Source: Gammaproteobacteria bacterium (GTDB taxonomy: Bacteria > Pseudomonadota > Gammaproteobacteria > Arenicellales > Poriferihabitantaceae). From it: a stretch of DNA of 45,723 bases. The notes below the pieces were generated by a model, which had not been told where the DNA came from, made no database searches, and saw only the letters and a program-made list of their open reading frames with translations. The stretch covers positions 1 to 45,723 of the forward strand of contig JAJDVC010000024.1 in the NCBI GenBank assembly GCA_022826305.1, read 5' to 3'. How positions within the stretch are numbered: position 1 is the first letter of the stretch; the number at the start of each line of letters is the position of its first letter. This document shows positions 1-45,723 of this stretch, piece by piece. Made by a program: the position numbers and the translations under genes.

Positions 1-367
1 AAGTCGCACGCAGGATACCACACTCCCCCGCACGCCCGACGCATGCGGCGATTACCCCGCACCACGCCCCTCAACAAGAACGGCAATTCCCGATGGTCAG
101 GAAAGGAACCGGATTGCCATCCCGTCCCATGCACAGTACACCCGGTCATGCAGCTGCTGCAGATCTTCCTTGCGGTCGGTCACCACATGATGCGGATTGG
201 CTCCTCCGGTCGGACACGTTGCCTTGACTGGTGCCGCAGGCACACTGCGTCATGGGCGAAGTCTCCTGCAACCCTGTTTCAAGTCATTGAATCATATCAC
301 ATAATGGAGACCCTGACTTTCTCGCTCAGGCATTTTTCGGATCAGGACCGGATATTGTCGACGGCTT

Positions 368-387
368 GTTGCAATTGATATTGCAAC
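368..387. promoter_or_regulatory. Perfect inverted repeat GTTGCAAT-TGAT-ATTGCAAC, candidate operator upstream of the aminotransferase gene
   Basis: Two 8-bp arms with a 4-bp spacer, read directly from the sequence. It lies about 85 bp upstream of the ATG at 470, in a region with no convincing coding sequence. Confidence 0.35.
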
Positions 388-469
388 ACGGTCATAATCC
401 GCCTACTCGCCAGGAGTCTGGAACGATCAGGGACTGTCATCTTCAACACCTTATGCCTGAATTGCCAAA

Positions 470-1819
470 ATGAACGCACCCCTTACCAACACCGCATTGC
501 TGGAAAAGGACTTCCAGCACATGATTCATCCCCTGCACCACACGTCGGGCCATGTTGACGGCAGGGTCTGGATCAGGGCAGAGGGATCATATCTTTTCGA
601 TGCTGACGGAAACCGTTTCATTGACGGTCTGTCCTGTCTCTGGAATGTCAGTGCAGGACATGGCAGACAGGAACTTGCCGATGCGGCGCACAGGCAAATG
701 AGCCAGCTGGCGTTCAGTTCAAGCTATGCCGGAGGATCCAACATGCCCGCGATTGAACTCGCTGAAAGACTGGCTGAAATTGTCTACCCCAGGATCAATC
801 AGTTTTACTTCACTTCCGGCGGCGGCGAATCAACCGACAGCAATTTCAAGCTCGCACGCTTTTACTGGAAGACCCGTGGCAGACCCGAGAAAACAAAGGT
901 CATCGGTCGTCTGTGGGGATATCATGGCACCACATTCGCCGCCATGTGCGCGACAGGAATATCGGGATTCTGGCCAATGTTCGAGCCGAGGATTCCGGGA
1001 TTCAGTCATATACCGTCTCCTGACCCCTATCATTACCCGACCCCCGAAGACGGATCGTCCCAGGGGATTGCGGCGGCAAATGAACTGGAGCAGGAAATTC
1101 TCAGGCAAGGACCCGAGACAGTCGCCATGTTCATTGCAGAGCCGGTTCAGGGTGCGGGTGGAGTCATTGTTCCCCAACACGACTATTTCAGGCGGATCCG
1201 GGAAATCTGTGACAAGTACGATGTGCTGCTGGTTTCGGACGAAGTCATCACCGGGTTCGGACGTACGGGAAAGATGTTCGGGCTTGAGCATTTTGGTGTT
1301 GAACCGGATCTCATGCAGTTCGCGAAGTCCATTACCTCGGGCACCGTACCGCTGGGCGGGATCGGCATGAGCGATGAAATCGCGGAAACCATCCGGGACA
1401 GCAAGACTCCCTGGATGCACGCCTATACCTACAGCGGACATCCCACCACCTGCGCTGTTGCCCTCAAGACTCTTGACATCATTCAAGAGGAAGATCTGCC
1501 AGGACAGGCCGCAAGGAATGGTGAAGCGATGCTACACAAACTCCATGCAGCCCTGGATGATCATCCCCATGTGGGAAATGTGCGGGGCCTGGGCATGATG
1601 CATGGCATCGAAATCGTCAAGAACAAGGAGACCGGGGAATGGTACCCGTCCGAGTTCCAGCTTGGCCCGAAGCTGACCCGGGCATTGATGTCACGCAAAC
1701 TCTGCACCCGGGTCAGAAGCGAGGTAATCCTCAACGCCCCGCCACTGAATACCGATCCGTCCATACTCGACCAGATGGTCGAAATCTACCGGAATGCGAT
1801 AGACGAAGTTACCGGGTGA
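470..1819 (+). CDS. Class-III PLP-dependent aminotransferase (omega-transaminase / BioA-like)
   Basis: 449-aa ORF with an ATG start. Carries class-III motifs: WNVSAGHGR, SDEVITGFGRTGKMF, and FAKSITSG with the Schiff-base Lys. Confidence 0.85.
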   Translation: MNAPLTNTALLEKDFQHMIHPLHHTSGHVDGRVWIRAEGSYLFDADGNRFIDGLSCLWNVSAGHGRQELADAAHRQMSQLAFSSSYAGGSNMPAIELAERLAEIVYPRINQFYFTSGGGESTDSNFKLARFYWKTRGRPEKTKVIGRLWGYHGTTFAAMCATGISGFWPMFEPRIPGFSHIPSPDPYHYPTPEDGSSQGIAAANELEQEILRQGPETVAMFIAEPVQGAGGVIVPQHDYFRRIREICDKYDVLLVSDEVITGFGRTGKMFGLEHFGVEPDLMQFAKSITSGTVPLGGIGMSDEIAETIRDSKTPWMHAYTYSGHPTTCAVALKTLDIIQEEDLPGQAARNGEAMLHKLHAALDDHPHVGNVRGLGMMHGIEIVKNKETGEWYPSEFQLGPKLTRALMSRKLCTRVRSEVILNAPPLNTDPSILDQMVEIYRNAIDEVTG

Positions 1820-1845
1820 CAAGGCCCGGCGGATGAACCGGAGGC

Positions 1846-1864
1846 TGCAATTGCCGATTGCAGA
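1846..1864. terminator. Short hairpin CTGCAAT-tgccg-ATTGCAG between convergent genes (possible bidirectional terminator)
   Basis: 7-bp perfect stem with a 5-nt loop, in the 57-bp gap between the aminotransferase stop (1819) and the gcdH stop (1877). There is no clear U-tract. Confidence 0.3.
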
Positions 1865-1876
1865 CCGATCGGCAAA

Positions 1877-3052
1877 TCAGAAAAACGCCTGCAGGCCGGT
1901 TTGTGCGCGACCCAGTATCAGGGCATGGATGTCATGGGTTCCTTCGTAGGTATTGACGGATTCCAGGTTACACATGTGCCGCATGACATGATAGCTGTCT
2001 GATATCCCGTTGCCCCCGTGCATGTCCCGGGCCATACGCGCAATATCAAGCGCCTTCCCGCAGTTGTTGCGTTTCATGAGGGAAACGGCTTCCACCGGAC
2101 AATCGCCTGAATCCATCAAACGACCCAGTCTCAGTGCCCCCTGCATGCCAAGCGCTATCTCGGTCTGCATGTCGGCCAGCTTCTTCTGGACCAGCTGGTT
2201 CTGCGCCAGCGGTCTTCCGAACTGGACGCGGTCCATTGCATAGCTTCTGGCCGCGTGCCAGCAAAACTCCGCCGCACCCATGGCCCCCCAGGCAATACCG
2301 TAACGGGCCTTGTTCAGGCAGCCGAAGGGTCCCCCCAGGCCGCTGATACCGGGCAAGAGGCTTTCCGTGCCGACGAATACATCGTTCAGTATTATTTCTC
2401 CTGTAGTGGAGGCCCGCAGACTCAGCTTTCCTTCCATGCGAGGCGTATCAAGGCCTGGTGCACCCCGCTCAATGATGAACCCCCTGATCACACCCTCGAG
2501 TTTCGCCCAGACAATTGCCAGATCAGCAATCGGGGCATTGCTGATCCACGACTTGCTGCCGTTCAGGATGTAGCCACCCTTGGCATGCCGGGCCTGCGTT
2601 TTCATCCCTGCCGGATCCGAACCGTGACCTGGCTCGGTCAGGCCGAAACATCCCTTGAGCCTGCCTGTCGCCAGACCCGGCAGGTACTTCTGTTTCTGCA
2701 TTTCCGAACCATATGCATGAATCGGATGCATGACCAGGGACGACTGGACACTCATGGCGGAGCGGTATCCGCTGTCGACGCGTTCGACTTCCCGCGCGAT
2801 AAGCCCGTAGCAGACATGGTTCAGGCCAGCCCCGCCGTATTCCTCAGGCAACGTGCAGCCGAGCATGCCCATTTCTCCGAACCGGATCATGATATCCGGA
2901 TCGAATCGTTCATGGCGATTGGCCTCGATAATGCCGGGCATAAGGGTGTCCGAGCAAAAGGTACGGATACTATCCCGGACCATCCGCTCTTCCTCGGTCA
3001 ATTGTGAATCAAGATCAAAAGGATCTTCCCATCGAAACTGGGGGGTCGTCAT
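1877..3052 (-). CDS. gcdH: Glutaryl-CoA dehydrogenase (acyl-CoA dehydrogenase family)
   Basis: 391 aa. N-terminal [17 protein letters not shown] and C-terminal [22 protein letters not shown] are typical of GcdH, and the acyl-CoA dehydrogenase fold runs throughout. Confidence 0.88.
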
Positions 3053-3080
3053 GGTAGTGTTCTCTCGGTCTGGTGGCCTG

Positions 3081-4733
3081 TTATTCCGGGGAGCTTCTGG
3101 TCAGGATTCCCATGATCAGTGCCCCCATGCCTGCAACAAGAAGCATATCACCCCATATCGGACTGATCGCTACCCGGTCGGCAACCGGAAACATGACCAG
3201 GGATATGGTTATCATCAGTATTCCCCAAAGCGTGCGGCTGTTTCTTTTGTGCTGAGCCTGAAATTGACGCTTCAGTTCCGCTATCTCACTGTCGCGCGTA
3301 CTTAACGTCAACTCATTGTTCTTGAGCCGGTACATTACCTGATGGGTCAGCGAGGGCAGTTCCGGGACCAGCGTAAACAGGTTCGGCAACTCACGGCGAA
3401 TCGTGTGCATGGCCGCGCGCGGGCCGATCTGTTCATGCATCCATTTCTCAAGCAATGGCTTGCCGGTCTCCCAGAGATTGAGATCGGGATAAAGCTGCCG
3501 CCCCAACCCCTCGATGTTCAGTATGGTTTTCTGCAACAGGACCAGTTGCGGCTGGACCGGCATATTGAAACTGCGGGCAATGCGGAACAGGTCTACCAGC
3601 AGCTTGCCGAAGGATATCCGGCTAAGCGGCAGGGAGAAAATCGGCTCACACACCGTCCGTATAGCCGCCTCGAACTGCTCGGCACTGGTGTCGGGAGGTA
3701 CCCATCCAGCACGGATATGCGCCTCGGCTACACCATGATAGTCCCGATTGAAGAACGCCAGGAGATTTTCCGCGAGATAACGCTTGTCTGCGGTACCCAG
3801 TGTACCCATGATGCCGAAATCCACGGCCCTGTACTGACCTGTTTCACTGACGAATATGTTCCCCGGGTGCATGTCGGCATGAAAGAAACCATCCCGAAAA
3901 GCCTGGGTGAAGAATATCTCAACCCCCGCATGGGCCAGTTCACGCATGTCTATTCCTGCCTGCTTCAGCCGATCGACATCGCGGATCGGTATTCCGTGAA
4001 TCCGCTCCATGACCAGCACCGAATGATTGGTATGGTTCCACATGACTCCCGGCACGTAGATCTTGTCGGAGTTATGGAAATTGGCCTTGAGTTGGCTGGC
4101 ATTGGCGGCTTCACGCATCATGTCCAGTTCATCGTGTATCGTCCTGTCGTAATCAGAAACTATTTCCACTGGCCGCAGCCGCCTGCCTTCCGGCAAGTGT
4201 CGTTCCACCAGTTCGGCAAGTGCATACAGCAATGCAATGTCCCGTTCGATCAATTTTTTCGTATCAGGACGTACCACCTTCACGACAACCTCCGTCCCAT
4301 CGTGGAGTTCCGCATAATGAACCTGGGCAACCGACGCCGAAGCAGTGGATTCCTTCTGGAATGTCGTGAAATGATCATGTATCGAATTACCGTAGGCTTT
4401 CTCGATAATCCGTATTGCCCGGTCTCCGGGAAACGGCGGAACACTGTCCTGAAGCCTGGTCAGGGATCGGACCAGATCTTCAGGGAGCAGATCCGGCCGC
4501 GTCGAAAGCATCTGTCCGAACTTGACGAACACCGGGCCCAGTTCTTCAAGCGCCAGCCGCAATCTTTCGCCTCGGGGAAGTTTCCTGTCGCATCGAACCG
4601 TCAGCAAACGAAACAGGAGCGCAAACGATCGAAAAAGATGAATCGCCGAAATGAACTCATGCAGGCCATAGCGCGTCAGAATCCGCGTTATCCGCAGCAG
4701 ATGGAACAGGTTCTTGCTTAGTCTGGGCATCAT
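3081..4733 (-). CDS. ubiB: Ubiquinone biosynthesis protein kinase-like UbiB (ABC1/AarF family)
   Basis: 550 aa. ABC1 kinase-like motifs ([29 protein letters not shown]) and C-terminal hydrophobic helices. It is the last gene of the ubiE-ubiJ-ubiB arrangement. Confidence 0.92.
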
Positions 4734-4747
4734 CTGATCGGGGAGCG

Positions 4748-5365
4748 TCAGTCCCGGAAAGTTTCATGCGACATCCTGTCCAGCCTGTCAATACGCAATT
4801 GCAGCCGGTCGACATCCGCCCGTAGCCGGTCTGCTTCATCCTGGAAGCGCTCCATCAAGACACCAGCAACCAGCATCTGCCGTTCCTCGGCAAGGTAGTC
4901 GCTGATGTTCTCCCGAGACAACCTGGCCGACTGTTCCGCCCAGGCGCCCAGACCCCGGAGCATGACACCGATTTTTCTGGCGGCCGTATCACCAGTGAAA
5001 CCGGCCAGCAGTTCTTCCCAGTCCAGATCCATCTGCCGCAGGATTCTCTGGAAAGACTGTCCGACCTCCACATCTCCTTCAATGACAATACTCCGGCCCG
5101 GCGAAAGATGATTTCTGCCCCGACTCATGCCGAGGCGGAGAAAATCCACGGCACGCCCCTTCAGGGTTACATCAACGGGTCCTTCATGCTCCCTGCCGAA
5201 TTCGATCCCCCCGCCTGTCACCTCGGCAAATAACTCGAATCCGGGAGGATCGACACTCACGCATACGACCCGCCCCTTCAGGCCGGCAAGCCGTTCAAGC
5301 GTGTCCGGGTCAATCCGAAGCAGAGTCCCCGAAACCCGGTTGAGCAGACTGAGAGCAGGATCCAC
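4748..5365 (-). CDS. ubiJ: Ubiquinone biosynthesis accessory factor UbiJ (SCP2-like)
   Basis: 205 aa, sitting between ubiE and ubiB as in other proteobacteria. The first codon is GTG (cac at 5363-5365). Has an SCP2-like N-terminal half and a coiled C-terminal part. Confidence 0.7.
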   Translation of the reverse strand: MDPALSLLNRVSGTLLRIDPDTLERLAGLKGRVVCVSVDPPGFELFAEVTGGGIEFGREHEGPVDVTLKGRAVDFLRLGMSRGRNHLSPGRSIVIEGDVEVGQSFQRILRQMDLDWEELLAGFTGDTAARKIGVMLRGLGAWAEQSARLSRENISDYLAEERQMLVAGVLMERFQDEADRLRADVDRLQLRIDRLDRMSHETFRD

Positions 5366-5388
5366 GCCTTCAGATCGGTGCAGGAGAA

Positions 5389-6144
5389 CTAGTACTTGAT
5401 TCCGACATGCAGCGCAACGATCCCGCCACTGAGACTGTGTACCCGGATGTCCTCGAAACCCGCCGCAACCATCATCGTCTTCAAGGTTTCCCGATCAGGG
5501 TGTTTCCTGATTGACTCCACAAGATACCGATAGCTTTCCTGGTCGTCCGCAACCCATTTGCCGATCTTCGGTATCACCTGAAAGGAATAGCTGTCATAAA
5601 TCCTTTTCAGCAACGGCAGCACCGGCCGGGAAAACTCCAGCACCATCAGTCGCCCACCAGGCTTGAGTACACGCTGCATTGAAACCAGAGCCCTGTCCTG
5701 CCTGGTTACATTTCTCAACCCGAATGAAATAACGACAGCATGGAACCTTTCATCATCAAAGGGCAGATTCTCCGCATCTGCCAGGACATGGAACACGTTT
5801 CCGACATATCCCCTGTCTATCAGTCTTTGCTTGCCCAGCTCCAGCATGGCCGGATTGACATCTGTCACCGTGACAGTTCCGGACCTGCCAACCCTTCCGG
5901 CCATCAGTGCCGACAGGTCGCCGCTGCCTGCCGCAACGTCCAGGGCATGGTCACCTGCTGCCAGACCGCTCCGGGACACCGCAAATCGTTTCCATAACCT
6001 GTGCAGGCCCATTGACATCAGATCATTCATGAGATCGTAGCGGTCAGCTACCGAATCGAAGACCTCCCTTACCAGTTCCGGCTTGTCCGAATCCCTGACC
6101 TGCCGGAAGCCAAAGTGCGTCATATGCTCTGCGGACCCCGGCAT
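5389..6144 (-). CDS. ubiE: Demethylmenaquinone/ubiquinone C-methyltransferase UbiE
   Basis: The track ORF (5389..6351) is over-extended. The conserved N-terminus THFGFRQV...VFDSVADRYDLMNDLMSMGLHRLWK begins just after the ATG at 6144 (alternative ATG at 6123). SAM motif LDVAAGSGD and ISFGLRNV are present. Confidence 0.92.
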   Translation of the reverse strand: MPGSAEHMTHFGFRQVRDSDKPELVREVFDSVADRYDLMNDLMSMGLHRLWKRFAVSRSGLAAGDHALDVAAGSGDLSALMAGRVGRSGTVTVTDVNPAMLELGKQRLIDRGYVGNVFHVLADAENLPFDDERFHAVVISFGLRNVTRQDRALVSMQRVLKPGGRLMVLEFSRPVLPLLKRIYDSYSFQVIPKIGKWVADDQESYRYLVESIRKHPDRETLKTMMVAAGFEDIRVHSLSGGIVALHVGIKY

Positions 6145-6181
6145 CGTTATCCGACCCGGGGATGATGTGGACCTGCAACGT

Positions 6182-6544
6182 TCATGAATCGAGTTTCCTC
6201 TTGTGCCCGGCCTCCCCAAGCCTGGCCAGATACCGGCTCCAGTTCTCCTTCTGGTTCTTGCCAAGCGCATACAGCGTGTCCCAGGAAAAGATGCCACTGT
6301 CATGACCATCATCGAACACAGGCTTGATGGCATAGTTGCCCATCGGCTCAATGGCCGTGATATTGACGTTTTCCTTCCCTACCTGCAGTATGTCCTGGCC
6401 GGGTCCGTGTCCCTGCACTTCTGCCGACGGAGAATGTACACGCAGATATTCACAGGTCAGTTCGAATCTTTCATCCCCGAACGAAATGGTCAGGACGCGG
6501 GTGCGTCTATTCAAGTTGATTTCCGTTGGCACATGTCTGCTCAT
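6182..6544 (-). CDS. DUF971 protein (gamma-butyrobetaine hydroxylase-like N-terminal domain)
   Basis: Internal ATG at 6544 gives a 120-aa product. The upstream part of the track ORF overlaps hemB in another frame. Lies directly upstream of ubiE; I recall similar placement in other gammaproteobacteria but did not verify it. Confidence 0.7.
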   Translation of the reverse strand: MSRHVPTEINLNRRTRVLTISFGDERFELTCEYLRVHSPSAEVQGHGPGQDILQVGKENVNITAIEPMGNYAIKPVFDDGHDSGIFSWDTLYALGKNQKENWSRYLARLGEAGHKRKLDS

Positions 6545-6645
6545 TCTGGATCTCCCGGAGACTCTCCCCGATAATTGTACGCAAATGACGACAGGGGAGT
6601 CCGAATCATCCCCAGGAGGTCCACCAGACAAGCATCCTGCGTGTC

Positions 6646-7686
<1,041 letters not shown>

Positions 7687-7696
7687 TCACCACTGG

Positions 7697-8602
7697 TCAT
7701 CTGGGCCGCCTTGCCGCGGATTTCCCGGAAACCGTCTTCTTCCTGGCGGCAGTCTTGCCCGCTGTCTTTCTCCGGGCAGCGGTAGAACCGGTTTTTCCGG
7801 CGACACGACCGGATACCGGTTTCCGCACGACCTTCCTGGCCGGTTTCTTCGGCGATTCGACGCGATTGATCTTTCCGCCGGCGATCACGGTCTTTTCCTG
7901 CTCGTAGACTGAATCTGCCGCAGTGTCAAGGGTCTTGATTTCAAGCGGCCTGATCTCCAGATCGATCATTTCGCATAAATGCTCGTGTATCTCTTCCTTG
8001 TTTCCAGTACCGGCCAGGGTCCGGAGCTTGTGCTGGGCACGATAGTAGGTGATCAGGGGCGCCGTTTCCGAATGGTAGATTCTTATCCGGGTTTGAACGG
8101 ATCTGGTGTTGTCATCCTTTCTTGATTCAAATCTTGTCGAGCCGCACCGATCACAGACATTCCCCTTGGCCGGCTGGAAATAGTGCCTGTTGTAGATTGC
8201 ACCGCATGACACACAGGAGAACCTGCCGGCGATCCGCTTGATCAGGACATCGTCAGCCACTTCCATGTAGATGGCTATCTGAAGCGCCTTGCCCAGCAGG
8301 CCCAGCAGGGCATCGAGAGACTGTGCCTGAGGGATGCTCCTCGGGTAGCCGTCGATAATGAAACCCCGTTTGGTGTCCTTGCGGCGCAACCGTTCCTCCA
8401 GCAGGTCCAGGACGACATCATCATCCACCAGTTTTCCCGAATCCATGGTTTTCCTGACCTCTTTCGCCAGTTTTTTCCTGGATCTGGTTGTCTCCCTGAG
8501 CAGGTCACCCGTGGAAACCTGGGGAATGCGGTAATGTTCCGAGAGCATCCTGGCCTGAGTACCCTTGCCAGAGCCCGGGCCACCTAATATAGCGATACGC
8601 AT
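7697..8602 (-). CDS. adk: Adenylate kinase with Cys4 lid and an ~88-aa C-terminal extension ending in a Lys/Arg-rich tail
   Basis: P-loop GGPGSGKGTQ and a lid C-x2-C-x16-C-x2-C (CVSC...CDRC). The core ends near aa 213, but the ORF continues to 301 aa. Confidence 0.9.
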   Translation of the reverse strand: MRIAILGGPGSGKGTQARMLSEHYRIPQVSTGDLLRETTRSRKKLAKEVRKTMDSGKLVDDDVVLDLLEERLRRKDTKRGFIIDGYPRSIPQAQSLDALLGLLGKALQIAIYMEVADDVLIKRIAGRFSCVSCGAIYNRHYFQPAKGNVCDRCGSTRFESRKDDNTRSVQTRIRIYHSETAPLITYYRAQHKLRTLAGTGNKEEIHEHLCEMIDLEIRPLEIKTLDTAADSVYEQEKTVIAGGKINRVESPKKPARKVVRKPVSGRVAGKTGSTAARRKTAGKTAARKKTVSGKSAARRPR

Positions 8603-8820
8603 GACTGACTGGAAACACCCCTTATGACGAATGGTCGATGATATCAGACTACTTTACATTATTTCATCGGTCAAACAGTACGAGGAACCTGCCCGGATTC
8701 CGCGATGGATCATGGTGGGCGGTCTGCAACCGGTCAGACCGAAAAATTCATGAGGGAGGTGGGCGATGGGAGAGGCATCTGATCATTTCCTGCCGATGCC
8801 GCGAACCCGGATACGTGGTC

Positions 8821-9733
8821 TCACCAGGCACAACAAGGGTTACATGCCATTATGGACCGTTTGTTCTGGACGGGGAGAATCGGATTGTTGGAGCACTCAA
8901 TACCCATGATCTGCTGTGCGCCCGGATAATCCAGGAGCCGCTCCAGAAGTGCTCCACCAATGCGCCCGCCATTGTTCCGGATCAACCGAACTGCCGCCAC
9001 GGCCACCCGGTTGATGTGCTGCGGCCAGCCCTGGGACAGTTCGGCCAGTTCGTTCACCCACACTTCACGATCTTCCGGCACGCCCGTGAAGCCGCAGGCA
9101 TCGAAGACACTCCGGATGGCGCAGGTCGCATCCTCATCCGGTAGTGGTTCAAGAGTCACGACCCGTTCGTCGGCGAATCCTGAAAGACCGCACTCGCGCA
9201 GCACCTTCCGGGTGTCGCTCAGACCGAAGAACGCCGCCACCAGGGGAATCCCCTGGGAGCCCGGTGCAGACAGTCCATCACCCCCTTCGTACTGACCGAA
9301 ACCGGCGTGTTCTGGGCCTCGTCCATACACACCACGATACGGAACTTCTTCAGTAGCGGCGCAGCATTCTGGAATACCCAGCCGGCGGGCATCCCGTCAT
9401 CATCACTCCGGGTGCCTGCCGACACACCCAGGGCTCCGCCACCGCGCTCCGGCAACTCATGAAACAGTTTCCTGGCGAGATCAGGCAGGTCATCAAGCGC
9501 TCCGGCAACAGACATCCCGGAAGCCATTTCCCGAAGCCGCTCGCTTTCCCACCGGCAGCATTGACCATGGCCCTGACGACCGCAGCAGGAGATTTCAGGG
9601 CATCCGGATTCATGGTCACCGCCACCCAGGGCGCCCGGGGGTCGAATGATGCCGCACCGCTTCCATGCCCCTGGTCCCGATGGAATGCACACCGGCGGCG
9701 TGTTACGTACTGAACGGAACACGGAATCGTCAA
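8821..9733 (-). pseudogene. Frameshifted, N-terminally truncated AAA-type ATPase pseudogene
   Basis: Three overlapping minus-strand frames (9350..9733, 9219..9722, 8821..9330) together read like one ATPase. The pieces are a Walker-B-like KKFRIVVCMDEAQ, then GIPLVAAFFGLSD...VVTLEPLPDEDA...LSQGWPQHINR. No Walker A segment is present, and at least two frame changes are needed. Confidence 0.6.
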
Positions 9734-9764
9734 GTTCGCGGTCGCGGCAGGAACGTCGAAAAGA

Positions 9765-12050
9765 CTACGGCTTCTTCCGGTCCAGAGCCATCAGCAGGGG
9801 CGGCAACAGCAGGAAGTCGGTGATGAGGGCACATACGATCGCAATCGCCACCATAAGTCCGAGCGTTGCACTCCCGTCGTACCCCGAGAATGCGAACACC
9901 AGGAATCCCGCCGACAACACTATCGATGTCGTCAACAGCGCACGGCCGCAGGTGCGGAACGCCGTGTGCACGGCCTCTTCCGTAGCGGCGCCTTCCCGGC
10001 GGGCCCTCAAGTAATTGCTCATGAAGTGGACGGTGTCGTCCACCACGATCCCGAAGGCGATGACCGTCATTACCGTCCCGGCGAGGCCGACCTGACCAAC
10101 GAAATGGCCCCAGAGACCGAAGGCGACAGCTGCCGGGACAAAATTGGGCACAAGGCTGACAAGGCCGAGGCGCAGGCTGCGGAAGACCCCGATCAGGATG
10201 AACGAAATAAGGACCATGCCGATAATCGTGCCCTGCAGCATGCTTTCCAGATTCCGCTGCGTCAGATAGGCGAAAATCATGGTCATGCCCGATGCCCTGG
10301 CCGCAAACTCGGGTATGTTCGTGCGAAGCCATGACTCGGCGCGCTCATCCAGTTCCTTCAACTCCCGGGCCGAAATTCCCTCGACGGTCGCTGTCATGCG
10401 GGTGGCGGATTTGGCCACGTCAATCTGGTCGTTGAGGTCCGCCCCGAAAGGTACCGAGAGCTCGTAAAGAAGCAGATATTGCGATGCGAGTTCCTGGCTC
10501 TCCGGCAACCGATGGAATGCCGGATCGTCGCCGTGCATGTTCCGGTTCAGGCGCTTCATCACATCGGAGAAGGCACGGACATGGACGATTTCCGGCTGTT
10601 CCCGAAACCATTCCGCGAACATTTCCACCTTGCGGAGATATTCCGGTTCGGTAATGCCTCCGTCCCGCCCCGAGTCGAGCGAATAGTCCATCGAGTTCAG
10701 GCCCGTCAGATTATTTGCGATGAAATCGGTGTCGAGTCGGATCTGATATCGCTCGTCGAACTGTGTCGTCCAGTTGTCGCTCAATTCGAGGCGCGGAAGG
10801 CCGGAAAGGGACAGCAGTGCAGCGACAAGGACAAGCCACATAAGCGGTCTGCGGCGCGCAACGACGAAATTCCCCAACCGTTCGGAAAACGAAACGCCGC
10901 CACTGCGGACGGTTCGCCCCCGTAGCGGCAGGACGCAAAGCAGTGTCGGCAGAAGCGTCATGGAATAGAAAAATATGCAGAAAACGCCCAAGGCGACGAG
11001 GTTGCCGAGTTCCCGGAAGGGGGGCGAATCCGAAGTGTTCAGGCTCAGGAACCCGATCATGGTCGTAACCGATGTCAGGAACACCGGCCAGACATTGGCC
11101 CGAAGCGAGTCGGCAACGGCGATCCTCCGGTCCTTGCCGCTGCCGATGCCCGTCAGCGTCGCGGACGCAATGTGGACCGAGTTCGCGATCGCGATCGCCA
11201 TGACGATAATCGGCAGACCGCTTGTTGTCGGCCCGAGAACGACCCGGAACCAGCCGCCGATTCCCATCGTCGAAATGACGGCGAACAAAACAACGGCAAC
11301 GGTTGCAACAATAGCAAATGCGGAGCGCAAAAGAATTCCTGTGCCGACAATTATAATCAGGAATGCAATCGGCAGAAGCGTCTCGAGAAAGTATTTTGCG
11401 GCATCCGTAATGGCATGATTCAGGACCACATTGCCGGTCATGTAGTATCCGATATCCGGGTGACGCGCGCGCGCCTCGGTCAGCATTTCTTCGAGATGGA
11501 CGGCGATCTCTTCGACCGCCCTCCCTCCTGCTTCCGGCGTGGCAAAGCTGATGACCATGCCGGCCACGCGCCCGTCGAGCGACACGAGGCGGCCCGCGAG
11601 GTCGCTTGAACCGAGCGCGACTTCCTCGACCCGTGCCAGATCGGTGCTGCCCAGCGAGCGCGCATCGTCCACCAGCGGCTCGACAATGAGTTCGTCTTCC
11701 TCCGCCCGGCTATGAGAAAAATTGACCAGCGAGTCAACGCGGCTGGCATGAGGCGTCTGCCATGCCGCTTCGGTAAGCTCCTCTAGCGCGATCAATGCGT
11801 CGCGGGAAAAGATCGACCCCTCCCGGGGGGCGACGGCGACGAGCACCGTATTCGAAGCCGAATAGGTGTCCTGCAACGAGTCGTAATCGACCAATTGCGG
11901 ATTGCCCTCGCCGATGATGTCCCGGAAATCCTCCGATACCGAGATGTAATGGCCGCCAGCACCCGCCGCGAGCATGACCAGAACCGCAAGCAGGAGAACA
12001 GGCCAACGCCATCTCAGCACTAGGTCAATGTACCGTTCCAGCACCTGCAT
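9765..12050 (-). CDS. MMPL/RND-superfamily exporter (HpnN-like lipid transporter family)
   Basis: The ATG at 12050 gives 761 aa starting MQVLERYIDLVLRWRWPVLLLAVL. It has two blocks of about 5-6 TM helices, each preceded by a soluble loop, which is the typical MMPL topology. The longer track ORF overlaps the upstream gene. Confidence 0.8.
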   Translation of the reverse strand: MQVLERYIDLVLRWRWPVLLLAVLVMLAAGAGGHYISVSEDFRDIIGEGNPQLVDYDSLQDTYSASNTVLVAVAPREGSIFSRDALIALEELTEAAWQTPHASRVDSLVNFSHSRAEEDELIVEPLVDDARSLGSTDLARVEEVALGSSDLAGRLVSLDGRVAGMVISFATPEAGGRAVEEIAVHLEEMLTEARARHPDIGYYMTGNVVLNHAITDAAKYFLETLLPIAFLIIIVGTGILLRSAFAIVATVAVVLFAVISTMGIGGWFRVVLGPTTSGLPIIVMAIAIANSVHIASATLTGIGSGKDRRIAVADSLRANVWPVFLTSVTTMIGFLSLNTSDSPPFRELGNLVALGVFCIFFYSMTLLPTLLCVLPLRGRTVRSGGVSFSERLGNFVVARRRPLMWLVLVAALLSLSGLPRLELSDNWTTQFDERYQIRLDTDFIANNLTGLNSMDYSLDSGRDGGITEPEYLRKVEMFAEWFREQPEIVHVRAFSDVMKRLNRNMHGDDPAFHRLPESQELASQYLLLYELSVPFGADLNDQIDVAKSATRMTATVEGISARELKELDERAESWLRTNIPEFAARASGMTMIFAYLTQRNLESMLQGTIIGMVLISFILIGVFRSLRLGLVSLVPNFVPAAVAFGLWGHFVGQVGLAGTVMTVIAFGIVVDDTVHFMSNYLRARREGAATEEAVHTAFRTCGRALLTTSIVLSAGFLVFAFSGYDGSATLGLMVAIAIVCALITDFLLLPPLLMALDRKKP

Positions 12051-12105
12051 TCCATTCAGAACCCAACCCTGCAGTGAAGAAAGAGCGGAGCGGCGGCCCG
12101 AACCA

Positions 12106-13497
12106 TCAATCCGCTCCCGCATCCATCCGCCGGAGGAAGGACAGGCTGTCGTCTGCGGCGTTGATGCCGCTTTCCAGCGCGCCGTTGGATATCGGCACCC
12201 GCGTATAGTCGCCTGCCAGGAACAGTCCCCGTACGCCACCCAGGCCGTTCTCCCGTAGCCTTTGGACATCCCGCAACATGCCGCCCGACGCAATGCACAG
12301 CGCTTCATCCCATCTGTACGCGCGCGCGAAGCATGGGGTTTCCGGCATGGCGGGAAAATATTTCCGGACTTCCCTGATCACCTTCGCTTCGATCTCTTCG
12401 TCGCTCAGGGGCAGAAGGGCTCGCGCATTGTCCCCGACCGTGACGGCGTGCAACAGGTTCTTTCCCTCTGGCGCAACGCCCGGCGCAACACATTTGAAGT
12501 TTGCGATCACGAGGAGGAACGAACCGGAGTGCTTCGGGAAGGCGGCGGCGAGCGTGCCCGGCGGGAGCAATTCGAAGTCCAGCCCCATGACCACCTTCAC
12601 GACGGTGGAATAGGAGATCTGGCTCAATACGTCCCGGACATGCGGTGGCAGGTCGGGAACGATCCGGGTCGCAATCGTGGCCGGCGTTGCACAGATGACC
12701 GCATCCGCCGAGATGGTCTCTCCCGCTTCAGTAACGACACCCCTTGCGACTCCATCCTGACTGACGATCCGCTGCACCGGCGTCGAAAGCCTGGTGACTT
12801 CGTCCGTTGCGCGCACGAGTGCCGTAGCGAATGACCCGACACCCCTTTCCGGCAAGCAAACGCTTTCCGCCGGGTTCAGCGAAAAGTTCCACAGCACCGA
12901 CATGCCGTAGGCTGCACCGACTTGTTCCGGATATGCGGCGGTATAGGCGGCAATGTCCACATGGCTCGCCTCGTTGACATAATCGCCCAGGGAATTCCTG
13001 ACCATGAAATCCGCGAAACTTTCTTCAGTATCGAATGCCGCCAACTTCACCGGGTCTTCGATACTGAGATCCTTGCCGCGGTTCTTCATCATCCTGAAGA
13101 ACCGCAACATTTGTAACGTCGCCTTCAACGAAAAAACCCGAAAGAGGAGCAGGGTCTTCAGCGTTTCGAATCGCTGCTTCCAGGTTCCTCCCATATAAAT
13201 TCCATGAAAGCGCCCCTTGTTGTAAATCAGCCCTCCCTTTACAGAAGGTGGGCGTCTCAATGGAACGCCGAGACTCTCCGCCAGCTTCCGAACCGTGCCA
13301 TAAGACTCGATGAATATCTCGGCTCCGGTATCAATAAAGAACCCATCCACCTCGTCACCCGCAATACGGCCGCCGGCCCGGTCGGCCGCCTCGAGAACGG
13401 TAACCTCGACATCTTCCTTCGAACAGAGCAGCGAATACGCAGCGGCCAGCCCCGACGTGCCGCCCCCGACTATGACAACCTTCTTCCTGTTCGTCAT
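12106..13497 (-). CDS. FAD-dependent oxidoreductase (amine oxidase / phytoene desaturase-like)
   Basis: The ATG at 13497 gives MTNRKKVVIVGGGTSGLAAAY, a dinucleotide-binding GxGxxG at the N-terminus, and there is a C-terminal FLAGDY FAD motif. The alternative GTG start at 13524 cannot be excluded. Confidence 0.8.
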   Translation of the reverse strand: MTNRKKVVIVGGGTSGLAAAYSLLCSKEDVEVTVLEAADRAGGRIAGDEVDGFFIDTGAEIFIESYGTVRKLAESLGVPLRRPPSVKGGLIYNKGRFHGIYMGGTWKQRFETLKTLLLFRVFSLKATLQMLRFFRMMKNRGKDLSIEDPVKLAAFDTEESFADFMVRNSLGDYVNEASHVDIAAYTAAYPEQVGAAYGMSVLWNFSLNPAESVCLPERGVGSFATALVRATDEVTRLSTPVQRIVSQDGVARGVVTEAGETISADAVICATPATIATRIVPDLPPHVRDVLSQISYSTVVKVVMGLDFELLPPGTLAAAFPKHSGSFLLVIANFKCVAPGVAPEGKNLLHAVTVGDNARALLPLSDEEIEAKVIREVRKYFPAMPETPCFARAYRWDEALCIASGGMLRDVQRLRENGLGGVRGLFLAGDYTRVPISNGALESGINAADDSLSFLRRMDAGAD

Positions 13498-13542
13498 TTC
13501 AGGAAATCCCGTAATCCGGGGCACCTTGCCCCGCTACACAAA

Positions 13543-14724
13543 TTACCATGGACTCTGCTCCGCCGCCCGCACATGGTCCGGCATCCTGTAGCTGATGCCT
13601 TCCTTGTCGTACTGGGCCGAGTCGAAAATCTGGGAGAAGTTGTCCCGCTCGAACATGATCTTTCCACTCAAACGCAGCCGCAGGAATTCCTTTGCGCGGT
13701 AATAGGGCAGGGTGCCGAGGGTCATGATTTTCGGATACTGAAAGATGTCGGCAAGCCGGTTTCCGATCAGGGTGCGGGAAAGCCTGTAAGCATAGCGCGC
13801 AAGTTTCTGTCTTTCAGCGTCTCCCTCCAGACCTGCCATGATCGGGATGGCCTTGAACACCGAGTTGGCGAGTGAGACCGAGTCGTCGTCCGGCGGCGGT
13901 TCGCACAGATGGGCGACACGGTACAGCCGCCTTGCCCTGTCCTCGTCGGTGAAGAGCAGGGCTTCCGGGACGCCCAGGATGTGGCCTACATAGCGCCATA
14001 TGGCGGTGATGCTTTCGCGCTCCTCGGCAGTGATCTTCGACCCCATCTTCATGGCGTGTTCGAACTGGCGGATCGAGAACGTAAATAGCGAAATACCGCC
14101 GATATGCGCCGCACTGAGCGGTGTGCCCCAAGCCTCATGGTTCCATGCGTCGGATTCTGCCAGCAATTTCCTGGTGCGCGCATGAATGAACCGGATGCGC
14201 ATGCTGACCTTCCATCCGTCGCCGTCCCGCAGCAGGCCGCCCGGGAAATAGGTCTCGATCATGTGACGGTTGTTCTGCCTGAGGCGCCGCACGGCTCCCG
14301 GCCCCAGATTGGGCACCCGCCCGGTGATCGAAAAGGATTTGGCGACCAGCGTCCCGAAGCCCTCCACCGCGCTGCCGACGGCGTAGGCAATCAGCATGTT
14401 GGTCATGTTGCGATAGAAGGCGGACTGTCCCGCCTTGAAAGCCTCGAAGTCGACCCAGTCCGGTACCTGCACATTGTCGAAGAAATCACGGAGCAGTTGC
14501 GGCGCCCGGCGAAGCGTGTCTTCATCGTCCTGCTCCACGCCGGCCCGGATAAAGCGGTGCATCTCCGGCGGCGGCAGCGAAGCCAGCTCGTCCATGACTG
14601 GATCGAGTTCGGGATCACCGATAGTGGTGTGCCGGATATAGTTGTCGGCAACCTTCCGGTCGACTGTCCGTGCTGCGGCGTAACCGTCGAGATAGGCAGA
14701 CGGGGCATTCAGCACACCGAGCAT
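13543..14724 (-). CDS. MpaB-family oxygenase (DUF2236; latex-clearing-protein/rubber-oxygenase superfamily)
   Basis: The ATG at 14724 is preceded by GAGGAGG with a 5-nt spacer. The 393-aa product has DUF2236-like blocks (RRLRQNNRHM, VSMRIRFIHARTR, GTPLSAAH). Family assignment is from recognition only. Confidence 0.7.
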   Translation of the reverse strand: MLGVLNAPSAYLDGYAAARTVDRKVADNYIRHTTIGDPELDPVMDELASLPPPEMHRFIRAGVEQDDEDTLRRAPQLLRDFFDNVQVPDWVDFEAFKAGQSAFYRNMTNMLIAYAVGSAVEGFGTLVAKSFSITGRVPNLGPGAVRRLRQNNRHMIETYFPGGLLRDGDGWKVSMRIRFIHARTRKLLAESDAWNHEAWGTPLSAAHIGGISLFTFSIRQFEHAMKMGSKITAEERESITAIWRYVGHILGVPEALLFTDEDRARRLYRVAHLCEPPPDDDSVSLANSVFKAIPIMAGLEGDAERQKLARYAYRLSRTLIGNRLADIFQYPKIMTLGTLPYYRAKEFLRLRLSGKIMFERDNFSQIFDSAQYDKEGISYRMPDHVRAAEQSPW

Positions 14725-14758
14725 GCCGGCCTCCTCGTCCGCGCACCGCCAGAGCGCT

Positions 14759-14773
14759 CCCCCCCCCCCCCCC
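14759..14773. repeat. Homopolymer tract C15 (G15 on the coding strand of the downstream operon)
   Basis: Counted directly: c at 14759-14773, flanked by t at 14758 and g at 14774. It lies 35-49 nt upstream of the MpaB-like ATG. Confidence 0.95.
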
Positions 14774-15018
14774 GACCAGTTTCCTGTCGAGGTTGGTCGT
14801 CCAATCGCCTTCCGGATCGACCAGCCCGAGTTCCAGCACTGTCTCGGCAAACCATCTTTACGACACCTGCGATATCACCCAATGCATAATTCTCGATCTA
14901 CATCCGCCCGAAACAGCATACCACCCATGAACCTGAAAGGCCCGGCAACATGAAGCCCCTTTCAGCTTATTCCTGCCAATCATACATCATCCCTATCCGT
15001 GCTGACCATATTTGAGCA

Positions 15019-15590
15019 TCACAATACTGCGGCAGCGACAATCTTCTCCGCATCCCATATGCGGGTCTCACCGGACAGGAGACTCGGCAGAAGCAGGTCC
15101 CGAGCCTGTGCAAGGGTACGGATTTCTCCCCTGCTTGTCTCCATTCGGCTCATGCAGGCCGAAACATGGTCAGAAAACAGGACAGGTAGGCGGAGGCCAT
15201 CCTGTTCGGATCGGGCCTGATCCGCAAGCAACGAACAGAAAACAGCCAACCTTCCTCAGCATCTCTCACAAATGCACGACGATCTACCGAACCAACACGA
15301 CTGAAAATCATGTACCCTGCACACAAGGAATATCTTGGGAGCCGTTGTTTATCGTGTGCTGAAGCCTGGGGAATGTTTCGATCGTGCAAGATCCGGCTAT
15401 CCACTGTGTGTTCTACCGTAAATACTGGGGTCCCTGTCGTGACGTAATCTCTCTTGTGTAGCCTGACTCCCAAAAGTCCGGTCCGAATGCCAGGTTTCCC
15501 GGATTCCCGGAGCACAGGGACTCGAGGGGACTTTCTGCAAAATCTGTGGAAATTCGACCATATGCCGAATTGCCGAAAGTGCGTGCAGGT
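15019..15590 (-). pseudogene. hsdS: Type I restriction-modification specificity subunit remnant (half-size, frameshifted)
   Basis: Three frames carry HsdS-like pieces: ESPLESLC...; YSLCAGYMIFSRVGSVDRRAFVRDAEEGWLFSVRCLRIRPD; and the conserved C-terminus TLAQARDLLLPSLLSGETRIWDAEK. No single open frame spans them. Confidence 0.65.
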
Positions 15591-15914
15591 TTATCTGTCG
15601 TCGATAACCGACAACTTGACATAGTTGCTTTCAATCTCCCCATGAAACCTGTCGGGCAGGCGGGCCCAATCTCGCGCCTCGACGAGAAACGGAATCGTGG
15701 ATTCCCGTATGGCCTCTTCGAAGTCAGCCAGTTGCCCGATTGGAATCTCCTTCAATCCAGGCCCTCGCAGCACCAGATCAAGGTCACTCCCATCGTGGCT
15801 GCGTCCGCTCACGCGACTACCGTAGGCCCAGACCTCCACGCCAGGCAAATATTCGTGCAGTAGAGTCTCGATCTTTCGGCGGTGTCTTTCCGAAAGGTGA
15901 AGCCGGTCAGTCAT
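15591..15914 (-). CDS. mntA: Minimal nucleotidyltransferase (MNT) antitoxin of a HEPN/MNT pair
   Basis: 107 aa with the pol-beta-type NTase motif YGSRVSGRSHDGSDLDL. Its start overlaps the HEPN gene stop by 8 nt (ATGACTGA). Confidence 0.85.
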   Translation of the reverse strand: MTDRLHLSERHRRKIETLLHEYLPGVEVWAYGSRVSGRSHDGSDLDLVLRGPGLKEIPIGQLADFEEAIRESTIPFLVEARDWARLPDRFHGEIESNYVKLSVIDDR

Positions 15915-16329
15915 CCGTCGACTCGATCATGTCAGCCAATACCCTTGCATCCGCGATGAAATCCGATAACAGCTTCAGCGTCTGTTCGGCAAAGCCCTCT
16001 CCGTAATCGTGAGCAGTGTCATTTCGATTGTCTCGATAGACCAGCCACCGCTCAGTGGCCTCTGCATCCATGAGTCCGTGCTTGGCTGCGTGCCGGAAAA
16101 TATCCTTGAAGGGTAGCCGGTCAGCCTGCCGGTTACTGGAAAAGTATGTGGCAAGCCGCTTTCGGAGCAGTTTTCCGCTCTGTTCAAGCACGAGTTCGAA
16201 TTCCTTGACGCACGCGGCACGATAGATGTCGTAGGCAGGTTCTTCCTGTTCTTCGAGTCCGCTGATTTCCCTGTAAGCGAGCTCCAGTGTGCCGATGCAG
16301 CGGCGGAGAAATGTTGTGTCGATACTCAT
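15907..16329 (-). CDS. hepT: HEPN-domain protein (HI0074-type nucleotidyltransferase substrate-binding protein), putative RNase toxin
   Basis: 140 aa, all-helical sequence with an R-x4-H motif (RNDTAH). It is paired with the MNT gene. Confidence 0.85.
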   Translation of the reverse strand: MSIDTTFLRRCIGTLELAYREISGLEEQEEPAYDIYRAACVKEFELVLEQSGKLLRKRLATYFSSNRQADRLPFKDIFRHAAKHGLMDAEATERWLVYRDNRNDTAHDYGEGFAEQTLKLLSDFIADARVLADMIESTDD

Positions 16330-16599
16330 CTGATGAATTCTCCAGGACCAGGAGTCTTGAGATTCCTGGCGATTTCCGAATCCAGCCTGGCACTGTCAGC
16401 CTGTTGTTCGCAGAGTCGGGTGGCCAGCCTCTTCATCTTCTCTTCGAACGGTGCGTCGTCTTCCTCCCGCGACGGCGCACCGACATACGTGACTGGTGTT
16501 ATCAATTCGGGCGATATCCTCGTTCAGCAGTTCGCGACGGGTCCGGTGGATCATCCGGCCAGGCCCACACGCATCAATGAACAGGATTTCCTCAGCCAT
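16326..16599 (-). pseudogene. hsdM: Type I R-M methyltransferase 3' remnant
   Basis: EILFIDACGPGRMIHRTRRELLNEDIARI, then after a frame change and deletion, LITPVTYVGAPSREEDDAPFEEKMKRLATRLCEQQADSARLDSEIARNLK. This matches the HsdM C-terminus. Its TGA overlaps the hepT ATG (ATGA). Everything upstream of about 16600 is missing. Confidence 0.6.
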
Positions 16600-16757
16600 G
16601 ATGCGGTGCAGTCACCGCGCCTGCATTCCAGTTTGCAATGAAGCGGTCAGGAAAATCAAGATCCGAGTAGGCGGGGACGTTGCCGATTCCGCCTCTCTCA
16701 TGCATTTTTCGGGACAGGATCTCTCCCCATCCGGCAAGGCCGGGAGTACAGCAGGCA

Positions 16758-17582
16758 CTACCGCACATCGTCAGCAAATCGCCGCCAGTCAACATCCGGA
16801 TCCCCGCAGGCAAGGAACCAGGGATTAAGGATATCCGTCTTGTTATACCTGATCCGATTACCCTGAACATCGGTCATGCTTCCGCCAGCCGACTCCAGAA
16901 CACACTGTGCGGCAGCCGTATCCCATTCCGATGTGGGGCCAAGCCTCGGATAGACATCTGCGACACCTTCCGCCACCAGGCAGATCTTGAGGGAACTGCC
17001 CATGCCAACCATCTCTACCGTTCCGAAGGCCCTCGCCATGTTCTTCCTGAACTGCTCGACATTGGCGCCTGCATGGGAACGACTGCAGACCATTGTAACG
17101 TTCCTTGCCGGCCGCGACCTTACCCGTATTGACCTGAGAGATCCCCCGTCCGTACTCATGAATGCGCCGTGCCCCTCCAGACCACAGTAGCTGGTGTTGT
17201 GGACCGGTGAATGGACAACCCCCAGAACCGGCCCGGAGGGTTCCACCAGGGCAATGTTGATCGTGAATTCCCCGTTGCGGCTGACAAACTCCCTGGTCCC
17301 GTCCAGGGGATCAACCAGCCAGAACCTCGACCAGCGGAAACGACGATCGAAGACCGCCCTTTCGGACTCTTCGGACAGGATCGGAATTTCCGGCGTCATG
17401 TCCTGCAAGGAGCGTTCAATCACGGCATGCGCCCGCCTGTCGGCATTGGTCACGGGAGAGCCATCCGCCTTATAATCCACATGCATGCCGTGTTCATACA
17501 CATCCAGGATCTCCCTGCCGGCCAGCCGGGCAATTTCCAGAACCCGTTCAAGCCGCTGCCGTTCATGCGTATGCCGGACCAT
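16758..17582 (-). CDS. cysQ: 3'(2'),5'-bisphosphate nucleotidase CysQ
   Basis: 274 aa with inositol-monophosphatase-family motifs (WLVDPLDGTREF, WDTAAAQCVLESAGG). A GGGAGGAAG Shine-Dalgarno sequence lies immediately upstream of the ATG. Confidence 0.9.
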   Translation of the reverse strand: MVRHTHERQRLERVLEIARLAGREILDVYEHGMHVDYKADGSPVTNADRRAHAVIERSLQDMTPEIPILSEESERAVFDRRFRWSRFWLVDPLDGTREFVSRNGEFTINIALVEPSGPVLGVVHSPVHNTSYCGLEGHGAFMSTDGGSLRSIRVRSRPARNVTMVCSRSHAGANVEQFRKNMARAFGTVEMVGMGSSLKICLVAEGVADVYPRLGPTSEWDTAAAQCVLESAGGSMTDVQGNRIRYNKTDILNPWFLACGDPDVDWRRFADDVR

Positions 17583-17699
17583 CTTCCTCCCGTTAGGTTG
17601 TGCCGATCATGAACGGCTATTGTACTCCTTTTGACGCACACCTCCCTCTCGCTGTCAGGCGCTGCCTGTCGGCATGTCGACCCGGATCGTGTCTGCAAC

Positions 17700-18806
17700 A
17701 TGACTGAACAGGCGCTTCCATCGCAAGGATACCGGCAACTGCTGGATTCCGGTCGCTTGCGCGAGGATCCTGGTCAGTTGCTGGCCATGCGGGAACTTGA
17801 CAGGGTGTTCACGGAACTGCAGCAAACCGGCAGCCGGACCGGACCGGGCTGGTGGAAGCGACTCGTTTACGGATCCCGTGCAAGGCCCGTGAAGGGCTGT
17901 TACCTGTGGGGAGGCGTCGGCACCGGAAAAACGCTGCTCATGGATCTTTTTGCCGGAACGATTCCCCGGGAACAGGTCTTGCGAACCCATTTCCATCGCT
18001 TCATGCGCGACATTCACACGCAGAAGCACCATATCAGGGACAGGCAGGACCCGCTCGGAATCCTGGCATCCAGAATCTCCCGAACAACCCGGGTACTGTG
18101 CCTGGACGAATTTGCCGTACTGGACATAACGGATGCCATGATAATGGCTGGCCTCCTGGACAGTCTGGTTGATCACGGAGTCACGCTGGTCACCACCTCC
18201 AACACACCTCCCCGGGAACTGTACCGCCAGGGGCTCCAGAGAGCGCTGTTTCTCCCTGCAATCGATCTGCTGGAAAACCACACCGTACAGGTCCATGTGG
18301 ATCACGGAACCGACTACCGCATGGCCTTTCTGCGCCACAACTCGGTATTTCATGTACCTGCCGACCGTCCAGGCGAAGACAGGCTTGCCGCCACATTCGC
18401 CAGGCTGTCGGGCCCCGGACACGACACGGTCGGAGAACTGGAAATCAACGACCGGAAAATCCGGACGATCGCACATGATGCGGGCGTCGCCTGGTTTGAT
18501 TTTGATGCCCTTTGCCGGACGCACCGATCAAATTCCGACTACATTGAAATCGCACGACAGTTCCACACGGTCCTGATCAGTCGCATTCCACCGCTTGATG
18601 CAGGGAGGGATGATGAAGCGCGCAGGCTCATAGAACTGGTTGACGAACTTTACGACCGGAATGTCAATCTGGTTGCCTCGTCATCAAGACAGCCACACGC
18701 CATCTACAGCGGGCAGCGCCTCAGGAACGAGTTCAGACGGACCGCCAGCCGACTGGTGGAAATGGCATCCGACACGTACCTCGCAAGGCCGCACCTTTCC
18801 CGATAG
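17700..18806 (+). CDS. zapE: Cell division protein ZapE (AFG1-like ATPase)
   Basis: The ATG at 17700 gives MTEQALPSQGYRQLL. Walker A is YLWGGVGTGKTLLMD and Walker B is VLCLDEF, with AFG1 family sequence throughout. Confidence 0.88.
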   Translation: MTEQALPSQGYRQLLDSGRLREDPGQLLAMRELDRVFTELQQTGSRTGPGWWKRLVYGSRARPVKGCYLWGGVGTGKTLLMDLFAGTIPREQVLRTHFHRFMRDIHTQKHHIRDRQDPLGILASRISRTTRVLCLDEFAVLDITDAMIMAGLLDSLVDHGVTLVTTSNTPPRELYRQGLQRALFLPAIDLLENHTVQVHVDHGTDYRMAFLRHNSVFHVPADRPGEDRLAATFARLSGPGHDTVGELEINDRKIRTIAHDAGVAWFDFDALCRTHRSNSDYIEIARQFHTVLISRIPPLDAGRDDEARRLIELVDELYDRNVNLVASSSRQPHAIYSGQRLRNEFRRTASRLVEMASDTYLARPHLSR

Positions 18807-18856
18807 CCAGATGAACCTCAAGCCAGCCGGGAAAGACCCGACAGGATCATCACCTG

Positions 18857-19705
18857 TCAATCCCGATCGGGCACAACCTGCTGGACCTGGGTCCCAAGTC
18901 CTCTGATTCCCAGTTGTATCCGATCCCCTGCCCGGAGAAATTCGGGAGGCGAATGTCCAAGGCCAACGCCGGATGGCGTACCGGTAGCGATGATATCCCC
19001 GGCATGCAGCCGCATGAACCGGCTGGTATAGGCTATCAGTTCCATGACATTGAATATCATCGTACCGGTTGAGCCACGCTGTTTCGCCCTGCCATTTACA
19101 TCAAGCCACATTTCCAGTCTCTGGGGGTCCCTGATCTCGTCCCGGGTAACCAGCCAGGGTCCGATCGGACCGAATCCGTCATACGACTTGCCCTTGACCC
19201 ACTGCCCGGCGCCCTCAAGCTGGTAAGCGCGCTCGGAGATGTCGTTAACCACGCAGTATCCGGCTATGTGTCTCAACGCATCAGACTCCCTGATGCGAAT
19301 GCCGGGTTTCCCGATCACCACGCCCAGTTCGACTTCCCAGTCGGTTTTGCCGGAACCGGGAGGAAGTCGCACGGGGTCGTTGGCTCCCGAAATTGACGAG
19401 GTCGCCTTCATGAACAGCACAGGCTCTTTCGGCGGCGCCATGCCGGCTTCGGCAGCATGATCAGAGTAGTTCAGGCCGATACCGATGAACTTGCCGACAC
19501 TCCCCACGCAAGGTCCGAATCGCGGTTCTCCTTCAACCCTCGGCAAGGCCGACAGGTCAAGCGAACCGATCCTTCGAAGTGACTCATCAAGCAATGCGTC
19601 GCCAGCCACATCCGGGATGACACCGGACAGGTCACGCAGGTCGTTGTTCGAGTCGATGACCCCGGGCCTTTCAGTGCCGGGAGAACCGTATCTGATCAGC
19701 TTCAT
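18857..19705 (-). CDS. Fumarylacetoacetate hydrolase (FAH) family protein
   Basis: The ATG at 19705 is preceded by AGGAGA. The product is 282 aa starting MKLIRYG, with an FAH-fold C-terminal domain (GIGLNYSDHA, EVELGVVIGK, GDIIATGTPSGVG). Confidence 0.85.
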   Translation of the reverse strand: MKLIRYGSPGTERPGVIDSNNDLRDLSGVIPDVAGDALLDESLRRIGSLDLSALPRVEGEPRFGPCVGSVGKFIGIGLNYSDHAAEAGMAPPKEPVLFMKATSSISGANDPVRLPPGSGKTDWEVELGVVIGKPGIRIRESDALRHIAGYCVVNDISERAYQLEGAGQWVKGKSYDGFGPIGPWLVTRDEIRDPQRLEMWLDVNGRAKQRGSTGTMIFNVMELIAYTSRFMRLHAGDIIATGTPSGVGLGHSPPEFLRAGDRIQLGIRGLGTQVQQVVPDRD

Positions 19706-19874
19706 CGTCTCTCCTGCATCTGCCGAAGCCGGATCAGCCCAAAGGGCTGCATGCCGCCGGCATGGCGGTCGTCTGATTCCTGCCGACACCTCATGCCGTG
19801 AGGGCTGCAACCGATCCGGACCGGTGATGAACAGTGCAGCTGCCGGAGAACCGGCGCCAGGTACTCGATGAATC

Positions 19875-20957
19875 TCAAAGAACGCCCCCTGCAATGAGAC
19901 CAAGGGGGTCAGCCGGATCCAGATGGTCCATGTACACCTTGCCGCGCTCGCTGTTCGCTACCTGATAAACCAGTCCCAGCCAGTTGTTGACGATGGCCTT
20001 TCCCGTGTCGGACCATGTCACATCCACCATCCGGGCAAGCATGTCCTCGGGAAATGCGCCGGCCGACCGGGGATTGCCCGCCGATGCCATGACCGCATCC
20101 CGGTAGGCGCCCGCAATGTCCAGAGCCTCGCCGGTAAAATAGTTCTCCGGAAACGGCGGATAGCTTTCCCGGGTCCCTTCGACATAACGGACCACTTCGC
20201 GCTTGTATTCTTTCAGCAGGCTTACTGCATCATATTCCGGATGACCCTGAAAGAAAACAAACCGGAAACCGTCCGGACTGACGCCGAGATGCAGGTCCGA
20301 AACGGGGCTTTTTGCCAGAACCGGCAATCCGGCCGTCCTGAACTGCTGCACGTTCACTTCGTACACGTGGGAGTGCGGGGCGTCGAAACGGCTGTCAATG
20401 TTGCCGGTCAGCGGATGAAACTGCCCGGTTACGCGATTCGAGTAGACACCCCAGCGCTTTTCCGGGAGCGGATACCTTTCAAGGCCGAACAGCATCTGGA
20501 CGATTGCATGGGTAGCCAGACAGGAGCACATTACCGAACAGACATTGTCCTTTGCCCAGTGCACAACCCGCTCCAGAGGCTGCCAGAACGGTTCCTGTGT
20601 AATGTCCGGCTGCACGGGGTTAGCACCTGACAGGATAAGCGCATCAAGGCCCTGCTCCTGCAGGATTTCAAAGTTGCTGTAGTAACGTCTGATATGCCCG
20701 GACGCCTGCTCCGCTCTCGGTATCTCGGGGAATGTGAAGGGATGGACGTAAAACTGTGCGATACGGTTGCAGGAGCCAACCAGACGCATGAACTGCCTTT
20801 CCGTTGCCTCCAGGGCAGCATCCGGCATCATGTTCAGCAAGCCGATATGCAATTCGCGGATATCCTGCGTCTTCGCCCGGTGCGGCTCCAGCACCTCATG
20901 CCCTTCCCTGCGTAACCGCTCAAAACTGGGCAAGCCGGAATGTGCAACCAGGGGCAT
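19875..20957 (-). CDS. metA: Homoserine O-acyltransferase, MetA family
   Basis: 360 aa. HIGLLNMMPD near the N-terminus, the catalytic-Cys region CSVMCSCLATHA, and FFQGHPEYD are all present. Confidence 0.88.
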   Translation of the reverse strand: MPLVAHSGLPSFERLRREGHEVLEPHRAKTQDIRELHIGLLNMMPDAALEATERQFMRLVGSCNRIAQFYVHPFTFPEIPRAEQASGHIRRYYSNFEILQEQGLDALILSGANPVQPDITQEPFWQPLERVVHWAKDNVCSVMCSCLATHAIVQMLFGLERYPLPEKRWGVYSNRVTGQFHPLTGNIDSRFDAPHSHVYEVNVQQFRTAGLPVLAKSPVSDLHLGVSPDGFRFVFFQGHPEYDAVSLLKEYKREVVRYVEGTRESYPPFPENYFTGEALDIAGAYRDAVMASAGNPRSAGAFPEDMLARMVDVTWSDTGKAIVNNWLGLVYQVANSERGKVYMDHLDPADPLGLIAGGVL

Positions 20958-21097
20958 GGGGAATTCGGATGCGGATCAGAAATCGGGTGCCGCAACCCGA
21001 TATCGTTCGACAGTCAGACGGGAATGGGAGTTTCCGGGATGCTGGACACCCGGTCCGTTGCAGGTCATTGAAGGATGCGGCATATCACAACGTCACG

Positions 21098-21940
21098 TCA
21101 GGATCCGACCATGCCGTCACAGATGAAGTCGATGATATCCTGTTCGTCCCGCAGTTCCGATATCTGCTCGGCCTCCACCGTGTATCCGTATTTTCCGGCA
21201 ATGTGTTCATATTGCGGCCTGCGGTAGCTGACCAGGGCCGGAAACACCCATTGAACGAACTCATCAGGGTCTACTTCCCGCTCGGAACCAAGATCCATTT
21301 CCTCAAGATACTGCGCAAGGTGCTCATCCAGAAAATCACTTTCGTAAAACAGCGGCTTGGGCTTGCCTCTGGCCCGCTCGATAAGAACATGCTCCATGGC
21401 GCTACTGGCATGGAGATAAAGGATCACGGTCGACCGGGAAAGCTCATCCCAGCACTCCTCGTCGGTCAGCCCGCAAATGCTGCCACCCGCATCGTTCAGG
21501 AAATGCGGGTAGCCATAGAGGCCCCTTGCCCTGGTCATGAAGGCAGGGATATCGGCCATGGCGCGTATTTCGGCGTCTCGAAACAGCGACTGACGGCGCT
21601 TGAACTCGTCCAGGCTCAGCCCACCACGGTCCGGGCTGCCGACTTTCCCGAGAAAGCCGGACATGGAATACTGCTGATCGATAGAGAAATTGTTCCGGAT
21701 ATAGATGGAATCCCTGATCAGCAGATCCCTCAGCACGGGATCCTGCATGGCCAGACGTTTCGCCTCGTCGAGTATCGGCTCATCCAGATACCGGGTCGCG
21801 ATCCGGTAATCCCCCGAGTAGTGAAACCATCTGCTGGCCGGCAGCTTGGACGATATGGTGGTCTTTCCCACCCCTGACATGCCGAGCAGGGTTACGGACT
21901 TGTGGGTCCAGTCTCGAAACTGTCTGGCGGTTAATTTCAT
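21098..21940 (-). CDS. Uncharacterised P-loop NTPase/kinase-like protein
   Basis: 280 aa with Walker A LLGMSGVGKTT near the N-terminus. I recognise no further family. Confidence 0.6.
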   Translation of the reverse strand: MKLTARQFRDWTHKSVTLLGMSGVGKTTISSKLPASRWFHYSGDYRIATRYLDEPILDEAKRLAMQDPVLRDLLIRDSIYIRNNFSIDQQYSMSGFLGKVGSPDRGGLSLDEFKRRQSLFRDAEIRAMADIPAFMTRARGLYGYPHFLNDAGGSICGLTDEECWDELSRSTVILYLHASSAMEHVLIERARGKPKPLFYESDFLDEHLAQYLEEMDLGSEREVDPDEFVQWVFPALVSYRRPQYEHIAGKYGYTVEAEQISELRDEQDIIDFICDGMVGS

Positions 21941-21970
21941 GGATTCGCACGTCTGCCGGCTGCTCGAATT

Positions 21971-22768
21971 CTACATGAACACATGGAGCAATAGCATGCC
22001 CAGAACCACCCGATACCAGACAAAAGGCATGATGCTGAACTTCCTCAGGTACCGGAGGAAGAAATGGATACACAAAAAGGCCACCGATGCGGACACGAGC
22101 ACCGCAAACACGAGTGTCGGCCAGTCAACGGGAGAGGAGTGCGAAAGCAGCTTGTGGCCCTGCCAGACCCCCGCCAGGAAAATGACCGGCGCCGACATCA
22201 GAAAAGAGAACCGGGCAGCCGCCTCACGCGTCAGCCCCATCATCAGCCCTGCCGTAATCGTTACGCCGGAACGCGATGTTCCCGGAATGATCGACATGAC
22301 CTGGGCAATGCTGATGACGAGCACATCCCGAAACACGATATCATCGAGAACCCGCTCGCGTTTGCCCCATATGTCGGCAACGGCAAGCAACACGCCGAAC
22401 CCGATCATGGCAAACGCAATCACCACCGGATCGCGTCCCGCAGTCTCGGCCAGCGATCCGAACAGCAGCCCTGCGACACCTATCAGAAACGTTGCAAACA
22501 GTATCGCCCAGGCCAGCCTGCCGCAAACGGTCCTTTCACGATGGGTTATCGAACGGACCCATGCCCGGGAAAGCTGATACAGGTCCGAACGAAAGTACAT
22601 GACCACGGCAAGCAATGTGCCCACATGCACCGCCACATCGAACCCCAGTCCCTGATCCGGCCAGCCCAGCACAGCGGGCACAAGTACCAGATGCCCCGAA
22701 CTTGAAACCGGGAGAAATTCGGTCAGACCCTGCAAGGCCGCCAGCCAGAAAGCCTCAGACAGATCCAT
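21971..22768 (-). CDS. uppP: Undecaprenyl-diphosphate phosphatase
   Basis: The BacA motif GLTEFLPVSSSGH is present and the protein is polytopic membrane sequence. The track start is TTG at 22780; the ATG at 22768 (MDLSEAFW) overlaps the upstream stop. Confidence 0.9.
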   Translation of the reverse strand: MDLSEAFWLAALQGLTEFLPVSSSGHLVLVPAVLGWPDQGLGFDVAVHVGTLLAVVMYFRSDLYQLSRAWVRSITHRERTVCGRLAWAILFATFLIGVAGLLFGSLAETAGRDPVVIAFAMIGFGVLLAVADIWGKRERVLDDIVFRDVLVISIAQVMSIIPGTSRSGVTITAGLMMGLTREAAARFSFLMSAPVIFLAGVWQGHKLLSHSSPVDWPTLVFAVLVSASVAFLCIHFFLRYLRKFSIMPFVWYRVVLGMLLLHVFM

Positions 22769-23910
22769 CAGAGGCGACAACGCTTGTCCTGCATGGCAAA
22801 TCCGGACAGGGGACGGGTATAGTCACGGGTCAGTGCCAGCACCTTGAAAAACTCTCCCATTTCATGCGGCAGGGTCAGCTTCTTCAGTTCCTGTGATCGT
22901 TGCAGGGATTCCACTGTCGTATCGATATTCGCGAGCAGGGCCATGTTCCTGTCCAGCAAGCCCAGGGATATGAGGAAACTGCCGAGCGTACAATACCCCG
23001 CAACAACAGCTCCCGCACGCCTCCCGGCCTCTGCCGCCGCACTGAATTCCACATGTGCAGTGATGTCCTGAAGCCCCGGAAGATGAAACGGATCAGGGTG
23101 GGAACGGTGCCGATGATGACACATGAGTGTACCATCCGTGCGGTCCCAGTGATAATACTCGTCGCGGCTGAACCCGTAATCGATCTGAAGCAGCGCGCCA
23201 CACCGCAGCATCCCCACGACAGTGGCAACCCATGACTCGGCCAGCATGCCCACCTCGCCCTGATAGCCTGCAGGCAACCCCAGGGCAGCAATCCGGTCCG
23301 AGACGGCCTGCGGCAAGTGGGTGTCCGAAATCGCCCAGCAGGGTTTTCCGTCCGCCAGGCCCACGCCCAGCTCCCTGGGGACGCCATCGCGCGCCATCCT
23401 GAACCGCTTGAACGGGATTGCGTCAAGTACCTCGTTGGCAAGCATGACGCCGTTTACAGCCGACGGCAGGTCACTTGTCCATACCACCTTCCCTCCTGTC
23501 GCGAATCCGCGTCGCTTCAGCAGGGATTGCTGCCTTTCCTTGAGGTCCGCGCTGGTCTCGACGATCACGTAGCGATCAGGCAGGGACTGGATGCTGCCGA
23601 GATAATCCAGGATATCTGCAGCCATGATGCCTGTCCCCGCACCGAACTCGATCAGGACCCTTTCATGTTCCGGGTCAACATTCTCCAGGATTTCGGCACA
23701 TTGCACTGCCAGGCAATGTGCAAACTGGCTGCCGAGCATTGGAGCGGTGACATAGTCCCCTCCGTCACCCAGCTTCACGGTTCCCGACGAATAGTATCCC
23801 GAACCGGGCGTGTACAGCACGATCTGCATGTAGTCATCAAAGCCAATCCAGCCGCCGCTGTCCCTGATGACACGCCGGACAGTTTCCATCATCTGTCCGG
23901 AATGAGCCAT
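22768..23910 (-). CDS. MidA/NDUFAF7-like SAM-dependent methyltransferase (DUF185)
   Basis: The ATG at 23910 gives 380 aa, with FDDYMQIVLYTPGSGYYS and EFGAGTGIMAADIL motifs. The longer track ORF overlaps the divergent SDR gene region. Confidence 0.8.
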   Translation of the reverse strand: MAHSGQMMETVRRVIRDSGGWIGFDDYMQIVLYTPGSGYYSSGTVKLGDGGDYVTAPMLGSQFAHCLAVQCAEILENVDPEHERVLIEFGAGTGIMAADILDYLGSIQSLPDRYVIVETSADLKERQQSLLKRRGFATGGKVVWTSDLPSAVNGVMLANEVLDAIPFKRFRMARDGVPRELGVGLADGKPCWAISDTHLPQAVSDRIAALGLPAGYQGEVGMLAESWVATVVGMLRCGALLQIDYGFSRDEYYHWDRTDGTLMCHHRHRSHPDPFHLPGLQDITAHVEFSAAAEAGRRAGAVVAGYCTLGSFLISLGLLDRNMALLANIDTTVESLQRSQELKKLTLPHEMGEFFKVLALTRDYTRPLSGFAMQDKRCRL

Positions 23911-24070
23911 CAGACATCGTTCCGGTCTGCAGTTCATGACCAAATACGGAAGCGATCTGTGGTATGGTTTCCGCTTGCACGACCGGGGCATGTGCCTGAA
24001 ACAGCCGTGCAGGCGGAACGAACAGGCCAACGTGCCGAAAAACCGATTGAACCGGGACTCATTGAACAGT

Positions 24071-24817
24071 ATGACCGATAGTCTTGAAGGGAAGACCCTG
24101 CTTGTCACGGGCGGGGCGGTCCGGATAGGAGCCGCCGTAACACGCTTCCTGCATCAACAGGGTGCACGCATCATCGTTCATTACCATACCAGCAAGCAGC
24201 AGGCAGTTTCCCTGTGCGACCAGCTCAGCACCCTGCGCCGGAACTCGGTGATCCTGGCACAGGGAGACCTGAAAAACATTTCCGAAATACAGCATGTATT
24301 CAATGATGCCATTGGTCACGAGGAGAAACTTGATGGGCTGATCAACAATGCCTCCCGATTTTATCCAACTCCCCTGGATTCGGCCAACGCACAACAGTGG
24401 CACGATCTGGTAGGCAGCAACATGATGGCGCCCTACTTCCTGAGTCAATGGGCGGCACCCTACCTGAGGCAGTCCCGGGGGTCCATCATCAACATAACGG
24501 ACATCCATGCCGAAAAGCCGCTGACCGACCACTCGATTTACTGTTCATCAAAAGCCGGCCTGGCCTCCCTTACCCGTTCCCTGGCCGTGGAGCTTGGACC
24601 GCATATCCGGGTGAATGCCATCGCCCCCGGCGCCATACTCTGGCCGACGGGCAGTACCGGGGACAAGGAGGAGCGTTCCGAGATCGTTTCACGCACACCG
24701 CTGAAACAGACGGGAAAGCCGGAGGATATTGCTCAGGCCGTCCACTTCCTGCTGACCGCTGCCGATTTCATCACCGGACAGATTCTCTATCTGGATGGAG
24801 GACGCAGCATTGCATGA
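24071..24817 (+). CDS. Short-chain dehydrogenase, pteridine reductase / FolM-like
   Basis: The ATG at 24071 gives 248 aa. Cofactor motif is LVTGGAVRIGAA and the catalytic motif is YCSSKAG. The overall pattern resembles pteridine reductases. Confidence 0.75.
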   Translation: MTDSLEGKTLLVTGGAVRIGAAVTRFLHQQGARIIVHYHTSKQQAVSLCDQLSTLRRNSVILAQGDLKNISEIQHVFNDAIGHEEKLDGLINNASRFYPTPLDSANAQQWHDLVGSNMMAPYFLSQWAAPYLRQSRGSIINITDIHAEKPLTDHSIYCSSKAGLASLTRSLAVELGPHIRVNAIAPGAILWPTGSTGDKEERSEIVSRTPLKQTGKPEDIAQAVHFLLTAADFITGQILYLDGGRSIA

Positions 24818-24862
24818 AACAACCGGAAACGGTTCCCTGAACCGGACAAGTCAACCGATGCC

Positions 24863-25357
24863 ATGAACTATCGACCACTTTGCCTGTGCGGATTTCTCGT
24901 CTGCTTCCTGCTGATCGCGACAGCGATGTATTTCCAGCATGTGGCAGGACTTGAACCCTGTCCGCTATGTATCTTTCAGCGGATTGCATTTATCACGCTT
25001 GGCGTGATTTTCCTGGTAGCCGGACTGCATGATCCCCGCGGCCTGATGAGGCGGGTATACGCCGTGCTTGCCATGTCGGCAGGGGTGACGGGATCGGCAA
25101 TAGCCGGTCGGCATGTCTGGTTGCAGAACATTCCCGAGGACCAGGTGCCGGAATGCGGGCCGGGGCTCGAATTCATGCTCGAAGCGATGCCGTTCCAGAC
25201 CATGATAAGGCATGTGCTGAAGGGTTCCGGTGAATGCGCGGAGGTGGTATGGACGCTGTTCGGCCTGTCCATGCCGTCGTGGAGCCTGATCTGGCTTGTA
25301 GCGCTGACACTGCTTGCCTTCAGTCTCTGTCGCATCCCCGCATCGCTGCGTTCATGA
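24863..25357 (+). CDS. dsbB: Disulfide bond formation protein B
   Basis: 164 aa with four TM segments. First periplasmic pair is CPLC, and a second Cys pair lies in the large loop (ECGPG...GECAE). Confidence 0.88.
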   Translation: MNYRPLCLCGFLVCFLLIATAMYFQHVAGLEPCPLCIFQRIAFITLGVIFLVAGLHDPRGLMRRVYAVLAMSAGVTGSAIAGRHVWLQNIPEDQVPECGPGLEFMLEAMPFQTMIRHVLKGSGECAEVVWTLFGLSMPSWSLIWLVALTLLAFSLCRIPASLRS

Positions 25358-25944
25358 CTTTCGACAGCCTGTGCAGGGAAATCCGGCAGTGCACCCGATG
25401 CGCCTCCCACCTGCCCCGCGGGCCCAATCCGGTCTTCCGGGCGCAGCCGGAGGCCAGAATCCTGATAGTCGGGCAGGCGCCCGGGATCCGGGTTCACACC
25501 ACCGGTATCCCGTTCAATGATCCGAGCGGCGATCGCCTGCGTGCCTGGATGGGGGTGGACAGCGACGTATTCTACGACGACTCCCGGATTGCGCTGGTGC
25601 CCATGGGATTCTGCTATCCCGGCACCGGGCCGAACGGCGATCTTCCGCCGCGGGCCGAATGCGCCAGGACCTGGAGAACACCGTTGCTTGCACACCTGTC
25701 AAACATTGTCCTGACCCTGGCGGTAGGGCAGTATGCCATCTCCTGGCATCTTGGAGCGGCAATGCAGAAGAACCTGACCGAAACCGTGAGACACTGGCGG
25801 TCCCATGGTCCGGCGCTGATTCCCTTGCCGCACCCGAGCCCGAGAAACAATCTCTGGCTCGGCAGGAACCCATGGTTCGAGCAGGAAGTTGTTCCGGACC
25901 TGCAGAAAGCAGTCTCCCGGGCGCTGGAAAGGCGCCGTCCATGA
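25354..25944 (+). CDS. Uracil-DNA glycosylase superfamily protein
   Basis: The ATG at 25354 overlaps the dsbB stop (ATGA). The product is 196 aa with a GQAPG motif and a C-terminal HPSPRN motif typical of UDG-fold families 4-6. Confidence 0.75.
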   Translation: MTFDSLCREIRQCTRCASHLPRGPNPVFRAQPEARILIVGQAPGIRVHTTGIPFNDPSGDRLRAWMGVDSDVFYDDSRIALVPMGFCYPGTGPNGDLPPRAECARTWRTPLLAHLSNIVLTLAVGQYAISWHLGAAMQKNLTETVRHWRSHGPALIPLPHPSPRNNLWLGRNPWFEQEVVPDLQKAVSRALERRRP

Positions 25945-26041
25945 CGGCGCCGATCAACCCGTCGGCAACCGGTTTCTTCGCCCGGAAGCACTGATGCGGA
26001 AACCGGCCCGCCCGGGGGGCGCGCCCTGATCGGGATCGCTG

Positions 26042-27190
26042 TCAATCCTTCAGATCCGGTACGGCAGTGCGCTCCGCATACCAGCAGGCGAAGTTTCCGA
26101 CACAGGGCTCGAGATCCGAGAACCTGCCCTGGGTCGCACCCGGGGAAGCCAGACCTGCCTGCTGCCTTTCCAGGACCGGGATATCCTCCGCTATCGCACT
26201 ATCCACCCGTGCACGGTATGATCTGGCCCTTTCCGCATAATCGGCCCTGCGTGTCGTGGCAGAGGGAAAGCACACGCTCTGGACAACCCGCGTAAGCACC
26301 GGGGACAACGGGAAAACGTGATACCCCCACAAGCAGTCCATGCTGGCGGCAAAGGTCAGGTTCGGATAAACCCAGGTATAACGGGTTCCCGAGCGTTCCT
26401 GACCCTCCAGAAGCTCCATTACGGGGAAAGCCTCATCCTGATTCTCGTCCAGCAGTCCGGGATTGCTGCGGGTAATGCCGAACTGCGACGTGAACTGGCC
26501 GAATACCGGGTCAGGCGGATCCGGTTCACAGTAGTGCTGACTGATCGAATCCGGATGCACATAGGGTAAATGGTAGTACTCGTTGAACACTTCCATGAAC
26601 AGTTTCCAGTTGCACTTCACATCGAAAGTCCGAGTGGCGCCGAGTGCCAGGTCTTCCAGGGACCAGCGCCGGTGAAGATCGGAAAAGTCATCCAGCCAGC
26701 TCCCGAGCGGCTCGGGATCCTCCTCGAGACTGACAAAGACATATCCCCCGCAGGTGTCAAGCGGAAATCGGCGCAACCTGTGGTCACACTCGCGAAACCC
26801 GGTTGCCTGCTCCATTCTGGATGCAGAGATCAGCTGTCCGGCATGATCATAGGTCCAGCCATGGAAAGGGCAGACCAGCATCCTGGAGTTTCCGGAACCA
26901 TCAGCAATCAGGCTGCCCCGATGCAGACAGGTATTGGACAGTGCGCCTAACCGAAGATTCTCCTGCCGCACGACAACTATCTGCGCCCCGGCAATTTCCA
27001 GCGCCAGATAGTCACCGGGCTGCTTCCACTGATCCTCCCTGCCCACACACAGCCATCCCTTGCGGAAAACGCGATCCAGTTCATGTCCGTACCATGCGCT
27101 GTCGTGATAGCAGGCCGGCGGCAGGGTCCGGGAACCCGAGACCGGATAATGGACATCTGCCAGTGCTTCCAGCATGTCACCTGAAAACAT
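26042..27190 (-). CDS. Rieske [2Fe-2S] non-heme-iron oxygenase alpha subunit (choline-monooxygenase-like subgroup suspected)
   Basis: The ATG at 27190 shares 1 nt with the stop of the upstream antiporter-like gene (TGATG). Rieske motif is CLHRG-x-...-CPFHGW (C-x-H-x16-C-x2-H). The mononuclear iron motif is NEYYHLPYVH (H-x4-H). Confidence 0.82.
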   Translation of the reverse strand: MFSGDMLEALADVHYPVSGSRTLPPACYHDSAWYGHELDRVFRKGWLCVGREDQWKQPGDYLALEIAGAQIVVVRQENLRLGALSNTCLHRGSLIADGSGNSRMLVCPFHGWTYDHAGQLISASRMEQATGFRECDHRLRRFPLDTCGGYVFVSLEEDPEPLGSWLDDFSDLHRRWSLEDLALGATRTFDVKCNWKLFMEVFNEYYHLPYVHPDSISQHYCEPDPPDPVFGQFTSQFGITRSNPGLLDENQDEAFPVMELLEGQERSGTRYTWVYPNLTFAASMDCLWGYHVFPLSPVLTRVVQSVCFPSATTRRADYAERARSYRARVDSAIAEDIPVLERQQAGLASPGATQGRFSDLEPCVGNFACWYAERTAVPDLKD

Positions 27191-28878
27191 CAGAATCCCC
27201 GATGCAGGTAGAGCACTGCCAGCAGTCCCGCCAGGAACACCATGGTGATCAGGACCATGCCCCGGACATGCCAGGGCATCAGAAGATCGTAGGACTGTCT
27301 GCGCAGGAACGGAATCATCAATGCCACTGTGCCCGTAACCACGGAACGGACCCGGCTGCCGAGGGTCACGGCAGTTCCGTACAGGAGACCGTAAAACGCA
27401 GGCCATGCCTTGCGGTAGAACCACTCGGCATCCAGATTTGTGGATTTCAGTTCCGGAGGATAAAGCCCTGCCAGCTGTAGCCACACGAAGGCCAGGGCAG
27501 AGAAGAACAATAGCTGGACCTGCTCGACGACATGGGGAACGTCAAACGGCATGTAGTCCACGGCAAAGGGAAGATGGCCGTAAAGCAGCCATGGGTAACT
27601 GCCGATGAACACACACAGCCCGGCGGCAAGGGACATGGCGACCAGCATATGCCGGGGGGCTTCCGCAGGACGCTTCCCGGAATCATGGGCAAAAAACGCA
27701 AAGTACGGTATCTTGATGCCCGCATGGTGGAACACACCTGCCGACGCGAACAGCATGGCCAGCCAGACCAGTTCATGGTGCTCTGCCAGCAATGCCGACA
27801 TGACCATGGACTTGCTGACGAACCCGCTGAACAGCGGGAATGCCGAAATCGATGCAGCCCCGACCAGGCAAAGCCCTGCAGTCCCTGGCATGGTCCGAAA
27901 CAACCCGCCGAGTTCGGACCCGCGGATTTCCCCTGTCCTGAACAGGACAGCCCCCATGGTCATCATCAACAGTCCCTTGAAGATGACATCATTGAATGCG
28001 TGGGCAACTGCACCATTGATTGCCAGCTCCGTTCCGATCCCCACGCCACAGACCATGAACCCGATCTGGTTGATCATGCTGTATCCCAGCACGCGACGCA
28101 GGTCATTTTCAATCACCGCATAGAATATGGGGAAGCAGGCCATGATCGCCCCGACATAGATCAGCAGATCCAGTCCGGCGAATGTTCTCGCCAGCGCATA
28201 GACAGCGACCTTCGTGGTAAATGCGCTCAGGAATACCGCACCACTGGGTGTTGCCTCCGGATAGGCATCCGTCAGCCAGTTGTGCAGCATCGGGAATGCC
28301 GCCTTGATTCCGAAAGCCGCAAGGATGAAGACGGCACCGGGATGATCCAGGTCCATTGGCCCCACGTCTATCCCGCCAGTCTCGTAAAACAGTACCAATG
28401 CCCCGGTCAGGAGCAACACGCCGGATAGAACCTGGAAGACCAGATACCGGATGGCCGCCCGAACGGCCCTGGAGGTTCCCCTGGCAGTGATGAAGGGAAC
28501 GGAAGCCAATGCCAGGCATTCCCAGAAAACGAACATGGTGAGCAGGTCCCCGGCATATACAACCCCCAGCGCACTCCCCGGGTACAGCAGTGCGGCAACC
28601 TGCTGTGGCCGGTCCGTAACATGCCAGGAAAATATGATGCCGATGATGGCGGCCACATGGAACAGCACGCCGAAAATGAAACTCAGGCGATCCATGGTGA
28701 AAGGCACCAGATCCAGTCCGAACAGGCCTATCTGCCAGACAGCATCGGGGCTGATCGACAACAGATTGACCAGCCCGGCAACCGGCACAGCCAGCAGGAC
28801 GTGACGACGCAGGGAGGCGGGAGTGAGCAGGGCTGCCAGCGCCCCGGCATAGAGAATCAGGAAGGGCGCGTTAATCAT
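27190..28878 (-). CDS. MrpA/MrpD (NuoL/M/N)-like proton-antiporter subunit, third copy
   Basis: The ATG at 28878 is preceded by GAGGA. The 562-aa polytopic protein has the antiporter-core pattern (LLTMFVFWECLALASVP). Confidence 0.8.
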   Translation of the reverse strand: MINAPFLILYAGALAALLTPASLRRHVLLAVPVAGLVNLLSISPDAVWQIGLFGLDLVPFTMDRLSFIFGVLFHVAAIIGIIFSWHVTDRPQQVAALLYPGSALGVVYAGDLLTMFVFWECLALASVPFITARGTSRAVRAAIRYLVFQVLSGVLLLTGALVLFYETGGIDVGPMDLDHPGAVFILAAFGIKAAFPMLHNWLTDAYPEATPSGAVFLSAFTTKVAVYALARTFAGLDLLIYVGAIMACFPIFYAVIENDLRRVLGYSMINQIGFMVCGVGIGTELAINGAVAHAFNDVIFKGLLMMTMGAVLFRTGEIRGSELGGLFRTMPGTAGLCLVGAASISAFPLFSGFVSKSMVMSALLAEHHELVWLAMLFASAGVFHHAGIKIPYFAFFAHDSGKRPAEAPRHMLVAMSLAAGLCVFIGSYPWLLYGHLPFAVDYMPFDVPHVVEQVQLLFFSALAFVWLQLAGLYPPELKSTNLDAEWFYRKAWPAFYGLLYGTAVTLGSRVRSVVTGTVALMIPFLRRQSYDLLMPWHVRGMVLITMVFLAGLLAVLYLHRGF

Positions 28879-29101
28879 AATGATCCTCGTCCCGCATGAG
28901 CGGTTTGCGCATCCATGTCGCGACCAGCACGAGAATGACACAGGCTGCGAACCCGTACCAGGCGAAGAAACCGAAAAAATTCCACCAGTGCTCTCCGTGC
29001 TTGTTCACGACCAGATCCAGCAGGACCAGGACTCCGCACAGGAGAAAAAAAACTTTCAGCCACTTCCCGAGTCCCGGGGACAGGTTATCGAACCGTTTCA
29101 T
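28871..29101 (-). CDS. Small two-TM membrane protein embedded in the Mrp-like operon
   Basis: The ATG at 29101 overlaps the upstream stop (ATGA), giving 76 aa: MKRFDNLSPGLGKWLKVFFLLCGVLVLLDLVV...FFGFFAWYGFAACVILVLVATW. It overlaps the downstream gene by 8 nt. Confidence 0.6.
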   Translation of the reverse strand: MKRFDNLSPGLGKWLKVFFLLCGVLVLLDLVVNKHGEHWWNFFGFFAWYGFAACVILVLVATWMRKPLMRDEDHYD

Positions 29102-30549
29102 GGGGACGCCATCCTCCGGGTGAGATCGGCCAGCAGCCCCTGCAGATCTCCCGACAGGAAGAAGAGCGCGCAACTCAGCAATGCGGTCAGCACCAGGGGA
29201 CCGATCAGCGCTGGCCGGCATTCCAGCCTGGCTTGAGGCTGTGGCGCGGGAAGGAAGAAAGCGCGCAGGGGAACAGCAAGCAGGTAATACACGTTCATCA
29301 GCGAACTCAGCATCAGGACGCCCAGGATCGCAACCTGTCCCAGTTCAAGCGCTCCCAGTGCAAGATACCACTTGCTCCACACCCCCCCTGTCGGCGGCAG
29401 GCCGGCTATGGACAGGGATGCGACGAAAAAGGCACCGAACGTCCAGGGCATTGACCTGCCCAGGCCATTCATGTCCGAAATGTACTTCTTCCCGGAGCAT
29501 ATCATTATCGCGCCAGCACAGAAGAACAGCGTGATCTTTCCAAACGCATGCATCACGATATGCATTCCGCTTCCGATCAGGGCCAGGGAGTTGGCCATCA
29601 GTGCTCCCGTGACAATGTAGGATAGCTGGCTGACCGTGGAATAGGCCAGCCTTGCCTTGATATCGTCCTGCCTCATTGCAATGAACGAGGCGACAAGGAC
29701 GGTAGCCGCCGGAAACCAGATGAGAATATCGCGCAGGAACACGACATTCAGGAGGTCGTATCCGAAAATGTACACGGTTATCTTGAGCATGGAGAATACC
29801 CCTGCCTTGACCACCGCGACAGCATGCAGCAAGGCGCTGACCGGGGCTGGCGCCACCATGGCCCTGGGCAGCCATCTGTGCAGCGGCATTACCGCGGCCT
29901 TGCCAATCCCGAAGACAAACAACACCAGCAACACTGCCACCAGGGCGGGCGAAGTGGACGCAAGCTGTCCCCCCGGAACAAAGGACAGTCCGGAACCGTA
30001 ATTGCCGACCAGTACAATGGCAAGCAGGAACAGCAGCAGGGAACTTGCCAGCAGTACGCCCAGATAGACCCGGCCTGCAGACACCGCCTCCCGGGTCCGG
30101 CTGTGCGTGACCAGCGGCCAGGTGGAAAAGGTCAGCATTTCATAAAACAGGAACAGGGTAAACAGGTTCTCCGAAAAGGCAATTCCCATCGCACTGCCGA
30201 TCGCGACACAGAACAGGGCATGAAACCGGGTCTGATGCGTATCCCGGCACGCATCCAGATAGCTGACGGCATAGATCGAGGTAATGGGCCACAGTATTCC
30301 TGCAGTCAGGCCGAAAACCAGGCCGAGCGGCTCGACATGGAATGCGATGCTGAGCCCGGGAAGCGTCTCGAACAGCACCTGAACTTCCTGGTATCCGGAC
30401 AGGTTCAGGGCAATATGACCTACCATGGCAAGGTTCCCGATACCCGTCAGGACCAGTACCAGATTTCTCAGGCCGACATGCCTCCGGGCCAAAACAATCC
30501 CTATCGCCCCGAGCAGGGGAATCAGTACGACCGCGGAAACCGGAATCAC
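29098..30549 (-). CDS. MrpA/MrpD (NuoL/M/N)-like proton-antiporter subunit, second copy
   Basis: GTG start at 30549 in a GTGA overlap with the upstream stop. The product is 483 aa with the LFTLFLFYEMLTFSTWPLV core motif. Confidence 0.8.
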   Translation of the reverse strand: MIPVSAVVLIPLLGAIGIVLARRHVGLRNLVLVLTGIGNLAMVGHIALNLSGYQEVQVLFETLPGLSIAFHVEPLGLVFGLTAGILWPITSIYAVSYLDACRDTHQTRFHALFCVAIGSAMGIAFSENLFTLFLFYEMLTFSTWPLVTHSRTREAVSAGRVYLGVLLASSLLLFLLAIVLVGNYGSGLSFVPGGQLASTSPALVAVLLVLFVFGIGKAAVMPLHRWLPRAMVAPAPVSALLHAVAVVKAGVFSMLKITVYIFGYDLLNVVFLRDILIWFPAATVLVASFIAMRQDDIKARLAYSTVSQLSYIVTGALMANSLALIGSGMHIVMHAFGKITLFFCAGAIMICSGKKYISDMNGLGRSMPWTFGAFFVASLSIAGLPPTGGVWSKWYLALGALELGQVAILGVLMLSSLMNVYYLLAVPLRAFFLPAPQPQARLECRPALIGPLVLTALLSCALFFLSGDLQGLLADLTRRMASP

Positions 30550-32036
30550 GAACCGTTTCCGGTGAGGGCGGCAGCCGCCAGCCCAGCCCACCCGGTGACC
30601 AGGGACGCATGAAGCCCGAACCAGAGCACCAGGCCCATTACCACGACCAGCGGGAACCACTCCACGAACGCAAGCGGAGAACGTGTCTGCTGAAGCGGGA
30701 TATCGGCCGGTTTGGCCCAGAGAATCTCGACAATTCTCCAGACATAGGCGGCACTGGCCAGGGATCCCGCCAGTACGGGGATCGCCAGCCACCACCACCC
30801 GCGCTCAACAACGGCAGAAACCAGCACCCACTTGCTCACGAAGCCGGGGGTGCCGGGAAGACCGATCAGTCCCAGTCCGCCGAACAGCAGGGTGTAGCAG
30901 GCGAATCGGTGTGTATGGGCCACACTGCCCAGATGCCTGATACGCGCCGTACCTGTCCGGGCAATCAGTATCCCGACAGCCATGAACACGGCTACCTTGA
31001 TGATGGAATGGTTGAAAAGGTGTACGAGCGCTGCCGCAACCCCGGCGCCGGTACCAAGTCCGATCGCCAGGATGATGTACGAGATCTGGGCCACGCTCGA
31101 CCAGGCGAACATGCGCTTCAGGTTCGATTCCCTCAAGGCGATCAGAGGCGCAACCAGCATGCCGGAAATGGCGCATGCGACCAGGACGATGTCTACAGGA
31201 ACCGAGAGAGCGTGGTCTACGCCGAACAGGTCATGGACAAAACGCAACAGGACATACAGGGCGACCTTGGTAGCAGTTCCGCTGAGCAGGACGGTAACGG
31301 AATTCGGCGCGAAACTGTAGGCATTCGGAAGCCAGTCATGAAGCGGCATCATCGCACACTTGATGCCCAGGCCGATAATCAGGAACGCCAGCGCCATGAT
31401 CACTGTCCTGTTGGCGCCCCGTGCATCGATCCTCTGGGCCAGATCGGTCAGGTTCAGCGTCCCGGTATGCATGTACAGCAGTCCGATGGACAGCAGGATA
31501 AACGTCGCGCCGACTGCCCCCATGACCAGATAGCGATACGAAGCAAGCAGGGCCCTGGGATCGCGACCGCAGCCGATCAGCACATAGGTCGCAAGGGAAC
31601 TGATCTCGAGGAACACGAAGACATTGAATGCGTCGTTGGTCACCACCATGCCGTTCAGGCCGGCCATGCACAACAGCCAGGCAGCGTAGAATGCGGCATG
31701 GGCTCCGCGCCCGAGATTGTCGTCGTTCCTGCCCAGGGCAAAAACTGCCGCAGCCAGGTTCACGAGGTTTATGGTAATCAGCACGAATACCGTAAGCATG
31801 TCGATACGGTATTCGATCCCCCAGGGCGGCGGCCAGCCACCCAGCGCATAGGAAATGACCCCGTCCGGATACACCTGCCCGGCCAGCATGAGCGAGATCG
31901 AGAGCATCACGAGCGCAGTCAGGATCAGCGCGGTCCTTGCCAGGAACCGGCTGCCCGCAAGGACGCACAACGCCGCCACGAGCAACGGGACCACGACCTG
32001 CAGGACCGGCAGGTGTTTCAAGGCGGATGAAATCAC
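30546..32036 (-). CDS. mrpD: MrpD-like (NuoN/M-like) proton-antiporter subunit, first copy
   Basis: GTG start at 32036 in a GTGA overlap with the mrpC stop. The product is 496 aa with the FNVFVFLEISSLATYVLI core motif. Confidence 0.8.
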   Translation of the reverse strand: MISSALKHLPVLQVVVPLLVAALCVLAGSRFLARTALILTALVMLSISLMLAGQVYPDGVISYALGGWPPPWGIEYRIDMLTVFVLITINLVNLAAAVFALGRNDDNLGRGAHAAFYAAWLLCMAGLNGMVVTNDAFNVFVFLEISSLATYVLIGCGRDPRALLASYRYLVMGAVGATFILLSIGLLYMHTGTLNLTDLAQRIDARGANRTVIMALAFLIIGLGIKCAMMPLHDWLPNAYSFAPNSVTVLLSGTATKVALYVLLRFVHDLFGVDHALSVPVDIVLVACAISGMLVAPLIALRESNLKRMFAWSSVAQISYIILAIGLGTGAGVAAALVHLFNHSIIKVAVFMAVGILIARTGTARIRHLGSVAHTHRFACYTLLFGGLGLIGLPGTPGFVSKWVLVSAVVERGWWWLAIPVLAGSLASAAYVWRIVEILWAKPADIPLQQTRSPLAFVEWFPLVVVMGLVLWFGLHASLVTGWAGLAAAALTGNGS

Positions 32037-32407
32037 GGCACGATTTCCGGTTCCACCTCGGGCCTGTCGAAAATCTCGTCCTCGTCGACCGTGCCGTATG
32101 CCCTGCGGATTCGCACGACCAGGGCCAGACCTACCGCGGTCGTGGCAACGCCCACCACAATGGCCGTCAGGATCAGGACATGCGGCAACGGATTGCTGAA
32201 ACGGCTGATCCCGTCGGCCAGAATCGGCGCATGTCCGTTTTCCACCTTGCCCATGGTGATGAACAGCAGGAACACTGCTGACTGGAACATGTTCAACCCT
32301 ACCATTTTCCTGATCATGTTGCGGCTGTCGAGAATCATGACCAGGCCGCAAACGAACAGCCCTATGGCAACCCAGTAGTTGAACAATCCCGGTATCGCGT
32401 CAGTCAC
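32033..32407 (-). CDS. mrpC: MrpC (NuoK-like) subunit
   Basis: 124 aa with three TM helices and a NuoK-like sequence (LNMFQSAVFLLFI..., LTAIVVGVATTAVGLALV). GTG start overlaps the upstream gene by 8 nt. Confidence 0.82.
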   Translation of the reverse strand: MTDAIPGLFNYWVAIGLFVCGLVMILDSRNMIRKMVGLNMFQSAVFLLFITMGKVENGHAPILADGISRFSNPLPHVLILTAIVVGVATTAVGLALVVRIRRAYGTVDEDEIFDRPEVEPEIVP

Positions 32408-33380
32408 CGGTCTGCCCGCTGCGGTTGAAGCTGACGAAAAGGGACAGCATGGTAAACGCTACCGTAATGCCGACTCCGATCTCAATCAGGAGAATGCCCA
32501 GATGCTGCCCGTCCGTGCTGGATTGCGCGAGTACGGAGTAGTCGAGATACTTCCCGCCTCCAAGCATGGATGCGACGCCAACCAGTCCGTAGACCAGTAC
32601 ACCGCCCGCCATGCCGCGGATGATCCACCGCTCGGAAATGACCCCTTGCATGATGCGGGAATCCGTCAGCAAGGCCAGCGTGATCAACCCGGCGCCCAGG
32701 ATCACACCGGCCTGGAATCCGCCGCCGGGGCCATAGTCACCATGAAACTGCACGTAAAGCGCAAACAGGATCACGAGGGGAATGATCCGCGGCATGACAA
32801 CCCTGAGAATCGAATTCGAAATCAGGCCATCCCCGGAATCCTGTCGTGCATGTCCCGCAGCCAGAAGAATCAGTACCGACGTTCCCGCCGTGAAGACCAC
32901 GACCACCTCGCCAAGGGTGTCGTATCCCCGATAGCTGGCCAGCACCGAGGTCACAACATTGGGAATGCCGATTTCCGTTCCGGAATCCTCGAGAAAGCGT
33001 GTCACCAGATGGGTATGAACCGGCACTTGCGGATCACCGTACAACGGCATGTCAAAGGTTCCGAATACCAGAAGCAGTCCGGTTGCCAGGGCAACGACGG
33101 TCGCCAGCGGGCCGGGCCACACGAACAGGCGGCCCGACTCGTCGTCGGGATGAATGACACAGAGAAACAATACGGTCGAGATTCCGGCACCCACCGCCGC
33201 CTCCGTAAACGCCACATCAACCGCATCCATGATGACGAACAGGGAACAGATCGTGAAACTGTAGAGTGCATTCAGAATGATCGTGTTCAGCGGGCTGTTG
33301 CACCGAACCAGCATCAAGGCCGATACCGACAGCACCACCAGCAGGCCCATGTCGACCAGGGCGTTGATTGTCGTAATCAT
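32400..33380 (-). CDS. mrpB: Fused MbhD/DUF4040-like plus MnhB-domain subunit (MrpB-like)
   Basis: The ATG at 33380 overlaps the mrpG stop (ATGA), giving 326 aa. The N-terminal part is DUF4040-like (AVDVAFTEAAVGAGIS). The central MnhB signature is NVVTSVLASYRGYDTLGEVVVV. Confidence 0.78.
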   Translation of the reverse strand: MITTINALVDMGLLVVLSVSALMLVRCNSPLNTIILNALYSFTICSLFVIMDAVDVAFTEAAVGAGISTVLFLCVIHPDDESGRLFVWPGPLATVVALATGLLLVFGTFDMPLYGDPQVPVHTHLVTRFLEDSGTEIGIPNVVTSVLASYRGYDTLGEVVVVFTAGTSVLILLAAGHARQDSGDGLISNSILRVVMPRIIPLVILFALYVQFHGDYGPGGGFQAGVILGAGLITLALLTDSRIMQGVISERWIIRGMAGGVLVYGLVGVASMLGGGKYLDYSVLAQSSTDGQHLGILLIEIGVGITVAFTMLSLFVSFNRSGQTGD

Positions 33381-33700
33381 GGTGCGCACTCCTCGCCCGC
33401 ATCCTTCCCGGCCCCCGACTCCTCTTGCGATGAATCCGGCGCCGCGCGCGCCAGCGCATGAGAAACCACAGGGGAAAGCACCATGGTCAGGATCACCAGC
33501 AGGATCAGCTTGAATCCCGCAACCCAGGTATCGGCATGACACAACAGACCGGCGACCACCAGCCAGATGCCCAGTGTATCGATTACCCCCGCACCGTGCA
33601 GGCGACAGAAGAAATCCGGCAACCGCAACAGCCCTACACTCCCGACCATCACAACGCAGGCGCCGGATATCATCAGCAGTCCGGCAATCAGTTCAATCAT
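33377..33700 (-). CDS. mrpG: MrpG subunit
   Basis: The ATG at 33700 overlaps the mrpF stop, giving 107 aa. The MnhG pattern is present: GSVGLLRLPDFFCRLHGAGVIDTLG. Confidence 0.82.
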   Translation of the reverse strand: MIELIAGLLMISGACVVMVGSVGLLRLPDFFCRLHGAGVIDTLGIWLVVAGLLCHADTWVAGFKLILLVILTMVLSPVVSHALARAAPDSSQEESGAGKDAGEECAP

Positions 33701-33971
33701 GACCCCGAACCCGCCTGGCGCCGAAATACCGCACCAGCGCCAGGCTGCCCACATAATTGATCAGGGCGTACAGCAATGCAATGTCAACATACTCCGGATG
33801 GCCAGATGCCTGGACATAGACGGCGATCAGCAACACGGTCTTGGTGCCGAATGCATTGATCGCAACAATCCGGTCGAACACGGTGGGCCCCAATCCGGAC
33901 CGCACCAGCGAACAGGCCATTGCACAAAGCAGCAGGACGAAGACCGGCAGGTAAAGCCACTCAGCCATCAT
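33693..33971 (-). CDS. mrpF: MrpF subunit
   Basis: The ATG at 33971 (or 33968) overlaps the mrpE stop, giving about 92 aa. The MnhF pattern is present: GPTVFDRIVAINAFGTKTV...ALINYVGSLALVRY. Confidence 0.8.
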   Translation of the reverse strand: MMAEWLYLPVFVLLLCAMACSLVRSGLGPTVFDRIVAINAFGTKTVLLIAVYVQASGHPEYVDIALLYALINYVGSLALVRYFGARRVRGHD

Positions 33972-34467
33972 GACCGCCCCCGTCTGGATGGTCCGCCGAA
34001 AAGAGCGTCTCGACCCGGTTGAGCATGGCATCATCCAGCAGGTCTTCCCGGGACCGCCTCGTCAGGGCATGCACGCGGATCTTCCGTACCGGCATGCCGG
34101 TACTCACCGTGCCCGGGGTAAGCGTAATGGAGTTGGCGTAAACAACCCGTCCCTGTTCATCCAGTTCCCGCGTCGTGACATCAAAAAATCCCGGAGATAT
34201 CCTGCCCGGGGCCAGAATTGCCCTGATCACCTCGACATTCGACTTCAGGACTTCGGGCATCAGCCATGCAAGGTAGCGAAACACGGGAACCGGGCGCAGG
34301 GTGAGCGGCTCCAGTCGGACAAGCGAAGCTGTCCGGCCGTAGACCCCCAGCGCAACCACGCACGATGCGCCCCCCAGCGACATCAGCAACAGGGTGAAAT
34401 GCCCGGAGAGCAGGCACCAGACGGCAACAAGCACCAAAAGACAGGCTATTCGGCTTGAAACAAGCAT
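33961..34467 (-). CDS. mrpE: MrpE subunit
   Basis: 168 aa with an ATG start. MnhE pattern is present: two N-terminal TM helices, then YLAWLMPEVLKSNVEVIRAIL and SITLTPGTVS. Confidence 0.82.
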   Translation of the reverse strand: MLVSSRIACLLVLVAVWCLLSGHFTLLLMSLGGASCVVALGVYGRTASLVRLEPLTLRPVPVFRYLAWLMPEVLKSNVEVIRAILAPGRISPGFFDVTTRELDEQGRVVYANSITLTPGTVSTGMPVRKIRVHALTRRSREDLLDDAMLNRVETLFSADHPDGGGHDG

Positions 34468-35003
34468 TGTCGGAATTCGTCAATATGCTCCGGCTACGGC
34501 CCTGGATACCGGCCTTTCCTGATCCTCTCCTGACTTGCCATGGGCCAGCGCCAGCACATTGGGCCGACCTCATGCCCTGATCAGCCCGCATTCCATCCAG
34601 CTGTCATGACCTGCGGGATCATTTCCTCCCATACTACCTAAATCCAGCCGGATTTTCATCCGCACATGCAATCGGCCGGAACGCCGAGGTCGTATCGAGA
34701 GGCAGCATTCCGGATTCCGCTGATCAGCCTGGTCGACACGCGGGGCCGGATTTTCCAGACTCCGTGCACAGCAGGGCCTGCGGAGTGATCCGGTTCCGCA
34801 TGGCCATGCGACATCATTGGTCTTGTCGATATCATGCATGCAGGCAGGATAAAAACCCGGATCAGGGGTATTCAGCAGTCAAGCAGTCTGGCACAATGCA
34901 GGCGCGGGAAACGGAGGCAGTCTGAAACGGATTCTTGCATGTGTCACTTTCAGCCAATCCACCCCGCGCGACACCGCTGATCTTCAAAAGCCACGGGCCC
35001 ACG

Positions 35004-36038
35004 ATGACGATGACTGTAATTGACCTGCGCAGCGATACGGTGACCCAGCCCTGTCCGGCAATGCGCAAGGCCATGTACGAGGCCGAACTGGGCGACGATG
35101 TATACGGAGAGGATCCGACCGTACGTACCCTGCAGGAAGCACTGAGCGAACGGACCGGCCATCAGGCGGCCCTGTTCTTCCCTTCCGGCACCCAAAGCAA
35201 TCTGGTGGCCCTGCTGACCCATTGCCAGCGGGCAGACGAATACATCGTTGCACAGAATGCCCACACGTACAAGTACGAAGGCGGCGGCGCAGCGGCGCTC
35301 GGTGGGATCCAGCCCCAGCCAATCGAAAGAAGCGAAACCGGCATGCTCGACCTCTGCAGGGTGGAAGCGGCGATCAAGGCGGATGACTTCCATTTTGCCA
35401 GAACCCGGTTGCTTGCCCTGGAAAACACCACCACGGAAGGGGCGGCGGTACCCGCCGAATATCTTGCGGACGCCCGTGCACTGTGCGACAGGCACGGCCT
35501 GTCCCTCCACCTCGATGGAGCGCGGGTCTTCAACGCAGCCGTCTCCCTCGAGGTGGATGTGGCGGAAATCACCGGGGTCTGCGATAGCGTTTCCATCTGC
35601 CTGTCCAAGGGACTGGGCGCGCCCGTCGGTTCGGTACTGTGCGGCAGCACCGAATTCATTGATCGTGCCCGAAGGTGGCGCAAGACGGTGGGCGGTGGAT
35701 TGCGCCAGTCCGGAGTCCTGGCGGCGGCCGGCCTGTTTGCGCTGAAAAACAATGTCGACCGGCTGTCCGATGATCATGCACTGGCCAGGTACCTGTCCGA
35801 CAAGCTCGCGCAGTTCGACGACCTGGAACTCGCTTACGGCGGCGCCCGGACCAATATGGTGTTCTTTTTTCTCAGGAGCGGCCGCTATGCCGCGCTGCAG
35901 GAATTCGGCAAACGAAACGGCGTCCTGTTCGGCGGCCGGAATCCGGTACGCATGGTGACTCACAAGGATCTGACATCCGGCGATATCGACGAGGCCGTCA
36001 ATCGGCTGAGGGGATTCCTTGAACCGGAATCCTCCTGA
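35004..36038 (+). CDS. ltaE: Low-specificity L-threonine aldolase
   Basis: The ATG at 35004 (or 35010) gives [19 protein letters not shown]...[11 protein letters not shown]...FPSGTQSN, with the Lys site in [14 protein letters not shown]. Confidence 0.88.
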
Positions 36039-36091
36039 AACACTGACCTGACAATCCCCTCCCGGAGACAGCAAGGGGATGTCGCCTGACA

Positions 36092-37129
36092 TCATATGGA
36101 CGGTAGTGCGCTCCAGTACTGAGAAGGGGTGACCGTACCGGTGCGATGGCCGCGGGTATTGCAAACAGCCGGTGCAAAGTGGCAGGACAAGGCATCGTAC
36201 TCCGCATCGCTGATCGCGCCCAGCTTCTTCAGAAGCGCTCCCAGAACCACTGCGCTCGCCCTGCTCCCCCCATCATCGATCTTGATCGCCAGGCCAAGGC
36301 CAAGATCGGGCACAACACCGACATAGACTCCCTCCGCGCCGACCTTGACCAGAACCCGTCCGCCTGTCCGGCAGACGACATCCGTACAGCATCGTCCCGT
36401 ACCTGCCAGCATCAGGGGTGCTTCAGCAATCACGCGCAGGATCCTGGATATCGCCAGCCTGCGCGCTGAATCCCTGACAGCACGCGGACTGGCATACAGG
36501 GCACAGGCATGTGCCAGCGCCTCGAGCGGCATGCAGACCGCCGGCATGCCACAACCATCCTGCTCCCAGGGCAAGGCAGCGACATCCAGATCGACCAGCG
36601 ACGAAAAACTGGCCATCCAGGCCTGCTGCACGGCATGGCCGTGCCCGATATAGCCGGCAGTGCCCTTGTCGAGATGCCGGGCCATGGTCAGCATTCCCGC
36701 ATGTTTCCCGGAACAGGCCTGATGGAGGCTCGAAGGCGTTGCTCCGCATCGCACGAGTTCCCGCTTGCTGCACTTCGACAGGGGCATGGCCGGGCCATTC
36801 TCCAGGTCATCGACGCCCAGTCCGAGACCGTCAAGCCAGCGGGCAACCGTTTCGACATGAATCCGCTCACCACTGTGCGAAGCGCAGGCAAGCACGATTT
36901 CCGGGATGCCCAACCTGAAACGATCCGCCGCCCCCGACTCGATCAACGGCAGCGCCTGGAAAAACTTTATCGCCGACCTGGGATAAACATGGCGCCTGGC
37001 GTCCCCTGCCGAGAAAACCGTCTCCCCGCTGCCGTTAACCGCTACCACGCTGCCGCGGTGTGCGGATTCCGTAATGTCTCCACGGACCACTTCTGCCAGC
37101 ACGGGGTTGGAGTCGCCGGTATCCGACAT
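36092..37129 (-). CDS. Asparaginase-II family protein (L-asparaginase II-like)
   Basis: The ATG at 37129 is preceded by AGGAG, giving 345 aa. Family blocks are ESAHRGSVVAV, YPRSAIKFFQALPL, CASHSGE and CSGKHAGML. Confidence 0.75.
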   Translation of the reverse strand: MSDTGDSNPVLAEVVRGDITESAHRGSVVAVNGSGETVFSAGDARRHVYPRSAIKFFQALPLIESGAADRFRLGIPEIVLACASHSGERIHVETVARWLDGLGLGVDDLENGPAMPLSKCSKRELVRCGATPSSLHQACSGKHAGMLTMARHLDKGTAGYIGHGHAVQQAWMASFSSLVDLDVAALPWEQDGCGMPAVCMPLEALAHACALYASPRAVRDSARRLAISRILRVIAEAPLMLAGTGRCCTDVVCRTGGRVLVKVGAEGVYVGVVPDLGLGLAIKIDDGGSRASAVVLGALLKKLGAISDAEYDALSCHFAPAVCNTRGHRTGTVTPSQYWSALPSI

Positions 37130-37380
37130 CTCTTGCTCCTGTCTGTTGCTGTCGGCAACCGCACGCCGTCTTGCGGAGCAGGCGTCGCTGCGCGTCTGAT
37201 CCTCCACGGTTTCGGCACGAAGTTGCTGGCCGGATTGTATCAGGCACGATCACGGAACATCCAGCCTCCAGTCCGCCCATGCCGATTCCCTGATGGCCCG
37301 GCAGGAACCGGGATTTGCATATCTGCCGAATAGACAGTATAAATCCGCATACAGATCCTGAATCCACGCCGCGAGACCCC

Positions 37381-39120
37381 ATGCGCACCTCCGAGATCCT
37401 GCTTGCAACACTCAAGGAATCTCCTGCCGATGCAGAGGTCGTATCACACAAGCTGATGCTGCGGGCGGGAATGATCCGGCAAGTGGCCGCAGGCATCTAC
37501 AACTGGCTGCCGACCGGGATGCGCGTGCTGAACAAGGTACAGCGCATCGTCCGGGAGGAAATGGATCGTTCCGGCGCGCAGGAAGTGCTCCTTCCGGGCG
37601 TACAGCCGGCAATGCTCTGGCAGGAATCCGGACGGTGGGAGGAATATGGTCCGGAACTGCTGCGCCTTCAGGACCGGCACGGCCGGAATTTCTGCCTGGG
37701 GCCGACACATGAGGAGGTCATCACCGCGCTGGTCAGGAACGAAATTCGCAGTTATCGGCAACTGCCCCAGAACTACTACCAGATCCAGACCAAGTTCAGG
37801 GATGAGATCCGCCCCCGCTTCGGCATCATGCGCGGGCGCGAATTCATCATGAAGGATGCGTATTCATTCCACGCAAGCCTGGAGTCCCTGCAGCAGGCCT
37901 ATGACCTGATGCACTCCACCTACAGCGCGATCTTCAGGCGCATGGGACTCGAGTTCAGATCCGTATCCGCAGATTCGGGCACTATCGGGGGGGAAACCTC
38001 CCACGAGTTTCACGTTCTGGCGGACTCCGGAGAAGATGCAATCGCGTTTTCCAGCGGAAGCGACTATGCCGCCAACATCGATCTTGCGGAGGCAGTTGCC
38101 CCGGCGGCGGCAAGACGGAAACCGCAGCAGGAACTCAAGCTCGTCGACACACCGGGCATACGCACCATAAACGGGCTGGTGGAGAGTTTCCGGATTCCGA
38201 TCGAAAAGACCATAAAGACCCTTGTTGTTCACGCGTCCGAACAATGCTCCTGTCCCGTGGTTGCACTGCTGGTTCGCGGGGATCATCAACTGAATCCTGT
38301 CAAGGCGGAGAAACTAGAACTGGTGGCCTCTCCATTGCGCATGGCTGACGAATCCGAAATCCGCGACGCCATTGGTGCGGGCGCGGGGTCGCTCGGGCCG
38401 GTCAACCTTCCCGTACCGTGCATTGCAGATCACAGCGTTGCGGCACTGTCCGACTTCAGCGCCGGTGCGAATGTCGATGACAAGCACTACTTCGGGATCA
38501 ACTGGGAGCGGGACGTGGACTTGTGCCGGTCTGCGGATATCAGAAACATCGAGGCGGGAGATCCCAGCCCGGACGGACAGGGCCACATCACCATTGCCCG
38601 GGGCGTAGAGGTCGGGCATATCTTTCAGCTCGGCAGAAAGTACAGTACCGCACTGGATGCCAGGGTGCTTGATGAAACCGGAAAGGCGGTCGACATGTAC
38701 ATGGGCTGCTATGGAATCGGGGTGACCCGCGTAATCGCAGCGGCCATAGAACAGAACCATGATCAACAGGGCATCGTGTGGCCGGAATCCATTGCTCCCT
38801 GGCAAGTTGTCATCATCCCGATCGGGTTGCATGGCTCGCAGCAGGTCCGCGCGGCGGCCGCAGCAATCCATGATCAGCTTGCCGCGGCCGGACTCGAGGT
38901 GCTGCTGGATGATCGAAATGAAAGGCCCGGCGCGATGTTTGCCGATATGGAGTTGATCGGCATTCCGCACAGGATAGTCATCGGGGAACGGAGCCTTGCG
39001 CGTAATGTCGTGGAATACCGTCATCGCACAGGCAGTGAAGAGTGCGAGCTGAGTCTGGATAGCCTGGTCGGGGAACTGGGCAGGCGTCTTGAAGGTTCCG
39101 GTTGCTCGACAGCTGCATGA
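37381..39120 (+). CDS. proS: Prolyl-tRNA synthetase (bacterial type with INS editing domain)
   Basis: The ATG at 37381 gives [34 protein letters not shown], 579 aa. Class II motifs are present ([34 protein letters not shown]). Confidence 0.95.
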
Positions 39121-39283
39121 ATCGACAAATCACGCAATTGCCCTTTCAACAATGGTAGAATCGGCGCACACGGCAATTGGTCGGCCCGTCGTCTGGCTAC
39201 CGCCCGGGGAATCCAGCGTAGCGATTCCGAGGCGGGTCATGGTTCCGGGTAATCGAGCTTAAACAACACAGGAGAATAAACAC

Positions 39284-39496
39284 ATGTCAGGTGATTTGGT
39301 AACGGGGACCGTCAAGTGGTTCAATGATGCAAAGGGATTCGGATTTATCGAAATCGAGGGTCTGGAGGACATATTCGTGCATTACCGCGCCATAAACGGC
39401 TCCGGACGCAAGACATTGCGTGATGGACAGCAGGTGACGCTTGAGATCTCACGCGGCGAGAAGGGACTGCATGCCGGAAACGTGACCCCGATCTAG
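39284..39496 (+). CDS. cspA: Cold-shock protein, CspA family
   Basis: 70 aa with RNP1 KGFGFI and RNP2 VHY-type motifs. AGGAG Shine-Dalgarno sequence and a long (about 160 nt) upstream untranslated region. Confidence 0.93.
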   Translation: MSGDLVTGTVKWFNDAKGFGFIEIEGLEDIFVHYRAINGSGRKTLRDGQQVTLEISRGEKGLHAGNVTPI

Positions 39497-39540
39497 GGCG
39501 CGGCCGAAGCAGCCATCGGCACCAGGGCCGGTTCCGGCGG

Positions 39541-39562
39541 CTGCCTGCCAGGAGGCAGGCAG
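39541..39562. terminator. Perfect hairpin CTGCCTGCC-agga-GGCAGGCAG between convergent cspA and csaA
   Basis: 9-bp GC-rich stem with a 4-nt loop, read directly. It lies 45 nt after the cspA stop and 45 nt after the csaA stop. There is no strong U-tract. Confidence 0.5.
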
Positions 39563-39606
39563 TCGGAAGGTCGGTCGCTCTCCGGCAGAATCATTCCTGA
39601 AATACC

Positions 39607-39945
39607 TCAGGCGATCCGTGACCCGTTCCGGACCTTCCGTTCCGGAGTGAGTAACACAACTCCCGTTTCCTCAACTACTCCGAGAACCAGCACCTCGGAC
39701 CTGACACCTCCTATCCTGAGCGAAGGGAAGTTCGTCACGGCAATGACCTGCATGCCCGGCAGCGCATCCTGTGCATAATGATCCGTTAGCTGCGCAGAGG
39801 TTTTCCGGATGCCCATATCACTACCAAAATCGATCTCCATGACCCATGCAGGCTTCCTTGACTTCCTGTTCGGTTCGACGGACATCACGGTACCGACATG
39901 CATCTCCACCTTCAGAAAGTCGTCTGGTCCTATCCGGTCGCTCAT
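39607..39945 (-). CDS. csaA: tRNA-binding domain protein (CsaA/YgjH, EMAP-like OB fold)
   Basis: 112 aa: FLKVEMHVGTVMSVEP...AWVMEIDFG...QVIAVTNFPSLRIGGVRSEVLVLG. Confidence 0.85.
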   Translation of the reverse strand: MSDRIGPDDFLKVEMHVGTVMSVEPNRKSRKPAWVMEIDFGSDMGIRKTSAQLTDHYAQDALPGMQVIAVTNFPSLRIGGVRSEVLVLGVVEETGVVLLTPERKVRNGSRIA

Positions 39946-40001
39946 GATCTTTCAACAGACGGTGCACACCTGAATTCCGATCCTCGAGGGGGAACTGTCC
40001 C

Positions 40002-40616
40002 ATGCTGATAAATCTTTCCGGACTCAGTACACCGGATGTGTACTTTACCATGACTCAAACGATACTGCCCAGGCCCATAGCCTGGGTGTTGAGTGAAAAC
40101 GCGAACGGCAGCCTGAACCTTGCGCCGTTTTCCTACTTCAATGCCGTATCCAGCGACCCGCCCATGGTCATGTTCTCCATTGGCCTGCAGGACGACGGTT
40201 CCTTCAAGGATACCCTGACCAACCTGACGGAGCGGCCCGAGATGGTGATTCATATCGCCAGTTGTCACCAGCTCGCCGACCTGAACCTGAGCTCCGCGAC
40301 GCTTCCACCGGGCGTGTCCGAAGTGCAGGCCGGAGAACTGGACACCGCTGCGGTTGACGGTTTCCGACTGCCCCGCCTGTCCGATTGCAGGATTGCATTC
40401 ATGAGCAGGGTGGACAGTATCCAGCGCATCGGCAACAACCGCCAGCACATCGTATTCGCTGAAATCCACTCCGTTCATGTTTCGGACGACTGTGTCCAGC
40501 GCGACGAGCATGGCAGACTGGTGGTCCTTGCCGACAGAATCGAGCCGCTTGCACGACTCGGAGCCAGTCAATACGCGGCATTCGGGGACATCATGACCGC
40601 AAAACGCCCGGCCTGA
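40002..40616 (+). CDS. Flavin reductase family protein (FMN-binding split barrel)
   Basis: 204 aa with the typical signature RPIAWVLSENANGSLNLAPFSYFNAVSSDPPMVMFS. Confidence 0.82.
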   Translation: MLINLSGLSTPDVYFTMTQTILPRPIAWVLSENANGSLNLAPFSYFNAVSSDPPMVMFSIGLQDDGSFKDTLTNLTERPEMVIHIASCHQLADLNLSSATLPPGVSEVQAGELDTAAVDGFRLPRLSDCRIAFMSRVDSIQRIGNNRQHIVFAEIHSVHVSDDCVQRDEHGRLVVLADRIEPLARLGASQYAAFGDIMTAKRPA

Positions 40617-40695
40617 CCCTGCGGCCCGGACACCCCCGGGGGCGCGTCATCCCTGCCGGACAGGTTGCATATTCCCAGGGCTTGCACGGCATGGT

Positions 40696-41355
40696 TCACG
40701 CCTCCTGCAGAACAGCCTGTATTCTGGAGATCATGCGGCCCGGACAATTGTAATCCACCGCGATCGGATGGTTCCTGCCCTGGTTACGCAGCAGGACGCC
40801 TGGAAATCCTGAAACTCCAAGGGATCTGGAAAGGTCGATTTCCCGTTCGAGTACCTTCCTGGTCCGTTCGGAATGGAAATCCGTGCAGAATCGCTCCACA
40901 TCAAGCCCCACGGAACCTGCCACATCAATCAGAACCGTGTCGTCGGATGGATTCCTTGCCTCCAGATAGTACGCTTTCTGGATACCGAGGGTCATTGACC
41001 TGTCCCATGATTCACCCTGGTTCCGGGCAGCGATTACTGCCCGGCAGGCAGGAAACGTCGATCTCCTTGGTGTACACGCTTTCCAGAAGTCGTGATTGAA
41101 CCGGGTACCCGGCACCTCTCTCTCGATGACCCTCCAGATGCCGGAGAGATGGCGCCGCATGGCTTCGGGCATCGGGTCGGTGGTATCCGGGGCCAGCCCC
41201 CCGACCATGCTGTACAGTTTCAGGTTGTCCGGCAACCGGGAGACAAGCTGTTCAAGCGACGGGCGGAATGCCCAGCACCAGCTGCACATGGGATCGTGAA
41301 CATAGATCAATCCATCCCTGATCGGTGTTCCACCGTGCGCTTCGGAAAACATCAT
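40696..41355 (-). CDS. DsbA-family thioredoxin-fold protein (CSWC active site)
   Basis: The ATG at 41355 gives 219 aa, with YVHDPMCSWCWAF near the N-terminus. The track start at 41409 is TTG and is less likely. Confidence 0.75.
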   Translation of the reverse strand: MMFSEAHGGTPIRDGLIYVHDPMCSWCWAFRPSLEQLVSRLPDNLKLYSMVGGLAPDTTDPMPEAMRRHLSGIWRVIEREVPGTRFNHDFWKACTPRRSTFPACRAVIAARNQGESWDRSMTLGIQKAYYLEARNPSDDTVLIDVAGSVGLDVERFCTDFHSERTRKVLEREIDLSRSLGVSGFPGVLLRNQGRNHPIAVDYNCPGRMISRIQAVLQEA

Positions 41356-41485
41356 GACCCCCTGCCGTGCGTGGACCAGCGGGCATGTACAAGCCACATA
41401 GATGTGCAACCGCGAACCTGCTCGGACATGCGGACGCGGTCCGGATACCGATGACAGGGTTCCTTGACATCAAACCGGGCCTGCA

Positions 41486-42076
41486 TCATTTCTTCCTGGC
41501 AAGAATGAAACTGGTCGCTGGCGCATCACCCGTCAATCCGGCCCGCTCCCGATCGGATATCAGGATATCCATTGCACTGAACGCATCATCCAGTTCCCCG
41601 TGTTCCAGCACATAGCCGGGATTGAACCCGGATCTCTTCTCGAGGAAATTCCGGTTGAAGGTCTTGTAGAAAAGCAGTCCCCCGGGTTTCAGCCAGTTGA
41701 CCAGTTCGGGGAAAATCGACCGGTTGAGGTACCGGACGACTGAAATCATGTCAAAGGACTGTTCGGGGAATCGGTAGCTTTCCAGATCACACACCATGCA
41801 ATAAACCGGCCATGCACGCTTTCTGGCAGAGGCAGCGCAGGGAGACAGGCCATTGATCGCGAGGTCACAGGCGATTACCTTGTAGCCCACGGTCGCAAGA
41901 TACAGGGCATTGTTTCCCCTGCCTGCTGCAGCCTCAAGCGCGAGGCCCCTGCCGTCCAACAACGCCTGGTACGCAAGCAATTCCGGTTCCGCTTCGGGCT
42001 CCGGACCATGGGTGCAGAAACTCGTATCATCGTACTTGCGATTCCACCGCACAGCATCCGGGTTGGCACAAGCCAC
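41486..42076 (-). CDS. TehB-like class I SAM-dependent methyltransferase
   Basis: SAM motif LEAAAGRGNNALYLATVGYKVIACD aligns with the TehB LDLGCGNGRNSLYLA pattern. The GTG at 42076 lies 1 nt after the moeA stop. The track TTG start at 42154 would overlap moeA by 77 nt. The start is uncertain. Confidence 0.7.
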   Translation of the reverse strand: MACANPDAVRWNRKYDDTSFCTHGPEPEAEPELLAYQALLDGRGLALEAAAGRGNNALYLATVGYKVIACDLAINGLSPCAASARKRAWPVYCMVCDLESYRFPEQSFDMISVVRYLNRSIFPELVNWLKPGGLLFYKTFNRNFLEKRSGFNPGYVLEHGELDDAFSAMDILISDRERAGLTGDAPATSFILARKK

Positions 42077-42077
42077 T

Positions 42078-43364
42078 TCAGATACCCTGGTCAAACGGCT
42101 GCACCTCGACCCACTCTCCCGATGACACGCCATCGGAATCATCCGGCAGGACAATGAAACAATTGGCCTGGGACATGGACTTCAGTATTCCCGAACCCTG
42201 GCTCCCCGTGGTGCGGACCATGGTTTCGCCGGACTGGTCGACGAACATCACGCCGCGCTGGAATTCCATTCTTCCCGGGCGTTTCCGAAGATCGGTGGCA
42301 ACACGCAGCTTCAGGCGCAACGGCATGACCCGGCTTTGGCCCGAAAGCCGTCGGATCGCCGGCAGGACAAATACCAGAAAGGTGACCATGACCGAAACGG
42401 GATTTCCGGGCAGCCCGAAGAACAGGGCTTCGCCCAGCTTTCCGAAAGACAGGGGACGACCGGGCTTGATGGCAACCTTCCAGAAGTCGACCCGGCCCAT
42501 CGTCTTCAGTATCCCGGCAATATAATCCGCATCACCAACAGAGGCGCCTGCAGAGGTGATCACCATGTCCGCTTCCCCCGCCGCACTGATGAGCGTATCA
42601 TGTATCAGATTCGGGTCATCCGCCACCAATCCGTGGTCCACGATCTCCGCCCCCGACCTTTTCAGCATGCTGAAAAGCGTGTAACGGTTGGAATCGTACA
42701 CCTCGCCAGGCGAAAGCGGAGTGCCAACGGCGCGCAACTCGTCCCCGTTAGAGAAAAACGCCACCTTCGGTCTGCGTATCACCTCGATTTCGGGGAAACC
42801 CATCGAGGCCAGCAGCCCCATTTGCGAAGCGCCAATCCGCGTGCCTGCCGGAATGACGACATCACCTGCACGAATATCCTCGCCGGCATGACGTACATTC
42901 GCTCCCCGCTTCTCTCCGGGCCGGACGACAATCCTGTTTCCGCTCGTTCTCGTACGTTCCTGCATGACCACGGAGTCGGCGCCTTCGGGCATGACGGCAC
43001 CAGTCATGATGCGTACGCACTGCTCGCTGCCGACACGGCCTGGAAACGGGGCGCCGGCAAAGGCAGAACCCACGACTTCGAACGCCCTGTCGCCAGCCCT
43101 CGGAAGATCATCTCCCGACAGGGCGTATCCATCCATTGCGGAGTTCGTGTGATTCGGCACATCCCGGGGACTGGCAATATCGTGCCCGACCGTCCTGCCC
43201 AGGCTGGCGCGCAGGGATACGGACTCAACAACCTGGAGGGGGGAGACGGTCTCCAGGATGACCTCCATCGCCCGTGCAACGGTAATCGACGACGGGTCCG
43301 CATCACAGGTAACCGGACCTGCCACGGGGGGTACGGACATGTCGCTCTCAGCTGCCCTGTTCAT
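42078..43364 (-). CDS. moeA: Molybdopterin molybdenumtransferase MoeA
   Basis: 428 aa with [14 protein letters not shown]-like/[10 protein letters not shown] and GLPGNPVS motifs. The ATG at 43364 overlaps moaC by 17 nt; an alternative ATG is at 43340. Confidence 0.9.
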
Positions 43365-43848
43365 CCTGCCGGTCCCACGTGCCGGATCTGCCGCCAGCCT
43401 TGTGCATCAGCCTGACTGAAGTGATCTCCATCCCCCGGTCAACCGCCTTGCACATGTCATAAACCGTGAGCAGGGCAACCTGAACCGCGGTCAGCGCCTC
43501 CATCTCCACTCCCGTTCTCTCCATGGTACGGACCGTTACCCGGCAGACCAGCGCCGTTGCCGCATGATCAGGATGGAATTCGATATCCACATTGGTCAGC
43601 ATCAGGGGATGACACAAGGGAATCAGATCAGATGTCTTTTTCGACGCCATGATGCCCGCCGTTCTGGCGATTCCGAGCACGTCCCCTTTGCCGCTCCCAC
43701 CTGAGCGGATCATCTCAAGCGTCCCGGGAGACATCACGATACGCCCTTCCGCGACTGCGGTACGCGCTGTAACAGCCTTGTCGCCGATATCGACCATGTG
43801 CACCTCGCCTGTCTTGTTGAAGTGCGTAAACCCGGGCCTGGAGGCCAT
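43348..43848 (-). CDS. moaC: Cyclic pyranopterin monophosphate synthase MoaC
   Basis: 166 aa: LTHF-like [56 protein letters not shown]. Confidence 0.93.
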
Positions 43849-43932
43849 GCTGCAAGCTCATTCAATGGAACCCGGATATTGTAGTGTTGTATCCTGCATA
43901 ATGAAACAGAACGATTTTCCGGAGGCAGATCG

Positions 43933-45102
43933 GTGCATGGAGATTCCATCCTGACCACCATTTTCCTGGTATTCGGCGGAGCCGCCGTACTCGCCACACT
44001 TGCCATCTCCCTGAGACAGGCCCTGATCGTCGCCTATCTGCTTGTCGGCGCGATTCTCGGTCCCTGGGGCATGGGATGGGTCACCGACCCGGAACTGATC
44101 CAGGACATCGCCCGTACCGGCATCATCTTTCTCCTGTTTCTGCTGGGACTTGACCTTTCGCCCCAGAAACTGCTCCAGCTGTTTCGCGAGACCACATCCG
44201 TGACCATCCTGAGCATGCTCATGTTCGCCAGTCTGGCGGGAGTCGTCGGCTGGCTGTTCGGCGTCGGCTTGGCCGACATGCTGGTAATCGGCATCTGCGC
44301 TGCATTCTCGAGCACCATAGTGGGGCTCAGGCTGTTGCCCACGACAGTGCTCCACCACCGTCACACGGGAGAGGTGATCATCAGTATCCTGTTGCTTCAG
44401 GACCTGATTGCGATCCTCGTGATTCTCATACTGAACGGTATCGGAAACGGTGAAGTGCCGTTCGCAGAGGTTCTGCGCACGCTGATCTCGCTGCCCCTGC
44501 TGGGTCTCGTCGCCTGGGCAGGCCATCGATTCATCATCCTGTACCTGTTCCGGAAATTCGATCGTATCCAGGAGTACGTATTCGTGCTGAGCATCGGCTG
44601 GTGCCTGGCCCTGGCACAACTGGCCCATAGTGCCGGCCTGTCCTACGAGATCGGAGCCTTTGTTGCCGGTGTAGCCATCGCAACCAGTCCGATGGCCCTC
44701 CACATCGCAGAAAGCTTCAAGCCGATACGGGACTTTTTCCTGATCATGTTCTTTTTCGGTCTCGGGGCCGGGTTCGACATTTCCGCAGCCCGGGAAGTGA
44801 TCCTTCCTGCAGCAATCATCGCTCTTGGCCTGCTGGTACTGAAGCCCGTGACATTCCACTATCTGCTGGCCCGGCAGTCCGAGCCAGGCACGCTGTCCCG
44901 GGAAATCGGGGTCCGGCTGGGTCAGATGAGCGAATTCTCCCTGCTGATCGTCTTTGTGGCACAACAGAACCGGATCATTGCATCCGAAACGTTCCATATC
45001 GTCCAGCTGGCAACCATCATCTCCCTCATCCTGTCCGTGTACCATATAGTCGCCAAATATCCGACCCCCGTCAGCCTGAATGACGACTTGCGCAGGGACT
45101 AG
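43933..45102 (+). CDS. Cation:proton antiporter, CPA2 family membrane domain (Kef-like, no RCK domain)
   Basis: GTG start preceded by GGAGG. The 389-aa polytopic protein has LVGAILGPWGMG and FLLFLLGLDLS motifs. The 417-aa antisense ORF is low-complexity and was rejected. Confidence 0.82.
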   Translation: MHGDSILTTIFLVFGGAAVLATLAISLRQALIVAYLLVGAILGPWGMGWVTDPELIQDIARTGIIFLLFLLGLDLSPQKLLQLFRETTSVTILSMLMFASLAGVVGWLFGVGLADMLVIGICAAFSSTIVGLRLLPTTVLHHRHTGEVIISILLLQDLIAILVILILNGIGNGEVPFAEVLRTLISLPLLGLVAWAGHRFIILYLFRKFDRIQEYVFVLSIGWCLALAQLAHSAGLSYEIGAFVAGVAIATSPMALHIAESFKPIRDFFLIMFFFGLGAGFDISAAREVILPAAIIALGLLVLKPVTFHYLLARQSEPGTLSREIGVRLGQMSEFSLLIVFVAQQNRIIASETFHIVQLATIISLILSVYHIVAKYPTPVSLNDDLRRD

Positions 45103-45125
45103 CCCGAACATTGCATGAGCAAGGA

Positions 45126-45190
45126 GGGTGGAATCTCCGTTATGTGATATAATTCAATCAGTTAAAACAGAATTACCGGAGCTTCCACCC
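45126..45190 (+). promoter_or_regulatory. Imperfect 14-bp inverted repeat flanking an AT-rich loop with an extended -10 box (TGATATAAT), immediately upstream of the transposase ATG
   Basis: The arms GGGTGGAATCTCCG (45126-45139) and CGGAGCTTCCACCC (45177-45190) pair with one mismatch. TATAAT is at 45148-45153, preceded by TG-n. The right arm contains the GGAG ribosome-binding site. Confidence 0.4.
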
Positions 45191-45723
45191 ATGACACATG
45201 GTACCCGCAGAACGATCCGATTTTCAAGACGCAGACGGCGCAAGGTCGAAGCCGATTTCACCGGCGGCGCCATCACCGGCAACGGCGGGGTGATGCTGGT
45301 GAGCGAACAGGACCGCCGACTCGGTCTGAGCGCCCGGATCGCCCGGTTGCTCGACGATCCCCGCCGGCAGGCGAGTTGCCGGCACGGCAAGCTGACTCTG
45401 CTGCGTCAGCGGCTGCATGCCCTGTGCCTGGGTCATGAGGACCTGAACGATCACGACGAGCTGCGCCACGATGAGGCGCTGCAGACGGCGGTTGACCGGG
45501 ACACGACGCTGGCGAGCGCGTTGACGCCGTGCCGGTTCGAGTCGCAGGCGGAGCGTTCCTGGATGGTATCGATCCATGAGGTGCTGCTGGAGTTGTTCAT
45601 CGAGTCGTTCAGGGAAGCACCCGGGGAACTGATCCCGGATTTCGATGCCACGGATGACCGGGTGCATGGCAACCAGGCGGGGCGAGCCTGTCACGGATAT
45701 TATCGCAGCCACTGCTTCCTGCC
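45191..45723 (+). mobile_element. IS1380-family transposase gene, 5' part (runs off the window end)
   Basis: My own translation from the ATG at 45191 is MTHGTRRTIRFSRRRRRKVEADFTGGAITGNGGVMLVSEQDRRLGL...LGHEDLNDHDELRHD...DFDATDDRVHGNQAGRACHGYYRSHCFLP. The frame is open to the window edge. It matches the IS1380-type N-terminus and the DxDxTDDxxHGxQ...HGYY..xCxLP block. It is absent from the ORF track because there is no stop in the window. Confidence 0.65.

Follow-up and report, generated by a model that had tools for sequence, protein, structure and literature searches.

Mrp-type antiporters of group 3 are defined by the lack of mrpA and by mrpD genes that are often multiple (PMC8415708). The stand-alone mrpEFGBB'CD system of P. 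furiosus acts in pH/Na+ homeostasis, with a genetic link to Na+-dependent control of pH (PMC8415708), and, for another member of the group, mrpCD1D2EFGAB of the cyanobacterium Aphanothece halophytica, Na+/H+ antiport was demonstrated in E. coli (PMC5703873). Three further genomes carry, on the evidence of genome annotation only, an arrangement annotated as a Na+/H+ antiporter that matches the one described here in gene order and in reading. These are the Solemya velum symbiont (MrpEFGBBCDD, a multisubunit antiporter; PMC4287430), Verruconatronum alginivorum (Mnh/MrpEFGBCD1D2D3; PMC13274419) and Ca. Nitrospira alkalitolerans, whose group-3 Mrp has two extra NuoM/NuoL-like genes (PMC7784846).

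The locus analysed here lies in a 45,723-nt stretch of gammaproteobacterial DNA, hereafter the window. We consider it likely that the nine products of its genes from 34467 to 27190 form a stand-alone antiporter of the group-3 Mrp type (CPA3), which exchanges monovalent cations for protons, and that the tenth gene, for a Rieske oxygenase, is a co-transcribed passenger. The order E-F-G-B-B'-C-D, the lack of a full-length mrpA and the lack of a redox module are shared with P. furiosus Mrp, in which B and B' are the unfused halves of what is a single fusion in the window, and which has one antiporter-like subunit, whereas the window has three (D1, D2 and D3, the last with a lateral helix) together with a small protein, x (PMC8415708). 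The Aphanothece system likewise has several MrpD-like subunits, along with small separate 'A' and 'B' proteins, but its order differs and its antiporter-like subunits are two rather than three (PMC5703873). For x, the lateral helix of D3 and an attached Rieske gene, no mention was found in the available portions of PMC4287430, PMC13274419 and PMC7784846.

All functional parts of the group-1 and group-2 systems of Bacillus, Anoxybacillus and Dietzia (7qru, 6z16, 7d3u; PMC7419157), namely MrpA(N), MrpA(C) and B to G, are found in the window, as are their conserved Glu/Lys residues. However, MrpA is split there, its parts lying in D3 and in the N-terminal half of the fusion; the genes run EFGBCD... 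and not ABCDEFG, and one extra antiporter-like subunit and x are added. Similar likenesses extend to complex I's membrane arm (NuoL/M/N/K/J), with three antiporter-like subunits of which one bears TM15, a lateral helix and TM16, a NuoK-like MrpC and an MbhD/MbhE domain resembling NuoJ (for the homologies, see the map of PMC7419157). Unlike complex I, the window is devoid of NuoH, NuoA and the Q-module and has MrpB, E, F and G instead. Its D3 lateral helix counts about 49 residues, that of NuoL being longer. Finally, MBH and MBS of Thermococcales (6cfw, 6u8y) share the Mrp-like gene order and an MbsE-like fusion of MbhE with MrpB, and MBS has a second antiporter-like subunit with TM15-16, MbsH', but the MbhM/J/K/L/N-type hydrogenase or sulfur-reductase module is lacking in the window.

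Operon layout and the split MrpA

Ten overlapping genes run on the minus strand from 34467 to 26042 (Table 1). Their overlaps, read from the ORF list and from starts and stops, are 11, 8, 4, 8, 4, 4, 4, 8 and 1 nt from mrpE to the Rieske gene, exactly as in the initial annotation. The same ten genes appear in an independent public gene call of the scaffold, the only difference being that E (158 aa) and F (91 aa) begin later in it. A divergent Beta_elim_lyase gene (34935-36038) bounds the run upstream and a convergent UDG gene bounds it downstream. The product identities first proposed were borne out by a Pfam search, which gave named domains for nine genes and no family for x.

Table 1. Features of the operon, in order of transcription
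Feature	Coordinates	Strand	Evidence or remark
Presumed promoter region	34468..34934	-	Intergenic; flanked by mrpE and the divergent threonine-aldolase-like gene
mrpE, 168 aa (158 aa from alternative start)	33961..34467	-	Pfam MNHE, 1.7e-23
mrpF, 92 aa	33693..33971	-	Pfam MrpF_PhaF, 3.7e-18
mrpG, 107 aa	33377..33700	-	Pfam PhaG_MnhG_YufB, 1.3e-23; TIGR01300, 80.1 bits (cut-off 63.1)
B fusion, MrpA C-terminal domain (MbhD + MbhE) fused to MrpB, 326 aa	32400..33380	-	Pfam MbhD + MbhE + MnhB
mrpC, NuoK-like, 124 aa	32033..32407	-	Pfam Oxidored_q2, 8.7e-24; NF005624, 119.6 bits (cut-off 95)
D1, MrpD/MbsH-type antiporter-like subunit, 496 aa	30546..32036	-	Proton_antipo_M, 1.1e-60
D2, extra antiporter-like subunit without lateral helix, 483 aa	29098..30549	-	Proton_antipo_M, 8.7e-49
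x, conserved unnamed 2-TM subunit, 76 aa	28871..29101	-	Directly upstream of D3
D3, MrpA(N)/NuoL-type antiporter-like subunit, 562 aa	27190..28878	-	Proton_antipo_M; predicted TM15 + lateral helix + TM16
Rieske non-heme-iron oxygenase alpha subunit, 382 aa	26042..27190	-	Pfam Rieske + Ring_hydroxyl_A

The absence of MrpA, which had been noted at the outset, holds for a full-length gene and not for its parts. The B fusion passes the subtype-specific NCBIfam model NF009161/PRK12507 (333.7 bits, cut-off 272), and its residues 13-307 align collinearly with residues 605-901 of Dietzia MrpA, residues 92-322 with MbsE and residues 186-311 with MrpB. Judged from these alignments, its N-terminal half is the MrpA C-terminal domain. 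In 25 of 59 other loci the counterpart of the fusion matches in two distinct pieces, an N-part and a C-part, which are apparently two genes. In parallel, D3 passes the subtype-specific model NF009310/PRK12668 (666 bits, cut-off 564), and its AlphaFold2 model (pLDDT 84.9) has helices at 447-469, 484-532 (49 residues) and 538-560, a predicted TM15, lateral helix and TM16 of the NuoL/MrpA type. Query-normalised Foldseek TM-scores of this model are 0.79-0.82 to MrpA, NuoL and NdhF versus 0.69-0.71 to MrpD and NuoM. MrpA is thus divided between D3 and the N-terminal half of the fusion, and its absence is nominal only.

Concerning the two other antiporter-like subunits, the top solved relatives of D1 are MbsH (205 bits), MrpD (176) and MbhH (164), while D2 leans by sequence towards MrpA(N)/NuoL, with MbhH, MrpA, NdhF and ND5 as its top solved relatives. 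The canonical TM5 Glu, TM7 Lys, TM8 Lys and TM12 Lys are conserved in D1, D2 and D3. A stand-alone antiporter with a triplicated pump had been one of two options initially put forward; the antiporter and its three pumps are retained, but a recent triplication is not, as the pairwise identities of 24-28% mark D1, D2 and D3 as ancient paralogues.

For ion specificity, stoichiometry and the order of subunits in the membrane we infer the following scheme. D3 would supply the NuoL-like core, TM15, lateral helix and TM16 of MrpA, the N-terminal half of the fusion its NuoJ-like MbhD/MbhE domain joined to MrpB, and D1 would be the equivalent of MrpD. With D2 as one additional antiporter-like subunit, a row of three proton channels may be formed, comparable to the NuoL-M-N arm of complex I. 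Driven by the proton-motive force, H+ would move inward through the three subunits, which the conserved Glu/Lys chain links and the lateral helix of D3 clamps, and this influx would be coupled to extrusion of Na+ (or K+) at the MrpC/B/E/F/G end, possibly at an H+/Na+ ratio above that of two-channel Mrp.

Conservation of the nine-gene unit

The order E-F-G-B-C-D1-D2-x-D3 is preserved in 52 of the 54 surveyed loci with enough flanking sequence. It spans Gamma- and Alphaproteobacteria, Desulfobulbaceae, Verrucomicrobiota and Pirellulaceae, and its cultured carriers include Zhongshania, Shewanella, Pseudoalteromonas and Thalassotalea. The unit is therefore a widespread and already recognised type, group-3 Mrp of the form MrpEFGBCD1D2D3, and, in the light of this survey, of the PRK12507 and PRK12668 models and of the literature, it is neither rare nor undescribed. 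Since neither a transport assay nor a structure of the three-pump, x-containing variant was found in the literature searched, its antiporter function rests on homology, and a variant lacking a functional study in that literature gives the locus some modest novelty.

The small subunit x adds modestly to this novelty, as a conserved 2-TM protein that has no name. It was found in 78 of 80 surveyed loci, always directly upstream of D3, and in the two others fewer than 60 nt precede D3. Its conserved features are an HRH..H.WE loop and an MRK.LMR.EDYYD tail. Searches matched it to no family of Pfam or NCBIfam and to no relative in the PDB, with no detectable similarity to MbhI or any other solved chain. 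Homologues fall into at least 2795 database clusters; among the named ones listed, none bears an Mrp or antiporter name and nearly all are 'hypothetical protein'. Most probably, x is a small accessory subunit specific to the nine-gene subtype.

The surroundings of the operon are variable. In other genomes, 62 downstream and 47 upstream neighbours (109 in all) fall into 141 Pfam families, of which Usp is the commonest with only 4 occurrences, and none of these neighbours hints at a redox partner that recurs. This bears on the idea that the nine subunits form the membrane arm of an MBH/MBS/complex-I-like respiratory complex with its redox module encoded elsewhere in the genome. The MBH/MBS-like gene order, the split MrpA parts and the presence of MbsE and MbsD among the top matches of the fusion would fit such an arm, but it is very improbable. 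No NuoH/MbhM-like subunit was found in the operon by Pfam assignment, in agreement with the initial annotation, and such a subunit is, to our knowledge, an obligatory interface in all known members of these complexes. Hydrogenase, NuoB, NuoD and NuoH are also absent from the 25 commonest neighbour families of the 109 neighbours, each family occurring at most 4 times. As the identical order occurs in the stand-alone Mrp of P. furiosus (PMC8415708), the MBH-like order, correctly recognised at first, is no diagnostic sign of redox coupling.

The Rieske gene and the Mrp insertion beside it

The presence of the Rieske gene after the operon is confined to one sponge-associated Arenicellales-like clade. 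Its only occurrences immediately after D3 are those in the window and in loci L002, L005, L082, L083 and L084. Among the 62 surveyed species-representative genome loci whose downstream sequence is long enough, 2 have it there; the remaining cases are the window and three metagenome/MAG relatives. The outgroup loci L085-L088 hold genes for ProS, asparaginase II and the Beta_elim_lyase (a threonine-aldolase-like lyase) followed by the Rieske gene, with no Mrp between. Because these outgroups keep the lyase-Rieske pair devoid of Mrp, the Rieske gene was the resident and the Mrp cassette entered upstream of it, presumably separating it from the divergent lyase gene in an ancestor of the sponge-associated clade.

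These findings weigh heavily against the second option of the initial annotation, a coupling of the Rieske enzyme to the ion-translocating module, for which non-conservation of the gene next to such clusters had been named as contrary evidence. Direct physical or energetic coupling, with the enzyme docked on the Mrp-like module and ion translocation driven by, or driving, its redox turnover, could draw only on the fact that the gene is translationally coupled to D3, as seen in the window and in a few relatives. Next to its rarity beside the operon and its greater age at the site, Rieske orthologues with and without adjoining Mrp are collinear and equal in length, with no clade-specific insertion or extra segment, and a NuoH-like interface subunit is lacking. 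Moreover, the known Rieske oxygenases of the CntA/Stc2 class form soluble trimers that a separate reductase supplies. Such coupling is thus the least credible reading of all, and physical contact between the Rieske protein and the Mrp subunits is improbable.

A functional but non-physical link, in which the Rieske gene was recruited into the Mrp transcription unit so that both serve salt or osmotic adaptation in the sponge-associated clade, is unlikely too, though it deserves more weight. As Mrp exports Na+, for instance, the enzyme might act on a quaternary-amine osmolyte by oxidation or demethylation. The insertion history is consistent with such a link, and the closest solved relatives of the protein are the carnitine monooxygenase CntA, the stachydrine demethylase Stc2 and 4qup, a related monooxygenase/demethylase. 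Its top NCBIfam match is the glycine-betaine monooxygenase GbcA, but at 140 bits versus a cut-off of 670, so that glycine betaine cannot be assigned as substrate, and the window contains neither a reductase partner nor an osmolyte transporter. In the window, L083 and L084, D3 and the Rieske gene overlap by 1-4 nt or lie 12 nt apart, down to 64% D3 identity, and in L083 the Rieske gene still adjoins D3 despite different genes further downstream; selection for co-expression, rather than pure inertia, could account for this. Against recruitment, the linkage is broken within the clade, the gene being absent in L003 and 3.8 kb off in L004, in L005 and L002 gaps of 53-159 nt permit independent expression, and general synteny, with UDG, DsbB, SDR and BacA also retained, can explain most of its retention.

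That pump and redox enzyme look like one unit is most likely owed to chance in the order of the genes, not to a new machine. Under the passenger reading, the Rieske protein would be a soluble, alpha-only oxygenase, kin to the quaternary-amine monooxygenases CntA and Stc2, whose gene was already resident and is now probably read through from the Mrp promoter. Its start may also lie at an ATG 15 nt past that at 27190, giving 377 aa, the length of many homologues; with either ATG, at most 14 nt separate it from the D3 stop, the 27190 start overlapping by 1 nt.

Gene content of the operon and its surroundings

Ten consecutive genes are located on the minus strand from 34467 to 26042, as deduced from an ORF map and codon reading. 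From mrpE (E) to the Rieske gene, codon reading gives successive overlaps of 11, 8, 4, 8, 4, 4, 4, 8 and 1 nt. The same genes and overlaps had been described in the initial annotation, and the public gene call of an identical metagenome scaffold contains the same ten genes, with only the starts of E and F being different. In the same way, the domain readings proposed earlier for the ten products agree with their Pfam families, the 76-aa protein x being without a family.

Genes of the operon in gene order, with their Pfam families
Gene	Length (aa)	Position	Strand	Pfam
E			minus	MNHE
F			minus	MrpF_PhaF
G			minus	PhaG_MnhG
B fusion	326		minus	MbhD + MbhE + MnhB
C			minus	Oxidored_q2
D1	496		minus	Proton_antipo_M
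D2	483		minus	Proton_antipo_M
x	76	28871-29101	minus	no family
D3	562		minus	Proton_antipo_M
Rieske (last gene)	382		minus	Rieske + Ring_hydroxyl_A

The operon is flanked upstream by a divergent threonine-aldolase-like gene and downstream by a convergent UDG gene. In the scan of positions 25500-35200, promoter and terminator sites were no more frequent than in shuffled sequence, and nothing resembling either was found between D3 and the Rieske gene. From the sequence at this junction, ...GGATTCTGATGTTTTCAGGTGACATG..., the Rieske start is either the overlapping ATG or 15 nt downstream. The nine-gene cassette from E to D3 (34467-27190) has the base composition of its flanks, except for an A-over-T excess on the plus strand that reflects a T-rich coding strand, as is typical of membrane-protein genes. 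No signal of recent transfer is visible in this composition, and no tRNA genes were found as insertion-site markers.

The remaining genes of the window are housekeeping ones (ProS, asparaginase II, DsbB, BacA, UbiE/UbiJ/UbiB, HemB, Adk and MoeA/MoaC). The ubiquinone-biosynthesis trio at 3081-6351 on the minus strand, composed of UbiE (Ubie_methyltran), a UbiJ-like SCP2-domain protein and a UbiB-like ABC1 kinase, is followed by HemB and Adk in an ordinary housekeeping context. At 9765-14850, also on the minus strand, an MMPL/sterol-sensing-domain transporter (847-aa ORF) is grouped with genes for a flavin amine-oxidase/phytoene-desaturase-like protein and an MpaB/Lcp-like oxygenase-domain protein, a trio that may serve to modify and export lipids or isoprenoids.

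Mrp group membership and the divided MrpA

Group-3 Mrp systems are defined by a missing mrpA and frequently contain multiple mrpD genes (PMC8415708; PMC5703873). Homologues of MrpB, C, D, E, F and G are all found within the one operon (Pfam MNHE, MrpF_PhaF, PhaG_MnhG, MnhB, Oxidored_q2 and Proton_antipo_M). Three Proton_antipo_M proteins provide the mrpD-like genes, of which the group has at least one, and no full-length mrpA is present, as MbhD/MbhE and the Proton_antipo_M core never occur in one product in Pfam or NCBIfam. NCBIfam cut-offs are exceeded by the B fusion (PRK12507, 334 bits, cut-off 272) and by D3 (PRK12668, 'Na(+)/H(+) antiporter subunit D', 666 bits, cut-off 564), both with subtype-specific models, as well as by MrpC and MrpG with more general ones. 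A classical group-1 or group-2 Mrp (mrpABCDEFG or mrpA'CDEFG) is ruled out by the split MrpA and by the E-F-G-B-C-D-D-x-D order.

Three published sources annotate the same arrangement: in a Solemya symbiont it is named MrpEFGBBCDD (PMC4287430), in Verruconatronum Mnh/MrpEFGBCD1D2D3 (PMC13274419), and in Nitrospira it is given as a group-3 Mrp that has two additional NuoM/NuoL-like genes (PMC7784846). For the MrpEFGBCD1D2D3 type, the openly accessible literature yields genome annotations only and neither a transport assay nor a structure. The nine-gene unit is best read as a group-3 Mrp antiporter that works on its own through three proton channels, a reading that we judge highly probable and that was one of the two possibilities raised in the initial annotation. 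The arrangement itself is already known from genome annotations, and antiport activity is predicted here from sequence. What is modestly new is the assignment of D3 as the lateral-helix subunit, the bookkeeping of the split MrpA, the unnamed x and the insertion history behind the Rieske gene.

The three large subunits, which share 24-28% identity with one another, were classified by bit-score ranking against solved chains together with fold comparison. The best matches of D1 are MbsH, MrpD and MbhH, which makes it an MrpD-type subunit, and those of D2 are MbhH, MrpA, NdhF and ND5, so that D2 leans to MrpA(N)/NuoL. D3 is sequence-divergent from the solved chains in this ranking. Its AlphaFold2 model (pLDDT 84.9) contains a 14-helix core followed by helices at residues 447-469, 484-532 (49 residues) and 538-560, and these predicted helices are the NuoL/MrpA signature of TM15, lateral helix and TM16. 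Full-length Foldseek TM-scores of D3, normalised to the query, are 0.79-0.82 to MrpA, NuoL and NdhF and 0.69-0.71 to MrpD and NuoM, both of which lack the extension.

The B fusion aligns through residues 13-307 to 605-901 of the Dietzia MrpA-MrpB fusion, through residues 92-322 to MbsE and through residues 186-311 to MrpB. The MrpA core and lateral helix are found in D3, and the MrpA C-terminal domain is joined to MrpB in another gene. Taken together, the model and folds of D3 and the alignments of the B fusion indicate that all parts of a group-2 MrpA' are present across these two proteins. The initial annotation described the cluster as having no MrpA; a single full MrpA gene is indeed lacking, but its parts are present, divided over D3 and the B fusion, and the matter is a question of gene boundaries.

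A glutamate in TM5 and lysines in TM7, TM8 and TM12 are invariant in D1, D2 and D3 (E144, K226, K257 and K402 in D1 numbering), and the D3 residues E120, K192, K223 and K356 are invariant across 48 homologues. These are the charged residues of functional proton channels, and all three subunits keep them.

In the map of Steiner and Sazanov, NuoL corresponds to MrpA(N), NuoM and NuoN to MrpD, NuoK to MrpC and NuoJ to MrpA(C) (PMC7419157). According to this map, and with putative positions for D2, D3 and x, the complex would contain a D3-D2-D1 row clamped by the lateral helix of D3, which would extend along D2 and perhaps D1, with x located at an interface between subunits. Next to this row would come MrpC together with MrpA(C), and MrpB/E/F/G would form the Na+ end. 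H+ entry would be powered by the proton-motive force and coupled to the export of Na+ or K+. With its additional channel the complex might have a higher H+/Na+ ratio than classical Mrp, which, if true, would be an advantage in marine settings that are alkaline or rich in sodium.

The gene of the small protein x directly precedes D3 in 78 of 80 surveyed loci, and in the two remaining loci less than 60 nt of sequence is available before D3. The product is a two-TM protein with a conserved HRH..H.WE loop and a tail of the form MRK.LMR.EDYYD. Profile searches assigned it to no family of Pfam or NCBIfam, its Pfam matches being scattered and none reaching a family's own score cut-off, and they gave no match at E up to 10 among all PDB chains, MbhI included. 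It is represented in at least 2795 database clusters, the named ones among those listed being almost all 'hypothetical protein', and the cultured bacteria that have it include Kangiella, Thalassotalea and Aurantivibrio. The gene is real and conserved, and its product seems to represent a tenth, unnamed type of Mrp subunit.

Distribution of the nine-gene unit and comparison with redox-driven complexes

A D3 profile search of species-representative genomes yielded more than 560 relatives, and 80 loci were fetched. Among the 54 loci that extend 6.5 kb or more upstream, 52 show the exact E-F-G-B-C-D1-D2-x-D3 order, spanning Gamma- and Alphaproteobacteria, Desulfobulbaceae, Verrucomicrobiota and Pirellulaceae and including the cultured genera Zhongshania, Shewanella, Pseudoalteromonas and Thalassotalea. 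Both exceptions are split operons. One contains x-D3 alone (L032:9561-11680), flanked by aminotransferase and PRPP-synthetase genes, and the other (L042:6380-11626) starts at MrpC, consists of C-D1-D2-x-D3 and is preceded by partner-switching genes (MCP, STAS and SpoIIE/HATPase); the other Mrp genes of these two loci must be located elsewhere or missing. In 25 of 59 loci, the N-part and the C-part of the B protein align separately and are apparently encoded by two genes, which agrees with the archaeal B and B'.

The genes directly adjoining the unit on either side are unrelated between genomes, 109 neighbour genes matching 141 Pfam families of which the commonest, Usp, occurs four times. No hydrogenase or NuoB/D/H family is found among the 25 commonest neighbour families, each present in at most four of the 109 neighbours. 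Such variable neighbours with no recurring redox partner of this kind indicate that the nine-gene unit is self-contained. In four Alteromonadales/Oceanospirillales-type loci (L054, L067, L078 and L079; about 3.1-4.2 kb), a common homologous gene of about 290 aa is located on the same strand just upstream of mrpE and might be a lineage-specific regulator.

The membrane-arm order of MBH/MBS-type complexes (MrpE-F-G, MbhD/E, MrpB, MrpC, MrpD) is present according to Pfam, as the initial annotation had noticed. It is also the order of the stand-alone mrpEFGBB'CD of Pyrococcus furiosus, which acts in Na+-dependent pH homeostasis (PMC8415708; PMC5703873), and order alone is therefore not diagnostic. 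The MBH-like order is thus real but is no evidence of redox coupling. The ten products, the window flanks and the 25 commonest families of the 109 neighbours include neither a linking membrane subunit of the NuoH/MbhM type nor a NuoB/NuoD-like ([NiFe]-hydrogenase-derived) module, and the earlier statement that hydrogenase, NuoB/D and NuoH-like genes are lacking agrees with Pfam for the products and flanks. That a redox module for the nine-subunit unit is encoded elsewhere in the genome is very improbable in view of this absence from the window and the commonest neighbour families.

A common, uncharacterised Mrp subtype is in this way clarified, with three antiporter-like subunits, a predicted NuoL-type lateral helix, an MrpA(C)-MrpB fusion and the 2-TM x. 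As it is found in easily cultured marine bacteria (Zhongshania, Thalassotalea, Kangiella and Shewanella), its structure and stoichiometry could show how added pump modules alter Mrp/complex-I coupling.

Identity and history of the Rieske gene

The last protein of the operon conserves, in alignment, the motifs CLHRG...CPFHGW and NEYYHLPYVH, corresponding to a CXH...CXXH cluster and a His-x4-His iron motif. Among solved structures, it is most closely related to CntA (107 bits, residues 22-243) and Stc2, both soluble quaternary-amine oxygenases, and to the related monooxygenase/demethylase 4qup. It has no equivalog-level match to the GbcA model NF058607, scoring 140 bits for a cut-off of 670 and over the N-terminal 200 residues only. 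A gene for a cognate reductase (FNR-type with a 2Fe-2S domain) is lacking in the 45.7-kb window, where the lone candidate is a small Flavin_Reduct gene (40002-40616) that is also syntenic in outgroups devoid of Mrp. Recruitment of the enzyme for co-regulated osmolyte catabolism in the sponge-associated clade would fit its quaternary-amine relatives; given the distant GbcA score and the missing reductase partner it is unlikely, though likelier than a docking of the enzyme on the pump.

Among the surveyed genomes, only the Ca. Poriferihabitaceae MAGs L002 and L005 have a Rieske gene after D3, the two genes being separated there by gaps of 53-159 nt; in L004 the gene is 3.8 kb off, and L003 lacks it. 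Three additional metagenome or MAG relatives (L082, L083 and L084; 64-92% D3 identity) also have it directly behind D3, the two genes overlapping by 4 nt or being 12 nt apart. Four outgroup loci from other gammaproteobacteria (L085-L088) contain Rieske orthologues of 49-52% identity in the order ProS, asparaginase II, Beta_elim_lyase, Rieske, which is the chromosomal neighbourhood of the window without the Mrp genes. The most parsimonious account is an insertion of the nine-gene cassette, in an ancestor of the sponge-associated clade, between the lyase gene and a Rieske gene already resident at the site, which then became the final gene of the Mrp transcript.

The initial annotation had also proposed that the Mrp-like module is coupled to the Rieske enzyme, a proposal that most likely does not hold, the adjacency being confined to one clade and the outgroup synteny showing cassette insertion. 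The apparent pump-plus-redox operon is a false lead, explained by this insertion beside a resident gene. Docking of the oxygenase on the three-pump Mrp, with turnover energetically coupled to ion translocation, would if true define a new class of Mrp-based redox machine without NuoH/B/D. Nevertheless, Rieske proteins with and without adjoining Mrp genes are collinear and of equal length, with cluster and iron ligands intact and no added segment, and such docking is hardly credible. Most likely, the Rieske enzyme is co-transcribed with the antiporter genes but acts alone in the cytoplasm.

In L082, the closest relative (92% D3 identity), the Rieske gene is present as two ORFs within L082:1985-7979. 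This was not read as a sign of a pseudogene; assembly indels are likelier, since this contig comes from a long-read assembly in which D1 is likewise divided into two ORFs and x is not called. In an Acidiferrobacterales MAG (outgroup loci L085:5369-7149 and L086:1803-3583), a gene for a 213-aa YdjM-like membrane protein precedes the Rieske gene and overlaps its start, which makes the Rieske gene a downstream operon member in other contexts too.

Follow-up and report, generated by a model that had tools for sequence, protein, structure and literature searches.

A gene for a predicted beta-less Rieske oxygenase at the 3' end of an Mrp antiporter operon: a probable passenger of a single insertion in sponge-associated Arenicellales

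In the stretch of DNA analysed here (the window, 45,723 nt in full), the last gene of an Mrp-type Na+/H+ antiporter operon and the gene for a Rieske non-heme-iron oxygenase have one base in common. Does this arrangement reflect a joint function, or the history by which the two came to lie side by side? An overlap of stop and start codons as exact as this, joining a redox enzyme to the final Mrp subunit, mimics a new redox-coupled antiporter and calls for caution, since comparative genomics points to a one-off insertion. It is probable, taking the evidence as a whole, that the gene encodes a soluble group V Rieske oxygenase with no beta subunit, carried as a passenger behind an Mrp operon that was inserted once.

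The oxygenase gene is on the minus strand at 26042..27190, with its stop codon at 26044-26042, and its open reading frame translates to a protein of 382 aa, predicted to be of the alpha-only type. The minus-strand sequence across the junction is ...GGGGATTCTGATGTTTTCAGG..., containing the TGATG at 27188..27192. The TGA at 27192-27190 closes the ORF 27190..28941 and the ATG at 27190-27188 opens the oxygenase frame, confirming the initial annotation in that the A of the oxygenase ATG is shared with the TGA of the upstream membrane subunit. Another Met, M6, is found 14 nt inside the frame and could be the true start; M1 is preferred because the N-termini of the orthologs equal or exceed the M1 form in length. 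Whichever Met is used, the two genes are no more than 14 nt apart. Given the 1-base overlap, the oxygenase is probably translationally coupled to the Mrp genes, and co-transcription of the two in the source genome is likely from the layout of the genes. A consensus scan identified no minus-strand promoter-like site near the junction, and terminator-like sites there are not enriched over shuffled sequences (7 versus 9.1 expected). The sequencing runs containing the stretch are three DNA runs of one sponge-metagenome study, of which one may be its source, with no RNA run among them.

The upstream operon is a typical Mrp (CPA3) operon with the build mrpEFG-B-C-D-D-x-D, and the same D-x-D order is present in other Gammaproteobacteria. 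All of its genes are on the minus strand. Pfam and NCBIfam matches, with approximate gene starts, identify within 29098..34467 mrpE (33961-34467), mrpF (33693-34034), mrpG (33377-33754), an MbhD/MbhE/MnhB fusion (32400-33542), mrpC (32033-32407), and two MrpD-like genes (about 30546-32030, and 29098 to about 30550). Between the second of these and the last subunit is a small conserved membrane ORF (28871..29101, 76 aa from the ATG at 29101), recognised from the sequence and its tblastn relatives. An ATGA overlap links it to the stop of the MrpD-like gene before it, and the last subunit starts before the small ORF has ended. Relatives of this ORF were found by tblastn at 17 of 30 class-level loci and at all 13 of the Mrp-bearing loci among the best 80 oxygenase loci, in each case between the two MrpD-like genes. 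The last antiporter-like subunit (27190..28878) is of the MrpD type, with 562 aa from the ATG at 28878-28876, or 583 aa if counted from the first GTG. It matches Pfam PF00361 and belongs to the NF009310/PRK12668 class, scoring 667 bits against the NCBIfam NF009310 cut-off of 564. A typical Mrp operon of this build stops at the last MrpD-like gene, whereas in the source genome the oxygenase gene follows it.

Beyond the Mrp genes is a synteny block, identified by Pfam, composed of an ltaE-like beta-eliminating lyase (34935-36038, plus strand), asparaginase II (36092-37207, minus strand), and prolyl-tRNA synthetase (37315-39120, plus strand). The ltaE-like gene was considered as a functional partner of the oxygenase and rejected, as it travels with proS and the asparaginase II gene in a housekeeping synteny block. 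The oxygenase is flanked upstream by the MrpD-like gene and downstream by convergent plus-strand genes for a UDG-family glycosylase (25234-25944) and DsbB (24863-25357), both identified by Pfam, and by an SDR.

The association of the oxygenase with Mrp genes is restricted to one sponge-associated Arenicellales clade ("Ca. Poriferihabitaceae"). Among the best 80 of 353 oxygenase loci, 67 show no Mrp, 10 have the oxygenase directly adjoining MrpD3, and 3 have it near MrpD3. All 13 Mrp-bearing loci fall within a single clade of 17 rows (SH-aLRT 99) in a tree built by a quick search and rooted at the midpoint, on which the polarity of the insertion is read by parsimony. The arrangement is present in several genomes, all of one clade. 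Seen from the side of the antiporter, 70 of the 400 genomes sampled from the class have the MrpD3 type, and none of the 30 loci examined from other Gammaproteobacteria has a Rieske gene downstream of it. Of 22 Mrp loci among the relatives, 15 lack the oxygenase and the 7 that have it all belong to one family. No downstream gene is common to more than 4 of 45 Mrp loci of this build. The co-occurrence across lineages that would be expected of a functional unit is not seen, with each gene set found alone, even within the family. In the available passages of the literature on Mrp antiporters and Rieske proteins, no Mrp-linked Rieske oxygenase is reported.

Within the family, the adjacency is retained in seven of the eight sampled genomes with a close Mrp (the source genome, G001, G012, G013, G014, G019, and G023). 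In the eighth, G015, whose MrpD3 is 72% identical, a sulfotransferase takes the place of the oxygenase behind the close Mrp. Genomes G004 and G017, the latter a single contig, have an ortholog of the oxygenase and no such Mrp. In the 10 adjacent loci the gap between the Mrp genes and the oxygenase is about 10 to 190 nt. Three genomes have inserts at this place, a HindIII restriction-modification pair, an integrase block, and an AhpC gene; the inserts are mobile genes in two of these genomes, and the third has an unrelated gene on the opposite strand. In locus L048 the oxygenase is frameshifted. Locus L032, a member of the clade without Mrp, has the Na+/H+ antiporter NhaB at the same spot on the opposite strand, an odd coincidence.

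The loci of a sister clade suggest how the arrangement arose. In L035, L037, and L040 the order is proS-ansII-ltaE-Rieske, with no Mrp between and with the relative orientation seen in the window, where the order is proS-ansII-ltaE-[Mrp]-Rieske and matches these loci apart from the Mrp genes. The DsbB/UDG synteny downstream is also seen in related oxygenase loci. As the sister loci are uninterrupted, a single insertion probably brought the Mrp operon in between the ltaE-like gene and the oxygenase. From these gene orders, the adjacency is most likely explained by insertion of the Mrp genes ahead of the oxygenase and not by joint function. The whole Mrp cluster would have entered in the ancestor of the clade, placing the oxygenase at the 3' end of an operon by historical accident, and the spacer would then have shrunk to a 1-base overlap in the source genome. 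The oxygenase would be a passenger of the operon and neither a subunit nor a dedicated partner of the antiporter. It may be noted that where the adjacency persists, most of the gaps are short and the genes on one strand, so that selection is possible besides inheritance, and that the overlap in the source genome is exact.

It has to be considered whether the clade keeps the oxygenase in the Mrp operon for regulatory reasons, so that the breakdown of quaternary-ammonium osmolytes is tied to antiporter expression under salt or pH stress with no physical contact between the products. In 7 of the 10 adjacent loci the Mrp genes and the oxygenase lie on one strand with a short gap; this, the 1-base overlap in the source genome, the quaternary-amine signature of the oxygenase described below, and the NhaB gene at the equivalent site in L032 are all consistent with such coupling. 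However, the single origin provides no independent replication, the linkage has been broken by the mobile or unrelated genes in three genomes and by the frameshift in one, and there is a promoter-like site in the longer gap of L026. The order-level relatives that have both genes keep them megabases apart, at 0.27 and 2.76 Mb in G025 and at 4.65 and 0.73 Mb in G036. The DsbB/UDG synteny is equally conserved, as plain inheritance predicts. Adaptive coupling of this kind is therefore judged unlikely, and the link between osmolyte turnover and Na+/H+ handling proposed in the initial annotation is not borne out, as the adjacency is confined to a family-level clade, fits a single insertion, and is absent from Mrp loci elsewhere. 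The narrower proposal, that the 1-base overlap has been kept because it is useful in making an enzyme that destroys cationic osmolytes in a fixed ratio to the Na+/H+ antiporter, is a distinctly doubtful one. Were it true, it would represent a new lineage-specific regulon connecting salt and pH to osmolytes, and the NhaB of L032 would be no coincidence.

The enzyme itself has the features of a complete oxygenase. Pfam identifies both the Rieske domain (PF00355, E 3.3e-18, 65.8 bits against a cut-off of 20.3) and the catalytic domain (PF00848, Ring_hydroxyl_A, E 2.9e-33, 116 bits against a cut-off of 24.9). The Rieske [2Fe-2S] ligand motif C88-x-H90-x16-C107-x2-H110 (26861..26929, minus strand), read from the translation and from alignment to the family and CntA, has the residues C88-L-H90-x16-C107-P-F-H110. 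Its four ligands match CntA Cys86, His88, Cys106, and His109 and are the same in all 32 family members compared. The segment F202-N-E204-Y-Y-H207-L-P-Y-V-H212 (26555..26587, minus strand) is aligned by HMM with ...dnYmEcyHcgpaH... of CntA and contains an aromatic residue at the pi-cation position, the bridging Glu, and two iron-ligand His. The third iron ligand, the carboxylate of the His-His-Asp set, is D336 (26183..26185, minus strand), located by alignment to CntA Asp323 in a conserved E-D motif. H207, H212, and D336 are the counterparts of CntA H208, H213, and D323 and make up a 2-His-1-carboxylate site; the bridging carboxylate is E204, in E-x2-H-x4-H, aligned to CntA E205. All of F202, E204, H207, H212, and D336 are invariant in the same 32 members. 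The complete Rieske motif and the catalytic H-x4-H motif that had been noted in the translation (N203-E204-Y-Y-H207-L-P-Y-V-H212) thus hold, as does the observation that no beta-subunit, ferredoxin, or reductase gene adjoins the oxygenase, there being none among the flanking genes by Pfam. Nor is there a beta subunit among the 29 annotated recurrent neighbour families of the best 80 oxygenase loci.

CntA/YeaW, the oxygenase subunit of carnitine monooxygenase (PDB 6Y8J, 6Y8S, 6ZGP; group Va), is the top match both by sequence profile, with 161 bits over residues 20-357 of the oxygenase, and by fold (Foldseek E 3e-25, TM 0.70-0.79), using an AF2 model with a mean pLDDT of 85.1 and a pTM of 0.87. 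The two proteins share the Rieske ligands, the His-His-Asp triad, and the bridging Glu; CntA has no beta subunit, and the oxygenase is predicted to have none. The roles of CntA Y203, E205, H208, and H213 have been described, and the residue two before the bridging Glu separates group Va from Vb (PMC7948474). In one HMM alignment this position is Phe here, Tyr in CntA, and Asn in Stc2. The Tyr203 pi-cation site of CntA is thus aromatic in both proteins, with Phe in the oxygenase, and the CntA Y203F mutant is active (PMC7948474). F202 may therefore be the signature of group Va, judging from a single aligned position and overall similarity.

There are also clear differences from CntA. The identity is only about 22-23% over the structural alignment. 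The Cys-x-x-Cys pair found beside the iron in some group V members (PMC10952381) is Cys206/Cys209 in CntA and is replaced by Tyr205/Leu208 in the oxygenase. No like residues are aligned to the CntA pocket residues F258, N270, and F319, in a region that is poorly aligned, of low pLDDT (residues 227-235), and unreliable for this comparison. No CntB-type reductase gene adjoins the oxygenase. The oxygenase is not a CntA ortholog and its substrate is presumably different.

The stachydrine demethylase Stc2 (PDB 3VCA, 4QUP; group Vb) is the second-best match by sequence and fold, with 145 bits, TM 0.72-0.79, and 24-25% identity. It has a beta-less alpha3 architecture and the bridging Glu, and the oxygenase, with the same Glu, would likewise be beta-less and form a trimer. 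However, Stc2 has Asn where the oxygenase family has Phe, and the sequence alignment of the catalytic domain is patchy. Group Vb enzymes demethylate substrates whose carboxylate is bound to the iron (PMC7948474). The third-best structural and sequence relative, at about 22% identity, is TM1040_3219 (PDB 3N0Q, 'putative aromatic-ring hydroxylating dioxygenase'), from a marine bacterium and beta-less, as is predicted for the oxygenase; as it is uncharacterised it gives no functional lead. The best NCBIfam model for the protein was glycine betaine monooxygenase GbcA (NF058607), which was rejected at 140.4 bits, far under the cut-off of 670, and with coverage of residues 18-217 only. No true GbcA was found in the source genome at that cut-off, the best protein scoring 326 bits on another contig.

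It is very improbable that the protein is an ordinary aromatic ring-hydroxylating dioxygenase alpha subunit with its beta subunit and electron carriers encoded elsewhere, despite the Pfam name of the catalytic domain, the generic names of its relatives ('aromatic ring-hydroxylating dioxygenase subunit alpha'), and the match of classical alpha subunits to the N-terminal half. These classical subunits align only to about residue 208-234, against 20-357 for CntA. The target-length TM is mostly 0.62-0.69 for alpha-beta folds, against 0.72-0.79 for CntA and Stc2, and the rmsd is mostly higher. The bridging residue is Glu instead of Asp, there is a Phe at the pi-cation site, and the short 382 aa architecture is typical of alpha3 enzymes. 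A place with the beta-less CntA/CMO/GbcA/Stc2-type oxygenases (group V), rather than with the classical alpha-beta ring dioxygenases, is therefore supported at the level of sequence and predicted fold. This agrees with the original guess of a CntA/CMO/GbcA-like subgroup, for which CntA and Stc2 as the best matches by both sequence and fold, the bridging Glu, and the invariant Phe at the Tyr203 site all speak.

By analogy with CntA, the oxygenase would be a soluble, beta-less protein, presumably an alpha3 homotrimer, of the quaternary-ammonium (group V) branch and part of a widespread marine clade. Its Rieske cluster would be reduced by an NAD(P)H-dependent reductase encoded elsewhere. The source genome has one orphan Fer2/FAD_binding_6/NAD_binding_1 reductase, on contig C129, and tblastn with it as the query found no reductase near the oxygenase within the best 80 loci. 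The electron would then cross the subunit interface via Glu204 to the iron held by His207, His212, and Asp336. Oxygen activated at this iron could hydroxylate a small cationic nitrogen compound that Phe202 helps to hold, and C-N cleavage or demethylation would probably come next.

Mrp antiporters are evolutionarily akin to redox-driven complexes. As the initial annotation had entertained, the oxygenase might then belong to the Mrp complex as a peripheral subunit with a redox or regulatory role, supplying electrons like the hydrogenase module of Mbh or the NADH module of complex I. This is barely credible, for only the kinship and the translational coupling in the source genome favour it. Against it, the protein is a complete catalytic oxygenase whose length is ordinary, and it has no additional docking segment that orthologs in genomes without Mrp would lack. 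Outside the clade no Mrp locus carries the oxygenase (0/30 and 0/15), G015 has the same Mrp without it and G004 and G017 show the reverse, and the inserts and frameshift described above also count against this role.

The lasting value of the locus is in the large, well-conserved marine clade of probable group V Rieske oxygenases to which it leads, with its invariant Phe at the quaternary-amine site. The family numbers 595 proteins at E<=1e-20, and the 353 genome loci are from Gammaproteobacteria, Alphaproteobacteria, and Actinomycetota. A protein-mode search of a plasmid collection returned 264 records, all below 60% identity and with no reference enzymes among the matches listed; the best 40 of the 264 have at most 32% identity and generic names only. 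No characterised clade member was found in the available passages of the literature on marine quaternary-ammonium Rieske monooxygenases or on sponge-symbiont carnitine Rieske enzymes. The clade is called uncharacterised on the basis of these searches and the generic database names.

In other lineages the recurrent neighbours of the oxygenase are a PF06684 protein, an amidase, a TRAP transporter, a cupin, and an ltaE-like aldolase, which suggests the catabolism of a small nitrogenous organic acid. Rieske proteins, amidases, and creatinase are absent from the available passages of the PF06684 structure paper (PMC2954203), and with the L032 protein as query no PF06684 partner was matched in the source genome, which is 90.8% complete. 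Such an acid may be abundant in sponges and seawater, and the oxygenase would appear, from its similarities, to be another member of a known enzyme class whose targets are compounds resembling carnitine or betaine. With one exception, of 444 aa, the 119 other listed proteins have 376-397 aa, a range that includes the 382 aa of the oxygenase.

The 382-residue Rieske oxygenase is read on the minus strand from an ATG at 27190-27188 to position 26042. It follows the last antiporter-like subunit of the Mrp operon (ORF 27190..28941, minus strand; PF00361; NCBIfam NF009310, 667 bits against a cut-off of 564), whose stop codon is a TGA at 27192-27190. The junction therefore reads TGATG on the minus strand and the two genes overlap by one base, bearing out the initial annotation that the ATG shares its A with the upstream stop. 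An alternative start at the second methionine, six codons in, would leave a gap of merely 14 nt; the N-termini of orthologs are as long as that of the M1 form or longer. On the minus strand, the operon runs mrpE, F, G, an MbhD/MbhE/MnhB fusion and mrpC, followed by three MrpD-like genes with a small ORF between the second and the third. The preferred reading of the small ORF (28871-29101, minus strand) is a 76-aa protein starting at the ATG at 29101. Its first bases overlap the stop codon of the MrpD-like gene before it (ATGA), and the ATG of the last subunit (28878) lies within its 3' end. In this genome the genes at the 3' end of the operon are thus closely packed throughout. Given its start/stop overlap with the last Mrp gene, the oxygenase is probably transcribed together with the operon and coupled to it in translation, as a passenger.

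The small ORF apparently has two hydrophobic stretches and matches no Pfam family above cut-off. A consensus scan of the divergent 470-nt region between mrpE and an ltaE-like gene (34467-34935) gave promoter-like matches on the plus (ltaE) strand only, with no Mrp operon promoter recognised there.

Two Pfam domains, Rieske (3.3e-18) and Ring_hydroxyl_A (2.9e-33), are recognised in the oxygenase, and its translation contains C88-x-H90-x16-C107-x2-H110 and N-E204-Y-Y-H207-x4-H212, confirming the complete Rieske and H-x4-H iron motifs read initially. When a profile of 32 family members was compared with solved structures, the best match was the carnitine monooxygenase CntA (161 bits, residues 20-357 aligned), followed by the stachydrine demethylase Stc2 (145 bits) and 3N0Q (132 bits). 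Alpha subunits of classical alpha-beta dioxygenases reach at most 129 bits, with alignments stopping at about residue 208-234. Foldseek ranks structures in the same order for the AlphaFold model (mean pLDDT 85.1, pTM 0.87), with CntA, Stc2 and 3N0Q ahead of the alpha-beta enzymes, whose TM-scores normalised by target length are lower.

In the HMM alignment, CntA N-W-K-V-I-V-D-N-Y-M-E-C-Y-H-C-G-P-A-H is paired with N-W-K-L-F-I-E-V-F-N-E-Y-Y-H-L-P-Y-V-H of the oxygenase. E204 corresponds to the bridging glutamate of CntA (E205), H207, H212 and D336 to its iron ligands (H208, H213 and D323), and F202 to Y203, which contacts the substrate. All five residues are invariant in the 32 family members. 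According to the CntA structure paper (PMC7948474), CntA Y203 makes a pi-cation contact to the trimethylammonium group, the Y203F mutant is active, group Va (CntA, choline monooxygenases, OxyBAC) is recognised by an aromatic Tyr or Phe at this position, and group Vb (GbcA/BmoA, Stc2) has Asn. Stc2 indeed has Asn opposite F202 in the same alignment. The Cys206/Cys209 pair described in some group V enzymes (PMC10952381) is absent, the oxygenase having Y205 and L208 instead. Because CntA and Stc2 are the best profile and fold matches, and given the residue correspondences and F202, the suggested choline monooxygenase/GbcA/CntA-like subgroup is supported and can be sharpened: these comparisons support an enzyme that resembles group Va yet is distinct from both CntA and GbcA. 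The enzyme-class inference was largely right. The top NCBIfam model is GbcA, but it gave 140 bits against a cut-off of 670, which no gene of this genome reaches.

The proposed functional tie to the Na+/H+-handling complex is not supported. Of 400 sampled genomes of the class, 70 have an NF009310-type last subunit above cut-off (one more genome went unscored), as do none of 14 control genomes. Thirty class-level Mrp loci were compared by tblastn, with 1.5 kb downstream in each; the preceding MrpD-like gene is present in 29, relatives of the small ORF occupy the same place in 17, from other Gammaproteobacteria, and the oxygenase is found in none. Among 41 relatives, this genome counted, 22 have the last subunit, and the oxygenase follows it in seven, all of one family (this genome, G001, G012, G013, G014, G019 and G023), and in none of the remaining 15. 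In G015, a close Mrp operon (MrpD3, the last subunit, 72% identical) is followed by a sulfotransferase. Oxygenase orthologs 53-58% identical are present in G004 (94% complete) and G017 (one contig, 97% complete), where no NF009310 match was found at E<=1e-80, and in G025 and G036 oxygenase and Mrp are megabases apart. No downstream ORF family is common to more than four of 45 oxygenase-less Mrp loci. The Mrp operon normally ends at the NF009310-type subunit.

A protein search with the oxygenase identified 595 proteins at E<=1e-20. The 119 others listed are 46-83% identical, carry only generic names and are 376-397 aa long, except for one of 444 aa. A genome scan gave 353 loci, of which the best 80 are from Gammaproteobacteria, Alphaproteobacteria, Actinomycetota (Acidimicrobiia) and one Myxococcota MAG. 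In ten of these 80 (L021, L023-L027, L029, L033, L039 and L048) the oxygenase match begins 60-230 nt after the end of an MrpD3 homolog, and in three (L022, L028, L030) the homolog lies 1.7-3.8 kb upstream. No such homolog was seen near the other 67, including L044 and L088, which hold less than 200 nt upstream and cannot be judged. By exact gene ends the gap in the ten is about 10-190 nt, with no overlap in any. The L026 gap contains a promoter-like site (consensus match only); the L027 gap has none. The three more distant loci have a HindIII-type restriction-methylase pair, a phage-type integrase block or an opposite-strand AhpC-family gene between Mrp and oxygenase, and this junction seems to be a hot spot for insertions.

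In L022 (7912-9844) the endonuclease is split into two ORFs beside the DNA methylase; the L030 insert (6434-9778) encodes a phage-type integrase, a DUF6884 protein and a HATPase/DUF4325 protein. The L048 oxygenase (10001-11105), from a chromosome-level MAG, carries a frameshift at the first Cys-x-His of its Rieske motif, which makes it a pseudogene unless the assembly is in error.

A quick IQ-TREE search with midpoint rooting covered 79 locus proteins and the window's oxygenase (L050, with no intact ORF over the match, was excluded; L048 is a partial row). All 13 Mrp-adjacent or near genes, L048 included, group with the window in a single clade of 17 rows (SH-aLRT 99). This clade also contains L031, L032 and L034, which have no Mrp nearby. 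The seven-row sister clade lacks Mrp. Three of its loci (L035, L037, L040) have the order proS(-), asparaginase II(+), ltaE-like(-), oxygenase(+), and ltaE also adjoins the oxygenase in L041. Read in the oxygenase direction, the window has the same order and orientations of proS (37315-39120), asparaginase II (36092-37207) and the ltaE-like gene (34935-36038), but the 7.3-kb Mrp operon separates ltaE from the oxygenase. The other 56 rows have neither arrangement. The most parsimonious reading is that the Mrp cluster inserted once between ltaE and the oxygenase and that the arrangement was later disrupted in places. On this reading the adjacency is specific to the clade and goes back to a single insertion. 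Each partner also occurs freely in the absence of the other; that their coupling is exploited for regulation is a modest possibility.

The ltaE-oxygenase site is variable in gene content. Between ltaE and mrpE, L021, L023, L025, L033, L039 and L048 carry a creatinase-like M24 gene, a PF06684 gene or both. In L032 (213-6919), with a close, Mrp-less ortholog (55% identical), the space between ltaE and the oxygenase is filled by a creatinase-like M24 gene, a PF06684 gene and, on the opposite strand, the Na+/H+ antiporter NhaB. The place that Mrp takes in the relatives is thus occupied by another antiporter.

The absence of an adjoining beta subunit, ferredoxin or reductase gene was also confirmed, the flanks being the MrpD-like gene upstream and convergent UDG-family glycosylase, DsbB and SDR genes downstream. 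By tblastn, no reductase homolog occurs in the best 80 loci. By domain composition, a 339-aa Fer2-FAD_binding_6-NAD_binding_1 reductase is encoded on another contig of this genome (C129:3281-4300; L163:727-1746, minus strand in L163), as an orphan flanked by fpg and a glutamine-synthetase-like gene. No other FNR-type reductase with a plant-type ferredoxin domain at its N-terminus was found in the genome, which has about 10-13 Rieske paralogs. The C129 reductase is a plausible shared electron donor that may serve all of them.

Recurrent neighbours, counted by tblastn over the best 80 of the 353 loci, include an amidase and TRAP DctM (11 each), PF06684 'AA_synth' and cupin (10 each), DctQ and DctP clusters (8 each), and GFA-family and RidA proteins (6 each). 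In one neighbour cluster of seven loci PF06684 is mostly directly downstream on the same strand. These neighbours come from few related subclades and so are weak, non-independent hints, pointing towards the breakdown of a small organic acid that contains nitrogen. PF06684 and the oxygenase, with amidase and TRAP transporter, are a recurrent, uncharacterised gene set.

PF06684 (DUF1185) adjoins the oxygenase in L045, L070, L071, L077, L086 and L090, from several non-sponge marine lineages, mostly directly downstream on the same strand and often with amidase and TRAP transporter close by. The closest oxygenase loci are from MAGs of Arenicellales, 'Candidatus Poriferihabitaceae' and 'Candidatus Spongiihabitans', and the public sequencing runs containing the window stretch are exclusively sponge metagenomes.
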